Below, piece after piece: positions 1 through 32,799 of a stretch of DNA of 32,799 nt. Where the stretch lies: positions 1-32,799 of IMG/VR virus record IMGVR_UViG_3300033183_000402. One strand, written 5' to 3'. The stretch comes from a virus. The notes beneath the pieces were generated by a model. The model was not told where the DNA came from. It ran no database searches and saw only the letters and a program-made list of their open reading frames with translations. A program made the position numbers and the translations under genes. Numbering within the stretch: the first letter of the stretch is position 1; every line of letters begins with the position of its first letter.

Positions 1-47
1 GACTGTTAATCCGCAGGTCGCAGGTTCGAGCCCTGCTCGGGGAGCCA
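1..47 (+). tRNA. tRNA-Asn (anticodon GTT), 3' portion only. The 5' half lies upstream of the window.
   Basis: Anticodon loop CTGTTAA at 3-9 with GTT at 5-7. The 3' anticodon stem is TCCGC and the variable loop is AGGTC. T-arm is GCAGG-TTCGAGC-CCTGC (20-36). The acceptor 3' strand is TCGGGGA, the discriminator is G, and CCA is encoded at 45-47. This matches the canonical bacterial tRNA-Asn 3' half. Confidence 0.85.
1..47 (+). repeat. attL core (left copy of the 47-bp direct repeat)
   Basis: GACTGTTAATCCGCAGGTCGCAGGTTCGAGCCCTGCTCGGGGAGCCA is repeated exactly at 32753-32799. Identity could extend further left, outside the window. Confidence 0.9.
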
Positions 48-63
48 GTATTTATAAGGGTTT

Positions 64-90
64 GGGGCCGATTGGCCCCTTTCTTTTTTT
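64..90 (+). terminator. Rho-independent terminator downstream of the tRNA
   Basis: Stem GGGGCC (64-69), loop GATT, stem GGCCCC (74-79), followed by TTTCTTTTTTT (80-90). Confidence 0.8.
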
Positions 91-138
91 ACCCGTTCAT
101 CAAAATTTCATCAAAAAACCAAAACCCGTTCATCAAAA
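91..138 (+). promoter_or_regulatory. Candidate integrase arm-type binding sites: three direct copies of TTCATCAAAA
   Basis: ACCCGTTCATCAAAA occurs at 91-105 and 124-138, and TTCATCAAAA at 107-116. They lie between the att core and the int stop codon. Related copies (CGTTCAGCAAAA, and CGTTCAGCAT inverted) lie near attR at 32647-32715. Confidence 0.5.
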
Positions 139-141
139 AAC

Positions 142-1197
142 TTATTTGACGGGTCTAACCACTTGCCCACCGCGTTGATAAACGCGCTTCGTGATTGATG
201 CATTTGCGTGCCCCAACAAGGCTTGTGCTTGAGCCAATTCAAGGTCAGATGCAGCCTTGGGTCGCGCATCCCTGAATTGAAACTTTTGTATGGATTCGGC
301 AAGCTCGGGGTGAGCCTTTGTGGCCGCCGCTCTAGCCGCCACCAAACGCTTGCGATACATGATTTCGGTGAGCTTGGAGCCGCTGTCTGCAGCAATCACA
401 AATGGGCTGAGTTGGTTCTTGCGGTTGGGTATGGTCGCCCGTATTTCGTCCAGCAAGGCGGCTAAACGCCCCTCTATGACGATTTTGAGCATCTTGCCCG
501 TCTTGGCTTGCTTAACCCATACAAAGCCCTCACGCAGGTCAGACCAGCGCATGGCAAATATGTCGGCTGGGCGCTGCCCGGTTAGGTACGCCAACTCCAG
601 CGCAAATCGCAACTCCGGGCTTGAGTGAGCCAACATGGCATCCCAAGTCCGGTCATCCGCAAAATACTCACGCGGCTTTTCGCTGTGCTTCTTTACGCCT
701 CGGCATGGGTTCTCCTTGGCGGTTAGACCCCACTCACGCGCCTTGTTAAAAGCATGGCTGAATAGTGCCAGTTCTCGATTGGCGCGGACAGGTGCGCCTC
801 GGGCGTCTCTGTACTGTGCAATGTGTTGCGGGGTAATGGCATCAACGGCGACATGGGCGAACGCCTTGCGCAGGAACGACAACTCGTACAGGTTGCCTTG
901 TTGGGTGCGTTTCGCCTTCGTGGGAATGATGTCCCGCTCGTAGCGGTCAAAGACCGCGCCCATCGTTCTTGCATCGCGCGGCACTTTACGACCCTGAAGT
1001 TCAGCCCACTTGCGTGGCACTTCAGCTAGGTCGCTGCCCAGTGAAATTTGCACTCGCTTGCCATCGCTGTCAAAGGTTTGGTAGAAGTAGTACGAGCGGA
1101 CTTCCCCTAGTCTGCTTCTGCCACGCTTGTGCTCAACCACACCCGGCGGCAAGGAACGACCGACCGTCTTATTTCGCCCGCTTCCGATTCCGCCCAT
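142..1197 (-). CDS. int: Tyrosine recombinase / phage integrase
   Basis: 351 aa. The C-terminal catalytic region carries RPADIFAMRWSDL and LLGHANASITKRVYQR (the HxxR...Y signature). ATG is preceded by AGGAG with a 7-nt spacer. The gene is adjacent to the att core. Confidence 0.95.
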   Translation of the reverse strand: MGGIGSGRNKTVGRSLPPGVVEHKRGRSRLGEVRSYYFYQTFDSDGKRVQISLGSDLAEVPRKWAELQGRKVPRDARTMGAVFDRYERDIIPTKAKRTQQGNLYELSFLRKAFAHVAVDAITPQHIAQYRDARGAPVRANRELALFSHAFNKAREWGLTAKENPCRGVKKHSEKPREYFADDRTWDAMLAHSSPELRFALELAYLTGQRPADIFAMRWSDLREGFVWVKQAKTGKMLKIVIEGRLAALLDEIRATIPNRKNQLSPFVIAADSGSKLTEIMYRKRLVAARAAATKAHPELAESIQKFQFRDARPKAASDLELAQAQALLGHANASITKRVYQRGGQVVRPVK

Positions 1198-1429
1198 TTG
1201 CCATCTCCTTTATTGCCGCAAAGTTCGGCTCTGCGCCGACCGGGTCAATTTGCCCGGCGCTATATCCCAATTTCAAACGCGCATACAACCGCCCAACGAT
1301 GGGGTGTCCTCGGACACTGGTTGCATACACCCAGCTGTTCGCGTTCAGCCACGCGATTTGGTCGGCAGGCTTGGCTGCCTCGGTCAACTCCCGAACCTCA
1401 TCGCGACTGAGCACTTCTGACTCGCTCAT
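1169..1429 (-). CDS. DUF4224-like small DNA-binding protein, probable excisionase/recombination directionality factor
   Basis: 86 aa. LSRDEVRELTEAAKPADQIAWLNANSWVY resembles DUF4224 proteins, which usually sit just upstream of phage integrases. It overlaps the int start by 29 nt. Confidence 0.65.
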   Translation of the reverse strand: MSESEVLSRDEVRELTEAAKPADQIAWLNANSWVYATSVRGHPIVGRLYARLKLGYSAGQIDPVGAEPNFAAIKEMANGRNRKRAK

Positions 1430-1548
1430 CCGCAGTACCTCTCAACGCCACCGATAAAAACCCCGGCGACGAACGCCGTGACGATTGCCCAAATGGCTAC
1501 CGTCAGCAGCGCCCGCACCAGGCGACCAATCTCGGTCAGTTCATCCAT
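1426..1548 (-). CDS. 40-aa hydrophobic (single TM) peptide, below the ORF-track size cutoff
   Basis: My translation is MDELTEIGRLVRALLTVAIWAIVTAFVAGVFIGGVERYCG. Its ATG overlaps the ssb stop (TGATG) and its TGA overlaps the xis-like ATG (ATGA), so it is translationally coupled on both sides. Confidence 0.55.
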   Translation of the reverse strand: MDELTEIGRLVRALLTVAIWAIVTAFVAGVFIGGVERYCG

Positions 1549-1988
1549 CAAAAGGGGACGTCGGAGTCGAGGTCAAAGCTCGCCATTGCCGCCTGCTTTT
1601 TGAGGGCGCTTTGGCTCACATCAAGCGTCGGCAGGGCCTTTTCTACCGTAGCCGTGGGGGCCTTGTCCAGCAGGAGCACCCGGTCGACCGAGACGTCAGA
1701 GGCGGTGCGAGTCTGCCCCTGCTTGTCCTGGTACTGGCGGTGCCTCATCTTGCCCTCGGCGTAAATGAGGCTGCCCTTCTTGACGTACTTGAGCACAATC
1801 TCGGCGGACTTGCCCCAGCACACCAAGCGGTGCCACGTTGTGTCATCGACCCACTCGCCGCTGGACGACTTTTTACGGTCGCTGGTGGCGAGGCTGAACT
1901 CGGAGACAACTTGGTCGCCGACCTCGCGCATCGTGGGGGTTGCCCCCACGTGCCCAATCAGGGTGATTTTGTTAAGACTCTGTGCCAT
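1548..1988 (-). CDS. ssb: Single-stranded DNA-binding protein
   Basis: 146 aa. The OB-fold N-terminus NKITLIGHVGATP...TWHRLVCWGKSAEI and the acidic C-terminal tip DLDSDVPF are typical of SSB. Confidence 0.95.
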   Translation of the reverse strand: MAQSLNKITLIGHVGATPTMREVGDQVVSEFSLATSDRKKSSSGEWVDDTTWHRLVCWGKSAEIVLKYVKKGSLIYAEGKMRHRQYQDKQGQTRTASDVSVDRVLLLDKAPTATVEKALPTLDVSQSALKKQAAMASFDLDSDVPF

Positions 1989-1989
1989 A

Positions 1990-3006
1990 TTAAGCAGCTC
2001 CTTTCAGTTGTTGCTGGGCATCAAACCAAGCGTCAAACTCATGACGCTTGAACAGAATCCGCCGCGTGCCGGGTGGCACAAAGAATGGCGGGTACAAGTG
2101 GGGGTGCGACTTCAGTCGGCAGCGCAAATAGTGCTCGGTGCAATGCAGAATCTTTGCCGCAATCCGGATCGTGATGGTTGACATATCGGACGGCACGCGC
2201 TTGCAAACCTTGTACTTTTCCGGCTCGCTCAACTCATCGTTGACCGCCGCAATCGCAGCCTTCTGCTCGCGCGACACGTCAGTCGGTGCCTCGGGTGCGT
2301 CACCACTTTGGTGCTTCTCTAAAAGGGCAGCGACGTACGAGTCCTTGGCCAAGAAAGCTGGAATCCGATGCTGGGACTCCTCGTGTTGCTCGCGCATATT
2401 CTCAGCATCTTCATTGGCCGCCCATGCATGAGCAAGGTAACGGTCATGACGGCGGTCAAGGGCTTTCGCCTCGGCACGAAGCCTATGTAGGTCGGGGTGC
2501 CCATCGCGGCCGTTTGCGATGTCGTCCTCTTTTTCCCGAATCAATAATTCAAGGTCAGATAGACGCTTCGCCACTTCTTCTGCTGCGCCAAAGGCCTCAT
2601 GGGCGTAGTCTTCCGCCCGTTCAACCTCTTGCTCGCTGACGGGTGGGTCAACATCGGGCTTGTTGCCAAAGAGCGAGCGAAGAACCTTGTCCGCCCGACC
2701 TTTGCCCTTGCCGCTGGGACTCGGTTTCACCGCACCTGCTAGTCCGTCATCAAGCACGGCGTCAATGTGGTACGCCTGATTACGCTTGTGTAAGAAGCGT
2801 TTGCAATAGTCCACAGCCTCAAGGCCATCGACGCGGTCGGCGTCAAGCATCAGAACCCCGCGCTGCATCTCAGCCCGAAACGGGCATGGCAGGCCATCTT
2901 GCAGGGCTTTGGCCCGTGTGCTGTAAATCCACTGGGGCGAGCACCCAAGTTTGGACACGGCGACTTCAACTGTGTAGCCGCGTTTTGCAGTTTTCAAATT
3001 TGCCAT
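1990..3006 (-). CDS. Hypothetical protein with HTH-like segments at both termini and an acidic coiled-coil centre
   Basis: 338 aa. N-terminus: YTVEVAVSKLGCSPQWIYS. C-terminus: ITIRIAAKILHCTEHYLRCRL...ILFKRHEFDAWF, which resembles AlpA/excisionase-type HTH. GAGG RBS. Confidence 0.6.
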   Translation of the reverse strand: MANLKTAKRGYTVEVAVSKLGCSPQWIYSTRAKALQDGLPCPFRAEMQRGVLMLDADRVDGLEAVDYCKRFLHKRNQAYHIDAVLDDGLAGAVKPSPSGKGKGRADKVLRSLFGNKPDVDPPVSEQEVERAEDYAHEAFGAAEEVAKRLSDLELLIREKEDDIANGRDGHPDLHRLRAEAKALDRRHDRYLAHAWAANEDAENMREQHEESQHRIPAFLAKDSYVAALLEKHQSGDAPEAPTDVSREQKAAIAAVNDELSEPEKYKVCKRVPSDMSTITIRIAAKILHCTEHYLRCRLKSHPHLYPPFFVPPGTRRILFKRHEFDAWFDAQQQLKGAA

Positions 3007-3016
3007 TTAAAATACC

Positions 3017-3856
3017 TCACTGTGATGAAAGAACGAGGGTGGTCGAACCCTCTTTACGGAACGGGTCGAGGTCAACATTTGCGAGATGCTGACTCTCGAC
3101 CTTTTTCCAATCAATAGTGCCGCGACGAAACCCTCGGGTCGCCGTCACACCCCCACCGACTGAAAACTCTGCTTCGCCCATAAGGGCATCTATTTCTGCT
3201 CGTGCAGCCGCTTCAGCCTCTTGGGCTTGGGCAAGTTGCTCTTTGGCGGCGCGCCAATCTTTGGCTGCTGCTACCCACTCAATGTCGCTGCGCTCATGCA
3301 GTTGCGGCCACACCGCATCCCACCTGGCGCGTAACTTCTCCCATGCGTCGGGGTCGGGGTAGCAGGGCACCGCAATCCCGTCTTGGAGCGCGGCATCCCA
3401 TAGCCACAGCCAAGCCTTCTCTGCTTGCGCGACCATGAGTTGGTGCTGGATTTGCCAAAAGTACTGGGGCAGCAGTTCGCCGTCCTGAGCCGCAAGGCCA
3501 GCCTTTGACTTCCAGCCGCGCATCGGGGTTTTGATTTCCACGATGACACGGCTATCGGGACAAAAGCCATCCAAGCTCGCCAGGTAGTCGCCCGCTGAAA
3601 GAACCATCGGACTGAAGCTGCCTTTGGCGTACCAGTTACGAAAAGCCTCAAGCGCCGCATCTTCTTGGTCGGTGCCTTGCTGCATTGCGGGCGTCACAGG
3701 CTTGCTATGCCCCTGATACTCACGAGCCAACTCGGTGATGCTGCCAACAAAGCCCATGACCACTGGTGTGGCTGAGGCGGTGCGCTTTGTACGGCGTAAC
3801 GCCAACCACTCAGGTGAGCGCTGCTCACAGAGGTGAATCATGTATGGGTGCTTCAT
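3017..3856 (-). CDS. YqaJ-type viral recombinase exonuclease (lambda Exo-like fold)
   Basis: 279 aa. QRSPEWLALRRTKRTASATP and VEIKTP motifs are typical of the YqaJ domain. Its ATG overlaps the ERF stop (ATGA). Confidence 0.85.
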   Translation of the reverse strand: MKHPYMIHLCEQRSPEWLALRRTKRTASATPVVMGFVGSITELAREYQGHSKPVTPAMQQGTDQEDAALEAFRNWYAKGSFSPMVLSAGDYLASLDGFCPDSRVIVEIKTPMRGWKSKAGLAAQDGELLPQYFWQIQHQLMVAQAEKAWLWLWDAALQDGIAVPCYPDPDAWEKLRARWDAVWPQLHERSDIEWVAAAKDWRAAKEQLAQAQEAEAAARAEIDALMGEAEFSVGGGVTATRGFRRGTIDWKKVESQHLANVDLDPFRKEGSTTLVLSSQ

Positions 3857-4449
3857 GCAGCCACCTTCTCAACCCGGGCTTTGGTCAGCTGCGCCATGAT
3901 GCTGGCGTATTTGGTAGCCGGAATCTCACCCAGTGCCTCAACCTTAAAACGCGCCGTGATGCGCTCAAGGTTGATGCCAGCCTCAACCGCTGCGTTTTTG
4001 ATGGCAATCAGTTGATGCTGGTTAAGGTTCCCAGTGGCTTGCTCAAGCGGGTTGCGGGCAACTTTCATTGCCGCTTCGCCGTCATCGTCCGTGGGAGCCA
4101 AGCCAGCGGCTGCAAGGGCTGAATTACGGCGGGCGTAGGTCAGGGCGCTTGCGTAGCCTTGTGGGTCTTGCTTGGCGGCGGGGAAGTGCAATTTGCCAGC
4201 GCTCATGGTCTCGCCCGACTCATGCACAAAGACCGACTCGACCGTTACGCCGTCGTCGCTTTCTTCGGTGCGCTGAATCAGGCACAAGCCATTGGCATGG
4301 AGCGGCGGCAAGATTGCCTTAAGCGTTGCATCCAGCGTGGCGTATGCCGACTTAAAGTGCGGGTTCTTAGCGTCCCGCATCACTGGGTGCATGGCTGCCT
4401 GCGCTTTCACAAGCGCCGAGCAGAGTTTGGACAAGGATTGTGTTTGCAT
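3853..4449 (-). CDS. ERF-family single-strand annealing protein
   Basis: 198 aa. KNPHFKSAYATLDATLKAILPPL and YASALTYARRNSALAAAGL are characteristic ERF motifs. AAAGGAG RBS. Confidence 0.85.
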   Translation of the reverse strand: MQTQSLSKLCSALVKAQAAMHPVMRDAKNPHFKSAYATLDATLKAILPPLHANGLCLIQRTEESDDGVTVESVFVHESGETMSAGKLHFPAAKQDPQGYASALTYARRNSALAAAGLAPTDDDGEAAMKVARNPLEQATGNLNQHQLIAIKNAAVEAGINLERITARFKVEALGEIPATKYASIMAQLTKARVEKVAA

Positions 4450-4464
4450 TGATACTCCTTTGGG

Positions 4465-5079
4465 TCACTCAAAAATTCGGGGTTCAGAGCCACTTATGGG
4501 GCCAACTTCAAAGTGGACGACGTGCCCCCACATACGTGAGACCAAGCGGCAAAAGCCCTCTTGCTTGGCGCGTTGCTGTCTTTTGTTTTTGCCCCAGATG
4601 GCTTTGCCCCACAGGGTCAAGCGGTCGTTGCACCAGCTGTATCCCTCAAAGTAGTGGGTGAGGTCGATATCAGTCTTTGCTGCTGCCATCGACATCACCT
4701 CATGCATCGTGTGGCAGGCTGAGTTGCAAGGTGCGTTGAACACATTGCGCCCCGGTGTTCTGCTGTAAAACCGCCAAAGCCGACCGCCGCCAGACTTGCG
4801 TGGCACATAGTGCTGCGCAATCTCAATGGTTGCTGGGCAGTGCCGGAATACATACTGGCTGGCTTCAAACATAGGCGGGCGACGGCGTGTGGGGTTGTAC
4901 TTCACCTCTAGTACCGAGCCATAGTGATGAGCCTGTTGGTAGCCGACCTCTGCGAAAGTCGGGTCGCCATTAGCAAATTCATCAAATGACTCAAGTACGC
5001 GCTGGGTAAGCGGGTTGACGTGAGTCGCCGATTGGTCGAGGTTTAGCTTGGAGCAGCCTCTGTAGTCGACGTAAGGCAT
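4465..5079 (-). CDS. Hypothetical early protein, Cys/His-rich
   Basis: 204 aa with no family recognised. Contains CNSACHTMHE (C-x3-C-H-x2-H) and other conserved-looking Cys/His. Tightly packed in the early-left operon. Confidence 0.7.
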   Translation of the reverse strand: MPYVDYRGCSKLNLDQSATHVNPLTQRVLESFDEFANGDPTFAEVGYQQAHHYGSVLEVKYNPTRRRPPMFEASQYVFRHCPATIEIAQHYVPRKSGGGRLWRFYSRTPGRNVFNAPCNSACHTMHEVMSMAAAKTDIDLTHYFEGYSWCNDRLTLWGKAIWGKNKRQQRAKQEGFCRLVSRMWGHVVHFEVGPISGSEPRIFE

Positions 5080-5093
5080 CTTGGTCTCCTTGG

Positions 5094-5369
5094 TTAGTGA
5101 AAGGTGACGCCGAAAGTCTCGTCGTCCTCAATCATTTGGTCGCCGTCTTTGGGCCAAAGCACGCCGACGGTGTCAACGCCCTCAACCTCTTGCAGGTCGC
5201 GGCAAAGTTGCTTGAGCTGCTCGTGGTCGTACTCCTCACCCGTCATGACGATGGTGCAAAGGCCGTCGTCGTTCAGGGCTATGCCCTCAATGGGCAGGCC
5301 GTTCTCGCTGGCGTGGTAGGCGAGGCTGGCAGCCATGAACTGGGCCTCGGTGACGTGTTGTTTTTGCAT
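5094..5369 (-). CDS. Small, strongly acidic hypothetical protein
   Basis: The track ORF is 5094-5396. I prefer the internal ATG at 5369 because AAGGAG lies 6 nt upstream and this removes the overlap with the upstream gene. 91 aa with about 19 Asp/Glu against 4 Lys/Arg by hand count. Confidence 0.7.
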   Translation of the reverse strand: MQKQHVTEAQFMAASLAYHASENGLPIEGIALNDDGLCTIVMTGEEYDHEQLKQLCRDLQEVEGVDTVGVLWPKDGDQMIEDDETFGVTFH

Positions 5370-5379
5370 AAGGGACTCC

Positions 5380-5706
5380 TTAGTAGGCTTTTTCATGAAT
5401 CAGGGTGGTGCTGGCCCGCCCTGAGCGGTTTTCAAAAAATTGCTCAACGCGCACCACGCCGGTCAGGTTCATCAAGCCCAAGCCGAGGCTGTGCATCTTG
5501 TGGACGTCAGCGCCTGCGGGGTACTCGATGAGGCCGTGCCCGTCGCGGTACTCAACCACGGGGGCCATACGGCACCCGGAGGTTGCGCCCTCGACAAAGG
5601 CGTGAAATGCGATGGCATCGCGGTCAATGGCAGCTGTTACGCTGTCGGGTTGGGAAGGGGCTGCGGTGGCAGCTAGTGGCACGGTTGGTGCGGTTGTCGT
5701 CGTCAT
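5380..5706 (-). CDS. Hypothetical protein, first gene of the early-left operon
   Basis: 108 aa. AAGGAG RBS upstream of the ATG at 5706. No family recognised. Confidence 0.7.
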   Translation of the reverse strand: MTTTTAPTVPLAATAAPSQPDSVTAAIDRDAIAFHAFVEGATSGCRMAPVVEYRDGHGLIEYPAGADVHKMHSLGLGLMNLTGVVRVEQFFENRSGRASTTLIHEKAY

Positions 5707-5759
5707 TTGCTTGGCTCCTTGGTTAAAGCGTCACTACAGGAGGTGCTGTAGTTGGAGCC

Positions 5760-5790
5760 ATTGTATCAATCAAACCGGTACTCTTTGCAA
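5760..5790 (-). promoter_or_regulatory. Candidate early-left promoter (PL-like)
   Basis: On the minus strand: TTGCAA (5790-5785), a 19-nt spacer, then an extended -10 TGATACAAT (5768-5760). The hexamer TACAAT is the same as in the rightward promoter. A palindrome CTACAG-N6-CTGTAG (5733-5750) lies just downstream. Confidence 0.45.
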
Positions 5791-5874
5791 GCACTTTTTC
5801 TCCACAGTTCAACCGACCCCTTTAGCTATGCCGAAAAAATTAGTTGTAAAGCAGTAAAAAATAATATTTAAGCG

Positions 5875-5900
5875 AAAAAAAAGACCCCGTTTGGGGTCTT
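5875..5900 (-). terminator. Rho-independent terminator of the repressor gene
   Basis: The minus strand reads AAGACCCC-AAAC-GGGGTCTT followed by TTTTTT. It starts 21 nt after the repressor stop codon. Confidence 0.85.
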
Positions 5901-5920
5901 AGGTACTCAAAAAATTTTTT

Positions 5921-7564
5921 TCAACCAGCTCGCCATTTAACCTCGCCGATGACCGCAAATCGCTCTGATGACTTGCTTATCATCTCGGTTTCGTAGTTCG
6001 GGTTGTCGCTCATCACCACAAAATCACCGTCAATCGACCGCTTGAGCCGCTTGATTTTGAGGTCGTCACCATAGCGAATGGCGTAGACCTTGCCATCTTT
6101 GATTTGGCTCACCGGCTTGCAATCAACCAAAACGATATCGTCGTCGTCCAGGTAGGGCGACATGGAGTCCCCATGCACTCGGAAGCACTTGGCGGTCTTT
6201 GCGTCTATGCCCCGGCTGCTAAAGAAGCTTCGGCGAAACACAAGCGTCTCCTCCTGCACGTCCGGGTGGTACTCGGGCGCTGCGCTGCCCCCGCCAGCGG
6301 CAAAGCGCACCTCGTATAAGCCGACCTCGGCGTAAGTCTCATTGAACTGATCAACGCTGCGTACCGTGGACGGGGCTTCGCCTTCCTCTTGCAAGCCCAT
6401 CTCAAGGGCTTGGGACGAAATCCCAAAGACCATCGCCAGCATCTTGATTGAGGCCGGGGAGGGCGGTGTGTAGCCGTTTTCCCAGTTGGATACCGCCTGA
6501 ACCGACACGTCGAGCAGCTTGGCTACCTCGGTCACGCTCAAGCGGCAGCGCTTGCGCCAGCGGCGGATACGCTTGCCCAGCGCCTCATTGCCCATTTCGT
6601 TGGCTAAATACTTGGCTTGCTGGCTCAGGGCGTCCGTGTCTTGTTGGGTGCTTCCATCGGCTTTTTCCGCAACATCGGCCGCTGCCAACTTAAAGTCGTT
6701 TGCTCGAGTTGGGCGTCCGGTCAGAAGGCGGACGAAATCGTCGAGCCTTTTTTCGTCGGGGTTGGTTTGAAACCAATCGTTAAACAGCTGCTCTAGGTGT
6801 GGGTGCGACGGAAACTCGATGCGCTTGTCTTTGCCTTTGAAGCGCATATACGTGCCGCCGGGGTACCGTTCGGCCAGAATTTCTTTAACCCGGCGAAGCT
6901 GTGCCTCTGCCTCGCCATCAGCGGGGGCTTGCCACTGTTGACTAGCCCACAAATCCTCGACGTAGGCGCTCAGGATGTTGGCCTCAAGTTTCATGCACTG
7001 GGCGGTGACAAGCGTCTCCATGATGGTGTCATCACTGAGCGCGGACTCTGCCGCCGTCGCCACATTGGTCGAGATTAAATACTGCCCGTATATCGAAGCA
7101 GCCTTTTCTTTGACATCCAGCCACGGTGGGTTAGGGGTGCCGAAGTGAATCTCGCACAAAGCACGCCCAACCTCAAGCACTTCATCTTCAGCTAAGTCAA
7201 CCGAGCGCAAGATTTCATACGCATCGCGGTCGCGCTTGCGAAGGGCGTCTTTGTCGGTCAATTCTTTGTAGGTGTACTTGCGTGACTCACTGGGTTTGCT
7301 GTCACCAAACAGGTCAAGCAAGCCCCTGACAACCTGCTTGGCTTCACGCCCGTCGCTTTGGCGGATGCGCTCCTCAATCACATCCAAGCCCGAGCGAATC
7401 ACTTTTTTTGCGTCTGAGTCCCTTGGGAATACGTGGAGGTTGCCCTTCTTTGTCTTTGTCTTTACGCCCTTGGGGTTTTCGCCATCAGCCGTACGGCGCA
7501 CCTTGCTCTCAAGGGGTGCGGCCAAAAAGCCAATCATCGGCTCGTCAGGTTTCTTGGTAGCCAA
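5921..7564 (-). CDS. CI/LexA-type phage repressor (XRE HTH plus S24 peptidase) carrying an N-terminal extension of about 325 aa with unknown function
   Basis: 547 aa.
- HTH around residues 328-385: LGKRIRRWRKRCRLSVTEVAKLLDVSVQAVSNWENG.
- Candidate Ala-Gly autocleavage site in VRFAAGGGS.
- S24 Ser in HGDSMSP and Lys in LKIKRL.
- TTG start with GGAGA 6 nt upstream.
- Residues 1-325 match nothing I recognise. Confidence 0.85.
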   Translation of the reverse strand: MATKKPDEPMIGFLAAPLESKVRRTADGENPKGVKTKTKKGNLHVFPRDSDAKKVIRSGLDVIEERIRQSDGREAKQVVRGLLDLFGDSKPSESRKYTYKELTDKDALRKRDRDAYEILRSVDLAEDEVLEVGRALCEIHFGTPNPPWLDVKEKAASIYGQYLISTNVATAAESALSDDTIMETLVTAQCMKLEANILSAYVEDLWASQQWQAPADGEAEAQLRRVKEILAERYPGGTYMRFKGKDKRIEFPSHPHLEQLFNDWFQTNPDEKRLDDFVRLLTGRPTRANDFKLAAADVAEKADGSTQQDTDALSQQAKYLANEMGNEALGKRIRRWRKRCRLSVTEVAKLLDVSVQAVSNWENGYTPPSPASIKMLAMVFGISSQALEMGLQEEGEAPSTVRSVDQFNETYAEVGLYEVRFAAGGGSAAPEYHPDVQEETLVFRRSFFSSRGIDAKTAKCFRVHGDSMSPYLDDDDIVLVDCKPVSQIKDGKVYAIRYGDDLKIKRLKRSIDGDFVVMSDNPNYETEMISKSSERFAVIGEVKWRAG

Positions 7565-7764
7565 AACAGGTCTCCGTTACGTTCAACTCGCACTGGCGCT
7601 TCTTTGCCGTTGCGTTTAAATGGGCAGGTTACAGTAAAGAAATACTTTACGCAAGCAGATATTAGCGTATTTCCAATGTTTAAATAGCAAAAGAGTACCT
7701 TATCGCTAATTAATCACTACGCGAGTTGTTGACACGCTACAGGTAACCCGTACAATCAGCGGCC
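7565..7764. promoter_or_regulatory. Divergent immunity control region (operators plus PRM-like and PR-like promoters)
   Basis: 200-bp gap between divergent repressor and cro-like genes.
- Palindrome GTAAAG-N5-CTTTAC at 7634-7650.
- Inverted repeat TACGC-N12-GCGTA at 7648-7669.
- Inverted repeat ATTAGCG...CGCTAAT at 7661-7667 and 7704-7710.
- Imperfect palindrome TACAGGTAACCCGTA at 7738-7752.
- Weak leftward promoter candidate TTGCGT (7654-7649), 17 nt, TAACCT (7631-7626). Confidence 0.6.
7729..7756 (+). promoter_or_regulatory. Rightward early promoter (PR-like)
   Basis: TTGACA (7729-7734), 16-nt spacer, TACAAT (7751-7756). The cro-like ATG at 7765 is only 8 nt past the -10 and has no Shine-Dalgarno sequence. 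Confidence 0.7.
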
Positions 7765-7986
7765 ATGACGATTCACGAAATACTCACCCGGGTTGGCTCT
7801 CGCGCCCAGCTGGCCCGCTTAATCGGGGTTTCACCCCAAGCCATGCAGGGATGGGTCACCTCTGGGCAGGTGCCACCCAAGCGGGCGGTGCAAATAGAAG
7901 AAGCCACCGCTGGCTTAATCAAGCGGCATGAGCTGCGCCCCGACTTGTGGACGCCACCCGTGCTGGAGGCAGTGGATGGCCGGTGA
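7765..7986 (+). CDS. Cro/YdaS-type HTH regulator
   Basis: 73 aa. GSRAQLARLIGVSPQAMQGWVTSGQVPPKRAVQIEEATAGLIKRHELRPDLW matches the YdaS/Cro-like family pattern. It is divergent from the repressor. Confidence 0.85.
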   Translation: MTIHEILTRVGSRAQLARLIGVSPQAMQGWVTSGQVPPKRAVQIEEATAGLIKRHELRPDLWTPPVLEAVDGR

Positions 7987-8848
7987 TTGGATAAAACTGC
8001 GGTCTGACCTCATCACCAGTCCGAAAGTTGTCCGCATTTCGTCCGCATTACGGGCGCATAAGTTGACGGTGATTGGCGCATTGCACGCAACATGGGTGCT
8101 GTTTGACGCGCACTCAGAGGACGGGGTGCTCACGGGTTACACGCCCGAAGCCTTGGACGAGTACCTCAATTTACCCGGTTTTGCCGAGGCAATGATGGGG
8201 GTTGATTGGCTCACCAATACCGGCGAAAGCCTTGCCATGCCTAGGTTTGACAACCACAACGGTCAGTCAGCCAAGCGCCGGGCAATGGAGTCTGAGCGCA
8301 AGAGAGCCGTCCGCAAATTGTCCGCATCCAATGCGGACGTTTTGCCCCCTAGAGAAGAGAAGAGAAGAGAAGATATTTCTATAGAGAGAGAAGCGGCGTC
8401 CCCCACAGGGGACGACTCCCCCACCCAGCAGGTGGTTAGGGAAAAGGCACCCCGCTTTTGCATCGACTATGAAGCCATTTGCGAGGCGTTCAACAACGCG
8501 TTTCCTGATGCTAGGCCCGAGACACCCGACGGCTTGGCAACACAAACCCGGGAGCGGTTGCTTGATACCTCCAAGGCGCTGATACGCGAGTTGCTGAGTG
8601 GGGATGAATTGAAATCCGCACGCCAAGAAGCAATCACCGATGCTTGGACGGCCTTCTTTCTCAGGTGCTCGACCTCCGACTTTTTGCGGGGCAAGCGCAG
8701 CTTTGGCGATAAAAAGCCATTTCAGATTGGGCTGGTCAACATCATCAACCGCACCATGTTCCCCAAGGTTTTGAGCGGCGAGGCTTACTTCGATGAAGAC
8801 ACTCGTTCCCTCAAGCGCTGGGTGCAGGAGCAAACGGCTAACGCCTGA
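7976..8848 (+). CDS. Putative replication initiator / replisome-organizer-like protein
   Basis: The track ORF starts at 7928. I prefer the ATG at 7976 because GGAGG lies 6 nt upstream. The N-terminus MAGDWIKLRSDLITSPKVVRIS resembles replisome-organizer N-domains. The gene carries clustered GTCCGCA iterons and a charged linker (REEKRREDISIERE). It occupies the lambda O position after cro. Confidence 0.6.
   Translation: MAGDWIKLRSDLITSPKVVRISSALRAHKLTVIGALHATWVLFDAHSEDGVLTGYTPEALDEYLNLPGFAEAMMGVDWLTNTGESLAMPRFDNHNGQSAKRRAMESERKRAVRKLSASNADVLPPREEKRREDISIEREAASPTGDDSPTQQVVREKAPRFCIDYEAICEAFNNAFPDARPETPDGLATQTRERLLDTSKALIRELLSGDELKSARQEAITDAWTAFFLRCSTSDFLRGKRSFGDKKPFQIGLVNIINRTMFPKVLSGEAYFDEDTRSLKRWVQEQTANA
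8030..8047 (+). repeat. Iteron pair GTCCGCAT (8030-8036 and 8041-8047), 11-bp phasing
   Basis: Sequence GTTGTCCGCATTTCGTCCGCATTA read directly. Confidence 0.7.
8309..8338 (+). repeat. Iteron cluster: GTCCGCA at 8309-8315 and 8320-8326 (11-bp phasing), plus an inverted copy TGCGGAC at 8332-8338
   Basis: Sequence CCGTCCGCAAATTGTCCGCATCCAATGCGGACG read directly. One more copy sits at 8975-8981 in the next gene. Confidence 0.7.
8352..8390 (+). repeat. (GAGAA)x4 polypurine tract followed by an AT-rich stretch and a GA repeat
   Basis: GAGAAGAGAAGAGAAGAGAA (8352-8371), then GATATTTCTATA, then GAGAGAGAAG. It lies immediately 3' of the iteron cluster, inside the linker-coding part of the replication gene. 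Confidence 0.7.
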
Positions 8849-8880
8849 TTGTTTCGCGGCGGCTCTATCAGGAGTCTGCC

Positions 8881-9309
8881 GTGTCCCTCGAGGCACTCAA
8901 GAAATTTCGCACGGGCGGCTACAAGCCCGGGAAAGAAGACGACCTACAGGCGTTGTTTTGCCAAGCCCAAGGTTGTCCGCATAAATGGTCGGTTGATGCT
9001 GGCAATGGGCACTTTTGTGGCGCACACGCATTTGCCGAGCCACGCGAGTGGCCGGTCATCACCGAAGAACTGCAACGCCGCTACTTTGAGCGCCAGTTTG
9101 ACGAGGAATCGCAAGCCAAAGCCCCGCCAGCCACCACGCTGACATGGGCGCAAAAGCGCGAGATTCTCAACCAGCTGCGCGAGGTACTGAGCAGCGAAAC
9201 CAAAGACCACCGGGCATGGGCCAAGCGGCTGCGTGAGCGGGAGGAGGCTGGAGAGACGTTGTCGCTGACTCAGCGGCACGCATGGCGGGAGGCGTTGCGT
9301 GTCACATGA
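8881..9309 (+). CDS. Hypothetical protein with a Cys/His cluster
   Basis: 142 aa. GTG start with AGGAG 6 nt upstream. Contains CQAQGCPHKWSVDAGNGHFCGAH, a zinc-finger-like cluster. No family recognised. Confidence 0.65.
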   Translation: MSLEALKKFRTGGYKPGKEDDLQALFCQAQGCPHKWSVDAGNGHFCGAHAFAEPREWPVITEELQRRYFERQFDEESQAKAPPATTLTWAQKREILNQLREVLSSETKDHRAWAKRLREREEAGETLSLTQRHAWREALRVT

Positions 9310-9518
9310 CTTGTACCCAATGCCAAACCCGGGAGATGGGGACTCCCGGTCGTTTCGACTTGTGCTGCACGAATTGCTGCGCCGACCTGGTGTTGCAGGC
9401 ATACCCAAGCAAACCACTGGCCGAGCGGATGCTTGCAGCCATTGCCTATCGGCGGGACAGGCCGCCACGCGCCGAAATCCTCGAGTGCGTGAGGCAGAAG
9501 TTGGCGAAACGCCCTTGA
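9306..9518 (+). CDS. Small Cys-rich hypothetical protein
   Basis: The track ORF starts at 9282. I prefer the ATG at 9306, which overlaps the upstream stop (ATGA). 70 aa with CTQC...CCTNCC. Confidence 0.55.
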   Translation: MTCTQCQTREMGTPGRFDLCCTNCCADLVLQAYPSKPLAERMLAAIAYRRDRPPRAEILECVRQKLAKRP

Positions 9519-9558
9519 GTCGCGCTGAGATTGAGTTTGCGGTGCGTCGGGGGTTGCT

Positions 9559-9960
9559 ATGAAGTACGAGTGCATCGCGACGACCACGGCTGACCTGGAG
9601 GAGGCCGTCAAGCACGGCACCCAAATGCTGCCGCACGCCAAGAAGCTGTACGTCAAGGTTGAGCCGTTTGCCGACAAGCGCAAGCAGCAACAAAACCGCC
9701 GTTACTGGGCCATGCTGACCGAGATTGAGCACAAGCTCACCATCGAGGGCCAGCAGTACGGCACCGGCACGTGGCACGAGTACTTCAAGGGCACCTTTAT
9801 CGGGTGGGAAGAAAAGCAGATGCCCGACGGGCGTGTGTTTGCCCAGCCAATCAGTTCAACCGACCTGACCGTCAAAGAGTTCGCCGCCTTCATGGAGCGT
9901 GTGGAGAACTGGGCGACTTCCTTGGGGGTTGTTTTTGAAGAACTGCCGGAGGTCGGATGA
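9559..9960 (+). CDS. ninB: NinB/Orf-family recombination mediator
   Basis: 133 aa. RKQQQNRRYWAMLTEIEHKL and SSTDLTVKEFAAFMERVENWA align with lambda NinB RSLDQNRKLWACLGDVSRQV and STSRMRVGEFAELLELIQAF. Confidence 0.75.
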   Translation: MKYECIATTTADLEEAVKHGTQMLPHAKKLYVKVEPFADKRKQQQNRRYWAMLTEIEHKLTIEGQQYGTGTWHEYFKGTFIGWEEKQMPDGRVFAQPISSTDLTVKEFAAFMERVENWATSLGVVFEELPEVG

Positions 9961-10217
9961 ATAACCAACTGACACAGGCAGAGCGGCGCCATCTTGCCCG
10001 GGTGAAGGAGTTGCCGTGTTCGGTGTGCGACCAACCCGGCCCGAGTGAGGCTCACCACATCGTGCAGGGCAACCAGTACACGACGGTTGCGCTGTGCACC
10101 GACTGCCACCGCGGCCCAGTGCTGGGCTGGCACGGTCGGCGTGGGATGTGGCGCGTCAAAAAGATGGACGAGCTTGGCGCGCTTGACGTCACCTTGTCTC
10201 GGCTTCTTAACCCGTGA
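9957..10217 (+). CDS. Small HNH/Ref-like zinc-binding nuclease-family protein
   Basis: 86 aa. HLARVKELPCSVCDQPGPSEAHHIV...ALCTDCHRG has the pattern of Ref-type HNH proteins. ATGA overlap with ninB. Confidence 0.5.
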   Translation: MNNQLTQAERRHLARVKELPCSVCDQPGPSEAHHIVQGNQYTTVALCTDCHRGPVLGWHGRRGMWRVKKMDELGALDVTLSRLLNP

Positions 10218-10531
10218 CGTCACCCACACAAAGGTCACTGGCTCACCTGCGTCAGCAGGGAGTTGACCTTGTGCAGGTGGTTGAGAAATGGAACCCCCAT
10301 GCCCGCATCCGCCAAGACCTGTTTGGCGTGATTGACATCTTGGCAGTACGCGAGGGCGAAACGATTGGCGTGCAGGCGACATCTGCCTCGAACGCCAGCA
10401 GCCGGGTGCGCAAGCTCGAGGACTCGGACGCGCTGATTGCGCTTCGAGCCGCGGGGTGGACGGTATTGGTACATGGCTGGCGCAAGGCAAGTAACGGGCG
10501 CTGGCAGCTTCGTGAATGGAATTTATCTTGA
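10214..10531 (+). CDS. Hypothetical protein, possible PD-(D/E)XK-like nuclease or resolvase
   Basis: 105 aa. GTG start overlaps the upstream stop (GTGA). RQDLFGVIDILAVREGETIGVQATS resembles a restriction-endonuclease-like core. This is a weak call. Confidence 0.4.
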   Translation: MTSPTQRSLAHLRQQGVDLVQVVEKWNPHARIRQDLFGVIDILAVREGETIGVQATSASNASSRVRKLEDSDALIALRAAGWTVLVHGWRKASNGRWQLREWNLS

Positions 10532-10746
10532 TTCTTTGTCCAAAGTGCGACGCCCGGATGGGTGTCAAGGAGACCAAGCAGCACAAGCACGGCGTTTTGC
10601 GCCGTAAGTACTGCCCAAATTGTGGTGCTCGCGTCGTGACCGTTGAGTCGGTCATGGAGGTATTAGAGAAGCGGCAATCGGTAGAGGAACGTATTGAGCG
10701 GTTTGTACCCGCGCTGGAGCAAGCATGGCTTTTGATGAAAAGATAG
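10516..10746 (+). CDS. Zinc-ribbon protein (Ogr/Delta- or NrdR-like CxxC...CxxC)
   Basis: 76 aa. CPKCDARMGVKETKQHKHGVLRRKYCPNCGARVVTVESV. The start is uncertain, with a TTG alternative at 10528. Confidence 0.5.
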   Translation: MEFILILCPKCDARMGVKETKQHKHGVLRRKYCPNCGARVVTVESVMEVLEKRQSVEERIERFVPALEQAWLLMKR

Positions 10747-11243
10747 TCCGGGCCTCGACCAGCAAGAACCTGCGCCACCTCGAGCGCCCCTGTGACGTTG
10801 ACGTTTTGGGAGCTAGTGGGATGGCCGCGGCTAACCAAGGCTTGGGTCATTGGGCGTTTAGGGTCAAGTTCCTGCGGGAGCCGAGCATCTTGCATCGCCT
10901 GAGAGACCGGGTCAGGGCGATGGTTGTAGGGCGTGCACGCACCCGCCGTATCCGGGCAAAGGTCGGCGTCCTACATTCGATTGCCGATGCTGCGGTTGCT
11001 TGGTGGGTGAACGATATCTGTCCGCGGTGCAAAGGGGTTCAGTTTGAAAAAGCAGGGCAGACCTTATCAACGCGCGCTTGCCATACCTGCCGCGGTACGG
11101 GCAAACGACGGGAGCCAACGGCCAAAGACATCAAGGCAGACTTGACGCCTGAGAGGTTCGAGGCGGTATTTGGCGATGCGGTGACACGGCTCGAGGAGGC
11201 GTGCACTGAGTACCGGAGTGCGGTGGTGAAGCGATACCGATAA
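10725..11243 (+). CDS. Lambda-Q-like zinc-finger protein, candidate late-gene antiterminator
   Basis: 172 aa. It has two CxxCxGxG-type motifs, CPRCKGV and CHTCRGTG, as in lambda Q (CRDCHGTG, CGRCKGVG). It is the last gene before a 330-bp non-coding region that holds a promoter-like element and a strong terminator. GGAG RBS. Confidence 0.55.
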   Translation: MAFDEKIVRASTSKNLRHLERPCDVDVLGASGMAAANQGLGHWAFRVKFLREPSILHRLRDRVRAMVVGRARTRRIRAKVGVLHSIADAAVAWWVNDICPRCKGVQFEKAGQTLSTRACHTCRGTGKRREPTAKDIKADLTPERFEAVFGDAVTRLEEACTEYRSAVVKRYR

Positions 11244-11270
11244 AAGCCCGGACGCACTAAATGTGGTGAG

Positions 11271-11298
11271 TTGCAATTGTGGAGGCACTCGCTACCAT
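11271..11298 (+). promoter_or_regulatory. Candidate late promoter (PR'-like)
   Basis: TTGCAA (11271-11276), 16 nt, TACCAT (11293-11298). It lies about 75 nt upstream of the terminator. The hexamer matches are weak. Confidence 0.3.
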
Positions 11299-11373
11299 CA
11301 CACCTATAAGAACAATAACTATCTTGACCATTTGAGGGGCAAGCTCGCCCTGAAATTTTCAAGGTAAAGAAAG

Positions 11374-11402
11374 GCCCGCCTAGAGCGGGCTTTGTTGTTT
11401 TT
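11374..11402 (+). terminator. Rho-independent terminator (tR'-like) between the Q-like gene and the late genes
   Basis: GCCCGC (11374-11379), loop CTAGA, GCGGGC (11385-11390), then TTTGTTGTTTTT. Confidence 0.8.
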
Positions 11403-11573
11403 GGTTAGTCGCAGTTGCCAACTGAATCTTATTACGACTGACCCCAAAGTGCCAGTGCCGTTCTTAGTGGCGCGATAAAAAACAGCGGCAGCACGTTGAT
11501 GCGGGACAGTCCGAGGTTATTGGTCTCCTTGACCCGGACGGCAGGCGCGTGCCTATTTGATTGCGAGGTTTGT

Positions 11574-11741
11574 ATGCCACCAGTATCCAAAGCGCAGCAT
11601 CGCTTCATGCAAGCCGCGGCCAACGACCCACAGATGCGAAAGAAGCTCGGCGTCAGCCGTCAGGTCGCGCGTGAGTTCGTAAAGGCCGCCGAGATGGGCC
11701 GTGGCTACCAATCGCTGCCTGCCAAAAAGGGCAAAAAGTAA
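11574..11741 (+). CDS. DUF3008-like small protein
   Basis: The track ORF starts at 11496. I prefer the ATG at 11574, which has GAGG upstream. 55 aa, MPPVSKAQHRFMQAAANDPQMRKKLG..., typical of the small DUF3008 phage proteins. Its stop overlaps the next start (TAATG). Confidence 0.65.
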   Translation: MPPVSKAQHRFMQAAANDPQMRKKLGVSRQVAREFVKAAEMGRGYQSLPAKKGKK

Positions 11742-13150
11742 TGGCTGGCTTGTTTGGCCCTGCTCCAAAAGAGCCGTACTACGCCAAGCGAGTACGTGGC
11801 GAGGTGCCCAAAGGCTACCGGCAAGTCGCTGGTTTTTTGGCTGAGACGCCGGGCTTTGCTGGTGATGCGGTATCCGCGGCTGACCTAATCAGCGGCATCA
11901 AGGACAAAGATTGGCTCAAGGCGAGCTTGGCTGGTGTATCGCTGCTGCCGGGCATCCCCAACCTTGGCGGCATCATCATTGGCCGCAAAGCCAAAACCTT
12001 TGACGAGGGCGCTGCCAAGCAGTACTTGGAGAACAAGACCGCGGGTGCGCCAAAGGAAACCAACTGGGCGCTGACCGGTACGGGGCAGACGCCACTGGGT
12101 GATGTCGTGCAAGAAATTGACGACAGCGGCGCTTATCTCAAAAGCACCATTCCGGTGGTCGAGGAGCCAAAGGTCATTTACTCCCGCCTGGAAGACATGA
12201 CCAAGCGCAACGCGGATGGGTTGGACGAGGTTGCCTACAAGCAGACCCGAGATGAATACGCCCGCCAAATGGATAGGGCGGTACGGCTGGGGAACATCTT
12301 TGAGCACCCTGAGTTGTACAAGGCCTACCCCGAGATTGCTGACATGCGTGTCTCAGGACTGTATGAGACAACGGGTCGGTTGCGTGGTTCTCTTAGCCCG
12401 GGTGAAAACCGCATCCGCGTTAAGTCAAGCGCCGACCCTGACCAGCAGAGGTCAACTCTCTTGCATGAGATACAGCACGCTATTCAGTTCAAAGAGGGCT
12501 TTCCCTTGGGTGGTAACACCTCCCAGGCAGAGGCGGCAGTGGATGCTGCTATGCGACGCGATATGTCTGGCCCAACGCGTGAAAAGGCTGTTTACAACGC
12601 CATCGCTGCTGAGGTAGGGCAGGTTAACCGCGTGCGGTACGCCCGGCGACTTAAGGAACTCTCTACCTCCGAGACCATCACTCCGCGACGTATTTTCAAT
12701 CAGGCGGGATGGTACGAACACGGTGACAAGATTCGCCAAGAGTTGGGGCCGATGCCCAAGCGCTCGGGTGAGGAGCAAAAGCGCTGGCTGCGGGATGCCG
12801 CGGATAGGCTGTATCGCCACGAGGATGCCAAAGGCCGTTTTGACAGCCCGTACCACGATTTATCTGACCGTGACCTAGTAAACATGCTCCGCAGGCAAGA
12901 GCGCAAGCTGGACAAGCAGCAGCCCAAGCTTAAGGAGTTTTTTGACCAAGAGAACCGTTGGCGGCGCATCAACCAGTTAGGCCCGGGCGAGAAGTACCTG
13001 GCGCATGGTGGTGAGGCTGAGTCACGGCTGGTGCAGGCTCGCCGGGATTTGAACCCGGTCGAGCGCAAGGTTTACTACCCGTTTGGTGAGCGGGATGCGG
13101 GTTACCCGTACGCGTATGACATGTCGCCATCGCTTTTGTTTAGACCCTGA
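11741..13150 (+). CDS. Hypothetical protein with an HExxH zincin-type motif
   Basis: 469 aa. STLLHEIQHAIQFKEG is encoded at about 12464-12478. The rest is not recognised. It is translationally coupled to the DUF3008 gene and lies upstream of the terminase genes. Confidence 0.7.
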   Translation: MAGLFGPAPKEPYYAKRVRGEVPKGYRQVAGFLAETPGFAGDAVSAADLISGIKDKDWLKASLAGVSLLPGIPNLGGIIIGRKAKTFDEGAAKQYLENKTAGAPKETNWALTGTGQTPLGDVVQEIDDSGAYLKSTIPVVEEPKVIYSRLEDMTKRNADGLDEVAYKQTRDEYARQMDRAVRLGNIFEHPELYKAYPEIADMRVSGLYETTGRLRGSLSPGENRIRVKSSADPDQQRSTLLHEIQHAIQFKEGFPLGGNTSQAEAAVDAAMRRDMSGPTREKAVYNAIAAEVGQVNRVRYARRLKELSTSETITPRRIFNQAGWYEHGDKIRQELGPMPKRSGEEQKRWLRDAADRLYRHEDAKGRFDSPYHDLSDRDLVNMLRRQERKLDKQQPKLKEFFDQENRWRRINQLGPGEKYLAHGGEAESRLVQARRDLNPVERKVYYPFGERDAGYPYAYDMSPSLLFRP

Positions 13151-13186
13151 GGCCGACGGCCTCCCTTGCGGAGAGTCGGGAAAACT

Positions 13187-13483
13187 ATGGACGATTCCAC
13201 AAAAATAGAGAGAAATAGAGCGGCTGGCAAGCCTCCCCGTGCTGGGATGGGCAGGCCAAAGGGTTGCTCTAACAAGAAGACACAGGCTGCCAAAGACGCC
13301 ATTGCAGACGCTGCACTGGCTTTGGGTGGCACCAAACGGCTGGTCGAGTGGGCCAAGTCCGACCCGAACAATGAGCGGGTGTTTTGGGGCACGATTTACC
13401 CCAAGCTGCTGCCTCTGCAGGTCGGTGGTGATGCTGGCAACCCGATTGAGCACATGGTTGTTGCATGGGCAAGCGAGAGCTAG
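13187..13483 (+). CDS. Putative small terminase subunit / DNA-binding packaging protein
   Basis: The track ORF starts at TTG 13166. I prefer the ATG at 13187. 98 aa. The basic N-terminus GRPKGCSNKKTQ is typical of terS-like/DUF5681 proteins. It lies upstream of terL. Confidence 0.45.
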   Translation: MDDSTKIERNRAAGKPPRAGMGRPKGCSNKKTQAAKDAIADAALALGGTKRLVEWAKSDPNNERVFWGTIYPKLLPLQVGGDAGNPIEHMVVAWASES

Positions 13484-13526
13484 TTAATTCAAACACTCTG
13501 GGCACGTTTGAGGCACGTTGGGTTAA

Positions 13527-13916
13527 TTAGCGGCGCGCCTCGGGGAGTTGCTTCCATAAATCGATGAGAGTTCCCACAACCGTATTTTGGGGGGAAGCGG
13601 TGCAGCGTTTTTTGATTTCCCAGTAAAAGCTGTCGTAGTCGGGGAGTGCCTTTGCGCTCACAGGACGGTTGTTATCCATTTGGGCGGATGCAGTCCCAAG
13701 GTTAAGCCCGCTCAAAAAAGAAGAGAAGGCAACATTCCAAGTTCGTATCCATTGTTTGTTGTCTTTTACTTCCGAGGAGTCTGTTAAAAAGCTGCCGCAG
13801 GAGGCTGTAACGAGTCCCTTCATAACAGAGTCCTCTTTCGCATGGGGTTGACCCATTGCGCCAATCACTAGAGTCAAGGCCAGGGCCAATCGATAGGCTA
13901 TTTGACGAAACAACAT
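13527..13916 (-). CDS. Exported hypothetical protein (Sec signal peptide), antisense moron between terS and terL
   Basis: The track start is GTG 13922. I prefer the ATG at 13916 because GGAGG lies 5 nt upstream. 129 aa. N-terminus MLFRQIAYRLALALTLVIGAMGQPHA|KED. Two Cys in the mature part. The DNA is visibly more AT-rich than the flanks. Confidence 0.75.
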   Translation of the reverse strand: MLFRQIAYRLALALTLVIGAMGQPHAKEDSVMKGLVTASCGSFLTDSSEVKDNKQWIRTWNVAFSSFLSGLNLGTASAQMDNNRPVSAKALPDYDSFYWEIKKRCTASPQNTVVGTLIDLWKQLPEARR

Positions 13917-13927
13917 GAGCACCTCCT

Positions 13928-15199
13928 ATGGGAAAACGTGAGTTGATTATCCCCTACTCGCCTCGGGCGCAGCAGTTAGAGATTCATGGTGCGATGGCTG
14001 ATGCCCGCTTTGGGGTAGTGGTGGCGCATCGGCGGCTGGGTAAGACGGTCGCTGCCATCAACCACATCATCAGGAAGGCGGTTGAGTGCCAAAAGGAGGC
14101 ACCGCGTTACGCCTACATCGCCCCGACGTACACCCAAGCCAAGCGGATTGCTTGGGACTACCTGGTCAAGTACACCGAGGTGCTGGAGGCCAAGCAGAAC
14201 ATCACCGAGTTGCGGGTGGACTTTTGGAATCGGCGCATCCAGTTGGCGGGGTCAGACAACCCTGACTCGCTGAGGGGTCAGTACTTTGATGGCGTCATCT
14301 TGGACGAGTGGGCTGACCAAAACCCGCGCTTGTGGTCTGAAATCATCCGCCCGGCACTGGCTGACCGCCATGGGTGGGCGTTGTTTCTAGGTACACCCAA
14401 GGGTGCCAACCACTTTAAGGACATTCGCGACCGCGCTGAGGTCGAGGACGGGTGGAAGCTGCTGGAGTTCAAAGCCAGCGAGACAGGTATCTTGGCATCC
14501 GATGAGTTGGCTCAAGCCCGCCGCGAGATGGGCGAGGAGAAATACCTCCAGGAGTTTGAATGTTCGTTTACCGCTGCGGTGGAGGGTTCGTACTATGGAA
14601 GTGTCCTTAACGACCTTGATGGACGCGGGCGGCTGGTTGATATTTCTCGCGATGATTTATGCAAGACATTTACTGCGTGGGATTTAGGGGTTGGCGATAG
14701 CACAGCCATTTGGGTGGCTCAGGTAACCGGGCAAGAGGTCAGGCTCATCGACTTTGTGGAGAACCACGGGGTGGGGCTTGATTGGTACGTGAATTGGCTG
14801 CGCGAGCGCAAGTGGCACACCGCCGAGCACATCCTGCCTCATGACGTTCAGGTCAGAGAGTTGACCACGGGCAAGAGCCGAAAAGAGGTACTCGAGGATG
14901 CGGGGCTGTCTATCACGGTGGCACCAAGGCTGACGATTGACGATGGCATCCAAGCGGTGCGCCGGATGTTGCCGAGGTGCTGGTTCAACATGCCAACAGT
15001 CAGGCAGGGGTATGACGCCTTGGCTAACTACCGCCGTGAGTACGACGACAAGCGCAACGTGTTTTACGACAAGCCCCTGCACGACTGGGCCAGCCACGCG
15101 TCTGACGCGTTTCGGTACTTGGCCACGGGTATGCAGGACAAGACAACGGCAAGCGACTGGTCAAAGCCGCTGGCGGTCAATACCTCGTGGGTGGTGTAG
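13928..15199 (+). CDS. terL: Terminase large subunit
   Basis: 423 aa. Walker A-like AHRRLGKT, Walker B-like GVILDEW, and a C-terminal nuclease region with AWDLGVGDSTAIWV. Confidence 0.9.
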   Translation: MGKRELIIPYSPRAQQLEIHGAMADARFGVVVAHRRLGKTVAAINHIIRKAVECQKEAPRYAYIAPTYTQAKRIAWDYLVKYTEVLEAKQNITELRVDFWNRRIQLAGSDNPDSLRGQYFDGVILDEWADQNPRLWSEIIRPALADRHGWALFLGTPKGANHFKDIRDRAEVEDGWKLLEFKASETGILASDELAQARREMGEEKYLQEFECSFTAAVEGSYYGSVLNDLDGRGRLVDISRDDLCKTFTAWDLGVGDSTAIWVAQVTGQEVRLIDFVENHGVGLDWYVNWLRERKWHTAEHILPHDVQVRELTTGKSRKEVLEDAGLSITVAPRLTIDDGIQAVRRMLPRCWFNMPTVRQGYDALANYRREYDDKRNVFYDKPLHDWASHASDAFRYLATGMQDKTTASDWSKPLAVNTSWVV

Positions 15200-15292
15200 T
15201 GGTCTGGGTAGCGAAACAAGGCAATCTGCCGCTGCAGGTCGAACTCCTAGAAAAGCGAGTCGCCGAGCTCGAGGCAATGGTGAGGGCACTCA

Positions 15293-17317
15293 ATGAACGA
15301 ACCAAAACTAAAGGCGCTTCTGGAAAGCGAAATCGAGGCGTCGATTGGGTACGTCCAGTCGGAGACGACCGACCAGAGGCAGGAGGCGCTTGATTTCTAC
15401 CTGCGTCAGCCCTATGGCAACGAGGTAGAGGGCAGGAGCCAAATCGTCACGGGCGAGGTGGCCGAGGTAGTAGACGCCGCCTTACCCCAGTTGCTGCGTA
15501 TCTTTACCGCTGGCGACGATGTGGTGAACTTTGAGCCGGTAGCGCCTGGTGATGAGCCGTTGGCTAAACAGGCCACGGACTACTGCAACTGGATTTTCTA
15601 CCGCGACAACCCTGGCTTTCAAATCCTGCACCACTGGTTCAAAGACGCGCTCATCTCCAAGGTGGGGATTGTTAAGGCGTGCTACGACTACGTGACCGAC
15701 ACCACGGTTGAGACCTACCAAAACCTCACGGGCGAGGAGTTGGCGCTTCTGTTGGCGGATGAGTCCATTGAGGTGGTATCCCAAGACGCCACGATGGTTG
15801 AGCAGACCGACCCGATGGGCAACGTCATACAGATGGAGTCCTACGACGTTGCGGTACGCAAGAAGCGGGTCACTGGGCGGGTACAGATTGAGAACGTGCC
15901 GCCCGAGGAGTTTCTTATATCCAAGCGGGCACGCACCATAGAGGACTCACCCTTTGTGGCGCACCGCAAGTTGGTGTCGCGCAGCGACTTGGTAGCAATG
16001 GGGTACGACGCCACGGTGGTCGCCAACCTAGCCACCTATGACTCGCTCAGCTTTACGCCCGAGAGAACGGCACGCTTTAGCCAAGGCGAGCAGCCCCATG
16101 AAGCCCAGTCTTACGACTCGGTGATGCAGGAGGTTGAGGTCTTTGAGTGCTATGTGCGGGCCGATGTGAACGACGACGGGGTAGCCGAGTTGCTACGGGT
16201 GGTCTACGCGTCCAATGAGGTGCTGGACGCGCAGGAGTACGACCACGTGCCGTTTCACGCCTTGTGCCCGATACCCATCCCGCACAAGTTCTATGGGCAG
16301 TCGCTGGCCGAGCGGGCAATGGATATCCAGCTACAGAAGTCCACCATTACCCGCCAGATGCTGGACAACCTTTACCTGACCAACAACGCCCGGGTAGGAG
16401 CGGTAGAGGGGCAAGTCAACCTAGATGATTTGCTCTCAAGCACGCCTGGTGGGGTTGTACGGATGAAGAACCCCAACGCGGTGGTGCCGCTACAGGTGGC
16501 TCCAGTAGCCCAGCAGGCGTTCCCCATGTTGGAGTACCTTGACCAAGTGCAAACCAAGCGCACGGGCGTAAGTGAGGCGATGGGGCTAGACCCCAACATC
16601 TTGCAAAACGTAACTGCCACGGCGATTGCCAGCTTCCAAAACGCCAGCGGCTCAAAACTGGAGTTGATTGCTCGCATCTTTGCCGAGACGGGAGTCAAAA
16701 GCCTGTTTAGGGGCATCCTGCAACTGGTGTGCAAGTACCAAGACAAGCCGCGCATTATTCGGCTGCGCGACCAGTACGTGCCCATGGACGCCCGTATGTG
16801 GTCGAACCAGTACGACGTGCAGATATCGGTAGGCTTGGGTACGGGTAGCCGCCAAGAGCAGTTGGCGATGCTATCCATGATTTTGGATAAGCAAGAGCGC
16901 ACCCTAGCTCAGCAAGGCCCGGCAAACCCACTGGTATCTCTTGGGCAGTACCGCAAGACGTTGGGCCGGTTGATTGAGGCCGCAGGGTTTAAGGACTCCG
17001 CTGCGTTCTTTAAGCCCATCACTCCGCAGCAAGACCAAATGTTGTCGAACCTGCCACCGCAGCAGCCGCAGCCTGACCCGCAGTTGCAGATGATGATGGC
17101 GCAGGCACAGGCACAGATGGAAATTGATAAGGCGCGGCTAGCGGCTGAGATACAGGCCAAGCGCGAGAAAGCTGAGGCTGACATTCGCCTTGAGCGCGAG
17201 AAGATGCAGGCTCAGATGGAACTCAAACGCGCCGAGTTTGAGGCTGAGGTGCAGTTAAAGGCTGCGCAGGTCGGCGCTGGCATCGCCAACAACATCGAGA
17301 TACCCGGCAATGGCTAA
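15293..17317 (+). CDS. Portal protein
   Basis: 674 aa, directly after terL. N-terminus QRQEALDFYLRQPYGNEVEGRSQIVTGEVAEVVDAALPQLLRIF is portal-like. The C-terminus is a long Gln/Ala/Glu coiled coil. GAGG RBS. Confidence 0.85.
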   Translation: MNEPKLKALLESEIEASIGYVQSETTDQRQEALDFYLRQPYGNEVEGRSQIVTGEVAEVVDAALPQLLRIFTAGDDVVNFEPVAPGDEPLAKQATDYCNWIFYRDNPGFQILHHWFKDALISKVGIVKACYDYVTDTTVETYQNLTGEELALLLADESIEVVSQDATMVEQTDPMGNVIQMESYDVAVRKKRVTGRVQIENVPPEEFLISKRARTIEDSPFVAHRKLVSRSDLVAMGYDATVVANLATYDSLSFTPERTARFSQGEQPHEAQSYDSVMQEVEVFECYVRADVNDDGVAELLRVVYASNEVLDAQEYDHVPFHALCPIPIPHKFYGQSLAERAMDIQLQKSTITRQMLDNLYLTNNARVGAVEGQVNLDDLLSSTPGGVVRMKNPNAVVPLQVAPVAQQAFPMLEYLDQVQTKRTGVSEAMGLDPNILQNVTATAIASFQNASGSKLELIARIFAETGVKSLFRGILQLVCKYQDKPRIIRLRDQYVPMDARMWSNQYDVQISVGLGTGSRQEQLAMLSMILDKQERTLAQQGPANPLVSLGQYRKTLGRLIEAAGFKDSAAFFKPITPQQDQMLSNLPPQQPQPDPQLQMMMAQAQAQMEIDKARLAAEIQAKREKAEADIRLEREKMQAQMELKRAEFEAEVQLKAAQVGAGIANNIEIPGNG

Positions 17318-17936
17318 TATGTACGAGGAAATGGTGCGCCTTACCGCGCCCGACCAATTAAGTCTGCTTAACCTGTTCCAGCCCGGCGTGCGGCAGTACT
17401 TGGGAGATGCACAGTCGCCAAGCCTGCTGAACTTTCAGCCGCCGCAGCGTGTGCCTGCCTCGATGCCTTACCTGCCTCTAATTGAGTCGCAAGCGGCAAC
17501 CGAGGAGGTCAAGCAAGAGCCCGAGACGCTGACGGTCGATACGGGTGGGGCTGAAATGGGTCAAAGTATTCACCCAGCGGTACTGGCGTTCTTGGATAAC
17601 GAGGCGAATACGCCCGGTGCGCGTGATGCCCGGATGGGCGCAATCAACAACGCGCTGATGACGCGCATGGCTGCAATGGGACTACTGGGAGACAAAGCCA
17701 CCAACGCTCTGTCGCTGGTGATTGGCTCAATCCTCAATGGCTTGTCGCCTAACGGCGGCGTACAGGACGGCAGGAATGTCCCGGTCGTGGACATGATGCC
17801 GACAAGCTACGCGCCCAACTCGTTGGCCGAGGGCGTTGGCGGCGGTTACTCGGTCGGCACACCCGACGGGTATGGAGCGATTGGTGCGCAGGGCGCAGAC
17901 CCGGATAGTGGCAGCTTTGGAATCAGCGTCATATAA
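17310..17936 (+). CDS. Hypothetical head-module protein
   Basis: 208 aa. It overlaps the portal stop by 8 nt. No family recognised. Confidence 0.6.
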   Translation: MANMYEEMVRLTAPDQLSLLNLFQPGVRQYLGDAQSPSLLNFQPPQRVPASMPYLPLIESQAATEEVKQEPETLTVDTGGAEMGQSIHPAVLAFLDNEANTPGARDARMGAINNALMTRMAAMGLLGDKATNALSLVIGSILNGLSPNGGVQDGRNVPVVDMMPTSYAPNSLAEGVGGGYSVGTPDGYGAIGAQGADPDSGSFGISVI

Positions 17937-18162
17937 CCGCACCGAGCAAGCCAAGCGCTTGGTTGAGGATGACTTTTGGCGCAACGAGGTACGCGGCCTG
18001 ATTGAAGACCAAATGGAGTTGATTGCCAACTCCAGCTACGACGACCACGAGGGCAGGGAGCGGGCGTATATCCGGCTTCGTGCCATACAAGAGTTACAGG
18101 CGCACTTTGAGTCGTTAGCGGCCAGTGACGTCATAGCCAAAAAGAGGCTAAAGATTCTTTGA
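17872..18162 (+). CDS. Hypothetical small head-module protein (start uncertain)
   Basis: The track ORF is 17836-18162 with a TTG start. In-frame alternatives are ATG 17872, GTG 17908 and TTG 17917, and none has a clear RBS. The helical C-terminal part RLRAIQELQAHFESLAASDV looks genuine. Confidence 0.45.
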   Translation: MERLVRRAQTRIVAALESASYNRTEQAKRLVEDDFWRNEVRGLIEDQMELIANSSYDDHEGRERAYIRLRAIQELQAHFESLAASDVIAKKRLKIL

Positions 18163-18186
18163 TTTGCGGTGTAGCCGCAGACCGTC

Positions 18187-18212
18187 GCCCACCCGGTTAG
18201 GTGGGCTTTTTT
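18187..18212 (+). terminator. Strong rho-independent terminator inside the late operon
   Basis: GCCCACC (18187-18193), loop CGGTTA, GGTGGGC (18200-18206), then TTTTTT (18207-18212). Confidence 0.8.
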
Positions 18213-18228
18213 ATTGGAGCGACCCGAC

Positions 18229-19209
18229 ATGAGCGATACCAACACGGCCCCTGAATCAGGGAGTGCCTCGCTTGATGTGACCTCAGCAGCGGCTGGTTTT
18301 TTGGACATGATGACTGAACTGGAGGACTCTCAGCCCGAGAGCACGCCCGAGGCTCAGGAAGAAGCCCAAGAAATCGAGTTGACCGCGGATGACATTGAGG
18401 ATGAAACGCCTCAAGCCGAGGACGATGAGTCCGCCGACACGCCCGAACCGCAGACATTCCGAGTGAAAGCGTCTGGGGAGGAGGTAGATGTCACGCTGGA
18501 CGAATTAATCAACGGCTATCAACGCGGTGCTGACTACACCAAACGGTCGCAAGCCCTTGCCGAGGAACGCAAAGCCGTACAGGCCGAGCGGGCCGCGATT
18601 GAAGAAGCCCGGGCGCTGCGTGATACGTACATCCAGCGACTCGATGCCATGAATCAAGCTCTTAGCGAGCGCGAGGTAACGGACGAGCAACTTGAGGCTC
18701 TCAAGGACTCCGACGAGGTTGGGTATATGCGTGCGCTACTTGAGCGCCAGCAGCTTAGGGACAAACGGCACCAAATTCAGGCTGAACGCGACCGTACCGC
18801 CGAGAGGCAGGTACAGGAGCAGCAGCAGGAGTTGAAGGCCTACGTCGCCAAAGAGGCTGAGTCAATCAAGAGGTCCATGCCTGCCTACTTCGACGATGCA
18901 CGTGGCCCGGAGATGCGAAAGCAGATGTGGGAATACGCGCTTGAGTTGGGTGCGCCAGAGGAGCGTCTTAATTCCATTTACGACGCTTGGCAAATCCAAA
19001 TGCTATGGGATGCGTCCCAGTACCGACGGCTACTCAAAAACAAGCAGTCGGCAGTCAAGCAAACCAAAGAGGCGCCAAAGATGCTCAAGTCCGGCGCGTC
19101 AGGTCAGAGGGCAAACCTCGCTGACGAGCAAGTCAAGCGTGCGCGTAGCCAGCTAAAGAAGACCGGCAAGGTCTCTGATGCGGCAGCGCTTTTTGAGCAA
19201 TTCTTATGA
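18229..19209 (+). CDS. Scaffolding protein (putative)
   Basis: The track starts at TTG 18214. I prefer the ATG at 18229, with GGAG upstream. 326 aa with an acidic N-terminus and a long charged coiled coil. It lies immediately upstream of the major capsid gene. Confidence 0.65.
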   Translation: MSDTNTAPESGSASLDVTSAAAGFLDMMTELEDSQPESTPEAQEEAQEIELTADDIEDETPQAEDDESADTPEPQTFRVKASGEEVDVTLDELINGYQRGADYTKRSQALAEERKAVQAERAAIEEARALRDTYIQRLDAMNQALSEREVTDEQLEALKDSDEVGYMRALLERQQLRDKRHQIQAERDRTAERQVQEQQQELKAYVAKEAESIKRSMPAYFDDARGPEMRKQMWEYALELGAPEERLNSIYDAWQIQMLWDASQYRRLLKNKQSAVKQTKEAPKMLKSGASGQRANLADEQVKRARSQLKKTGKVSDAAALFEQFL

Positions 19210-19220
19210 GGTAACTAATC

Positions 19221-20156
19221 ATGGCAACATTTACTGCCCACTCCGCCGTCGGCCAGCGCGAGGATTTGAGTGACTTGATTTACTCGATTTCGCCTACCGA
19301 CACCCCTTTTATGTCGTCCATCGGCAAAACCAAGGCAACCGCTGCCTATCACGAATGGCAGACTGATAGCCTCGCCGCAGTCAACACCAGCAACGCCGCC
19401 GTTGAGGGCGCTGACGCTTCGTCGGCTACTCTTGCACCGACCACTCGCGTTGGCAACCGCTGTCAAATCAGCCAAAAGACCATTCAAATCTCAGGCACCT
19501 TGGAAGCGGTAGACAAGGCCGGACGTAAGTCTGAGAAGGCTCGCGAACTTGCCAAAGCCTCCGCCGAGATTAAGCGCGATATGGAAGCCATCATGACGTC
19601 CAACCAAGTCGCTGCCGCTGGTAGCTCCTCGACTGCCCGTAAACTAGGTGCGTTGCAGGCTTGGCTAGCCACCAACGGTGACTTTGGCACGTCCGGTGTG
19701 GCTGGTGCTAGCGGTACCACCGCTCGTACCGACGGGACTAACCGCACCTTTACTGAAGACATCCTTAAGACAGTTGTTCGGGAGGTTTATCAGTCGGGTG
19801 GCAACCCCAAGGTGTTGATGGTGACCCCTGCACACAAGCAGACGGTTTCCACGTTTGCCGGTATCGCGGCGCAGCGCTACATGGCACCCAGCGACTCAGC
19901 AACCACAATTGTGGGTGCCGCTGACGTGTACCTGAGCGACTTTGGCACGATGTCTGTAGTCCCGAACCGCTTGCTGCAGTCCAGCGACACCGCGTTTGTC
20001 CTCGACCCCGAGTACGCCGCCGTTGCCTACCTGCGCCCGTTCCAAACCAAGGAACTGGCAAAGACCGGTGATTCGGACAAAACGCAATTGACCGTCGAAT
20101 ACACACTGGAAGTCCGCAACGAAGCCGCTCACGGCATCATCGCTGACTTGTCGTAA
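19221..20156 (+). CDS. Major capsid protein, SU10/DUF5309-type
   Basis: 311 aa. GQREDLSDLIYSISPTDTPFMSSIGKTKATAAYHEWQTDSLA is the hallmark N-terminal pattern of this capsid family. Confidence 0.85.
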   Translation: MATFTAHSAVGQREDLSDLIYSISPTDTPFMSSIGKTKATAAYHEWQTDSLAAVNTSNAAVEGADASSATLAPTTRVGNRCQISQKTIQISGTLEAVDKAGRKSEKARELAKASAEIKRDMEAIMTSNQVAAAGSSSTARKLGALQAWLATNGDFGTSGVAGASGTTARTDGTNRTFTEDILKTVVREVYQSGGNPKVLMVTPAHKQTVSTFAGIAAQRYMAPSDSATTIVGAADVYLSDFGTMSVVPNRLLQSSDTAFVLDPEYAAVAYLRPFQTKELAKTGDSDKTQLTVEYTLEVRNEAAHGIIADLS

Positions 20157-20186
20157 ACGACGGCATTAGCCTGTAAGGGGAGGGGT

Positions 20187-20208
20187 GGAGACACCTCTCC
20201 CTTTTTTT
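20187..20208 (+). terminator. Weak terminator-like hairpin after the capsid gene
   Basis: GGAGA-CACC-TCTCC followed by CTTTTTTT. The stem is only 5 bp. Confidence 0.35.
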
Positions 20209-20212
20209 GCGC

Positions 20213-20515
20213 ATGAAATTTAGAACCACGACCGCACACGCGGACGGCGAGGGTGGCCTGGTCATCGAGACCAAGCAAGACGTCACCGACATCGTCGAGT
20301 CCAACCGCAAGCACTACAACGCGTACGACGAGCGCGCACGCTGGAGTGACGAGCTCTTTGGCAACCGTATCGCGTCCATCCCGCTGACCGTGATTGACGA
20401 CCTCAACCACAAGGGAATCATGCGCGGGTTTGCCGTCGTCGACCAGGCCAAGTTCAAGGCCTGGCTCAATGAGCCCGACAACCGGGCATTTCGCACCCGC
20501 CCTGGGAGGGTCTAA
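20213..20515 (+). CDS. Hypothetical virion-module protein
   Basis: The track starts at TTG 20207. The ATG at 20213 gives 100 aa. No RBS is evident. Confidence 0.55.
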   Translation: MKFRTTTAHADGEGGLVIETKQDVTDIVESNRKHYNAYDERARWSDELFGNRIASIPLTVIDDLNHKGIMRGFAVVDQAKFKAWLNEPDNRAFRTRPGRV

Positions 20516-21130
20516 ATGGCCTACGCAACCTATTCAGACCTCAAGACAGGCGTCGCCAACTACCTGGCGCGGTCTGACTTGACGTCGCAGATACCTGACT
20601 TTGTGCGGTTCGCCGAGAACCGGCTGCGGCGTGAGCTGCGGATTCGGCAGATGCTTAAGGTGGTGACGGCAAGCACCACGGGAGGTGATGCCACGGTGTC
20701 GCTACCGGCTGACTTTTTGGAGTTGCGTGATATTCACGTTGACGCCACCCCGGTCAGGACGCTGGAGTACCTAAGCCCGTCGAGTTTTTACCGTAACGCC
20801 CGCACGACCGAGAGCGGCGTGCCCACTCAGTACACCACGCTGGCCTCTGAGTTTCAGTTAGCTCCGATACCCGACTCGGCGTACACGCTGAAGATGCTTT
20901 ACTACGGCGCACCGACCTACCTGTCGGACACCAATCCCAGCAATGCGTTTTTGGCTAACTGTGCCGACGCGCTGCTATACGCCTCGCTTGCCGAGGCAGA
21001 ACCCTACCTGATGAACGACACCCGGATTGGAACCTGGGCTGCGCTCTATCAGCGGGCCATCGAGTCTTTAACCACGTCTGATGACAGGTCGGAGTTCGCT
21101 GGCGCACCCCTTTCGATGACTGTTAACTAG
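20516..21130 (+). CDS. Head-tail adaptor/connector-like protein
   Basis: 204 aa. YATYSDLKTGVANYLARSDLTSQIPDFVRFAENRLRRELRIRQM is the typical N-terminal pattern of phage adaptor proteins. Confidence 0.6.
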   Translation: MAYATYSDLKTGVANYLARSDLTSQIPDFVRFAENRLRRELRIRQMLKVVTASTTGGDATVSLPADFLELRDIHVDATPVRTLEYLSPSSFYRNARTTESGVPTQYTTLASEFQLAPIPDSAYTLKMLYYGAPTYLSDTNPSNAFLANCADALLYASLAEAEPYLMNDTRIGTWAALYQRAIESLTTSDDRSEFAGAPLSMTVN

Positions 21131-21142
21131 GAGGAAAGCCAA

Positions 21143-21529
21143 ATGGCTGAATTTTCCGATTACCTTGAGTCGGCGTTGATTAACGCCACCTTGCGCAACA
21201 CCTCTTACACGTCGCCCGCGACCGTGTATGTCGCGCTCTACACCAGTGACCCCACCGATGCCGACTCGGGCACCGAGTGCTCGGGTGGCTCATACGCCCG
21301 TCAGTCGGTAGCGTTTGACGCGCCCTCGGGCGGAGCGACCAGCAATACCGCTGCGGTGGAGTTCCCGCAAGCCACTGGCTCTTGGGGAACTATCACCCAC
21401 GTCGGCATTGTTGACGCCTCCTCGGCGGGCAACTTGCTCTATCACACGGCTGCCACGGCGTCCAAGACCATCGACACCGGGGATGTGTACCGCATCGCTG
21501 CCGGTTCGCTGACGGTGACGCTGGCCTAA
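21143..21529 (+). CDS. Conserved small virion protein (function unknown)
   Basis: 128 aa. AGGAGG-like RBS (TAGGAGGAAAGCCAAATG). The YVALYTSDPTD...GGSYARQSVAF pattern is seen in many phage structural modules. Confidence 0.6.
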   Translation: MAEFSDYLESALINATLRNTSYTSPATVYVALYTSDPTDADSGTECSGGSYARQSVAFDAPSGGATSNTAAVEFPQATGSWGTITHVGIVDASSAGNLLYHTAATASKTIDTGDVYRIAAGSLTVTLA

Positions 21530-21532
21530 GTA

Positions 21533-22300
21533 ATGGCAGACATCAACTCCCCTTGGAGTATCGACTCGCTCGATAGCCTCAAGGGGTCAATTGATGACCT
21601 GACGCTGACGCTTGACTCGGCGCTCTACGCGACCGACGTCACGCTTGCCGATGCGTATGGCGATGTGACGGCTCAAGCTGACTTGGGTTGTGCGCCAACC
21701 CGGGTGCAATCCACATCGGCAGATGCCTCCGGGCTTGCCAGCATGGTTGCGCCTGGGCGGCTTATCGCCTCGGGTGGCGGGTTGTACTCGGCTGCAGCTA
21801 CTGTTGCCAGTACCGCGCAAAAGGTAGCGGGAGGCGCAGGCGCGGTAACGGCGTTTGCTACGGTCGTCGCCAATGGCGGCTTCACTGCCCTTGCCAGTGC
21901 CTATGTCACCGCGTCAGCCGAACTTGTCGCCAACAACCAGCGGGTCAAGCTAGCGGCTGCAGCCGTGGACTCCTCGGCTACGGTGACGGCATTGGGCGGC
22001 AAAATTGTCAATGGCGTGGGGGACGTGAGCGCTGCAGCCTCATTTGCTGGTGAGGCGATACGTGTGCGCTTGTCGGGGGTAGGGGTGTCGTCCACGGCAA
22101 CGATGGCCGCCTATGGCGGGGTTGTGTATACGACCACCCACCTGATTGATGCCAGTGCAACCGTGGTCTCAGACTCAAGTGCGACCTATGACGGCGGCGG
22201 TGCGGTGGCAGCGTCGGCGACCTTTGTGGTGCCCGGGTTCAAGCTCGGGCAGGAGTGGACGGTTGTGCCCGCAGGAGCAGACACATGGCTACCCGCTTGA
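21533..22300 (+). CDS. Ala/Ser/Thr/Val/Gly-rich repetitive structural protein
   Basis: 255 aa. About eight degenerate units of 18-21 aa built around SATV/AxAxV...G. Confidence 0.6.
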   Translation: MADINSPWSIDSLDSLKGSIDDLTLTLDSALYATDVTLADAYGDVTAQADLGCAPTRVQSTSADASGLASMVAPGRLIASGGGLYSAAATVASTAQKVAGGAGAVTAFATVVANGGFTALASAYVTASAELVANNQRVKLAAAAVDSSATVTALGGKIVNGVGDVSAAASFAGEAIRVRLSGVGVSSTATMAAYGGVVYTTTHLIDASATVVSDSSATYDGGGAVAASATFVVPGFKLGQEWTVVPAGADTWLPA

Positions 22301-23706
22301 CCTTTGGTGAGTGGCTGCCCGACCAGCCCGGTGCGGTCGGCACCCTACAAAAGGCGTCTAACGTGATACCGATAGCCTCGGGCTACGCGCCGCTGCCAAG
22401 CCTTGTGGATTACAGCCAAGACGCCTCAGAAGATTTGAACGCGGTTTTCTCCGGGCGGCGCTCAACGTCCTCGATTTTCTTTGCGGGCGGGGCGAGCAAA
22501 CTGTTCAAGCTAGACCCGACTGACTTCTCGCTTGACGATGTGTCAAAGACCGGCGGGTACTCCAGCAGCTACCCGTGGGACTTTGTGCAGTTTGGCACCA
22601 GCATCATCGCAGCCAATGGCACAGAGAAGTTGCAGAACTGGGTGCTTAATAGCTCAAGCCAATTCGCTGACCTAGACGCGGCAGCGCCGGTAGCCCGATA
22701 CGTGACCGTGGTGCGGGACTTTGTGGTGTGCGGGAACATCAGCGGCGCGGAGAACCGCGTGCAGTGGTCGGACATCAACGACGAGACCAATTGGACTGCC
22801 GGGGCGTCAAGCCAATCCGACTACCAAAACCTGCCCGACGGCGGTGGCATCCAAGGGATTACGGGCGGCGAGTTTGGGTTGATTTTGCTTGACCGCTCAA
22901 TTGTGCGGATGAGCTACATCGGCTCGCCGCTCTTTTTTCAGTTTGACACCATCAGCCGCAACCGTGGCTGCCTCGAGCCAGGGTCGATTGCCCAGTACGG
23001 GCAGATGACGTTCTTTTTGAGCGACGACGGGTTTTACTCATGCGCGGGTGAGAGCCTGACGCCAATCGGCGCGGAGAAAGTCAACCGTTGGTTTTTCAAC
23101 GACGCCAACCCCAGCACGCTTAGCACCATCAGCGCGGCAACCGACCCACTGAGAAACGTGGTGGTGTGGAGCTACCAAAACAACGAGGGCGGCAGGAGCC
23201 TCCTGGTCTACAACTGGCAACTCAACCGCTGGAGCCACGGCACGACCACCGCCGAGACGCTCTCATCAGCGGCCACGACCGGCGAGACGCTGGAGTCGCT
23301 GGACTCCATCTCAGGCAGCCTGGACTCGCTCGGCACGTCGCTCGACTCGCCCCAGTGGGTGGGCGGCAGCTTGCTATTTGCTGGCTCGGTCGGGGCAAAG
23401 ATTGCGACCTTTACTGGCGCATCCTCCACGGCACTGTTTGAGACCGGCGACTTTGGCGATGCCAACCCGTCGATGGTGACGCTGGCTAGGCCATTGATTG
23501 ATGGCGGCTCGGCGTCGGTGGCTGCGTTCTCGCGAAACCTGCTAGGCCAAACGATTGGTTTTGGCTCGAGGACGGCGGCAGACTCGGACAACCGTGTCCC
23601 GCTCAGAAGCCTTGGCAAGTACCACCGGCTGCAAGTGGAGCCATCGGGTACGTGGACGGCTGCCGTAGCGGTCGACGTGGAGATGACCGGGGCAGGTGTG
23701 CGATGA
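22285..23706 (+). CDS. Large tail structural protein (beta-rich, function unassigned)
   Basis: The track starts at 22255. I prefer the ATG at 22285 because AGGAG lies 7 nt upstream. 473 aa. Confidence 0.65.
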   Translation: MATRLTFGEWLPDQPGAVGTLQKASNVIPIASGYAPLPSLVDYSQDASEDLNAVFSGRRSTSSIFFAGGASKLFKLDPTDFSLDDVSKTGGYSSSYPWDFVQFGTSIIAANGTEKLQNWVLNSSSQFADLDAAAPVARYVTVVRDFVVCGNISGAENRVQWSDINDETNWTAGASSQSDYQNLPDGGGIQGITGGEFGLILLDRSIVRMSYIGSPLFFQFDTISRNRGCLEPGSIAQYGQMTFFLSDDGFYSCAGESLTPIGAEKVNRWFFNDANPSTLSTISAATDPLRNVVVWSYQNNEGGRSLLVYNWQLNRWSHGTTTAETLSSAATTGETLESLDSISGSLDSLGTSLDSPQWVGGSLLFAGSVGAKIATFTGASSTALFETGDFGDANPSMVTLARPLIDGGSASVAAFSRNLLGQTIGFGSRTAADSDNRVPLRSLGKYHRLQVEPSGTWTAAVAVDVEMTGAGVR

Positions 23707-24014
23707 CGTACAGAGCCATCCCGCCGTTTGGCTCAAACTTTCGGCAAATTGCCGAGGTAGTCAATGGGCTGCTCAACGGCAAGGCAAACAACACGGGCAG
23801 CGTGACGCTTGCGGATGCCTCGGCCACGAGCACCACGCTTTTGGATGAGCGCATTGGGTACGGCAGTGTCATTGTGCTCATGCCAACCACCGCCAACGCG
23901 GCAGCGTGGATGAATGACGTTTACGTTTCGGCAAAAAGTAAAGGCTCGGCAACGCTGAGCCACTCCGCAAATTCAGCATCCGACCGCACTTACGGGTACG
24001 CGGTCATCGGTTAG
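23703..24014 (+). CDS. Small tail/virion protein
   Basis: The track starts at 23652. I prefer the ATG at 23703, which overlaps the upstream stop (ATGA). 103 aa. Confidence 0.6.
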   Translation: MTYRAIPPFGSNFRQIAEVVNGLLNGKANNTGSVTLADASATSTTLLDERIGYGSVIVLMPTTANAAAWMNDVYVSAKSKGSATLSHSANSASDRTYGYAVIG

Positions 24015-24024
24015 GAGCGAAAGC

Positions 24025-24837
24025 ATGGCAGTAATGACGACCACCACTGACATCGACCCGACAATTAAGAAGTTTCGGGACTACGGGCTGGATGAGTCTA
24101 AACGGCTCTATCAAGGTGACACGCCGCAGTACTACCCGGGGCAGACCTACGTTGACCCAAGTCAGCAAACGCAGCAGGCCATGACGGCGATGCAGAACCG
24201 TGCGATGCAGGGTAGCGGGCTTACGTCGGCGGCGCAGAACGCGGCAATGCAAACGCTGCAAGGTGGCTTTCTTGGGGGGAACCCGTTTTTTAGTCAGGCG
24301 TTTCAGCCTGCCGCTCAGGAAGCCCAGCGCTCGTTCATGGACTCCATGAATCAAATCAACTCCAGCGCATCCAAGGCGGGGCGGTATGGCTCCAACGCCA
24401 TGGCTAACCTGCAAGACCGCGCCATGGACTCCTACTCCAAGTCGCTGACCAATACGGCGGGGCAGTTGGCTTATCAAAACTACGACACCGAGCGCGGACG
24501 TCAGCAGGCCATGATTGGCGCTGCTCCAGCCTTGGCAAATCAAGACTATTACGACATCAACCAGTTATACCAATCCGGGCAAATGGCTGAGGGTTACCAG
24601 CAGCAGGCGCTACAAGACGACATCAACCGCTTTAACTACGAGCAGAACCTGCCCCAGCTAAAACTCGACCGCTACCTGCAAAACGTCTATGGGGCGCCGG
24701 GTGGGCAAATCACAACCCAACCCCTTTACCGAAACCAAGGGGCAGGGATTTTGGGCGGGGCGCTGGCTGGCAGCCAAATCTCCGCTCTTGGCCCGTATGG
24801 GTGGCTCTTAGGTGGACTCTTGGGTGGGATGGGTTAA
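24025..24837 (+). CDS. Gln-rich virion protein with a C-terminal glycine-zipper membrane segment (possible internal/ejection protein)
   Basis: 270 aa. The C-terminus is GAGILGGALAGSQISALGPYGWLLGGLLGGMG. Confidence 0.55.
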   Translation: MAVMTTTTDIDPTIKKFRDYGLDESKRLYQGDTPQYYPGQTYVDPSQQTQQAMTAMQNRAMQGSGLTSAAQNAAMQTLQGGFLGGNPFFSQAFQPAAQEAQRSFMDSMNQINSSASKAGRYGSNAMANLQDRAMDSYSKSLTNTAGQLAYQNYDTERGRQQAMIGAAPALANQDYYDINQLYQSGQMAEGYQQQALQDDINRFNYEQNLPQLKLDRYLQNVYGAPGGQITTQPLYRNQGAGILGGALAGSQISALGPYGWLLGGLLGGMG

Positions 24838-24840
24838 ACC

Positions 24841-26286
24841 ATGAACCTGTTTACCGAACCAAGCTGGCTTAAGGCTGGCGGCTTATTTAGCGAACCGGAC
24901 ATCGCCTCGTTGCGTGAAAGCGCTAACCGAGACGCCATCATGCAAATGGCAATGGGGCTGCTTGCGCAAAGCGGCTACTCCACCAAGCCTCAGACGCTAG
25001 GCGAGGGGTTGGCCTCCGGTGTGCTGGCTGGGCAAAAGGCGCATCGGCAGGCTTACCGCGATGCTTTGGCCGACAAGATGACCGAGGCTAAGCTGATTAC
25101 GCTAGACAACGAGAGGAAGCTAAAGCCGATTCAGGCGGGCATTTTGGAGTCAAAGGTCACGCCGGGACAGTTTGGCTACAACCTCTCAACCGTTGACCCA
25201 GTCGCGCAACAGTTAGCCCAAGAAAACCTTGCAATGGCTGAGACACCCGAGCAAATCGACTCGGTCTTAAAAAGCCTGCAACAGTCAGCGTCGTACAACG
25301 CGCCCAAAGGTGCTGAGACGGGGTTTGTGGCTCCGCAGGCAACGATGCAAATCAATCGCGAGAACCTGAACAAGTATCGGGCGCTGGCTACGGATGAGCA
25401 ATTTAACTCCATGCTTCAAGGGTTGAAAGCTCAGCAAGAGTTATTCCGAAACAAGCCGGTTGGTGACCCGTTTAAGGCCGCCGACGGTCAAGGCAACCCG
25501 GTATTTGTGCAGCGTTACGAAGATGGCAGCCAGCGGGTGCTGGGTGGCTTTACACCGCCCGCCGATTTGACGAACGACCAAAGAAACTACGCAGCGGGTA
25601 AAGCCGACCCAGCATTTCTTAAGTTTTTGCAAAACAAATCCAAGGGGCAGGTGATTAACGTCTACCCCGAGGGCGCGGTTGGGCCGGGCAAAAAGGGCCA
25701 AGACGCTGCGGACCAGGGCATTGACTCAATGGGCGCTCAACGCGTCAAACTGGAGCGAGTGTTTTCCGGTTTTGAAACCGACTTCTTGACCATACCAACT
25801 CAGATTGCTATGGGTTGGTCAAACCTCAAGGAGAGGAGCGGTCTTAAGCTAGACAGACAAACGGCTGACAAACTTACACGGTTTGCGAGGTTTAGCTCAG
25901 ACGCCATGGCCGCGCTGAACGCCTACATCAACGCCGTAACTGGCGCAGCCATCGGAAGTAGCGAGGAAGAAGCGCGTATTCGCAGAGCTTTCCCTGACCC
26001 GCAAAAAGACGGCCCGACGCAGTTCATGTCCAAGTTGCAGGCCAAGTTGCAAGAGGCTGCCTTGTTCCAAGCCCGTTACCACTACGTCAAGACAAAGGGC
26101 TACAAGGTTGGAACGCCAGAGTTTAAGCAAGCCCTGCTGAGCGTCGATGTGGACGCGGATATCCCGCGCCTGATGCGCGAGGAGACAAAACGCCAAATCA
26201 GCAACATTCCCAACTTTGACCCGAACAACCCCGACATGCTTCGCAAGGTTGAGCAAAACGTTGCCCGGGTCTTTGGGCTACTTTAG
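24841..26286 (+). CDS. Hypothetical virion protein (possible internal/ejection protein)
   Basis: 481 aa. Tightly packed, lying between the small tail/virion proteins and the tail fibre gene. Confidence 0.55.
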   Translation: MNLFTEPSWLKAGGLFSEPDIASLRESANRDAIMQMAMGLLAQSGYSTKPQTLGEGLASGVLAGQKAHRQAYRDALADKMTEAKLITLDNERKLKPIQAGILESKVTPGQFGYNLSTVDPVAQQLAQENLAMAETPEQIDSVLKSLQQSASYNAPKGAETGFVAPQATMQINRENLNKYRALATDEQFNSMLQGLKAQQELFRNKPVGDPFKAADGQGNPVFVQRYEDGSQRVLGGFTPPADLTNDQRNYAAGKADPAFLKFLQNKSKGQVINVYPEGAVGPGKKGQDAADQGIDSMGAQRVKLERVFSGFETDFLTIPTQIAMGWSNLKERSGLKLDRQTADKLTRFARFSSDAMAALNAYINAVTGAAIGSSEEEARIRRAFPDPQKDGPTQFMSKLQAKLQEAALFQARYHYVKTKGYKVGTPEFKQALLSVDVDADIPRLMREETKRQISNIPNFDPNNPDMLRKVEQNVARVFGLL

Positions 26287-26294
26287 GGGTAGGC

Positions 26295-28388
26295 ATGGCA
26301 GGCACCTTAGTTGAAGACGCCATCGTCGCAAACATTCTCAAGCCGTCCCGTTCGGTCGAGGCAGCCACAAGAGAAGCTACGCCCATAAGCGACCAAATCG
26401 TGAAACGTATCCTGAATCGCGGGCTACCGGCCCAAGAGCAGGTCTTTTACGACGAGACCAAGCAGGCTTCAGGTGCGGCTGCTACGGCGGCGGGTGTAGC
26501 CACAGACCCGCAAAGGGCTGCGGAGATATTCGCCAAGTACCGTGGGATTCCCGTTGACCGTTACAAAATCATCGACGGAGAGGTTGCCTACCAAGCGGAG
26601 CCAGGCGGAAAGTACTACGCTGAGGTGCCCGGCTTCTTAACCAGCCCCGGGCAAAAGCTGCAATACATAGCCCCTGACATCGCCGAGACCGCCGTTGGGG
26701 TGGCTGGCAATATCGTGACCTCCCCCATGCTGATGGCTGGCCCTGCTGGCATCGCGGGCTATACCGGCGTAAACGCGCTGATTGGCTCAGGGCTGCGGGC
26801 AGGGAGGCAAGCATTGGCTGGGCAGCCGTTTAACGCGGCTGACGTTGCGATTGCTGGCGGCTTGAACGCCATCCCTGCTACTGGCGCTGGTGTCGGGCGG
26901 GCAAAGATTGCCGATAGGGCGCTGGCCCGCGATATCAAGCAGATGGATACCGCTGCCACCCAAGCGTTACGCGACAAGGCTCGTGCCCAAGGCATCACGC
27001 TGACCCCTGCCGAAATGACTGGCTTGCGCTCGCTAAAGGACGAGCAAAAGATGCTGGGCAATATGCCGCGCTCAGGCGAGGTGATGCAGGACTTCTACAA
27101 CCAGCGCTTTATCAAAGAGGTGCAGCCAGCCGTTAGCCGGTTTTTGGACAGTATCAGCAAAACCGACGATTTGTTTGACGCGGGTATGGCTACCCAGCGG
27201 GCGTTCACCCAGCAACGCAAAAACATGGTGGAAGCAAGGGCGTCGGCGGTCAAACCTCTGTATGCCCAGGCGTACCAGTCAGACGCACCGGTGTCCGCGT
27301 CCAAGGCAATCAACTTTGTCACCAGCAAGATGGAGAACGCCAAAGACACTGAGCTTCGGGCGTTGCAGCGCATCTACAAAATGCTGACCAAGGAGACACC
27401 CAAGGTCGACGATGCGGGCGCGGTGATGCGGGACAAGAACGGCATCATTGAAAACGAGGTGCTGCCTGAGAACCGAATCGAGGCGATGCACCGTATCCGC
27501 ATGGCGCTGGACGCCCTATCCAAGGAGGAGGGGGTGCAGGGCTTGGACGCGGTGATTCAAACCGAGATTGGGCAAATCCGCGAGCTAATCAATAGCGAAC
27601 TCAAGTCCATCCCGGCCTTTAGAGCTGCCGACCAAAAGTTTGCTGATATGTCGGTGCCGATTCAACGCTTTGACGACTCCCGGGCGTTTGGCATTACCAA
27701 GATGAACCTAGACAACGTGGAGCAAGTGGCCGAGAAGATTTTTGGCCCCAACTCCTCGCCGCAGACCATCAAGTACTTGCGCGACCAAGTCGAGGCGGTG
27801 AACCCCGACGCTTGGAAAGCCATCACCCGCAATTGGCTTGAGAAAACGTGGACTGAGATGCGACGGGTGCGTAAAGGCGCGACCGAGGAGCGTCGTGACG
27901 CTGGCGGCGACTGGGCTAGGTTCCTGCTGGGCGATTTAAGGGCGCAATCCAAACTGGTGAACGCCCTCGGCAACGAGTCTTATCAGGGGCTGCGTAACCT
28001 CACCGATGTATTACAGGCAGCGGCCAAGGTCAAGAAGATTGGCTCGGACACCGCCTTTAACGCCGAAATCATTGCTGAACTCAAACGCGAGGCTCCCGGG
28101 ACGCTGACCAAACTCGGCAAGCTCATTGGCACCGCAGTGACCCCTCAAAACTGGGGTACTTATATGCGGGACTGGGTGACCCAGCGCAGCTTTGATAAGC
28201 ACCTTGAGTCGATGGCGCGAATCATCACCAGCCCTGACGGGATGGAGAACTTGCGGCGCATCAAACGCATCAGCCACTCCAAGCCCGGGTTTTGGGCTGG
28301 GCTGACCACCGCTTTGGTTGATAGCGCCGCTGGCGGCACCGACCTCACCGATATTCCATACATGGAGGATTCCAATGGCAAAAACTAA
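26295..28388 (+). CDS. Large hypothetical virion protein (possible internal/ejection protein)
   Basis: 697 aa. It is the largest late gene and precedes the tail fibre. No tape-measure-like features. Confidence 0.55.
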   Translation: MAGTLVEDAIVANILKPSRSVEAATREATPISDQIVKRILNRGLPAQEQVFYDETKQASGAAATAAGVATDPQRAAEIFAKYRGIPVDRYKIIDGEVAYQAEPGGKYYAEVPGFLTSPGQKLQYIAPDIAETAVGVAGNIVTSPMLMAGPAGIAGYTGVNALIGSGLRAGRQALAGQPFNAADVAIAGGLNAIPATGAGVGRAKIADRALARDIKQMDTAATQALRDKARAQGITLTPAEMTGLRSLKDEQKMLGNMPRSGEVMQDFYNQRFIKEVQPAVSRFLDSISKTDDLFDAGMATQRAFTQQRKNMVEARASAVKPLYAQAYQSDAPVSASKAINFVTSKMENAKDTELRALQRIYKMLTKETPKVDDAGAVMRDKNGIIENEVLPENRIEAMHRIRMALDALSKEEGVQGLDAVIQTEIGQIRELINSELKSIPAFRAADQKFADMSVPIQRFDDSRAFGITKMNLDNVEQVAEKIFGPNSSPQTIKYLRDQVEAVNPDAWKAITRNWLEKTWTEMRRVRKGATEERRDAGGDWARFLLGDLRAQSKLVNALGNESYQGLRNLTDVLQAAAKVKKIGSDTAFNAEIIAELKREAPGTLTKLGKLIGTAVTPQNWGTYMRDWVTQRSFDKHLESMARIITSPDGMENLRRIKRISHSKPGFWAGLTTALVDSAAGGTDLTDIPYMEDSNGKN

Positions 28389-29142
28389 AGTCTCGGAATA
28401 CTCGAGCACCGCCTCGAGCAATACCGACATCGACTCCATCAACATCGACGAGGGGTGTGCGCCGAGCAATATCAACGACGCCATACGCGAGTTGATGGCC
28501 CACCTAAAAGACTGGCAGTCCGGTACTGTCGCCCAAGCTCTCGCGGCTGCGGGGGGCGGTACGGGGCAGACCAGCCTCACCGCAAACAACGTCTTGCTGG
28601 GCAATGGCACAAGCGGCGTGCAGTTTGTTGCGCCTGGCTCGAGCGGTAACGTCCTGACAAGTAATGGCACCAGTTGGACGTCGGCTGCGGCAGCAGCGTT
28701 TGACTCAGGCACGCGCATGATGTTTGCCCAAACATCGGCTCCGACCGGGTGGACAAAAGACACCACCAACTACAACAACCACGCCTTGCGAGTGGTTACG
28801 GGTACGGCTTCGTCTGGTGGTTCTGCGGCGTTTACGACTGCTTTCGGAACGCCCAGTGTGTCTGGCTCTGTAAGTGTGAGCGGTACAGTTGGAGCGACAA
28901 CGCTTACAACGGCTCAGTTGGCAAGCCACAGCCACACAGTAAACACTAGAAGATCAGGGAGCGGTAGCGGCGGCGTGGCGTTTGGTAACTATTCAGACTC
29001 ACAACCATATAGCATCGGCACAACTGGCGCTGGCTCAAACTCATCACACACCCACAGCTTCTCTGGCTCTGGTTCGTTGAGTTCTGCGACTACCGCTATT
29101 AACGTTCAGTATGTTGACGTGATTATTGCAACAAAAGACTGA
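28375..29142 (+). CDS. Tail fibre protein with a phage tail-collar-type C-terminal domain
   Basis: The track starts at 28318. I prefer the ATG at 28375, with GGAGGA upstream. 255 aa. It has a conserved N-terminus (AKTKVSEYSSTASSNTDIDSINIDEG), a collar-like segment (FAQTSAPTGWTKD...LTTAQLASHSHTV) and a Ser/Gly-rich tip. Confidence 0.75.
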   Translation: MAKTKVSEYSSTASSNTDIDSINIDEGCAPSNINDAIRELMAHLKDWQSGTVAQALAAAGGGTGQTSLTANNVLLGNGTSGVQFVAPGSSGNVLTSNGTSWTSAAAAAFDSGTRMMFAQTSAPTGWTKDTTNYNNHALRVVTGTASSGGSAAFTTAFGTPSVSGSVSVSGTVGATTLTTAQLASHSHTVNTRRSGSGSGGVAFGNYSDSQPYSIGTTGAGSNSSHTHSFSGSGSLSSATTAINVQYVDVIIATKD

Positions 29143-29462
29143 TGAAACTTGAAGCAAAAGCCAACTGCCCGCTGGATAAGTTCAAGCCATGCCGTCAGCT
29201 TGACTGCGCGTGGTTTATCAAAATCTCAGGCAAAGACCCGCAGAACGGTGCCGACATTGATGAGCATGGCTGCGCGATTGCTTGGATGCCCCTCCTGATG
29301 ATTGAGAACTCGCAGCAGCAGCGCCAAACCGGCGCAGCGGTTGAGTCTTTCCGTAACGAGATGGTCAAGGCCAACGAGTCATCTCAACAGTTGCTTTTGG
29401 CTACCGCAGCCACCAGTATCCCCACCCTCAAGACAATCAACGGAGGTTCGCTATGCAAATGA
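29142..29462 (+). CDS. Cys-containing hypothetical protein downstream of the tail fibre
   Basis: 106 aa. TGATG overlap with the fibre stop. Contains CPLDKFKPCRQLDCAWF...HGCAIAW. Confidence 0.6.
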   Translation: MKLEAKANCPLDKFKPCRQLDCAWFIKISGKDPQNGADIDEHGCAIAWMPLLMIENSQQQRQTGAAVESFRNEMVKANESSQQLLLATAATSIPTLKTINGGSLCK

Positions 29463-29764
29463 CAATTGTTGCCGACGACAAGTCCATCGGTATCGACCAG
29501 CAGCACATTGCTCCCCTAGAGATGCCGCAACTTGACGCGGCCATTCACGCCGTGCAGTGGTACGACACTTGGGGCGAGGTCGAGTACAAGACCGTCTTGG
29601 TTGACGGCGTGCCCACCAAGCCGCTAAATCAAACCATAACCGACATCACGCCCTACCAGTGGGCGGTGACCGTGTGGACTGACGCCAAAGCCATCCTCGA
29701 CGCCGAAGCAGCCGCCGAAGCAGCAGCCGCCGAAGCAGCAACCGCTGCCGCTGGAAGTGAGTAG
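29453..29764 (+). CDS. Hypothetical protein with an Ala/Glu-rich tail
   Basis: 103 aa. GGAGG lies 6 nt upstream of the ATG. Confidence 0.6.
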   Translation: MQMTIVADDKSIGIDQQHIAPLEMPQLDAAIHAVQWYDTWGEVEYKTVLVDGVPTKPLNQTITDITPYQWAVTVWTDAKAILDAEAAAEAAAAEAATAAAGSE

Positions 29765-29864
29765 CAGGGCAGTAGTCCGGCCTCTACTTCCGCCGATATC
29801 CCGCGTGGCGTTGAACCAGCCTTTCTGAATAAAACCCTGCCTTAAGCAGAGCAAGGTCAATCAA

Positions 29865-30056
29865 ATGGTCACAGAAGTCGAGAGCCGCCTGTCGGCCCAT
29901 GAGCAGGTGTGCGCGGAACGCTACGCCGTAATAAACACTCGCCTCGACGGGGTCGATGCTCGCCTCAAGCGGCTGGAGCGCATCATCATGAACGCCGTCG
30001 GAGCTTTGCTTGTCGGCATGGGCGGGATGATTGCCGCCATCGTCATGAGGGTCTAA
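29865..30056 (+). CDS. Small tail-anchored membrane protein
   Basis: 63 aa. N-terminal coiled coil and a C-terminal TM segment AVGALLVGMGGMIAAIVM. Confidence 0.55.
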   Translation: MVTEVESRLSAHEQVCAERYAVINTRLDGVDARLKRLERIIMNAVGALLVGMGGMIAAIVMRV

Positions 30057-30536
30057 ATGGAACCCCTCAGCATCCTTGCGGCTGCCTCCGCTGCCGTAGG
30101 GACTGCCAAGCGCCTAGTCGAAATGGGCGGCGATATTGAGAACATGATTCAGCAACTGGGCAAGTGGGCTTCCTACGCCGACCAGCTTAGGTCATGGGCT
30201 GGCAGGGTGGAAAGCAAGCCGCCCCTGTTCAAAGCGCTGAACTTTGGCAACGCCACCCAAGAGGCGCTCAACGCCGTCATGGTGAAAAACAAGCTGGCGG
30301 CCCAAGAGAAAGAAATCGCCGAGTTGCTCCAGTGGCACGCGCCACCTGGGTCGTATGAGGCGTTCATTGCCGAGCGGCGGCGTATCCGCACCGAGCAGAA
30401 CCGGATGATTTACCTGCAAGCCCAGCGGCGCAAGGCGTTTTTAATCAACGCGGGGTATTTGGGTGCGCTAGCGGTGCTTTTGAGTGCGCTGGCGTGGTTG
30501 GGCTTTATTGGCTACGAGATGTGGCAGGGGCGTTAG
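30057..30536 (+). CDS. Hypothetical membrane protein with a C-terminal TM segment
   Basis: 159 aa. The start abuts the upstream stop (TAAATG). The C-terminal TM segment is FLINAGYLGALAVLLSALAWLGFIGY. Confidence 0.6.
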   Translation: MEPLSILAAASAAVGTAKRLVEMGGDIENMIQQLGKWASYADQLRSWAGRVESKPPLFKALNFGNATQEALNAVMVKNKLAAQEKEIAELLQWHAPPGSYEAFIAERRRIRTEQNRMIYLQAQRRKAFLINAGYLGALAVLLSALAWLGFIGYEMWQGR

Positions 30537-30537
30537 G

Positions 30538-30864
30538 CTATTTGCAGCTAGCTTGGCCAAGGGTGACCCGTTTATTCTGGTTTACCAAGACGCCAATATC
30601 TATGACTTTGACGATGACCTTTTTGCCTTTCAGCCCCTCGTCGTACAAAACCTCGCAGACGTAATTCGCGTAACCGTTGCGATTGGTGCCGTCATTAAGC
30701 ACCCCCACCAACAGGGTGCCCGGGGTTGACCACGCCGCGTCTTTGATTTTGACCTCCTCCTTAATCGGTTTTTGCGCCACAGCTTTCTGTTTGCTCTCGG
30801 GGATGGAGGCTTCATAGGGTTTATCTGTGCCGCTGAAATCACAAAAGCTCACCCCGAAACTCAA
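30538..30864 (-). CDS. Hypothetical protein of the antisense moron cassette (start unresolved)
   Basis: 108 aa from TTG 30864. The in-frame upstream sequence encodes a hydrophobic segment (WRLGWVIIF) but has no ATG, GTG or TTG. The region is AT-richer and convergent with the late gene that ends at 30536. Confidence 0.5.
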   Translation of the reverse strand: MSFGVSFCDFSGTDKPYEASIPESKQKAVAQKPIKEEVKIKDAAWSTPGTLLVGVLNDGTNRNGYANYVCEVLYDEGLKGKKVIVKVIDIGVLVNQNKRVTLGQASCK

Positions 30865-30960
30865 AAAAATAATTACCCAGCCTAATCTCCAAATATTGAA
30901 TCCCCGTGGTGTCGATGCAGGATTAGGCGGCCAATACGAGCTGTGAAAATGGCTGAAGCG

Positions 30961-31602
30961 CTAGATGTCATCCTTATTTTTAAGCTGCCGTTTTTCTTCC
31001 TTTAATCGCTGCCGGCGCATCGCCTCACGCCATGTTTCGCCAGCCATCTCAATACCCCAGCCCCGCCCGCAAGACTCGGACTTCAAGGCTAAAGTTTTTC
31101 CGTTAGCTTCCCAAAGCCACCAGTCGCAATTCTTTGACTGATTCTTCTTACGAGTCCACATTCCATATTTTGATGTCAAGGCTTGGATGAGGTCTAGCGA
31201 CTCGCCTTCGTAAAAGCCTTCGACAGTAAATTTCGCTACCTTTCCTCCAAGGATGGCGAAGCGGATGGGTCGCCATCTTCCAAGGATTCTGATGTGCATT
31301 TGCTCTAGCCTTGGGTCGGCCTGGAATACGCCCGGTGGAGGCAGGCCATCCCTCTCAAGGCGGGCAAAATTGCCGCTCTTGGCCATACGTTCTTTTTCAC
31401 ACTTTTGCCGGCTTCGTACTGCGTTATTGCCCTCAACCCAGCGCTTCTCACTGAAGTACCGTTGCCTTTCGACCCAAAACTCTTTGTGGGTCTTGACGAC
31501 CAATCCGCAATCCAGTTCAACGTCGACAGAAAAGCCTTTTACCTCCAAAGCGTGGGCGTGAACAGCAAAGGCCAATAGCGCCGCTGCAGTTAGTTTTTTC
31601 AT
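30961..31602 (-). CDS. Exported hypothetical protein (Sec signal peptide), antisense moron cassette
   Basis: 213 aa. GGAGG lies 6 nt upstream of the ATG. Signal peptide MKKLTAAALLAFAVHAHA|LEV. Four Cys and a highly charged C-terminal tail. Confidence 0.75.
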   Translation of the reverse strand: MKKLTAAALLAFAVHAHALEVKGFSVDVELDCGLVVKTHKEFWVERQRYFSEKRWVEGNNAVRSRQKCEKERMAKSGNFARLERDGLPPPGVFQADPRLEQMHIRILGRWRPIRFAILGGKVAKFTVEGFYEGESLDLIQALTSKYGMWTRKKNQSKNCDWWLWEANGKTLALKSESCGRGWGIEMAGETWREAMRRQRLKEEKRQLKNKDDI

Positions 31603-31622
31603 ACCGAACCTCCGAGGTGCAG

Positions 31623-32180
31623 ATGCTTACTTTACTACTTTCATTTTTGACCGGGACTATTGGCCCGCTGCTGCCAAACCTGCTGGGGTTGTTTCGCGAG
31701 GCGTCGGACAAGAAGCACGAGCGGGCGATGATTGAGCTTCGCATGAAGCACGCCGCCCAAGAGCACACGTGGCGTATGGAGGAGATATCTGCCCGGGCCG
31801 ACATCGAGGAGGCCAAGGTGCTCCACAAGCCGCAGGGGTCATTTGGGGTGCAGTTGATTGACGCCGCTGACAAGTGGGCTGACTCCACGTGGGGCAAGTG
31901 TCTGGTCACCCCGGCCTTTTACGCCTTTGTGCTGCTGGACTTCGTAAACGGGCTGGTACGGCCCACCATCGCGTATGCCGCCTTTGGGTTCTACATGGCC
32001 TACAAGTGGTCGGTCTACCAAATCGCTGTGGAGTCGATGGAGACGGTTCAGGCCATCAACCAGACCTGGGGCGAGAACGACTGGGCGGTGCTCTTAATGG
32101 TGCTGGGTTTCTTCTTTGGGCAGCGGGCTGCCAAGGCGGTGCTGGGTGGCTCGACCTCCACGGGCAAGGCCAATGGATGA
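31623..32180 (+). CDS. Holin (multi-TM, resembles the 3TM GTA-type holin family)
   Basis: The track starts at GTG 31617. I prefer the ATG at 31623, with GAGG 5 nt upstream. It has an N-terminal hydrophobic segment, a charged helix, then TM segments (VTPAFYAFVLLDFV, IAYAAFGFYMAY, WAVLLMVLGFFFG). It overlaps the endolysin start. Confidence 0.6.
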   Translation: MLTLLLSFLTGTIGPLLPNLLGLFREASDKKHERAMIELRMKHAAQEHTWRMEEISARADIEEAKVLHKPQGSFGVQLIDAADKWADSTWGKCLVTPAFYAFVLLDFVNGLVRPTIAYAAFGFYMAYKWSVYQIAVESMETVQAINQTWGENDWAVLLMVLGFFFGQRAAKAVLGGSTSTGKANG

Positions 32181-32619
32181 GGTGCTGGAGATAGCCGCCG
32201 AGATAGCCAAGCCATTTGAGGGGCTACGGCTGAAGGCGTACCACGACCCCGTGGGCTACCCAACGCAGGGCTATGGGCGGCTGCTATCCCGAACCCCGTG
32301 GGCACCCCTAGAGGGCTACCCCGACATCGACGAGCACACCGCCGAGGAGTGGCTAAAGGCCGACATGGCTCGGGCGGTGAGGGCAGCCATCAGGCTATGC
32401 CCGGGGGCTGAATCCCCAGCCCAATTGGCTGCCTTGGCCGACTTCGCGTTTAACTGTGGTGGGGGCAATTTGCAAGTCAGTACCCTGCGGCGCAAGGTAA
32501 ACCGTAAAGATTACCTTGCTGCTGAGGCTGAATTTGCCAAATGGGTCTTTGCTCGGGGCGTGAAGTTGGCCGGGCTGGTGAGGCGTCGCAAGGCCGAGGC
32601 GAGGGTGTTCGGCGGATAG
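32173..32619 (+). CDS. Endolysin, GH24 lysozyme
   Basis: The track starts at 32116. I prefer the ATG at 32173. 148 aa. FEGLRLKAYHDPVGYPTQGYG carries the E-x8-D-x5-T catalytic signature. Confidence 0.85.
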   Translation: MDEVLEIAAEIAKPFEGLRLKAYHDPVGYPTQGYGRLLSRTPWAPLEGYPDIDEHTAEEWLKADMARAVRAAIRLCPGAESPAQLAALADFAFNCGGGNLQVSTLRRKVNRKDYLAAEAEFAKWVFARGVKLAGLVRRRKAEARVFGG

Positions 32620-32640
32620 TTAGTCCGACGGTCTGAGGCA

Positions 32641-32715
32641 AAAAAGCGTTCAGCAAAAAGAGTCGAGTCCTACGCACTCAAGGGCTAAAAAACAGGTTTT
32701 ATGCTGAACGTTTTT
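32641..32715. promoter_or_regulatory. Long-loop inverted repeat next to attR carrying the arm-type motif
   Basis: AAAAAGCGTTCAGCA (32641-32655) pairs with TGCTGAACGTTTTT (32702-32715). The perfect core is 9 bp (CGTTCAGCA) and the loop is about 46 nt. The motif resembles CGTTCATCAAAA near attL. Confidence 0.5.
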
Positions 32716-32752
32716 GGCGCTAACTCAATGATTTTTCAAAGCAACTTGAGTA

Positions 32753-32799
32753 GACTGTTAATCCGCAGGTCGCAGGTTCGAGCCCTGCTCGGGGAGCCA
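32753..32799 (+). repeat. attR core (right copy of the 47-bp repeat; a displaced tRNA-Asn 3' fragment, not a full tRNA)
   Basis: Exact copy of 1-47. The upstream sequence (GCAACTTGAGTA) cannot form the tRNA 5' half. Confidence 0.9.

Follow-up and report, generated by a model that had tools for sequence, protein, structure and literature searches.

A CI-type immunity repressor preceded in frame by an apparently exchangeable orphan module

Introduction

Textbooks present CI-type repressors as the model genetic switch, and that they consist of two domains is generally assumed. They also serve as a marker for SOS-inducible prophages (bioRxiv 10.64898/2026.06.25.734096). The repressor gene of a metagenomic temperate phage, contained in the 32,799-nucleotide stretch analyzed here (the window), encodes a protein of 547 residues in which everything expected of a CI is found at the C-terminal end. 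This raises the question of whether such a protein is a single product, whether it still belongs with CI, and what the roughly 323 residues ahead of the repressor might be for.

The open reading frame and its signals

The initial annotation placed the start of this gene at a TTG codon behind a GGAGA ribosome-binding site and gave the gene a terminator of its own, and both assignments hold.

5921..7564, (-) strand: whole repressor ORF with its N-terminal extension, 547 aa plus stop; full-length homologues are P0002 (562 aa) and P0003 (572 aa)
7562..7564, (-) strand: TTG start codon, TTG in all three alleles
7571..7575, (-) strand: Shine-Dalgarno (SD) sequence GGAGA, with an anti-SD duplex of -6.6 kcal/mol, the same in all three alleles
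5881..5900, (-) strand: intrinsic terminator directly past the repressor stop codon, an 8-bp stem followed by a T-run

A longer start is impossible for the 547-aa ORF because its stop-to-stop frame begins at 7576, just 4 codons above the TTG. The cI transcript includes no further gene ahead of the terminator, and a promoter scan found no promoter-like site on the minus strand within the ORF. Since the SD is kept at the TTG only, and the internal Met324 lacks one, the gene product is one polypeptide, and the anatomical part of our explanation, namely a single chain of CI plus extension, can be regarded as close to certain.

The repressor half

In its last 224 residues the protein is an immunity repressor of the canonical lambdoid kind, with an XRE helix-turn-helix (HTH), an Ala-Gly site and the Ser/Lys dyad of the S24 peptidases. 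The claim that a complete CI begins at about residue 324 is thereby confirmed for each of its elements.

6410..6568, (-) strand: XRE-type HTH DNA-binding domain, residues 333-385 (Pfam HTH_3, E 7.5e-13), which aligns to the N-terminal domain of P22 C2
5939..6307, (-) strand: Peptidase S24 domain, residues 420-542 (PF00717, E 9.5e-19)
6293..6298, (-) strand: Ala423-Gly424, the predicted self-cleavage site, in FAAGGGS, with F421, A423, G424 and G426 invariant
6164-6166, (-) strand: Ser467 of the S24 domain, in the GDSM motif
6050-6052, (-) strand: Lys505 of the S24 domain, in the KIKRL motif

Among the PHROGs, phrog_4 ("transcriptional repressor") matches residues 321-544 with an E-value of 3e-41, and the S24 part was aligned to residues 112-190 of E. 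coli LexA, a span that includes LexA Ser119 and Lys156. The three motifs FAAGGGS, GDSM and KIKRL are invariant across all three family members. The predicted scissile bond lies 44 residues before Ser467, where about 35-45 would be expected for S24 repressors, and within this half the HTH is N-terminal to the S24 domain, as in self-cleaving repressors of the CI/LexA type. What does not fit is the overall dimension: S24 repressors usually have about 200-290 aa and an N-terminal HTH, and the present protein has 547. Nor is the extension a well-known domain routinely fused to S24 repressors, given that all of the 83 nearest CI relatives are 201-296 aa long. We take the length as a variant feature; it is no ground for excluding the protein from the CI/LexA-type family.

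The internal methionine

The point at which the ordinary repressor begins can be read from its relatives.

6593..6595, (-) strand: Met324, ATG, the apparent ancestral CI start; invariant, and aligned to Met1 of P22 C2

In normal-size CI homologues, 0-10 residues precede the equivalent of Met324 in 39 of 40 cases (mostly 3-8), with 34 in the remaining one. By these alignments, Met324 is the ancestral start, extended upstream by a 323-residue orphan module.

A start that has survived at this place invites the thought that it is still used, with two isoforms coming from one ORF: the full-length protein, initiated at TTG 7564, and a normal CI of 224 aa, initiated at Met324. The short form would arise via a leaderless or SD-independent internal transcript, and the extension would be confined to either establishment or maintenance. 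Met324 is indeed invariant and falls exactly on the ancestral start; moreover, the lambda cI mRNA from PRM is leaderless, so a missing SD does not by itself exclude internal initiation. The local evidence points the other way. As the initial annotation had stated, no convincing ribosome-binding site precedes this Met, the duplexes there being -0.2 to -1.5 kcal/mol with an SD in none of the three alleles. The upstream -10-like positions are not conserved (TATTTA, TTTTTA, TTCCTG), and the scan of the ORF, as noted, gave no minus-strand promoter. Synonymous sites in codons 311-325 have diverged as much as elsewhere, and therefore no hidden nucleotide signal is kept there. An internal start with signals of its own, as in the nested isoforms of phiC31, is thus not what is found at Met324, and we consider two isoforms quite unlikely.

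Coding status of the extension

Alignment of the three alleles divides the extension into five parts.

7508..7564, (-) strand: codons 1-19, a conserved N-terminal peptide, MATKKxDEPMIGFLxxxLE, 79-89% identity
7280..7507, (-) strand: codons 20-95, a basic, indel-rich and probably disordered linker, pLDDT 24-35, dN/dS 0.4-0.6
6920..7279, (-) strand: codons 96-215, a gap-free core of 120 residues, predicted to be helical, 46-72% identity, dN/dS 0.08-0.31
6629..6919, (-) strand: codons 216-312, a variable part with indels and a predicted beta-hairpin, 21-39% identity, with an invariant His254-x-His256
6596..6628, (-) strand: codons 313-323, a junction helix, LSxxAxxLANE, conserved as protein with diverged synonymous sites

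Residues 21-40 of the linker retain a net charge of +5 to +6 in all three alleles despite their sequence divergence. Across the junction, residues 313-330 are conserved at the protein level although the synonymous sites differ. The extension has exactly two cysteines, Cys137 and Cys190, both in the core and both invariant; the invariance of these and of His254 and His256 is weak evidence, resting as it does on three sequences.

A long frame of this kind could be an artefact, in which a frameshift, a misassembly or a chance frame joins an upstream gene to cI, or in which the upstream part is not coding at all. The initial annotation had named a frameshift or stop splitting the ORF as the outcome that would undo its reading; instead, the frame is kept in three independently assembled and deeply diverged alleles. 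The assemblies come from different projects (one from JGI, two from ENA) and agree in reading frame along 547-572 codons that are 45-48% identical; the 120-residue core has no gaps, and the SD and TTG are conserved at the 5' end only. The dN/dS of the extension is 0.23-0.37 overall with saturated dS, as compared with the lower 0.07-0.20 of the CI part. That some 323 extra codons stay open in three sequences with saturated synonymous sites, at a dN/dS below 1 (here below 0.4), excludes chance and sequencing error. For practical purposes the artefact reading is refuted, and we give it next to no credence. Judged by these substitution patterns, the extension is genuine coding sequence under purifying selection.

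Exchange among three phages

The three phages have cro and replication genes that are 90-100% identical, and extensions that are merely 39-52% identical. The clearest case is the comparison of two of them, L001 and L002, in which CI is 95% identical and the flanks 90-100%, with only 52% identity in the extension. The same CI and near-identical flanks combined with different extensions imply that the extension is a separately exchangeable module; it appears to recombine as its own unit among near-identical phages, with the old CI start as its boundary. The fusion itself is retained in all three known members.

The 5' end of the gene lies in a stretch of another character.

7520..7650, (-) strand: nucleotide-conserved block, about 87-92%, between two divergent islands

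This block comprises the promoter -10, a leader of about 60 nt, the ribosome-binding site, the TTG and the first ~17 codons, and over codons 1-19 pS is 0.30-0.38 versus ~0.7 elsewhere. A structured leader RNA or riboswitch was considered and rejected, as the block matches nothing in Rfam and its folding z-score is 0.01; of 33 predicted pairs, 1 is compensatory, which in three near-identical sequences amounts to essentially no covariation support. We prefer to attribute the conservation to the backbone or to initiation signals.

Exchange of this kind would also make sense if the extension had nothing to do with repression and were instead an autonomous accessory function expressed in the lysogen, for superinfection exclusion or defense, according to the logic of rexAB. 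Fusion to CI would limit such a function to lysogens and would switch it off, or lead to its degradation, upon CI cleavage, sparing the phage's own lytic growth. The module swaps independently of CI in otherwise near-identical phages, it evolves faster than CI by the dN/dS values given above, and the cI transcript has no other gene before its terminator. On the other hand, mosaic exchange is general in lambdoid phages and is by itself no sign of an arms race, and an autonomous function needs neither the protein-level conservation of the junction nor fusion in every allele.

Search for relatives and predicted structure

The initial annotation could not assign the in-frame extension to any family, and this still stands for its ~323 aa: residues 1-325 gave nothing at E<=1 in Pfam, PHROGs, PADLOC or NCBIfam. 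Permissive scans of these libraries, allele by allele at E<=10, assigned no family either, and matches to PDB sequences were at noise level (E 0.14 and 0.77). With the PADLOC-DB defense models there were 0 families at E<=1 for residues 1-325, and all PADLOC matches of the full protein are confined to the HTH.

In an exhaustive profile search of 1.84 billion representative proteins, only two more metagenomic phages were found, both with the full-length fusion. When either the whole protein or just the extension was used to query a word index of 5.8e9 proteins, only family members came back, and viral, genome and metagenome contigs scanned with back-translated patterns yielded no further homologue. 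Related phages were also sought via the conserved replication protein; none was found in viral and genome contigs, and the same search in metagenomes gave 80 loci with initiators 28-66% related. Only six of these loci have an upstream S24 CI, all of 228-283 aa, and none carries the extension. Hence the survey of homologues proposed earlier, which asked whether the extension is fused, separate or absent, finds it fused in 3 of 3 members and absent from related phage loci. Neither paralogues in the window nor internal repeats of the extension were found, and in full-text literature searches no CI/S24 repressor was found described as having a long extension at its N terminus. On the strength of these searches, the extension is an orphan family of three members.

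AlphaFold2 was run twice, on residues 1-325 and on residues 95-325, each from a 3-sequence alignment, and gave low-confidence models (pLDDT 41.6 and 49.0, respectively). Both low-confidence models are almost wholly helical, with long helical hairpins predicted at 148-171 and 178-207. Foldseek searches with these low-confidence models against PDB and BFVD found nothing at E<=0.001, the best E-values being 0.43 (PDB) and 0.16 (BFVD), and TM-scores were below 0.3.

These results cut both ways for an exclusion or defense function. The lack of homologues outside the family among 1.84 billion representative proteins is typical of a fast-evolving conflict gene. However, no enzyme or defense signature was seen in any library scanned, PADLOC, Pfam and PHROGs included, and nothing in the extension is recognizable as an effector, nucleotide-binding or transmembrane feature. 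Enzymatic activity seems improbable, and we rate an autonomous accessory function as improbable, with perhaps one chance in a handful.

The immunity region

The gene lies in a lambdoid context, with int, SSB, exonuclease, Erf, CI, Cro and a replication initiator.

7765..7986, (+) strand: cro, P22_Cro/YdaS family, divergent from the repressor gene
7729..7756, (+) strand: PR-like promoter, TTGACA-16-TACAAT, 11/12 matches, which drives cro
7626..7654, (-) strand: putative weak promoter on the cI side, TTGCGT, 17 nt, TAACCT, derived from the alignment of the three phages, in all of which it is conserved

A divergent cro, a PR with 11/12 matches and a downstream replication initiator are what an immunity region should have, and L001 and L002 share this gene order. 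From the PR-like promoter, cro would be transcribed with almost no leader ahead of its ATG at 7765. The candidate cI-side promoter is below the threshold of the promoter scan and was not called by it. Repeat and palindrome searches for operators gave candidates, such as TACGC-N12-GCGTA at 7648-7669 and a 20-bp palindrome at 5733-5752, but no consistent family, and the TACGC-N12-GCGTA pattern occurs genome-wide at chance level.

Two features of this region bear on a different role for the extension, that of a second DNA-contacting or oligomerizing module that would serve operator recognition, cooperativity or OL-OR looping and thereby immunity specificity. The -35 elements of PR and of the candidate cI promoter are ~75 bp apart, which is unusually far. 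Moreover, between cro and cI there is a patch of ~16-20 bp (about 7690-7712) with a different sequence in each of the three phages. Since L001 and L002 differ here too, despite having the CI DNA-binding domain in common, the patch follows the extension allele (n=3). The basic tether and the predicted long hairpins would suit such a module. However, the scans of residues 1-323 turned up no HTH or other DNA-binding family, the patch correlation consists of three sequences, and the operator searches, as noted, were inconsistent. A module kept on the HTH fragment after cleavage would also oppose induction unless that fragment is actively removed (PMC10584840). A DNA-contacting or oligomerizing role therefore strikes us as rather unlikely.

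As a partner for the extension, a LexA-controlled antirepressor was considered and rejected, as no SOS box in the window is above chance. Nor did any antirepressor family turn up among those ORFs of the window that were scanned.

Discussion

Our tentative first choice, somewhat short of an even chance, is that the extension is a regulatory module on the repressor that binds a partner or a ligand. Extra domains on XRE-family HTH regulators usually serve as sensors or for oligomerization, as in the helical receptors of RNPP/AimR and in SaPI Stl. In the lysogen, the CI part would bind its operators as a dimer via the S24 domain, and self-cleavage stimulated by RecA* at Ala423/Gly424 would split a ~46-kDa fragment of extension plus HTH from the dimerization domain, leading to induction. 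To this switch the extension may add a second, allele-specific input, which might be an antirepressor, a host or phage protein, or a metal or redox signal; the last, if any, would be sensed at Cys137, Cys190, His254 and His256. Being part of the same polypeptide, the extension would be made only while CI is made, and CI cleavage would strip it of its dimeric, operator-bound context. The order of parts in the extension, from the 19-residue peptide through the basic, probably disordered tether and the helical core to the junction helix that runs straight into the HTH, would fit a docking module coupled to the DNA-binding domain, and we count the conservation of residues 313-330 as a sign of that coupling. 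Cleaved N-terminal fragments of CI can still repress, and their removal needs ClpX (PMC10584840). Several points tell against a regulatory module: the searches of the window gave neither a candidate antirepressor gene nor an SOS box above chance, free exchange would fit an autonomous function with no part in CI regulation as well, and a sensor of induction would hardly be expected on a module that cleavage leaves joined to the HTH. The initial annotation had already listed a second sensor, an exclusion function and an oligomerization module among the possibilities.

A more speculative version, to which we would give about one chance in four, is that extensions of this kind are "specificity cassettes" of a novel class on the immunity repressor: swappable between phages, without relatives, and acting as sensor or docking domains through which each lineage gains a second layer of control beyond RecA/SOS. 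This layer might consist of an induction signal of the lineage's own, of resistance to the antirepressors of relatives, or of recognition of superinfecting phages. If this is true, L001 and L002 would be a natural domain swap, in which the specificity of immunity or induction could evolve with the DNA-binding domain unchanged.

What is new beyond the initial annotation is the ancestral start at Met324, the independently exchanging cassette and the three-member orphan family, as far as the comparisons reach. The implication is that the lysis-lysogeny decision, or lysogen-specific phenotypes, may be modifiable by a module bolted onto the repressor. If a second input or an exclusion function proves true, this would be a new protein family and a new wiring of prophage induction or immunity; if deletion of the module has no phenotype, it is a mere curiosity of a rare freshwater phage group. 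The natural allele swap between L001 and L002 makes the question directly testable.

Among known systems, SaPI Stl, AimR and other RNPP proteins are alike in combining an XRE-type HTH with a helical domain of ~200-300 residues, which binds a protein or a peptide and so governs a lysis-lysogeny or derepression choice. Unlike the protein described here, they have the HTH at the N terminus and the sensor at the C terminus, with no S24 self-cleavage module; they have no sequence similarity to the extension and, by the low-confidence models, no confident structural one. The repressor of the Streptomyces phage phiC31 (gene c) is a large repressor with nested in-frame isoforms. Like the present gene, it is a large ORF with an N-terminal region before the DNA-binding part, and in both a shorter form could come from an internal Met in the same frame; unlike the protein described here, the phiC31 repressor lacks an S24 domain, and each of its isoforms has a promoter and a start to itself. 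With lambda rexAB the likeness is one of logic, in that the maintenance transcript supplies a further function in lockstep with the immunity repressor. RexA and RexB have no sequence relation to the extension, and rexAB are separate downstream genes, whereas here the extra part is upstream and in the same polypeptide.

The closest comparison remains that with lambdoid CI, P22 C2 and LexA. Residues 324-547 share with these the HTH_3 domain, the Ala-Gly site, and Ser467 and Lys505 at near-LexA spacing, and, as in lambdoid phages, the gene is divergent from cro and PR, with a terminator of its own. Whereas the PRM transcript of lambda is leaderless, a long leader with an SD precedes the start codon here, which is a TTG. 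The HTH, N-terminal in the known proteins, is internal here, and the DNA-binding fragment left after cleavage is predicted to have ~423 residues, versus ~90-110 in ordinary members of the family. The picture is thus one of a complete CI switch preceded by what appears to be a selected, exchangeable domain of ~35 kDa without relatives.

Anatomy of a long repressor in the cI position

The window is essentially an entire temperate phage genome. Besides the integrase, its left arm carries SSB, a RecE/YqaJ-type exonuclease and Erf; a phrog_2509 replication initiator, NinB, terminase, portal, scaffold and major head protein are also encoded, with a lysozyme gene at the right end. The portal is 57-62% identical to those of freshwater-spring phages and 52% identical to that of Methylophilales phage Venkman. 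Gene order around the repressor is lambdoid, and the repressor gene therefore occupies the exact lambdoid cI position.

Principal features of the window (nucleotides) and of the repressor (residues)
142-1197, minus: integrase, left arm
5900-5881, minus: clean intrinsic terminator, 8-bp stem and T-run
5921-7564, minus: long repressor, a single 547-codon frame with a TTG start
7571-7575, minus: Shine-Dalgarno GGAGA, a few bases 5′ of the TTG
7729-7756, plus: PR, TTGACA-16-TACAAT, near-consensus (11/12 positions), driving cro
7765-7986, plus: cro, P22_Cro/YdaS-type, divergent from the repressor
Residues 1-19: conserved peptide MATKKxDEPMIGFLxxxLE, 79-89% identity
Residues 20-95: basic, indel-rich stretch, very low pLDDT
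Residues 96-215: helical core without gaps, 46-72% identity
Residues 216-312: variable region with a predicted beta-hairpin and invariant His254-x-His256
Residues 313-323: junction helix LSxxAxxLANE, conserved as protein while its codons differ
Residues 321-544: phrog_4, "transcriptional repressor" (PHROGs)
Residues 333-385: HTH_3 (Pfam)
Residues 420-542: Peptidase_S24 (Pfam)

The initial annotation described a complete CI at the C-terminal end of a longer polypeptide, followed by its own terminator, and both descriptions hold. The complete CI switch lies in the C-terminal 224 residues, with the cleavage and catalytic motifs FAAGGGS (Ala423-Gly424), GDSM (Ser467) and KIKRL (Lys505), and E. coli LexA residues 112-190, including Ser119 and Lys156, align to the S24 part. 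The stop-to-stop frame opens at 7576, just four codons upstream of the TTG, so a longer reading of the ORF is impossible. By every sequence criterion tested, the protein belongs to the CI/LexA family, departing solely in size and in its internal HTH; it is therefore a CI/LexA variant bearing a new orphan domain family. This anatomy is solid.

Several neighboring features deserve mention. The PR -10 ends 8 nt upstream of the cro ATG (7729-7765), so the cro mRNA would be leaderless or almost so. On the PL side, the first leftward ORFs (108, 100 and 204 aa, within 4465-5706, minus) match nothing in Pfam, PHROGs or PADLOC, and a 338-aa ORF (1990-3006, minus) gave weak sub-threshold matches to Pfam HTH families, one sub-threshold PHROG match and none in PADLOC; these are more orphan early genes of this phage. 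In a 469-aa ORF (11741-13150, plus) that adjoins the terminase gene on its upstream side, about 80 residues look like portions of the very large virion proteins of Pseudomonas F116-like phages and EBPR podovirus 3, and PHROGs of unknown function are also matched.

The extension is an orphan family under selection

As the initial annotation had it, the N-terminal region belongs to no family that we could find. Residues 1-325 had no match at E<=1 in Pfam, PHROGs, PADLOC or NCBIfam and noise-level matches to PDB sequences (E 0.14 and 0.77); permissive scans with each allele separately gave single-allele noise (E 0.23-0.32). A word-indexed search of 5.8 billion proteins returned as relatives only P0002 (562 aa) and P0003 (572 aa), each 45-48% identical over 100% of the query, with the extension fused in both. 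When a profile built from the three extensions was scored against all 1.84 billion representative proteins, it found the family itself and nothing else, and scanning viral, genome and metagenome contigs with patterns yielded nothing more. The models from two AlphaFold2 runs were helical almost throughout and of low confidence (pLDDT 41.6 and 49.0); the suggested Foldseek comparison, against PDB and BFVD, reached a best E of 0.16, and the models support no fold assignment. The long repressor thus carries a new orphan domain family with three metagenomic members. All three share exactly two extension cysteines, Cys137 and Cys190, which in three sequences hint at a metal or redox site, and residues 21-40 carry a net charge of +5 to +6 in every allele.

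Two further assemblies (ENA) supplied the homologues, and their loci, L001 and L002, show the window's synteny, in which divergent Cro is followed by a 290-aa initiator and then by proteins of 142 and 83 aa; L001 has NinB as well. The proposed TTG start recurs in all three alleles behind an identical Shine-Dalgarno (-6.6 kcal/mol), and each allele is full-length and in frame, with no frameshift or stop splitting it. Over the extension, whose synonymous sites are saturated (pS 0.65-0.70), dN/dS amounts to 0.23-0.37, and to 0.08-0.31 within the gap-free core. The long frame therefore cannot be the product of chance, a frameshift or misassembly, and the extension is a selected module.

One long product from an ordinary cI

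Met324-Gly-x-Glu-Ala-Leu-Gly-Lys-Arg-Ile-Arg aligns to Met1-Asn-Thr-Gln-Leu-Met-Gly-Glu-Arg-Ile-Arg of P22 C2 repressor, whether a single sequence or the three-sequence profile is used. In the nearest normal-size CIs, 0-10 residues (mostly 3-8) precede this position in 39 of 40, and 34 in the other; all 83 of the nearest CI relatives are 201-296 aa long. Met324 is thus the old start of CI, the extension having been added ahead of an otherwise ordinary cI.

An ancestral start might still be used, giving two isoforms from one ORF, an arrangement that could coexist with any other role of the extension. We consider it quite improbable: the internal Met at 6595 lacks a Shine-Dalgarno in 3/3 alleles (duplex energies -0.2 to -1.5 kcal/mol), as first noted for the window, -10-like positions upstream are not conserved among alleles, synonymous divergence over codons 311-325 equals that of the rest of the ORF, and a promoter scan of the minus strand inside the repressor ORF found none. 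A short form from a leaderless internal transcript is formally conceivable; one long product is the best reading.

Mosaicism of the immunity region

Across the three phages, cro and the replication genes (7800-9500) are 90-100% identical in nucleotide sequence. L001 and L002 have nearly the same CI (95% amino acid identity; pS 0.28, pN 0.02) and deeply diverged extensions (52%; pS 0.69, pN 0.33), the change falling within a few codons of Met324. The window's CI part is 62% and 61% identical to those of L001 and L002, and its extension 44% and 39%. With three extension alleles and two CI alleles in three phages, the extension module exchanges as a unit; its boundary falls at the ancestral start codon, and it is a recombination unit in its own right.

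Upstream, a block of about 130 nt (7520-7650), ~87-92% identical in the three phages, holds a candidate cI promoter -10, a ~60-nt leader, the Shine-Dalgarno, the TTG and the first ~17 codons, and is flanked by two divergent islands. It has no Rfam match, a folding z-score of 0.01 and no real covariation support (1/33 predicted pairs compensatory), and could be either a linker for recombination or a group of conserved expression signals. Between cro and cI, an AT-rich intergenic patch (~16-20 bp, 7690-7712) differs in all three phages, even between L001 and L002, which share a CI DNA-binding domain; it would thus track the extension allele and not the HTH allele, a weak correlation among three sequences. 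The NinB region (9574-10193), 68-78% identical between the window and the other two and 99-100% between those, is a second mosaic island, and it follows the CI allele rather than that of the extension.

A perfect 20-bp palindrome, ACTACAGGAGGTGCTGTAGT (5733-5752), occurs once in the window. Its position makes it a candidate OL operator: a TACAAT -10-like hexamer (5760-5765, minus) lies on one side and, on the other, the first leftward gene's RBS/ATG (5706). Its half-site CTACAGG is found again in the PR spacer (7736-7742).

Possible roles and comparison with known systems

If the protein behaves like its LexA/CI family, it would dimerise through S24, its dimers would occupy operators within 7655-7760 and probably also near 5733-5752, and RecA* would provoke self-cleavage at Ala423/Gly424, releasing a ~46-kDa extension-HTH fragment and a ~14-kDa C-terminal one. 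N-terminal fragments of CI and LexA can go on repressing, and their clearance needs ClpX(P) (PMC10584840), a need that would weigh more heavily on the ~46-kDa fragment.

When an XRE-type regulator has an added domain, that domain usually serves sensing or oligomerisation, as in Stl and AimR/RNPP. For this reason, and because the extension shows no signature of an enzyme or a defence protein, its layout of peptide, tether, core and junction suits a docking module, and the protein sequence is conserved across the junction into HTH helix 1, we tentatively favor, at somewhat less than even confidence, a regulatory module that binds a partner or ligand and is coupled to the DNA-binding domain. Two genuine rivals, each clearly less probable than this reading, are an exclusion or defence function of its own and additional DNA binding or oligomerisation. 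The natural swap between L001 and L002, with near-same CIs and different extensions, makes the function testable.

In large surveys, the "complete" CI is the two-domain form (bioRxiv 10.64898/2026.06.25.734096), and a limited full-text literature search found no S24 repressor described with such an N-terminal extension. The arrangement of the immunity region departs from precedent as well. Cro (7765-7986; L001 2969-3190; L002 1666-1923) keeps 96-97% identity across the three phages, whereas for the DNA-binding region of CI (CI part, 5921-6595) the window shares 62-64% identity with the other two, and for the operator region (7655-7774) ~64%. The evolution of cro and cI is therefore uncoupled here, in contrast to the classical lambdoid immunity module, where cI, cro and operators change together.

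Follow-up and report, generated by a model that had tools for sequence, protein, structure and literature searches.

What is a 469-residue protein with the signature of a zinc peptidase doing at the head of the late genes of a phage, directly in front of the terminase? The question is raised by a DNA stretch of 32,799 nucleotides (hereafter the window; positions 1 to 32,799 of IMG/VR record IMGVR_UViG_3300033183_000402), which represents a temperate phage of 33 kb that encodes both integrase and repressor. Few domains are commoner in phage polyvalent proteins than LPD23-type zincins, which form thousands of sequence clusters and whose peptidase activity is putative. The lineage studied here offers a small and tractable case in that the zincin stands as a single-domain protein, and near-isogenic natural relatives of the phage hold a very different zincin, or methyltransferases, in the same slot. 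Coordinates are those of the window and features lie on the plus strand unless stated otherwise.

The gene runs from an ATG at 11741 to a TGA at 13148-13150 (11741-13150) and encodes a stand-alone protein with an LPD23 domain and a zincin metallopeptidase domain. The initial annotation had claimed a 469-residue HExxH protein at this place, and both the reading frame and the motif are there, HEIQH being encoded exactly at 12464-12478 and lying within LLHEIQHAIQFKEG (residues 240-253). Its residues H242, E243 and H246, the predicted zinc ligands and catalytic base, are invariant in 80 of 80 aligned homologs, and all 160 family members that were fetched carry an HExxH, for which the chance expectation in a protein of this composition is 0.008. 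Because it is conserved across homologs, the motif is meaningful, which bears out the earlier suggestion of a zincin-type motif. Around it, G257 is kept in all 80 homologs, Q249 in 79, Q245 in 75 and E252 in 73. The G+C content of the gene (about 0.58) is the same as that of its flanks, and this comparison with the flanks gave no compositional sign of a recent foreign origin.

An AlphaFold2 (AF2) model of the whole protein (pLDDT 82) and the alignment of homologs together outline the domain layout. The N-terminal leader of about 78 residues (11741-11974) is modelled with low confidence (pLDDT below 50-55), is moderately hydrophobic and consists to 38% of Gly, Ala and Pro; it includes the GVSLLPGIPNLGG patch. 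A Gly-rich hydrophobic patch near the N-terminus had been pointed out before and is readily found as GVSLLPGIPNLGGIIIG at residues 65-81. Reading this patch as a transmembrane segment was rejected, since its highest 19-residue Kyte-Doolittle score is 1.56, and is also disfavoured in that the GGIIIG part forms the first strand of the LPD23 domain. Similar Gly/Ala-rich N-termini occur in the 80 homologs, with a Kyte-Doolittle maximum above 1.6 in only 2.

The leader is followed by an LPD23-like alpha/beta domain (residues 79-135; 11975-12145), recognised by a weak Pfam LPD23 match over residues 81-133 (15 bits, below the cutoff of 27) and by the motifs IxG(81), T112 and E125-I-D-D128-S-G-A. These are well kept in the 80 homologs (G81 in 78, T112 in 77, E125 in 79 and D128 in 77), and the homologs' own LPD23 matches, together with the aligned motifs, place an LPD23 domain directly N-terminal to the zincin core. 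A helical insert at residues 143-177 is lineage-specific. The zincin core itself spans residues 183-259 (12287-12517), as delimited by the AF2 elements and by matches to Pfam DUF6782 and M78, to an IrrE profile and in tblastn. It is built, in order, of a helix, three beta-strands and an active-site helix that ends in E252 and is followed by the invariant G257. The modelled elements (helix 190-201, strands 203-207, 216-219 and 224-228, helix 233-252 and helix from 260 onward) have pLDDT above 85, and the HExxH sits on the helix 233-252.

The C-terminal half had been described as charged and helical, and this description holds: residues 260-444 are modelled as helical and 37% of them are charged. 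Most of this part is a long charged helical insert (residues 260-411; 12518-12973; pLDDT above 90), which separates the active-site helix from a conserved C-terminal helix and is missing in short family members: the alignment shows gaps at this position in five homologs (P0008-P0012), and the model of the compact homolog P0008 has no insert. The conserved helix, Y419-LAHG-G424-E425-A-E427-S-R429-LVQA-R434 (12995-13045), is found in short and long forms of the family alike, with Y419 and E425 kept in 79 of the 80 homologs and G424, R429 and R434 in 78 each. E425, on the helix 423-433, is a candidate third metal ligand; E252 is the alternative.

The model shows zincin topology, in line with the metalloprotease fold suspected from the motif, and the compact homolog is modelled with the same secondary-structure order as the core. 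This order of N-terminal helix, three strands, HExxH helix and later helices is that of the published description of the MPTase domain (PMC5512222). Pfam DUF6782, a putative metallopeptidase family, matches at 34 bits (cutoff 27) over profile positions 65-114 of 241, that is, over the HExxH core alone, and M78 reaches 21.6 bits, just below its cutoff of 22. Whether the PDB is searched by profile or by Foldseek, its best matches are zincins throughout (IrrE, lethal factor, SPRTN, selecase and ArdC), and none of the Foldseek matches to the PDB, for the full model and for P0008, is significant (E at least 0.09 throughout, the best about 0.1-0.5). Among the predicted structures of BFVD there are 14 matches at E<1e-3, mostly named [quoted passage not shown]. 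Searches of Pfam, PHROG and NCBIfam recognised no HNH, terminase-related, capsid-targeting, MuF or portal-binding domain, and NCBIfam returned no match of any kind.

The protein had been called otherwise unrecognisable apart from its motif. This description can be set aside, given its LPD23-type N-terminal domain, its conserved C-terminal GEAEAR helix and its thousands of relatives. While a word-index protein search returned 12-14 proteins even with a profile, an exhaustive search of representatives found 5,474 clusters (formed at 50% identity) with LPD23 plus zincin at E<=1e-3. The family takes two forms, as solo proteins of 400-600 residues encoded near terminase and portal genes and as repeated modules within polyvalent proteins of 3-7 thousand residues. 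LPD23 is present in all 11 word-index homologs, in one of them (P0006) together with ART-PolyVal. Three giants (P0053, P0075 and P0059) combine two to four copies of LPD23 with ART-PolyVal and a DUF6782-type zincin core, and giant relatives hold several copies of the HExxH. The PHROG matches of the zincin, too, are giants or proteins labelled "large polyvalent protein associated domain". Scanning GTDB genomes with the single protein brought up no close relative, and a profile scan found 156 distant ones in many phyla; among 50,697 phage records, megablast with a 12-kb part of the window as query had no match.

Sequence comparison thus identifies the protein, with high confidence, as a solo version of the LPD23 plus zincin-like MPTase module described in polyvalent proteins by Iyer, Burroughs, Anand, de Souza and Aravind in 2017 (PMC5512222; LPD23 is PF18838). 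It shares with these modules the LPD23-type N-domain, the HE(x)QHxxQ helix, the C-terminal G-E-A-E-A-R helix and a genomic position among head and packaging genes in phages of the portal-terminase kind. It differs from them in standing alone at 469 residues, in an LPD23 domain that scores below the Pfam cutoff and in its inserts at 143-177 and 260-411. Two or more unrelated effector domains, the mark of a polyvalent protein, are not present; there is only the LPD23-zincin module with helical inserts, and the protein is therefore not itself polyvalent. The gene is a further member of a computationally known family, not a new type of system.

A link to injected polyvalent or ArdC-like proteins had been drawn from position and motif. 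Its polyvalent half is upheld by homology, and its ArdC half is not. ArdC of plasmid R388, which consists of a ssDNA-binding ArdC-N domain and an MPTase domain and is needed against restriction in the recipient (PMC7213743), is alike in concept, being the zincin of an invading element, and belongs to the same MPTase assemblage (PMC5512222). However, the phage protein matches neither ArdC-N nor the Pfam MPTase-PolyVal family (PF18818) at E<=1, Foldseek comparison with the ArdC structures 6sna and 6i89 gives E 0.66-3 (probability 0.23 at E 0.66), and ArdC is delivered by conjugation. P1 DdrB and the C-terminal domain of the N4 vRNAP offer a further parallel as HExxH zincin domains in head-packaged proteins (PMC5512222; PMC13434306), although they belong to very large proteins and any activity of theirs is likewise putative; the searches made detected no sequence match to either.

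The one relative that GenBank annotates as a virion protein from mass spectrometry is H66_0060, a protein of 3,787 residues from an F116-like Pseudomonas phage, which tblastn aligns to the zincin core (residues 183-259) at 36% identity and E ~1e-6. The annotation calls it verified as part of the virion, and its relatives are annotated as "PLxRFG domain-containing" or "internal virion" proteins. It is, however, eight times larger, carries methyltransferase-like and other domains, shares only about 80 residues with the zincin and adjoins lysis genes, whereas the zincin gene precedes the terminase.

Position ahead of the terminase, as initially annotated, is confirmed by the genes on either side. 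Upstream lies a weak candidate for a Q-like antiterminator (10725-11243; phrog_127 at E 2.3e-4, with matches of the CxxC...CxxC zinc-ribbon-like kind), whose orthologs occupy the same position in the three sister phages L087, L089 and L095. Between it and the late genes stands a strong intrinsic terminator (11371-11403, hairpin 11371-11393) with a 9-bp stem, 6 G-C pairs and a T-run, which is kept in L089. A sigma-70 scan of 11243-11574 found no plus-strand promoter, so the late promoter is proposed from other features: the presence of a Q-like gene and of the terminator, and a TTGACC block that is conserved. A conserved block also fills 11403-11573, ahead of the 55-residue peptide gene described below. 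Downstream, a small gene (13187-13483, conserved core from the M at 13248) is called terS-like from position only; it belongs to phrog_11043, of unknown function, and is near-identical to a 78-residue gene just upstream of terL in L087, while L089 has an HTH-type protein of 114 residues in its place. Then come the terminase large subunit gene terL (13928-15199; Pfam Terminase_6N, phrog_2) and an SU10-type portal gene (15293-17317; Pfam SU10_portal, E 2e-219). Rfam at gathering thresholds gave no match and no tRNAs were found.

The slot had also been said normally to hold packaging genes only, and here the comparisons point the other way. Among the large genes neighbouring the zincin in 80 IMG/VR loci there are about 34 terminase and 16 portal matches, along with terS and T7_gp14. 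A family member lies directly upstream of the portal gene in one locus (L001) and directly downstream of a putative portal gene in another (L004), and in EBPR podovirus 3 one precedes two genes that lack annotation and are of sizes compatible with terL and portal. The terminase/portal module is the usual genomic address of the LPD23-zincin family.

The sister phages show how freely the content of the slot changes. In blastn against L087, DNA similarity ends 11 nucleotides into the zincin gene and returns 52 nucleotides past its stop, which defines a replaceable cassette at 11753-13201 whose boundaries coincide with the ends of the gene. The two phages have terL proteins that are 84% identical and zincins that are only 23% identical, and L087 has an extra 426-residue gene of unknown function right after its zincin. 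L089, with terL and portal genes at 81-90% nucleotide identity to those of the window, lacks a zincin at this place, where a 2OG-Fe oxygenase and a ParB_N/N6_N4 methyltransferase are encoded instead. In L095 the slot holds a 90-residue gene and a C5-methyltransferase-like gene (called by eye from motifs). Because the slot is filled in sister phages by a zincin of only 23% identity, or else by methyltransferases together with a 2OG-Fe oxygenase, the zincin is swappable cargo: its gene forms a discrete accessory cassette that can be exchanged, placed at the start of the late operon, and is not a packaging factor. As an argument for a counter-defence role, the slot that zincin and methyltransferases share amounts to guilt by association.

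In front of the cassette a gene of its own (11574-11741, from an ATG at 11574 to a TAA at 11739-11741) encodes a basic peptide of 55 residues with a pI of 11.1. It had been labelled DUF3008, a name that finds no counterpart in Pfam even at E <= 10, where the only match is to Nif11 (0.03); nor is any Pfam family precomputed for its homologs. The peptide matches phrog_16759 (E 7e-14) and has 82 relatives on viral contigs. The overlap at TAATG was correctly described, the last A of the peptide stop being the first A of the zincin ATG. Of the coupling that had been read from it, the overlap is real and the specificity is not: the peptide, at 76-89% identity, stands before different genes in L087, L089 and L095, L087 having two copies, one before each cargo block, and a zincin-profile search of the genes downstream found no zincin in any of 80 peptide-bearing viral loci. 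A dedicated peptide-zincin pair as a general rule was rejected on the grounds of L089, where the peptide comes without a zincin, and of these 80 loci. We take the peptide instead for a leader ORF, conserved as the first of the late genes and translationally coupled to whichever gene follows.

For the zincin itself we propose a metalloprotease that is made late, packaged in the capsid, injected, and active on host (defence) proteins, a statement which, taken whole, we judge to have even chances of being right; for the steps of packaging and injection and for a target in the host, the odds are even or a shade below. The protein would be made late together with the head proteins, by read-through of the terminator behind the Q-like gene, would enter the capsid, possibly by way of the N-terminal 78 residues, which are disordered and rich in Gly and Ala, and would be ejected with the DNA when the next cell is infected. 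In that cell Zn2+ would be bound by H242, H246 and E425 (or E252) while E243 activates the water with which a host protein is cleaved. A defence or surveillance component would be the most plausible target, because the slot otherwise carries anti-restriction methylases. Polyvalent proteins travel in the phage head and enter the cell along with the DNA, and solo polyvalent-type domains among late structural genes have been argued to be likely deployed in the capsid (PMC5512222). We would add the argument that a counter-defence enzyme expressed late can be of use only when it travels on to the cell infected next, and an injected counter-defence enzyme is a plausible description of the zincin. 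A more specific version, in which the injected zincin destroys a restriction or other defence protein as the DNA enters, is interchangeable with the methyltransferases of the slot and makes the slot a counter-defence island, is put forward tentatively, as an idea more apt to fail than to hold. If it is true, the slot, with its conserved leader and 55-residue ORF, offers alternative cargoes that either modify the DNA or cleave the defender. Should the zincin be packaged and cleave a host defence protein, proteolysis by an injected zincin would be established as an anti-defence mechanism and a very large family would be given a function; should it not be packaged, a conclusion that is widely repeated for solo domains of the polyvalent type would be corrected.

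The same evidence has to be weighed against other roles. A protease that remains in the cytoplasm of the producing cell, unpackaged, and there degrades a host factor or a late abortive-infection or defence protein would also be expressed from the late operon, and its status as a swappable accessory would fit, as it fits any non-essential host-directed enzyme; the zincin has no recognisable packaging signal, and the LPD23-zincin family is defined computationally only. Such a role seems unlikely to us, as the family is found persistently among the terminase, portal and head genes of unrelated phages and its module also occurs inside giants, of which at least one is annotated as a virion component. 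A location in the particle is favoured because the family sits in head modules and a giant relative is annotated in the virion. Another possible role is that of a protease that processes virion or ejection proteins of this phage in trans, for example the proteins of 270, 481 and 697 residues encoded at 24025-28388. Polypeptide processing is proposed as the main MPTase role, with P1 DdrB as the example (PMC5512222), an ejection-protein-like gene (24025-24837) followed by large proteins of unknown function is at hand, and the extra 426-residue gene behind the zincin of L087 could belong to the same scheme. Yet L089, of which a contig of 13 kb is seen, lacks the zincin in its slot despite its closely similar terL and portal, so processing is not essential for this type of virion unless a copy lies beyond that contig, and zincins at 23% identity next to structural genes at about 80-90% are hard to square with co-evolved substrates; we rate this role as distinctly improbable. 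Self-processing, the first-choice role listed for MPTases in polyvalent proteins (PMC5512222), has no obvious substrate in a solo zincin, and processing in trans is conceivable.

A functional pair, in which the 55-residue peptide is substrate, trans inhibitor or packaging adaptor of the zincin, would account for the gene overlap, for the small basic ORFs (DUF6496-like, DUF6321-like and others) that abut LPD23-zincin genes at several unrelated loci, and for the two peptide genes of L087, each ahead of a cargo block. Small basic ORFs lie upstream of 5 of 49 zincin genes and of 2 of 92 other large genes (Fisher p ~0.05), but this enrichment is borderline and calls of such small ORFs are noisy. 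With the peptide standing before the 2OG-Fe oxygenase in L089, before the 90-residue gene and then the methyltransferase-like gene in L095, and before no zincin-profile match in the 80 viral peptide loci, the pair is very improbable. We give still less credence to an ordinary terminase accessory, to a packaging factor of the HNH-like kind, or to an HExxH protein that is structural or an enzyme other than a protease. The gene does lie immediately upstream of terS and terL, and HExxH hydroxylases of the alphaKG-HExxH type are known (cited in PMC13434306), but the protein matches no HNH or terminase-related family, L089 keeps near-identical packaging genes without it, and fold and profile matches are solely to zincin peptidases. 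The least probable of these alternatives is a regulatory protease of the IrrE/ImmA type (Peptidase_M78, COG2856) that cleaves a repressor in the lysis-lysogeny switch. The phage is temperate with integrase and repressor, the M78 score falls just short of its cutoff, and IrrE/PprI are the nearest solved relatives by profile and fold, sharing the strand-turn-strand plus HExxH-helix core; IrrE is the best PDB profile match (E 0.015, not significant), and Foldseek gives a probability of 0.9-0.99 over 50-117 columns, again not significant. However, the likeness is limited to some 50 residues around the HExxH, and the N- and C-terminal elements and the genomic context differ. The zincin gene adjoins the 55-residue peptide and the terS-like gene rather than an Xre-type partner repressor, and it lies in the late operon behind a terminator. 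The phage repressor, encoded on the minus strand (5921-7564), has a self-cleaving S24 domain of its own, and the LPD23 domain, the GEAEAR helix and the membership in the polyvalent-protein family all set the zincin apart from ImmA and IrrE.

The zincin gene occupies positions 11741-13150 (+) of the window and encodes, from an ATG start, a 469-aa protein. Its HEIQH motif lies at 12464-12478, exactly where the initial annotation had placed it, within LLHEIQHAIQFKEG (residues 240-253). The chance expectation of HExxH is about 0.008 per protein of this composition; the motif is meaningful because it is conserved among homologs rather than because it is rare by chance. In an alignment of 80 sequences, the catalytic residues H242, E243 and H246 are invariant, as is G257, and Q245, Q249 and E252 are each at least 90 % conserved. 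The same level of conservation is found for Y419, G424, E425, R429 and R434 in a C-terminal helix and for G81, T112, E125 and D128 of the LPD23 motif. Either E425 or E252 is a candidate for the third metal ligand. Short natural members lack residues 260-411 and retain the C-terminal helix; thus the long charged helical region is an insert between two catalytic helices, and variable inserts of this kind have been described for these zincin-like metallopeptidases (MPTases; PMC5512222). The Gly-rich patch GVSLLPGIPNLGGIIIG (residues 65-81) is unconvincing as a membrane segment, with a Kyte-Doolittle maximum of 1.56. The GGIIIG at the end of the patch forms the first strand of LPD23, and G/A-rich, moderately hydrophobic N-termini are a trait of the family. 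The G+C content of the gene is the same as that of its flanks.

The core of the protein (residues 211-260) matches the putative metallopeptidase family DUF6782 of Pfam, with 34 bits against a cutoff of 27, and residues 81-133 weakly match LPD23 ('large polyvalent protein associated domain 23'). Matches in PHROGs are confined to giants of 1.6-3.4 kaa of unknown function. A word-index search returned 11 homologs at 29-43 % identity, all with LPD23 and one with ART-PolyVal as well. An exhaustive search of 1.84 billion representatives returned 5,474 clusters at E<=1e-3, of which 904 reach E<=1e-10, spanning solo proteins of 300-650 aa and modules within proteins of 3,000-7,200 aa. By Pfam, three large relatives combine two to four copies of LPD23 with ART-PolyVal and the same zincin core, and giant relatives carry several HExxH copies apiece. 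The giant protein of F116-like Pseudomonas phages matches the zincin core (36 % identity over ~77 residues); the annotation of H66_0060 (3,787 aa) reads 'verified by mass spectrometry as part of the virion'. Bacterial genomes from many phyla also contain family members.

Among known entities, the nearest to the window gene is the MPTase clade that is associated with LPD23 in phage polyvalent proteins. This clade was delineated computationally in 2017 (PMC5512222) and is represented in Pfam, and the window gene is a solo member of it. The ArdC-like affinity initially suggested does not hold in the strict sense: the protein has neither an ArdC-N domain nor a match to the MPTase-PolyVal profile. 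Its Peptidase_M78 score is slightly under the Pfam cutoff, which places it outside that family too. Among the papers searched, none named LPD23, DUF6782 or the corresponding accessions, and none reported experiments on the clade. As a representative of the clade, the window gene has the merits of small size, genetic tractability and natural allelic replacements.

An AlphaFold2 model built on the 80-sequence alignment has a mean pLDDT of 82 and a pTM of 0.73, with low confidence for residues 1-78 and a confident region at 79-450. The order of its elements, a helix (190-201), three strands (203-207, 216-219 and 224-228), the HExxH helix (233-252) and further helices, is in the model that of the zincin topology given in PMC5512222. 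A Foldseek search of the PDB with the full model gave no significant match; below significance, IrrE/PprI (probability 0.9-0.99 over 50-117 columns) and selecase ranked best. The model of a compact natural homolog, P0008 (pLDDT 81), had only zincins as top matches (IrrE, anthrax lethal factor, SPRTN, selecase, ArdC, abylysin/jannalysin and HtpX), every PDB match being at E>0.09. Profile search of PDB sequences returned IrrE only (E 0.015). Among predicted viral structures there were 14 matches at E<1e-3, mostly to a 'large polyvalent protein associated domain-containing protein' and including gp3 of EBPR podovirus 3. The predicted fold is zincin-like, and a close solved relative is absent from the PDB matches.

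The position of the gene ahead of the terminase had been regarded as unusual. Within the family it is not. We surveyed 80 IMG/VR loci recovered with the family profile, scanning with Pfam the large genes at most three positions from the zincin gene. Downstream, Terminase_6N, Terminase_3 and Terminase_6C account for 30 member hits and portals for 8; upstream there are ~16 terminase, 8 portal, 4 Sf6-type terS and 2 T7_gp14 hits. A marine SU10-like phage has the order terL, 353-aa gene, 36-aa gene, zincin, portal. In another contig the zincin follows 472-aa and 829-aa genes of terL and portal size, the classical MuF/gp7 position, and in EBPR podovirus 3 gp3 precedes two unannotated genes sized like terL and portal. 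Thus a place ahead of or beside the packaging genes, in the head module, is the family's normal address.

In the window, a Q-like gene (10725-11243; weak match to phrog_127, E 2e-4) and a strong intrinsic-terminator hairpin (11371-11393) lie upstream of the zincin gene. Downstream are a small terS-like gene, a minus-strand 131-aa ORF, terL (Terminase_6N) and an SU10-type portal gene (E 2e-219). Overall, the window is a temperate phage: it encodes an integrase, an S24/HTH repressor, YqaJ, NinB, a scaffold, an SU10-type capsid and adaptor, and an ejection-protein-like product.

Relatives of this phage were found through the 55-aa peptide encoded directly ahead of the zincin gene. In the sister phages L087 and L088, whose terL is 84 % identical to that of the window at the protein level, the order is Q-like gene, 157-aa ORF, peptide, 2OG-Fe(II) oxygenase, second peptide copy, 91-aa gene, 559-aa protein, 426-aa protein, terS-like gene and terL. 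The 559-aa protein of L087 is a family member (profile E 7e-48) with 23 % identity to the window protein. In the sister phages L089 and L090 the peptide is followed by the 2OG-Fe(II) oxygenase, a ParB_N plus N6_N4 methyltransferase, a different, HTH-type small gene and terL, and no zincin was found in this slot. A further sister, L095, has the peptide, a 90-aa gene and a gene in which cytosine-5 methyltransferase motifs were recognised by eye. DNA similarity between the window and L087 ends 11 nt inside the zincin gene and restarts 52 nt past its stop; with L089 it ends with the peptide gene and restarts at 13500. These slot contents and similarity limits indicate that the zincin is a discrete, exchangeable accessory cassette. 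Judged from the gene content of its relatives, the zincin appears dispensable for this virion type, and the slot also houses classical anti-restriction cargo.

Sister phages differ, too, in the small gene that precedes terL. The window gene (13187-13483, +) and its L087 counterpart have a common 78-aa core without a family match; that of L089 (7998-8342) encodes an unrelated 114-aa HTH-type protein, though the terL DNA is 81 % identical. The presumed small terminase subunit seems to be exchanged together with the cargo. In L087, the 426-aa protein after the zincin (10127-11407), which has no family match and is missing from the window, may be further cargo or a substrate.

A dispensable cassette with anti-restriction slot-mates favours a host-directed accessory role. 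The zincin gene would be transcribed late, by read-through of the terminator behind the Q-like gene, and its product would be incorporated into the capsid, to be ejected alongside the phage DNA. Early in the next infection the protein would work as a Zn-dependent endopeptidase, its likeliest target being a host defence or surveillance protein. Carriage in the capsid and a host target are suggested because a late-made counter-host enzyme would be useful only if carried into the next cell, and because in sister phages methyltransferases occupy this slot. The same carry-over has been proposed for solo polyvalent domains among late structural genes (PMC5512222).

Other roles are conceivable. A late protease that is not packaged would share the predicted timing. 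The protein might process virion proteins in trans, or it might be a packaging factor, which would suit the address beside packaging genes, or a non-protease; a terminase-accessory or head-maturation role is disfavoured by the exchangeable, dispensable behaviour of the cassette, which also counts against a packaging factor. An IrrE/ImmA-like switch protease, an unlikely reading, would fit the recurrent IrrE matches and the near-cutoff Peptidase_M78 score. Finally, the enzyme might work as a pair with the peptide.

The peptide ORF runs on the plus strand from an ATG at 11574 to a TAA at 11739-11741, the last base of the stop being the first of the zincin ATG (TAATG). The translational coupling proposed from this overlap is real; the dedicated partnership is not borne out, since none of 80 viral loci of the peptide family had a zincin-profile match in the genes downstream. 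The neighbouring genes in those loci are a mixed set, with SU10 adaptor, terminase, HNH and 2OG-Fe oxygenase genes among them. The peptide, a basic one with a pI of 11.1, is a member of phrog_16759, and its conserved core reads MPxxSKAQxRxMQAAA...VAREF; the earlier DUF3008 label found no Pfam match even at E<=10. Its sequence is similar to the N-terminal parts of 'virion structural protein' PHROGs and of jumbo-phage proteins (among them those of phiKZ 165.1, 121Q gp50/51 and RaK2). Other small basic ORF families (DUF6496-like, DUF6321-like, 36-aa Lys-rich) abut LPD23-zincin genes at several unrelated loci, the enrichment being weak (5/49 zincin genes versus 2/92 other large genes, p ~0.05). 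By these comparisons, the peptide is a conserved late-operon ORF rather than a dedicated zincin partner.

Small Lys/Arg-rich ORFs directly 5′ of LPD23-zincin genes, among them KQAVAIAYS-type ORFs, frequently show stop/start overlap; they occur in viral loci L006 (7328-7507), L007 (1178-1354), L058 (5579-5755), L060 (572-844), L013/L016/L021, L027 (5315-5605), L087 (8165-8440) and L001 (8004-8114). L087 has two diverged peptide gene copies: one (7213-7380), fused out of frame into the 157-aa ORF by the gene caller, ahead of the oxygenase, the other (8001-8168) ahead of the block of 91-aa, zincin and 426-aa genes. A 2OG-Fe(II) oxygenase follows the peptide family with a gap of at most 5 nt or an overlap in L087 (7386-7958), L089 (6149-6721) and the unrelated viral contig L177 (4156-4803), belonging to Oxy_5 in the first two and Oxy_3 in the last. 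This repeated adjacency hints at a link between peptide and oxygenase.

Two non-coding blocks are conserved in the four related phages. One of ~170 nt (11403-11573, +), between the terminator and the first late ORF, has counterparts in L089 (5435-5602), L095 (828-1000) and L087 (6676-6839) and is kept better than many coding parts. RNAalifold gives a multi-stem fold of -33 kcal/mol in which 5 pairs have changed at both positions, four sequences being too few to judge, and Rfam gave no match. Possible identities of the block are a late-leader or antitermination RNA and a cos/pac site. The other block (11306-11365, +), just 5′ of the terminator hairpin, contains CTATCTTGACC and CTCGCCCTGAAATTT and may serve as a late promoter or for Q utilisation; a sigma-70 consensus scan called no promoter in it.

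The repressor ORF (5921-7564, -) is 547 aa long from a TTG start, with HTH_3 and Peptidase_S24 confined to residues ~327-541, and its L087 counterpart has 216 aa; the first ~300 residues are either an over-extended ORF call or an N-terminal domain so far unrecognised. The 131-aa ORF between the terS-like gene and terL (13527-13922, -), for which no family match was found, has a G+C of ~0.50 against 0.58 and a signal-peptide-like N-terminus (MLMLFRQIAYRLALALTLVIGAMG). L089 carries a 129-aa minus-strand ORF at the equivalent position, and the window ORF looks like a moron.

Follow-up and report, generated by a model that had tools for sequence, protein, structure and literature searches.

A gene for a predicted exported protein, here called orfX, runs counter to the late operon and lies exactly between the putative terS gene and the large terminase gene, terL, which raises the question of how it came to occupy this junction and what its product does there. 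The window (the whole stretch of 32,799 nucleotides that was analyzed, from virus record IMGVR_UViG_3300033183_000402) belongs to a temperate phage, harboring genes for an integrase, a CI-like HTH and S24 repressor, Erf, and a RecE-like exonuclease, together with the 3' half of a tRNA-Asn gene (an att fragment) at positions 1 to 47. This tRNA-Asn fragment narrows the host only to Betaproteobacteria, and relatives of the integrase gave no host identification; since no terL relatives were found in GTDB genomes, there is no related prophage in the species representatives. The phages carrying orfX make up a small temperate clade that integrates at tRNA-Asn and has an SU10-type portal; their hosts are probably Betaproteobacteria. 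Other opposite-strand genes for envelope proteins were also seen in this phage and its relatives.

Position, ribosome binding site, and composition of orfX

The orfX reading frame extends over positions 13,527 to 13,922 of the minus strand when counted from a GTG codon; counting from the ATG at 13,916 to 13,914 gives a coding sequence of 13,527 to 13,916 and a protein of 129 amino acids, predicted to be exported and all-helical, with two cysteines (C40 and C105). The start codon is preceded, at a distance of 5 nt, by the Shine-Dalgarno (SD) sequence GGAGG (13,922 to 13,926, minus strand), which is separated by 1 nt from the terL ATG at 13,928, and terL is therefore preceded by its complement, CCTCC, and lacks an SD sequence. 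The two genes are thus divergent and 11 nt apart. The predicted pairing of the orfX SD sequence with the 3' end of 16S rRNA was the strongest among the 26 genes tested (-11.5 kcal/mol), while that of terL was the second weakest (-1.9 kcal/mol). A sequence-only reading of this DNA had described both the opposite-strand 129-amino-acid frame between terS and terL and the arrangement of GGAGG beside the terL start, and both are present in the sequence as it had them.

The G+C content of orfX is 50.0%, compared to 57.4% for the window, and only 2.8% of all 390-nt segments (mean, 57.5%; standard deviation, 3.2) are as G+C poor. In a sliding-window analysis, the lowest 200-nt segments reached 47.5 to 48.5%, with flanks at 55 to 60%, and the G+C content at third codon positions was 54.6% in orfX, 72.6% in terL, and 74.2% in the portal gene. 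The earlier hand estimate of 43 to 50% against 58 to 62% consequently had the right direction and slightly overstated the size of the difference.

Interruption of the terS/terL overlap

The 98-amino-acid gene upstream of orfX (13,187 to 13,483, plus strand) owes the label terS to its position and is putative; its product matches only PHROG 11043, a group without an assigned function, and no Pfam or PDB entry. Its homologues overlap terL. One was found in 24 of the 80 related loci and abuts or overlaps terL in every case, and the homologue in Microcystis phage Mae-JY35 also overlaps terL. More generally, in all 66 relatives with at least 600 nt of upstream sequence, a same-strand open reading frame of at least 60 codons ends 10 to 40 nt inside terL, and the 129-amino-acid orfX protein found no match in any of the 80 loci. 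The view that the terS/terL junction is almost never interrupted is thus true of this phage group, but it does not apply in general, since orf15 of Burkholderia phage CSP3 is a moron located between the terminase genes, showing that this junction can host one (PMC10269572).

The orfX gene is an insertion into the terS/terL overlap, and relics on either side record its history. The 3' end of terS (13,465 to 13,483; ATGGGCAAGCGAGAGCTAG) still holds the ancestral overlapping terL start, in which the terL frame reads MGKREL. The spacer between the terS and orfX stop codons (13,484 to 13,526), with the direct repeat GCACGTT in two copies, preserves the remains of another terS type's 3' end: the sequence at 13,507 to 13,530, TTTGAGGCACGTTGGGTTAATTAG, reads FEARWVN followed by a stop codon, and its counterpart in locus L086 reads LEVRWVN and a stop. 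The present terL gene (13,928 to 15,199, plus strand) has lost the overlap with terS. The insertion would break the translational coupling of terS and terL, and terL would therefore have to initiate without an SD sequence on an unstructured leader; its initiation region is unusually unstructured.

Horizontal exchange of the cassette

Homologues of orfX fall into four clusters with 83 to 93% identity, always diverging from terL across 11 nt, and the reading frame is intact and free of indels in five distinct alleles. A paralogue, orfY, which is 35 to 38% identical to orfX and has the same architecture, occupies the same slot in other phages, and the two genes stand in tandem in loci L081 to L084. 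Empty, orfX, orfX-orfY, and (in a phage remnant) orfY-only states of the locus were seen. The cassette is horizontally exchanged. Phages whose terL genes agree at about 72% have cassettes that are about 95% identical; on the same contigs, dS is 0.04 to 0.10 for orfX and 0.5 to 2.4 for the adjacent terL; and the identity between the window and locus L085 falls from 92 to 97% over orfX to 57 to 83% past position 13,980 or so. The same cassette adjoins two unrelated terS types, both orfX and orfY are flanked by a terS-3' relic and a terL-5' relic, and in L086 and L088 the stop codon of orfX overlaps that of terS. What is exchanged is minimal, consisting of the open reading frame and the 11 nt that carry the SD sequence.

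The phage remnant, L089, is a single 1.6-kb metagenomic contig that could be chimeric, in which codon 24 of terL is fused to the C-terminal part of an orf159 homologue (about position 30,428 in the window); the structural genes between these points are gone, leaving a remnant that cannot make virions, and the orfY-type gene is intact. The cassette is very rare, with 9 orfX matches among 1.84 billion representative proteins and none among GenBank phages in DNA and protein searches. Peptide-pattern scans for orfX and orfY found no relatives in IMG/VR and JGI metagenome contigs and one weak partial match, in a Pseudolabrys metagenome-assembled genome (MAG), among GTDB genomes.

Transcription signals

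With no space for a promoter in the insert, any promoter of orfX must lie in the 5' codons of terL, as the sequence-only reading had reasoned; the GATAAT that it pointed out at 13,946 to 13,951 (minus strand), inside terL codons 7 and 8, is present and can be considered a candidate -10 element. It reads AATAAT in relatives, and a candidate -35 element, CTGCTG (TTGCTG, TTGCTC, or TTGCTT in relatives), is located 18 nt upstream at 13,970 to 13,975 (minus strand). Three noncoding terL relics upstream of orfY-type genes keep TTGCTN, a spacer of 17 or 18 nt, and (G/A)ATAAT, as well as GGAG. The -10-like hexamer is also found in some relatives without orfX because it encodes L-I-I, and it is therefore no proof of a promoter; no promoter upstream of orfX passed the consensus scan, the CTGCTG hexamer being a poor -35 element. 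The combination of CTGCTG or TTGCTN, 17 or 18 nt, and (G/A)ATAAT can thus be put forward as the orfX promoter only tentatively. An orfX mRNA with its 5' end inside terL would necessarily be antisense to the region of the terL start. Downstream of the orfX stop codon, the consensus scan found no intrinsic-terminator-like site; the 8-bp stem that spans the stop codon lacks a T-tract, its z-score is only -1.7, and no RNA structure is conspicuous.

The orfX protein and its relatives

The predicted signal sequence (codons 1 to 26; 13,839 to 13,916, minus strand) comprises an n-region with R4 and R9 and an uncharged hydrophobic core from L10 to M21, with a best 11-residue Kyte-Doolittle mean of 2.56. 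This core is the sole hydrophobic segment of the protein, an equivalent N-terminal segment is present in all 40 family members, and no membrane anchor follows the signal sequence. The sequence-only reading had proposed a Sec signal peptide cleaved at HA|KED, of which the Sec-type segment stands, but the site is doubtful, with a proline at -3. Judged by the simple -3/-1 rule, candidate sites follow G19, A20, or G22 (AMG|QP), and cleavage probably occurs after G22 or after A26. A lipoprotein was considered and rejected, as no lipobox lies near the h-region and the TASC motif, at residue 40, is located too deep in the protein. The first AlphaFold2 (AF2) model, built from 8 sequences, had a pLDDT of 62.7, and the Foldseek hits obtained with it are meaningless; the second, from 40 sequences, is all-helical at modest confidence (pLDDT, 69.9). 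The mature protein of approximately 103 to 107 amino acids would be an all-helical periplasmic protein with one predicted disulfide, C40-C105.

Although orfX itself matches no Pfam, PHROG, or NCBIfam family, a profile of orfX and orfY without signal peptides aligned over 93 columns with the "AWAQGFMSG" family (hhalign probability, 98%; E value, 2.2e-13). This family (P0011 to P0046) consists of about 40 uncharacterized small two-cysteine periplasmic proteins of Proteobacteria with the motif AWAQGFMSGxN ... YCxxHP. By this comparison, orfX is a real protein and a divergent member of the family: it shares the length, signal sequence, and predicted helices, and G34, C40, G70, and C105 are invariant in 40 sequences. 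The family motifs are G-x-G-x-x-S-C, F-[LM]-S-G-x-N, and Y-C-x-x-x-P, and orfX conforms to the family pattern, including the C-terminal C-x-x-x-P. On the other hand, orfX and orfY are phage borne, are only 16 to 25% identical to the other members, and possess submotifs of their own (FLSG[LI]N and YWE[ILV]KK), whereas the other members, such as those of a Kiloniellales genome and an alphaproteobacterial MAG, are encoded on chromosomes by genes that stand alone and have no toxin partner nearby.

Several observations point toward the HdeA/HdeB/YmgD fold, of which the two-cysteine family may be a remote branch, although together they are only suggestive. With the second AF2 model, the top four Foldseek hits in the PDB were HdeA, YmgD, HdeA, and HdeB, at E values of 0.4 to 2.6, which are not significant. 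Full-length P0014 scored 28 bits against Pfam HdeA (PF06411), above the gathering score of 22, and the mature part of P0018 reached 21 bits (E value, 4e-4). Searches with orfX, full length or mature, gave no match to PF06411 at an E value of ≤1, while orfY matched at 0.016 to 0.1 over its signal-peptide half only, with no match for its mature part. In its predicted form, orfX resembles the periplasmic acid-stress chaperones HdeA and HdeB and E. coli YmgD in having a signal peptide, a helical domain of about 90 to 105 amino acids, and one conserved cysteine pair; both orfX cysteines align with those of HdeA, and the tandem orfX-orfY resembles the tandem hdeA-hdeB; however, the cysteines are 65 residues apart in orfX and 48 in HdeA, and the motifs of the orfX family are not HdeA motifs. 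An hhalign probability of 85% against E. coli HdeA and HdeB was rejected as proof of homology, as it falls to 5 to 25% without signal peptides. Profile searches of the PDB with the orfX family did not retrieve HdeA, a fold search of BFVD with orfX gave no match, and no named NCBIfam family scored above chance for any member of the orfX family.

Variation among orfX alleles

The orfX alleles are highly conserved at the nucleotide level without a third-position bias. Their dN/dS ratio is about 1 (0.6 to 1.4) and the variable sites are spread evenly over the three codon positions (19, 16, and 18), so that there has been no net purifying selection on orfX in the recent past. The variable codons nevertheless cluster (runs test, P = 0.007) and keep clear of residues shared with orfY (Fisher's exact test, P = 0.006); they form patches separated by blocks in which not even synonymous sites vary. 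A dN/dS ratio of >1 was not significant, the best pair having 15 nonsynonymous changes and 1 synonymous change (P of about 0.09, a binomial estimate). Two possible sources of this pattern were examined and set aside: a diversity-generating retroelement, for which there is neither a template repeat nor an A-specific pattern, and nucleotide conservation due to a pac or cos site, for which there is no supporting observation.

Comparison with known morons

Since orfX is compositionally distinct, absent from relatives, and horizontally exchanged, it is a moron in the usual sense, and the label given to it by the sequence-only reading is further borne out by its opposite strand, the temperate phage that carries it, and its predicted exported product. 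With the morons of HK97 and HK022, for which the definition of Juhala and Hendrix has been summarized (PMC3594210), it shares extra DNA at a conserved junction (present in 0 of 80 relatives, with 66 of 66 showing the overlap), a different G+C content, the addition of one accessory gene to the late region of a temperate genome, horizontal exchange, and an envelope-directed product, the last by prediction. It differs from HK97-type morons in that the insert, an open reading frame plus 11 nt, supplies neither promoter nor terminator DNA, points against the direction of the late operon, and removes a conserved overlap of terS and terL. Prophages also encode protective enzymes of the periplasm, such as SodC of Gifsy-2 and Fels-1, which is exported to the periplasm and protects the lysogen. 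Both it and orfX are moron-type genes with a product exported to the periplasm (predicted for orfX), but there is no relation in sequence or fold, and no enzymatic motif is evident in orfX.

In these terms, orfX is a real and tidy example of a moron and not a new kind of system, and the general understanding of morons is unchanged by it. Its value lies elsewhere: (i) it is cleanly bounded, with a legible history; (ii) it offers an entry point to a family of small periplasmic two-cysteine proteins acquired by phages from Proteobacteria, for which protection from envelope stress or phage exclusion is testable; and (iii) it provides a natural experiment in terminase expression, in which an overlap universal in the group is broken and an anti-SD-like sequence precedes terL where an SD sequence would be expected.

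Function of orfX

The explanation that we favor, and to which we would give a little better than an even chance as a whole, is that orfX is an exchanged minimal moron cassette encoding a periplasmic accessory protein expressed in the lysogen. In the lysogen, the first 16 or so codons of terL would serve as a sigma-70-type promoter for the gene, and its very strong SD sequence would direct translation. Once exported to the periplasm, the small product may help the lysogen envelope as an accessory factor of a binding or holdase type. We consider a general protection from stress somewhat likelier than a specific barrier to incoming phage, even though a partner-specific binder would account for the clustered variable patches better than a general chaperone would. 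The sequence-only reading had proposed superinfection exclusion or receptor masking as the function, and also a dampening of terL by antisense transcription, none of which gained support from the analysis.

The variable patches, lying between invariant blocks at a dN/dS ratio of about 1, speak for an idea that we still consider unlikely, namely, that orfX is a superinfection exclusion or immunity factor, that is, a periplasmic binder of a specific variable partner (an ejection protein, a receptor domain, or a periplasm-acting toxin) engaged in an arms race. The alternative or tandem paralogues in one slot are reminiscent of immunity-gene arrays, gene 15 of HK97, the first moron described, encodes an exclusion protein (PMC3594210), and the other opposite-strand envelope-protein genes of the phage and its relatives would be in keeping with such a role. 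Against this, orfX bears no likeness to any known exclusion or immunity protein in Pfam, PHROG, NCBIfam, BFVD, or GenBank phages, and a dN/dS ratio of >1 lacks statistical support. Well-studied exclusion proteins are mostly membrane anchored or lipoproteins, but orfX has neither a lipobox nor an anchor after its signal sequence. Its chromosomal homologues stand alone without a toxin neighbor, and the sole fold-level lead, itself weak, is to HdeA/HdeB/YmgD-type proteins, which are not known exclusion proteins.

A more elaborate reading, which would join exclusion to regulation and which we regard as decidedly unlikely, takes the terS/terL overlap to be a dedicated moron slot, in which HdeA-like paralogues would be swapped as promoterless cassettes, with the terS-3' and terL-5' relics serving as recombination handles. 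The promoter in the terL codons would yield an mRNA antisense to the terL start that acts as a lysogeny lock on terminase, the protein would represent a new class of soluble periplasmic exclusion or immunity factor under diversifying selection, and the cassette would double as a homology linker that shuffles unrelated terS types against terL.

That the role of the insertion is mainly regulatory, in cis or by antisense, appears improbable. By uncoupling terL from terS, placing CCUCC before terL, and producing RNA complementary to the terL start, the cassette would hold terminase silent in lysogens or adjust its level late in infection, with the protein being secondary. It does abolish an otherwise universal overlap, it leaves terL with the second-weakest SD pairing of 26 genes, an mRNA begun inside terL must complement the terL start region, and the nucleotide conservation shows no third-position bias. 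Yet the RNA shows no conspicuous structure, the protein has conserved residues in common with a family that also occurs as ordinary chromosomal genes, and an orfY-type gene is retained in L089, where terL is deleted, so that retention cannot depend on regulating terL.

Marginally less probable still is a nonfunctional or decaying reading frame, carried as a recombination passenger without selection on the protein. The dN/dS ratio of about 1, the even spread of variable sites over codon positions, the match to no annotated family, and the rarity in databases would all agree with it, but a frame intact without indels in five alleles behind the strongest SD sequence of the genes tested, clustered substitutions (P = 0.007) that spare family-conserved residues (P = 0.006), a paralogue and wider family that keep the same motifs and both cysteines, and the orfY-type gene kept in the deletion derivative L089 all argue against it.

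Finally, a periplasmic role in the lytic cycle, such as modulation of the endolysin/holin pathway or of the cell wall, is very improbable: orfX does sit in the late region with a predicted periplasmic product, in a phage with a lysozyme-type endolysin and a holin-like gene, but those lysis genes are 18 kb away, its strand opposes the late operon, against which it would be transcribed head-on, its absence from all 80 related phages places it outside the core lytic program, and an orfY-type gene is kept in a remnant unable to make virions.

An exported-protein gene between the terminase genes

The interval between the putative terS and terL (13484-13927) holds a minus-strand ORF, orfX, which spans 13527 to 13922 if read from a GTG and encodes 129 aa if translation begins at the ATG at 13916-13914. 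Its Shine-Dalgarno (SD) sequence, GGAGG (13926-13922, minus strand), lies 5 nt 5' of this ATG and 1 nt from the terL ATG; of 26 genes examined, orfX has the strongest predicted pairing with the 16S 3' end (-11.5 kcal/mol) and terL the second weakest (-1.9 kcal/mol). At the N-terminus, two arginines precede an uncharged 12-residue core, L10-M21 (Kyte-Doolittle 2.56), and hydropathy of the whole protein revealed no further hydrophobic segment. The G+C content is 50.0%, compared with 57.4% in the window (within the lowest 2.8% of 390-nt windows), and GC3 is 55%, compared with 73 to 74% in terL and the portal gene. The sequence-only reading, which had proposed an opposite-strand, G+C-poorer ORF for an exported protein at this junction, with GGAGG 1 nt from the terL ATG and hence CCTCC in front of terL, is therefore confirmed with small corrections; its cleavage site, PHA|K, would place a proline at -3, and signal-peptide cleavage is likelier at AMG|QP or at the position aligned with the canonical AVA|KE motif of orfY, a paralogue of orfX. 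We have little doubt that orfX is a real gene and that its product is exported.

Insertion into a terS/terL overlap

The gene upstream of orfX (13187-13483, plus strand, 98 aa) is called terS by position; it matches PHROG 11043, a family without assigned function, and found no match in Pfam or the PDB, while its homologues overlap terL in many phages. The terL gene itself (13928-15199, plus strand) matches Pfam Terminase_6N and PHROG 2. Among 80 IMG/VR loci with TerL 69 to 75% identical to that of the window, none encodes a relative of the 129-aa protein, and all 66 with at least 600 nt upstream carry a same-strand ORF of at least 60 codons that ends 10 to 40 nt inside terL. Synteny thus agrees with the earlier statement that this junction is almost never interrupted: judged from these loci, a terS-like gene normally overlaps terL, an arrangement that implies translational coupling.

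The ancestral overlap persists in the 3' end of the window terS (ATGGGCAAGCGAGAGCTAG, 13465-13483, reading MGKREL in the terL frame), and terL now begins at 13928, at another copy of the ancestral start (ATGGGAAAACGTGAGTTG), so that the overlap has been duplicated and both genes left intact. In the window, terL no longer overlaps terS and CCUCC precedes its start; the 86-nt start region is less structured than 197 of 200 shuffles (z +1.9), and such an open leader would be compatible with SD-independent initiation.

In two related loci, L086 and L088, the stop codons of orfX and terS overlap, and the added DNA amounts to the ORF plus 11 nt, nothing more. The 43-nt spacer of the window contains a relic of the terS 3' end of these loci (FEARWVN* versus LEVRWVN*; 19 of 21 nt identical by eye). 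A mini-ORF at 13465-13530 (plus strand; MGKRELVNSNTLGTFEARWVN*) leads from the ancestral terL start into this relic of the other terS type, and contains a direct repeat, GCACGTT-N5-GCACGTT (13502-13520). Similar traces occur with orfY: the spacer that separates orfX from orfY in L081 is made up of a terS-3' relic, then a diverged terL-5' relic and GGAG, and the orfY-type genes of L089 and L090 have upstream terL-5' relics that no longer code for terL, one truncated and the other frameshifted.

The orfX cassette adjoins two unrelated terS types, one ending in ...PIEMTVVAWANG (window) and the other in ...AAIFWLKTR...LEVRWVN (L086 and L088). Five orfX alleles differ by a dS of only 0.04 to 0.10 (dN/dS 0.6 to 1.4), compared with 0.5 to 2.4 for the adjacent terL of the same contigs (dN/dS 0.04 to 0.17), and identity between the window and L085 drops from 92 to 97% (13500 to about 13955) to 57 to 83% in terL past about 13980. 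These observations indicate that the cassette has recently spread by recombination among diverged phages, and it is very probable that orfX is a horizontally exchanged insertion. Near-identical cassettes and related terL genes stand beside both small-terminase types (L086 and L088 versus window 13187-13483), and in L085 a terS of the window type stands with a terL of the other type; it may be that the conserved cassette acts as a homology patch through which terS is shuffled against terL.

Variable sites in orfX are spread over the three codon positions (19/16/18), are clustered (runs test, p 0.007), leave invariant stretches of which the three longest are 62, 36 and 26 nt, and avoid codons for residues shared with orfY (Fisher, p 0.006), a pattern that fits a constrained core with variable patches rather than a dead ORF. 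Positive selection was not demonstrated with these five alleles.

In L047 and L049, the closest relatives without orfX (terS 67% identical), the interval between terL and the portal gene is occupied by one or two opposite-strand genes whose products are multi-pass membrane proteins of 121 and 143 aa (L047 2583-3401, L049 3180-3611); accessory genes thus have a further slot, across terL from that of orfX.

Expression and accessory character

In eight upstream regions, TTGCT (-35-like) and ATAAT (-10-like) are invariant and 17 to 18 nt apart, with a variable spacer. A promoter within the terL 5' codons, as the sequence-only reading had required, is nevertheless a weak candidate, because (i) the elements coincide with conserved terL codons, (ii) the -10-like hexamer also occurs in some relatives without orfX, (iii) the window -35 candidate reads CTGCTG, and (iv) a consensus scan reported no site for orfX. 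No intrinsic terminator was found 3' of the gene. By its sequence, orfX is a genuine moron for an exported periplasmic protein, as had been suggested; for expression in the lysogen, also part of that suggestion, we see about an even chance. Morons are well known (PMC3594210), and one between terminase genes has been described in CSP3 (PMC10269572). What stands out in orfX is its minimal cassette with a readable recombination history, together with paralogous alleles at one slot and broken terS/terL coupling.

Protein family and possible function

A search of 5.8 billion proteins returned four clusters 83 to 93% identical to orfX, all from short metagenomic contigs and with the gene invariably 11 nt divergent from terL. 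In L081-L084, orfX is followed on the same strand by orfY (125 aa; 35 to 38% identical), which has in common with it a signal sequence, S-C-x-x-F-L, F-L-S-G-[LI]-N, Y-W-E-x-K-K-x-C-x-x-x-P-Q and two conserved cysteines. An exhaustive profile search for orfX relatives gave only 9 hits among 1.84 billion representative proteins; a second recovered 42 small exported proteins that share G-x-G-x-x-S-C ... AWAQGFMSGxN ... YCxxHP. After removal of the signal peptides, orfX/orfY match the rest of this two-cysteine family at 98% in hhalign (E 2.2e-13, 93 columns), and G34, C40, G70 and C105 are invariant in 40 aligned sequences. Where the contigs are long, family members are seen to be chromosomal genes that stand alone, in neighbourhoods that differ from one to the next, as in a Kiloniellales genome (P0030, name from the NCBI source) and an alphaproteobacterial MAG. 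The orfX product can thus be assigned, from sequence comparison, to an uncharacterised family of exported periplasmic proteins.

Three weak signals point concordantly to an HdeA/HdeB/YmgD-like fold: (i) Pfam HdeA (PF06411) matches 5 of 14 full-length members (best P0014, 28 bits; gathering score 22) and, among mature proteins, P0018 (21 bits, E 4e-4) and P0014 (14 bits), with no match to mature orfX or orfY; (ii) hhalign of the whole family against E. coli HdeA plus HdeB gives 85% with both cysteines aligned, much of it owed to the signal peptides, since their removal leaves 5%, or 25% (P 7.5e-4) without orfX/orfY; and (iii) an all-helical AF2 model from 40 sequences (pLDDT 69.9) ranks HdeA, YmgD, HdeA and HdeB first in Foldseek against the PDB, at E 0.4 to 2.6 and TM about 0.5 on the target. 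HdeA was not found in PDB profile searches. Such a fold is therefore a reasonable lead, short of family membership. An HdeA-like holdase or protective role for orfX is a tentative and rather doubtful possibility, and an exclusion or immunity function, exclusion being one of the examples given in the sequence-only reading, seems improbable. Near P0030 (L092-L094, 1-575), a weak HdeA match and a PG_binding_1 domain occur together in one 202-aa protein; HdeA-like modules are thus also fused to peptidoglycan-binding domains.

Phage context and a second opposite-strand island

The gene content of the window is that of a temperate phage or prophage. Positions 1-47 (ending GGGGAGCCA) belong to a tRNA-Asn(GUU) gene of which only the 3' half is present; ARAGORN missed it because of this truncation, and it is probably an att site, since the integrase gene (142-1197, minus strand) adjoins it. 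A hairpin with a T-run follows at 61-90. Other leftward genes encode SSB, a RecE-like exonuclease and Erf; regulation and replication are represented by a CI-like repressor with HTH_3 and Peptidase_S24 domains, a replication initiator, NinB and a weak Q-like match. The late region comprises a DUF6782 metallopeptidase-like gene, putative terS, terL, SU10-type portal, scaffold, major capsid protein and tail/ejection genes, and the right end a holin-like gene and a Phage_lysozyme endolysin. The 47-mer has identical copies in Chromobacteriaceae, Alcaligenaceae and Burkholderiaceae genomes, and among cultured phages Methylophilales phage Venkman has the closest TerL (64%), so the host is probably a betaproteobacterium.

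A second opposite-strand island of low G+C (30538-31602, minus strand; 47 to 52%) lies between the tail/ejection and lysis genes. It encodes a 213-aa protein, which bears a classic signal peptide (MKKLTAAALLAFAVHAHA|LEV) and whose gene has a GGAGG SD, and a 108-aa protein with a homologue in L089; neither matches a Pfam or PHROG family.

L089, one short metagenomic contig of 1.6 kb (1-1577), joins, in this order, the 3' half of a gene homologous to window gene 30538-30864, 35 C-terminal codons from a homologue of orf159 (window about 30428-30536), the first 24 codons of terL and an intact orfY-type gene. Compared with the window, it lacks about 16 kb of structural and morphogenesis genes, terL codon 24 being joined to the orf159 homologue, and a CoiA-like gene replaces most of terS, of which the 3' relic IPIEMTALTWAN alone is left. 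The contig appears to derive from a related prophage by deletion, and being single and short, it may also be chimeric. If it is not, it would represent a decayed prophage that has retained both opposite-strand accessory regions, as expected for host-useful genes.

Within the window, G+C is lowest at 5749-6138 (43.6%), where a 547-codon ORF (5921-7564, minus strand) has its 3' end, just beyond the part that matches the CI-like repressor (residues about 315 to 545); the N-terminal 300 or so residues of this ORF had no match in family searches, and translation may in truth start internally. The stretch from 11223 to 11740, which separates the weak Q-like gene (10725-11243) from the DUF6782 gene, has about 50% G+C and only short ORFs, and is a plausible site for the late promoter and antitermination site. 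Immediately 5' of terS, a 469-aa protein (11741-13150, plus strand) with a DUF6782/Peptidase_M78-like metallopeptidase motif and weak matches to large-polyvalent-protein domains (PHROGs 13543 and 11358; LPD23) is an unusual neighbour of packaging genes.

Follow-up and report, generated by a model that had tools for sequence, protein, structure and literature searches.

The question raised by this locus is what two minus-strand genes, here called g1 and g2, are doing between a 159-aa late gene and the holin gene in the lysis/late region of a temperate phage. Throughout, "the window" denotes the whole stretch of viral DNA that was analysed (32,799 nt). An earlier reading made from the letters alone (the sequence-only reading) had described the pair as an inserted antisense cassette for exported proteins, and the ORF positions it gave are correct. 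Our answer, to which we assign a probability of about 0.58, is that the region is a horizontally acquired antisense accessory cassette (a moron), probably expressed in the lysogen, for envelope proteins. The relevant features are collected in Table 1.

Table 1. Features of the cassette and its surroundings, in window coordinates.
Feature	Position	Strand	Description
g3-like gene	13527..13916	-	129-aa exported protein (predicted) between terS and terL
Candidate terminator-like hairpin for the cassette transcript	29834..29852	-	8-bp stem with a T-run after it; lies between the genes for the 103-aa and 63-aa products; weak
Late membrane-protein gene	30057..30536	+	159 aa; left boundary of the insertion
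g2	30538..30894	-	118-aa exported small protein (predicted), phrog_7191 family
g1-g2 intergenic spacer	30895..30960	-	Homologous to the spacer of the island copies
g1	30961..31602	-	213-aa exported protein (predicted); Sec-type signal peptide, four invariant Cys, charged C-terminal helix; orphan family
Divergent spacer	31603..31622		20 nt; both ribosome-binding sites
Putative holin	31623..32180	+	185 aa; phrog_6637, weak GTA_holin_3TM match; right boundary of the insertion
Candidate promoter/operator block for g1	31623..31651		29 nt, equal to holin codons 1-10; moves with the cassette
Invariant 12-mer AAGTAGTAAAGT	31629..31640	-	Contains the -10-like TAAAGT (31629-31634)
Endolysin (Phage_lysozyme)	32173..32619	+	ATG at 32173; overlaps the end of the holin gene

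Insertion site, composition and selection

The two genes are inserted, antisense, exactly at the junction of the 159-aa gene and the holin gene. The claim of an insertion into the late/lysis region is upheld by synteny with related phages, which have empty sites. In three of these, whose holins are 78% identical to that of the window (L008, L010 and L011), the stop codon of the upstream gene overlaps the holin ATG (TAATG) and there are no minus-strand genes, and in three others (L013-L015) a plus-strand gene abuts the holin. The cassette-bearing phages that were found all belong to one lineage, and a holin search of the GTDB species representatives returned no related prophage. The portal protein points to freshwater podoviruses and to Methylophilales phage Venkman.

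The inserted DNA is AT-richer than its flanks, as had been noted, but the G+C contents of 42-50% originally given for it do not stand: the values are 49.7% for g2 and 51.1% for g1, with flanks at 0.59-0.63. On full computation, no other kilobase of the contig has a G+C content as low as the 1-kb stretch from 30601 (0.509; contig mean 0.575, sd 0.021; about 3 sd below the mean). Both g1 and g2 are real genes on which purifying selection acts. Their dN/dS values (0.15-0.26 for g1; 0.06-0.19 for g2), together with the existence of homologues elsewhere for both, place them beyond chance. A read-through fusion of g1 and g2, which are in frame across one TAG here, was considered and rejected because the frames differ in the island copies described below, where the start-to-start distance is 709 nt rather than the 708 nt of the window.

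At its other end the cassette converges on the 159-aa gene, with 1 nt between the stop codon of g2 (30538-30540) and that of the late gene (30534-30536). A terminator scan found no terminator-like site at this junction, so that the earlier description of a 1-nt gap without a terminator is accurate. The nearest minus-strand candidate stop is the hairpin at 29852-29834, approximately 690 nt past g2, and terminator-like sites are in total no more numerous in the region than expected from shuffled sequence. An Rfam search of positions 29000-32799 gave zero matches. Overall, the locus is a well-documented example of accessory genes entering compact single-strand late operons; since the insert is flush at the gene boundaries and antisense, the accessory genes neither stop late transcription nor depend on it.

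Predicted proteins of the cassette and of the terL insert

The N-terminus of g1 (MKKLTAAALLAFAVHAHA|LEV) is composed of a basic n-region (MKK), an 11-residue hydrophobic core (LTAAALLAFAV) and H-A-H-A|L, with A-H-A preceding the cut. Judged by inspection, it agrees with the Sec (type I) rule, which calls for a basic n-region, an h-region of 7-15 residues and small residues at -3 and -1. Strong hydrophobicity is found only at the N-terminus, with the hydropathy peak confined to residues 4-16. The four cysteines (C32, C68, C159 and C178) are invariant in five homologues, and the C-terminal tail is charged; the signal peptide, the cysteines and the tail had all been pointed out beforehand, and are confirmed in the translation and in the homologue alignment. 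Homologues of g1 are few: a word-indexed search of 5.8 billion proteins gave two, an exhaustive profile search of 1.84 billion representatives recovered only its own 50%-identity cluster, and there were zero matches in GTDB genomes and IMG/VR. No match was accepted from Pfam, PHROGs, NCBIfam, PADLOC or PDB sequences, and the only Pfam line (ProQ_C, E 0.019) was rejected, its alignment falling on the signal peptide. The AlphaFold model of g1, built from three sequences, is poor (pLDDT 43.6), and for this reason its top Foldseek match (DUF4309 YjgB, E 1.7e-3) is given little weight.

The statement that these proteins match nothing recognisable thus holds for the orphan g1 but not for g2, which belongs to phrog_7191 (E 6.7e-27, with residues 25-108 of the 108-aa ORF aligned to positions 53-136 of the 136-position profile) and has more than 170 relatives (174 by profile search). 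Likewise, the 108-aa product that had been proposed, with a hydrophobic segment upstream, does have an export signal, but its extent needs correction, as g2 is best read as 118 aa with its start at 30894. The start position (30892-30894) is ATT in the window and ATG at the same place in close relatives (MWRLGW...), and the ribosome-binding site is weakened (CGGGGA in the window versus CGGAGA in relatives; GGAG to GGGG), so that in this phage one of the two cassette genes, half of the insert, may have low expression or be in decay.

The hydrophobic N-terminal leader of g2 ends in Cys (VSFC|DF). It does not fit the lipobox [LVI][ASTVI][GAS]C, reading V-S-F-C here and L-S-F-C in close relatives, with F at -1, while the leaders of other family members are L-V-T-C or a plain A-x-A signal peptide. 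From these residues lipidation of g2 is possible, though not predicted by the lipobox rule. Throughout the family, the conserved domain (approximately 75 residues) is preceded by one of three elements: a signal peptide, a leader with a terminal Cys, or a zinc ribbon with a transmembrane anchor. As modelled by AlphaFold (pLDDT about 90 over residues 30-118), mature g2 is a globular alpha/beta domain of about 95 residues. It has no relative among PDB sequences, and Foldseek returned only a generic alpha/beta fold (best 4jm1, E 0.04; BFVD phage 'lipoproteins', E 3e-3). The structural comparison suggested earlier for both proteins gives weak matches for g2 and a match of little weight for g1.

Relatives of g2 occur in a variety of settings. 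In Mannheimia P2-like phages the relative lies downstream of cI on the same strand, and in one of them, PHL101, it was annotated by the depositors with its own promoter and terminator. In Vibrio cholerae prophages, a g2 relative and a lipoprotein make up a two-gene antisense cassette; in a Pseudomonas Mu-like prophage the relative is at the prophage end; and an integrase (L018) or XRE-type regulators (L028, L033) are the neighbours of others. The literature yielded no functional work on the phrog_7191 family. The family recurs in Pasteurellaceae, Vibrio and Pseudomonas prophages, and it would be a sensible choice for functional screens of envelope proteins that protect the lysogen.

A further minus-strand gene is inserted beside terL, its ATG 11 nt from the terL ATG, head-to-head, with an AGGAGG ribosome-binding site and a GC content of 0.50. 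In relatives terS abuts terL, and g1, g2 or g3 was present in 0 of 80 terL loci. The sequence-only reading regarded this gene and the g1-g2 pair as two independent inserts of the same design. The shared head-to-head layout is correct, but the cargo is not unrelated: the terL-side protein aligns over its full length with the third gene (g3) of the island cassettes (34% identity over 128 aa, pairwise E 2e-25; two conserved Cys). By sequence comparison, the two inserts of the window are homologous to one module, g1-g2-g3. Searches for g3 in PDB, Pfam, PHROG, phage and IMG/VR collections gave zero matches. The two separate inserts match genes that lie side by side in a single module, and this hints, in a way open to testing, that the three predicted exported proteins act together.

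The holin start and the island copies

Five other loci (L001-L003, L005 and L006) contain g1-g2-g3 cassettes with 79-85% DNA homology to that of the window. These include non-phage integrative islands, in which a 29-nt sequence identical to holin codons 1-10 stands ahead of the three genes; L001, for example, is an island with integrase, primase and resolvase, and has no lysis genes. The cassette is mobile between phage and islands, is foreign in composition, and travels together with the 5' block of the holin gene. A piece of an essential gene is thus the best-conserved part of the cassette and has been carried into non-phage islands, which marks the direction of transfer and pins the position of the control element. 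The ancestral order would have been holin|g1-g2-g3, with g3 subsequently lost at this site and the g2 start decayed to ATT; g3 is now missing at the holin site, flush with the neighbouring stop codon. In L007, g1 is deleted and g3 is cut to a remnant of about 9 codons, which indicates that the site turns over quickly, and a further antisense gene stands head-to-head with the endolysin.

The ATG codons of g1 (31600-31602) and the holin (31623-31625) are 20 nt apart, and both ribosome-binding sites lie within CCTCCGAGG at 31609-31617, where GGAGG serves g1 on the minus strand and GAGG serves the holin on the plus strand. This back-to-back arrangement had been described correctly. The adjoining 29-nt block is 29/29 identical in islands L001, L003 and L006, whereas identity falls to 81% over the g1 coding sequence, with no identical run there longer than 16 nt. 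Such identity in islands without a holin supports a control element for the cassette within the first holin codons. In L007 the block is duplicated, with one copy before each antisense gene. An 18-mer scan of IMG/VR for the block found the L007 contig only, ten other matches being chance occurrences in AT-rich phages.

Within the block, the 12-mer AAGTAGTAAAGT is invariant in 7/7 upstream regions. It occurs once in the window and, among the fetched loci, upstream of cassette copies only, and in L005 its core persists despite divergence of the flanks. Its TAAAGT hexamer, in holin codons 3-4, ends 26 nt upstream of the g1 ATG. Strict and relaxed scans found no sigma-70 -35/-10 pair at a conserved position in any copy. 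The earlier placement of a promoter inside the holin coding sequence is consequently favoured insofar as a conserved, co-travelling block is present there, but not as regards a canonical sigma-70 promoter. The holin start is also the most AT-rich gene start of the window (30% GC, in a gene with a GC3 of 0.81). AT-rich gene starts are favoured for translation initiation as well, so this feature is not specific proof of an embedded promoter.

Alternative explanations and known systems

In the lysogen-expressed cassette that we favour, g1 would cross the inner membrane via its Sec signal peptide and g2 via the hydrophobic leader ending in Cys, and these two plus the g3-type protein, whose gene is here beside terL, would form a three-gene module of exported proteins. 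Host RNA polymerase would most likely transcribe the cassette, using a promoter that overlaps the holin start and is either weak or factor-dependent; with the -10-like TAAAGT in holin codons 3-4, the cassette would be independent of the late operon and could be on in the lysogen. The proteins would act on the lysogen envelope, and their most probable job would be protection against superinfecting phage or other outside attack. We infer the export, the promoter position, the lysogen expression and the envelope-protective role, the last of these by analogy. The cassette proteins matched no spanin, Bor, defence-system or toxin-immunity family, and no PADLOC model was matched at E<=0.1 by g1, g2, g3 or the L007 partner proteins. 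With no PADLOC, NCBIfam or Pfam match and no solved relative, the assignment of function draws only on context and analogy.

The position beside the holin and endolysin would suit lysis accessory genes (spanin equivalents, an antiholin or a lysis regulator) expressed late with these two, as would the Cys-ending, lipoprotein-like leader of g2 and the stretch 3' of the endolysin, where 32620-32752 is non-coding and no spanin genes are recognisable. However, g1 and g2 are on the opposite strand, are missing from phages with the same holin and endolysin, and occur in islands without lysis genes, and the relatives of g2 adjoin repressors, integrases and tail genes rather than lysis genes. Moreover, g1 has a predicted cleavable signal peptide in place of the N-terminal membrane anchor and coiled coil of an i-spanin, and mature g2 is modelled as globular alpha/beta (about 95 residues) and not as a short proline-rich lipoprotein. 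A lysis role is very improbable; when checked against ordinary lysis (spanin) components, from which the sequence-only reading had set them apart, the genes differ in strand, distribution and architecture alike. It is simply unlikely that the pair is a decaying passenger, functional in the ancestor (holin|g1-g2-g3) and now being lost without a current role. Neither frameshifts nor stops interrupt the frames of g1 and g2, g1 keeps its GGAGG, ATG and upstream block perfectly, and a divergent g3-type gene is kept elsewhere in the genome. These stand against the signs of decay, namely the g3 deletion flush with the neighbouring stop codon, the state of L007 (no g1, and g3 of about 9 codons), and the change of the g2 ATG to ATT with its weakened ribosome-binding site. 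ATT can still initiate translation at a low level, as in E. coli infC.

An orphan immunity or anti-toxin set, acting not against phages but by neutralising periplasm-acting toxins of competitors (type VI effectors, bacteriocins, lysozymes), is distinctly unlikely. No effector gene lies beside any copy and there is no PDB sequence match, although the products are predicted to be small, disulfide-capable periplasmic proteins on mobile elements and the N-terminal extension of one family member matches VasI. UniRef labels one g2-family member 'Rap1a immunity protein domain-containing', but the name was not reproduced, neither that protein nor the g2/g3 members giving a Rap1a Pfam match at E<=10. 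Regulation could instead be the main point, with antisense or promoter-occlusion control of the holin (and terL) and the proteins secondary. Head-to-head start codons are separated by 20 nt at the holin and by 11 nt at terL, the late transcript must cross a 1.09-kb antisense cassette before the holin, the antisense gene of L007 faces the endolysin head-to-head, and the holin start is seemingly recoded to AT-rich codons. We consider this improbable to a high degree, because the coding sequences are under purifying selection with their export signals kept, the cassette structure is maintained in islands with no holin to regulate, and, if 31629-31634 is the -10, the cassette mRNA and the holin leader would share only some 20 nt. 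Bolder, and distinctly doubtful, is the proposal that g1-g2-g3 is an undescribed three-component periplasmic module with a portable, holin-derived 29-nt control element. In that case expression of the cassette and translation of the holin would be mutually exclusive, since the promoter and both ribosome-binding sites would share approximately 50 nt with the holin start. Envelope protection would then be on in the lysogen and off exactly as the lysis genes fire, and the holin fragment would act as a homology arm for stacking or swapping cassettes (as in L007) and for export to islands.

The cassette is best read as an ordinary phage moron, and it does not overturn current understanding. Morons (Hendrix and colleagues; HK97 gene 15, lambda bor, lom) have been reviewed along with their exclusion role, and are recognised by extra DNA at a gene junction, a distinct composition, their own promoter, their own terminator and expression from the repressed prophage (PMC3594210). 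The cassette is likewise extra DNA at a junction, missing in close relatives, with a composition that differs from its flanks and a cargo of predicted envelope-directed proteins. Unlike morons, it has no recognisable promoter-terminator pair and no terminator of its own, its candidate promoter region overlaps the first holin codons, and a piece of the holin gene moves along with it. Lambda bor, which had been offered as a precedent, is a good one for position (near the lysis genes and the prophage end) but not for family, in that g1 and g2 had no Bor match in Pfam at E<=0.1 or in NCBIfam; nor are the cassette proteins related to Lom or gp15 in sequence or family. Rz/Rz1 spanins share the position beside holin and endolysin and a pair of products that are (here by prediction) exported, one with a Cys-ending leader, and the cassette differs from them in strand, conservation, architecture and size.

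For individual proteins, the best structural match of the g2 model is BDI_0842 (PF21903; PDB 4jm1), which has an alpha-lytic-protease-prodomain-like fold (probability 0.99, target TM-score 0.60, 26% identity over 74 columns, at the E of 0.04 given above). Two g2-family members match PF21903 below threshold (15.4 bits versus the Pfam cut-off of 27). ORF33 of Mannheimia phage PHL101 is of the same family as g2 (51% identity over residues 26-118) and is likewise a temperate-phage accessory gene with an exported product; it is, however, a single gene on the repressor strand, whereas g2 comes second in an antisense cassette next to the holin and has no ATG. Finally, prophages encode envelope proteins for superinfection exclusion, such as T5 Llp, phi80/N15 Cor, TP-J34 Ltp and P22 SieA (PMC3594210, PMC3952083, PMC10883804). 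Although the cassette proteins match none of these in sequence or fold (the BFVD 'lipoproteins' reaching only E 3e-3), they too would be small exported, lipid-anchored or membrane proteins of prophages, and it is by analogy with them that an envelope-protective role is proposed here.

Two antisense genes in the late region

Every late gene of the window is carried on the plus strand, and two minus-strand genes, g1 and g2 (together, the cassette), interrupt them between a 159-aa membrane-protein gene and the putative holin, exactly where the sequence-only reading had placed them (Table). Its geometry was also right: 20 nt separate the ATGs of g1 and the holin, the two share the ribosome-binding site (RBS) CCTCCGAGG at 31609-31617 (GGAGG serves g1; GAGG serves the holin), and 1 nt lies between the converging stop codons at the other end. 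Both are real genes: compared with the island and Logan copies, g1 has a dN/dS of 0.15-0.26 and g2 one of 0.06-0.19. In the window they lie in one frame, separated by one TAG and then 66 nt of spacer free of other stops; the frames differ in the island copies (start-to-start distance 709 nt, versus 708 nt in the window), so read-through is unlikely to matter.

The g1 product has a textbook Sec signal peptide (MKK-LTAAALLAFAV-HAHA/LEV), four Cys that are invariant across all five known homologues, and a conserved charged C-terminal helix. It is an orphan, with two homologues in 5.8 billion proteins and one cluster in 1.84 billion representatives. Its structure model is poor, so a DUF4309 fold match is given little weight. 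The earlier remark that the proteins match nothing recognisable holds for g1, for which protein-family databases and the PDB gave no match, and fails for g2, which is phrog_7191. A profile search with g2 found 174 relatives, all annotated hypothetical (Vibrio, Mannheimia, Actinobacillus, Pseudomonas, Comamonas and many metagenomes). Their conserved part is a domain of roughly 75 residues with two invariant Cys (EPKVKDAxW...VGVxDDGxxRDGYAxYxC...VxVIDI...LGxAxC), which is in every case preceded by one of three export elements, namely a signal peptide, a leader that ends in Cys, or a membrane anchor with a cytoplasmic zinc ribbon. The leader fails the canonical lipobox (F, T or L at position -1), and lipidation of g2 is therefore uncertain. 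For g2, the structure is predicted with confidence (pLDDT about 90) to have a two-layer alpha/beta fold, best matched by 4jm1/BDI_0842 (E 0.04) and phage "lipoproteins" in BFVD (E 3e-3); two family members give sub-threshold matches to PF21903.

Start calls for g2 differ (108 aa from TTG in the mechanical ORF list; 104 aa from GTG according to JGI). The closest relatives start MWRLGWVIIFL..LSFC/DF, and in four of them the ATG aligns exactly with an ATT in the window (30892-30894); the upstream hydrophobic segment pointed out earlier is therefore the real leader of the family. The RBS, CGGAGA in the closest relatives, reads CGGGGA in the window, and the frame is otherwise intact. The start codon has thus been lost in this phage, or reduced to a rare one. 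The G+C content is 49.7% for g2 and 51.1% for g1, and the lowest-GC 1-kb window of the contig starts at 30601 (0.509, versus a mean of 0.575, sd 0.021), so the cassette is AT-richer than its flanks, as claimed, although the hand count of about 42-50% was too low. Overall, the earlier observation stands with three corrections (GC values, g2 start and endolysin start), and its interpretation is partly supported.

The contig, which the window covers whole (32,799 bp), has a 47-nt direct repeat at its ends (1-47 identical to 32753-32799). The repeat corresponds to the 3' portion of a tRNA-Asn gene (anticodon loop CTGTTAA) and represents either an attachment core or an overlap from circular assembly. 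Given this repeat and the neighbouring integrase gene, the contig is a whole temperate phage genome, the product either of a cut at the attachment site or of circular assembly. The repeat is flanked by the integrase gene on one side and the lysis genes on the other. Portal, scaffold and capsid genes place the phage among small podoviruses, its portal being 52-62% identical to those of Methylophilales phage Venkman and freshwater "Manatee Spring" phages. A repressor-like ORF (5921-7564, minus strand) is unusually long, 547 aa from TTG, and matches cI-type repressors only over residues 320-544; either the 320 residues at its N-terminus have no explanation or translation really begins at a later codon.

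Features of the window and of comparison loci (unprefixed positions refer to the window)
Feature	Position	Strand	Context
Integrase gene	142-1197		adjoins one contig end
g3-like gene	13527-13916	minus	between terS (13166-13483) and terL (13928); GC 0.50
159-aa membrane-protein gene	30057-30536	plus	left neighbour of cassette
g2	30538-30894	minus	cassette
g1	30961-31602	minus	cassette; 213 aa
Putative holin	31623-32180	plus	right neighbour of cassette
Endolysin	32173-32619	plus	after holin; Phage_lysozyme E 6e-31
L007 filling, leftward from holin, 1st			g2
L007 filling, 2nd			g2-g3 spacer and first roughly 9 codons of g3
L007 filling, 3rd			second copy of holin 5' fragment with g1-type RBS and signal-peptide start
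L007 filling, 4th	L007:5036-5518	minus	exported 160-aa protein, unrelated overall; stop overlaps that of 159-aa gene
g2 relative, Mannheimia P2-like phages			downstream of cI repressor; own promoter and terminator annotated in PHL101
g2 relative, V. cholerae prophages	L037:5448-6333 (also L038, L039)		two-gene cassette within late genes, antisense to surrounding virion genes
g2 relative, Pseudomonas Mu-like prophage			at prophage end
g2 relative, L018			adjoins integrase
g2 relative, L028 and L033			adjoins XRE-type regulators
g2 relative, L030			within tail module

Island copies and the holin fragment

Genes with 79-85% DNA identity to g1 and g2 occur on five further contigs (L001-L003, L005 and L006), as a three-gene unit, g1-g2-g3, in which g3 encodes a 127-aa product with a signal peptide. 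One of these (L001) is an integrative island with an integrase, an excisionase-like HTH protein, a primase-like/AAA protein, a resolvase and a CHAT-trypsin pair, and with no lysis or virion genes. Homology between islands and phage extends 49 nt past the g1 ATG, to 31651, and its outermost 29 nt (31623-31651) coincide with the start of the holin gene (nt 1-29). The corresponding peptide, MLTLL(L/M)SFLTG, is conserved in every holin relative, whether the cassette is present or absent; the fragment is therefore holin-derived, and the islands obtained the cassette from this kind of phage. The block is identical at 29 of 29 positions between L001 and the window, compared with 81% identity and a longest identical run of 16 nt for the g1 coding sequence; at the whole-cassette identity of 78.7%, 29 consecutive identities have a probability of about 0.001. 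Since the islands have no holin for which to conserve it, the block must serve the cassette itself.

Within the block, the 12-mer AAGTAGTAAAGT is invariant in all seven upstream regions, including that of L005, whose flanks have diverged. It occurs once in the window, and in the whole set of fetched loci every occurrence lies upstream of a cassette copy. A -10-like TAAAGT (31629-31634) within it ends 26 nt before the g1 ATG; promoter scans found no -35 partner and no canonical sigma-70 promoter in any copy. The proposal of a promoter inside the holin coding sequence thus gains comparative support from the co-travelling block and loses the canonical form, and the promoter is probably weak, unusual or activator-dependent. 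No gene start in the window is more AT-rich than the first 30 nt of the holin (30% GC; holin GC3 0.81), a pattern shared by the holin of the closest phage, L007, versus 47% in cassette-free holins of comparable composition. This hints at an embedded control element and no more, given that translation, too, benefits from an AT-rich start. When IMG/VR was scanned with an 18-mer, L007 was the one contig in which the block turned up, and all phage examples therefore represent one lineage.

Insertion and turnover at the junctions

The same holin is encoded at nine IMG/VR loci. In three (L008, L010 and L011; holin 78% identical), the 159-aa gene has a 151-aa counterpart whose stop overlaps the holin ATG (TAATG), the holin in turn overlaps the endolysin, and no minus-strand gene is present; in L013-L015 the gene directly adjoining the holin is a different one, again on the plus strand. 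It follows that 30537-31622 (1,086 bp) is extra DNA, set flush between two translationally coupled genes, in line with the insertion proposed earlier.

The g3-like gene beside terL is also an insertion, since terS abuts or overlaps terL in 16 relatives; members of the three families were found in 0 of 80 terL loci. As the sequence-only reading noted, its layout is that of the cassette, with the ATGs 11 nt apart (20 nt at the holin); it has an AGGAGG RBS and a signal peptide, MLFRQIAYRLALALTLVIGAMGQPHA followed by K. Its product and island g3 are full-length homologues (34-37% identity, pairwise E 2e-25, two conserved Cys), so the two inserts, described earlier as independent, are not unrelated. 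They were acquired separately, rather than by movement from the cassette, since divergence is far greater in this copy than in g1 and g2. The phage thus has one member of each family, two at the holin and one at terL, and finding the three exported proteins together in two different arrangements is moderate evidence that they act jointly.

In L007, whose holin is 98% identical, the junction that holds the cassette in our phage is filled differently. What the 160-aa protein of L007 shares with g1 is limited to the upstream block, the signal peptide and an E(V/I)KG start (48% identity over 46 aa), along with a similar C-terminal ...K-x-DI, which suggests recombination within the leader-coding region. 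At g2 in L007, the junction (CCTCGGAG plus AATTAAAATG) looks like a deletion of g1 between two similar RBSs. The simplest history would start from holin/g1-g2-g3; recombination at the holin fragment would then have stacked cassettes or swapped them, with deletions afterwards, and our phage would have retained g1-g2 and lost g3 at the holin site. A further antisense gene in L007 (L007:6555-6878, minus strand) lies between holin and endolysin, overlapping the holin stop and head-to-head with the endolysin start, which puts the flush antisense design at a third junction; its 107-aa product has a hydrophobic C-terminal half and no family match. Counting it, flush antisense head-to-head insertions occur twice in the window and at least twice in L007.

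Role of the cassette

The best-supported account is that the cassette is a moron for envelope proteins whose predicted control region coincides in part with the start of the holin gene. Relatives of g2 consistently lie in accessory contexts, often with a link to lysogeny (Table). In V. cholerae prophages, a 181-aa canonical lipoprotein (LIAGC) is paired with a g2-family protein, with a GTA_holin_3TM gene nearby, an independent instance of a comparable layout from a different phage type.

A lysis or spanin role for g1 and g2 does not fit: they lie on the opposite strand, are absent from relatives with the same lysis genes, are present in islands without any, and have the wrong architecture. No spanin-like genes lie 3' of the endolysin (32620-32752); the 63-aa and 159-aa membrane proteins encoded upstream of the cassette (29865-30536) are candidates for breaching the outer membrane. 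Between the endolysin and the att core, the 130-nt gap contains an imperfect inverted repeat, GCGTTCAGCA ... TGCTGAACGT, at about 32646-32715.

Antisense interference with holin and terL expression is plausible from the geometry, since the late transcript has to cross 1.09 kb of antisense cassette and RNA polymerase on the proposed promoter would occupy the holin start; the conserved coding sequences and the island copies nevertheless argue that the proteins are the primary payload. A minus-strand terminator-like hairpin (29834-29852; 8-bp stem plus T-run), in a 100-nt gap between two plus-strand late genes, could end the antisense transcript about 690 nt past g2, although terminator-like sites overall occur at chance level. 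Decay of the cassette is a real possibility for g2, whose start position reads ATT. Toxin immunity is possible, the one hint being the UniRef name "Rap1a" on a g2-family member, which Pfam does not reproduce.

Protection of the lysogen's envelope is, by analogy, the most likely role of the cassette proteins. Three details stand out: a piece of the holin gene travels with the cassette, a three-gene module is split between two sites, and flush insertion in antisense, head-to-head, recurs. By the definition applied here (PMC3594210), the cassette is best assigned to a known class, the phage morons; the envelope-protection analogy is drawn from Cor, Llp, Ltp, SieA and gp15, to which the cassette proteins have no match.
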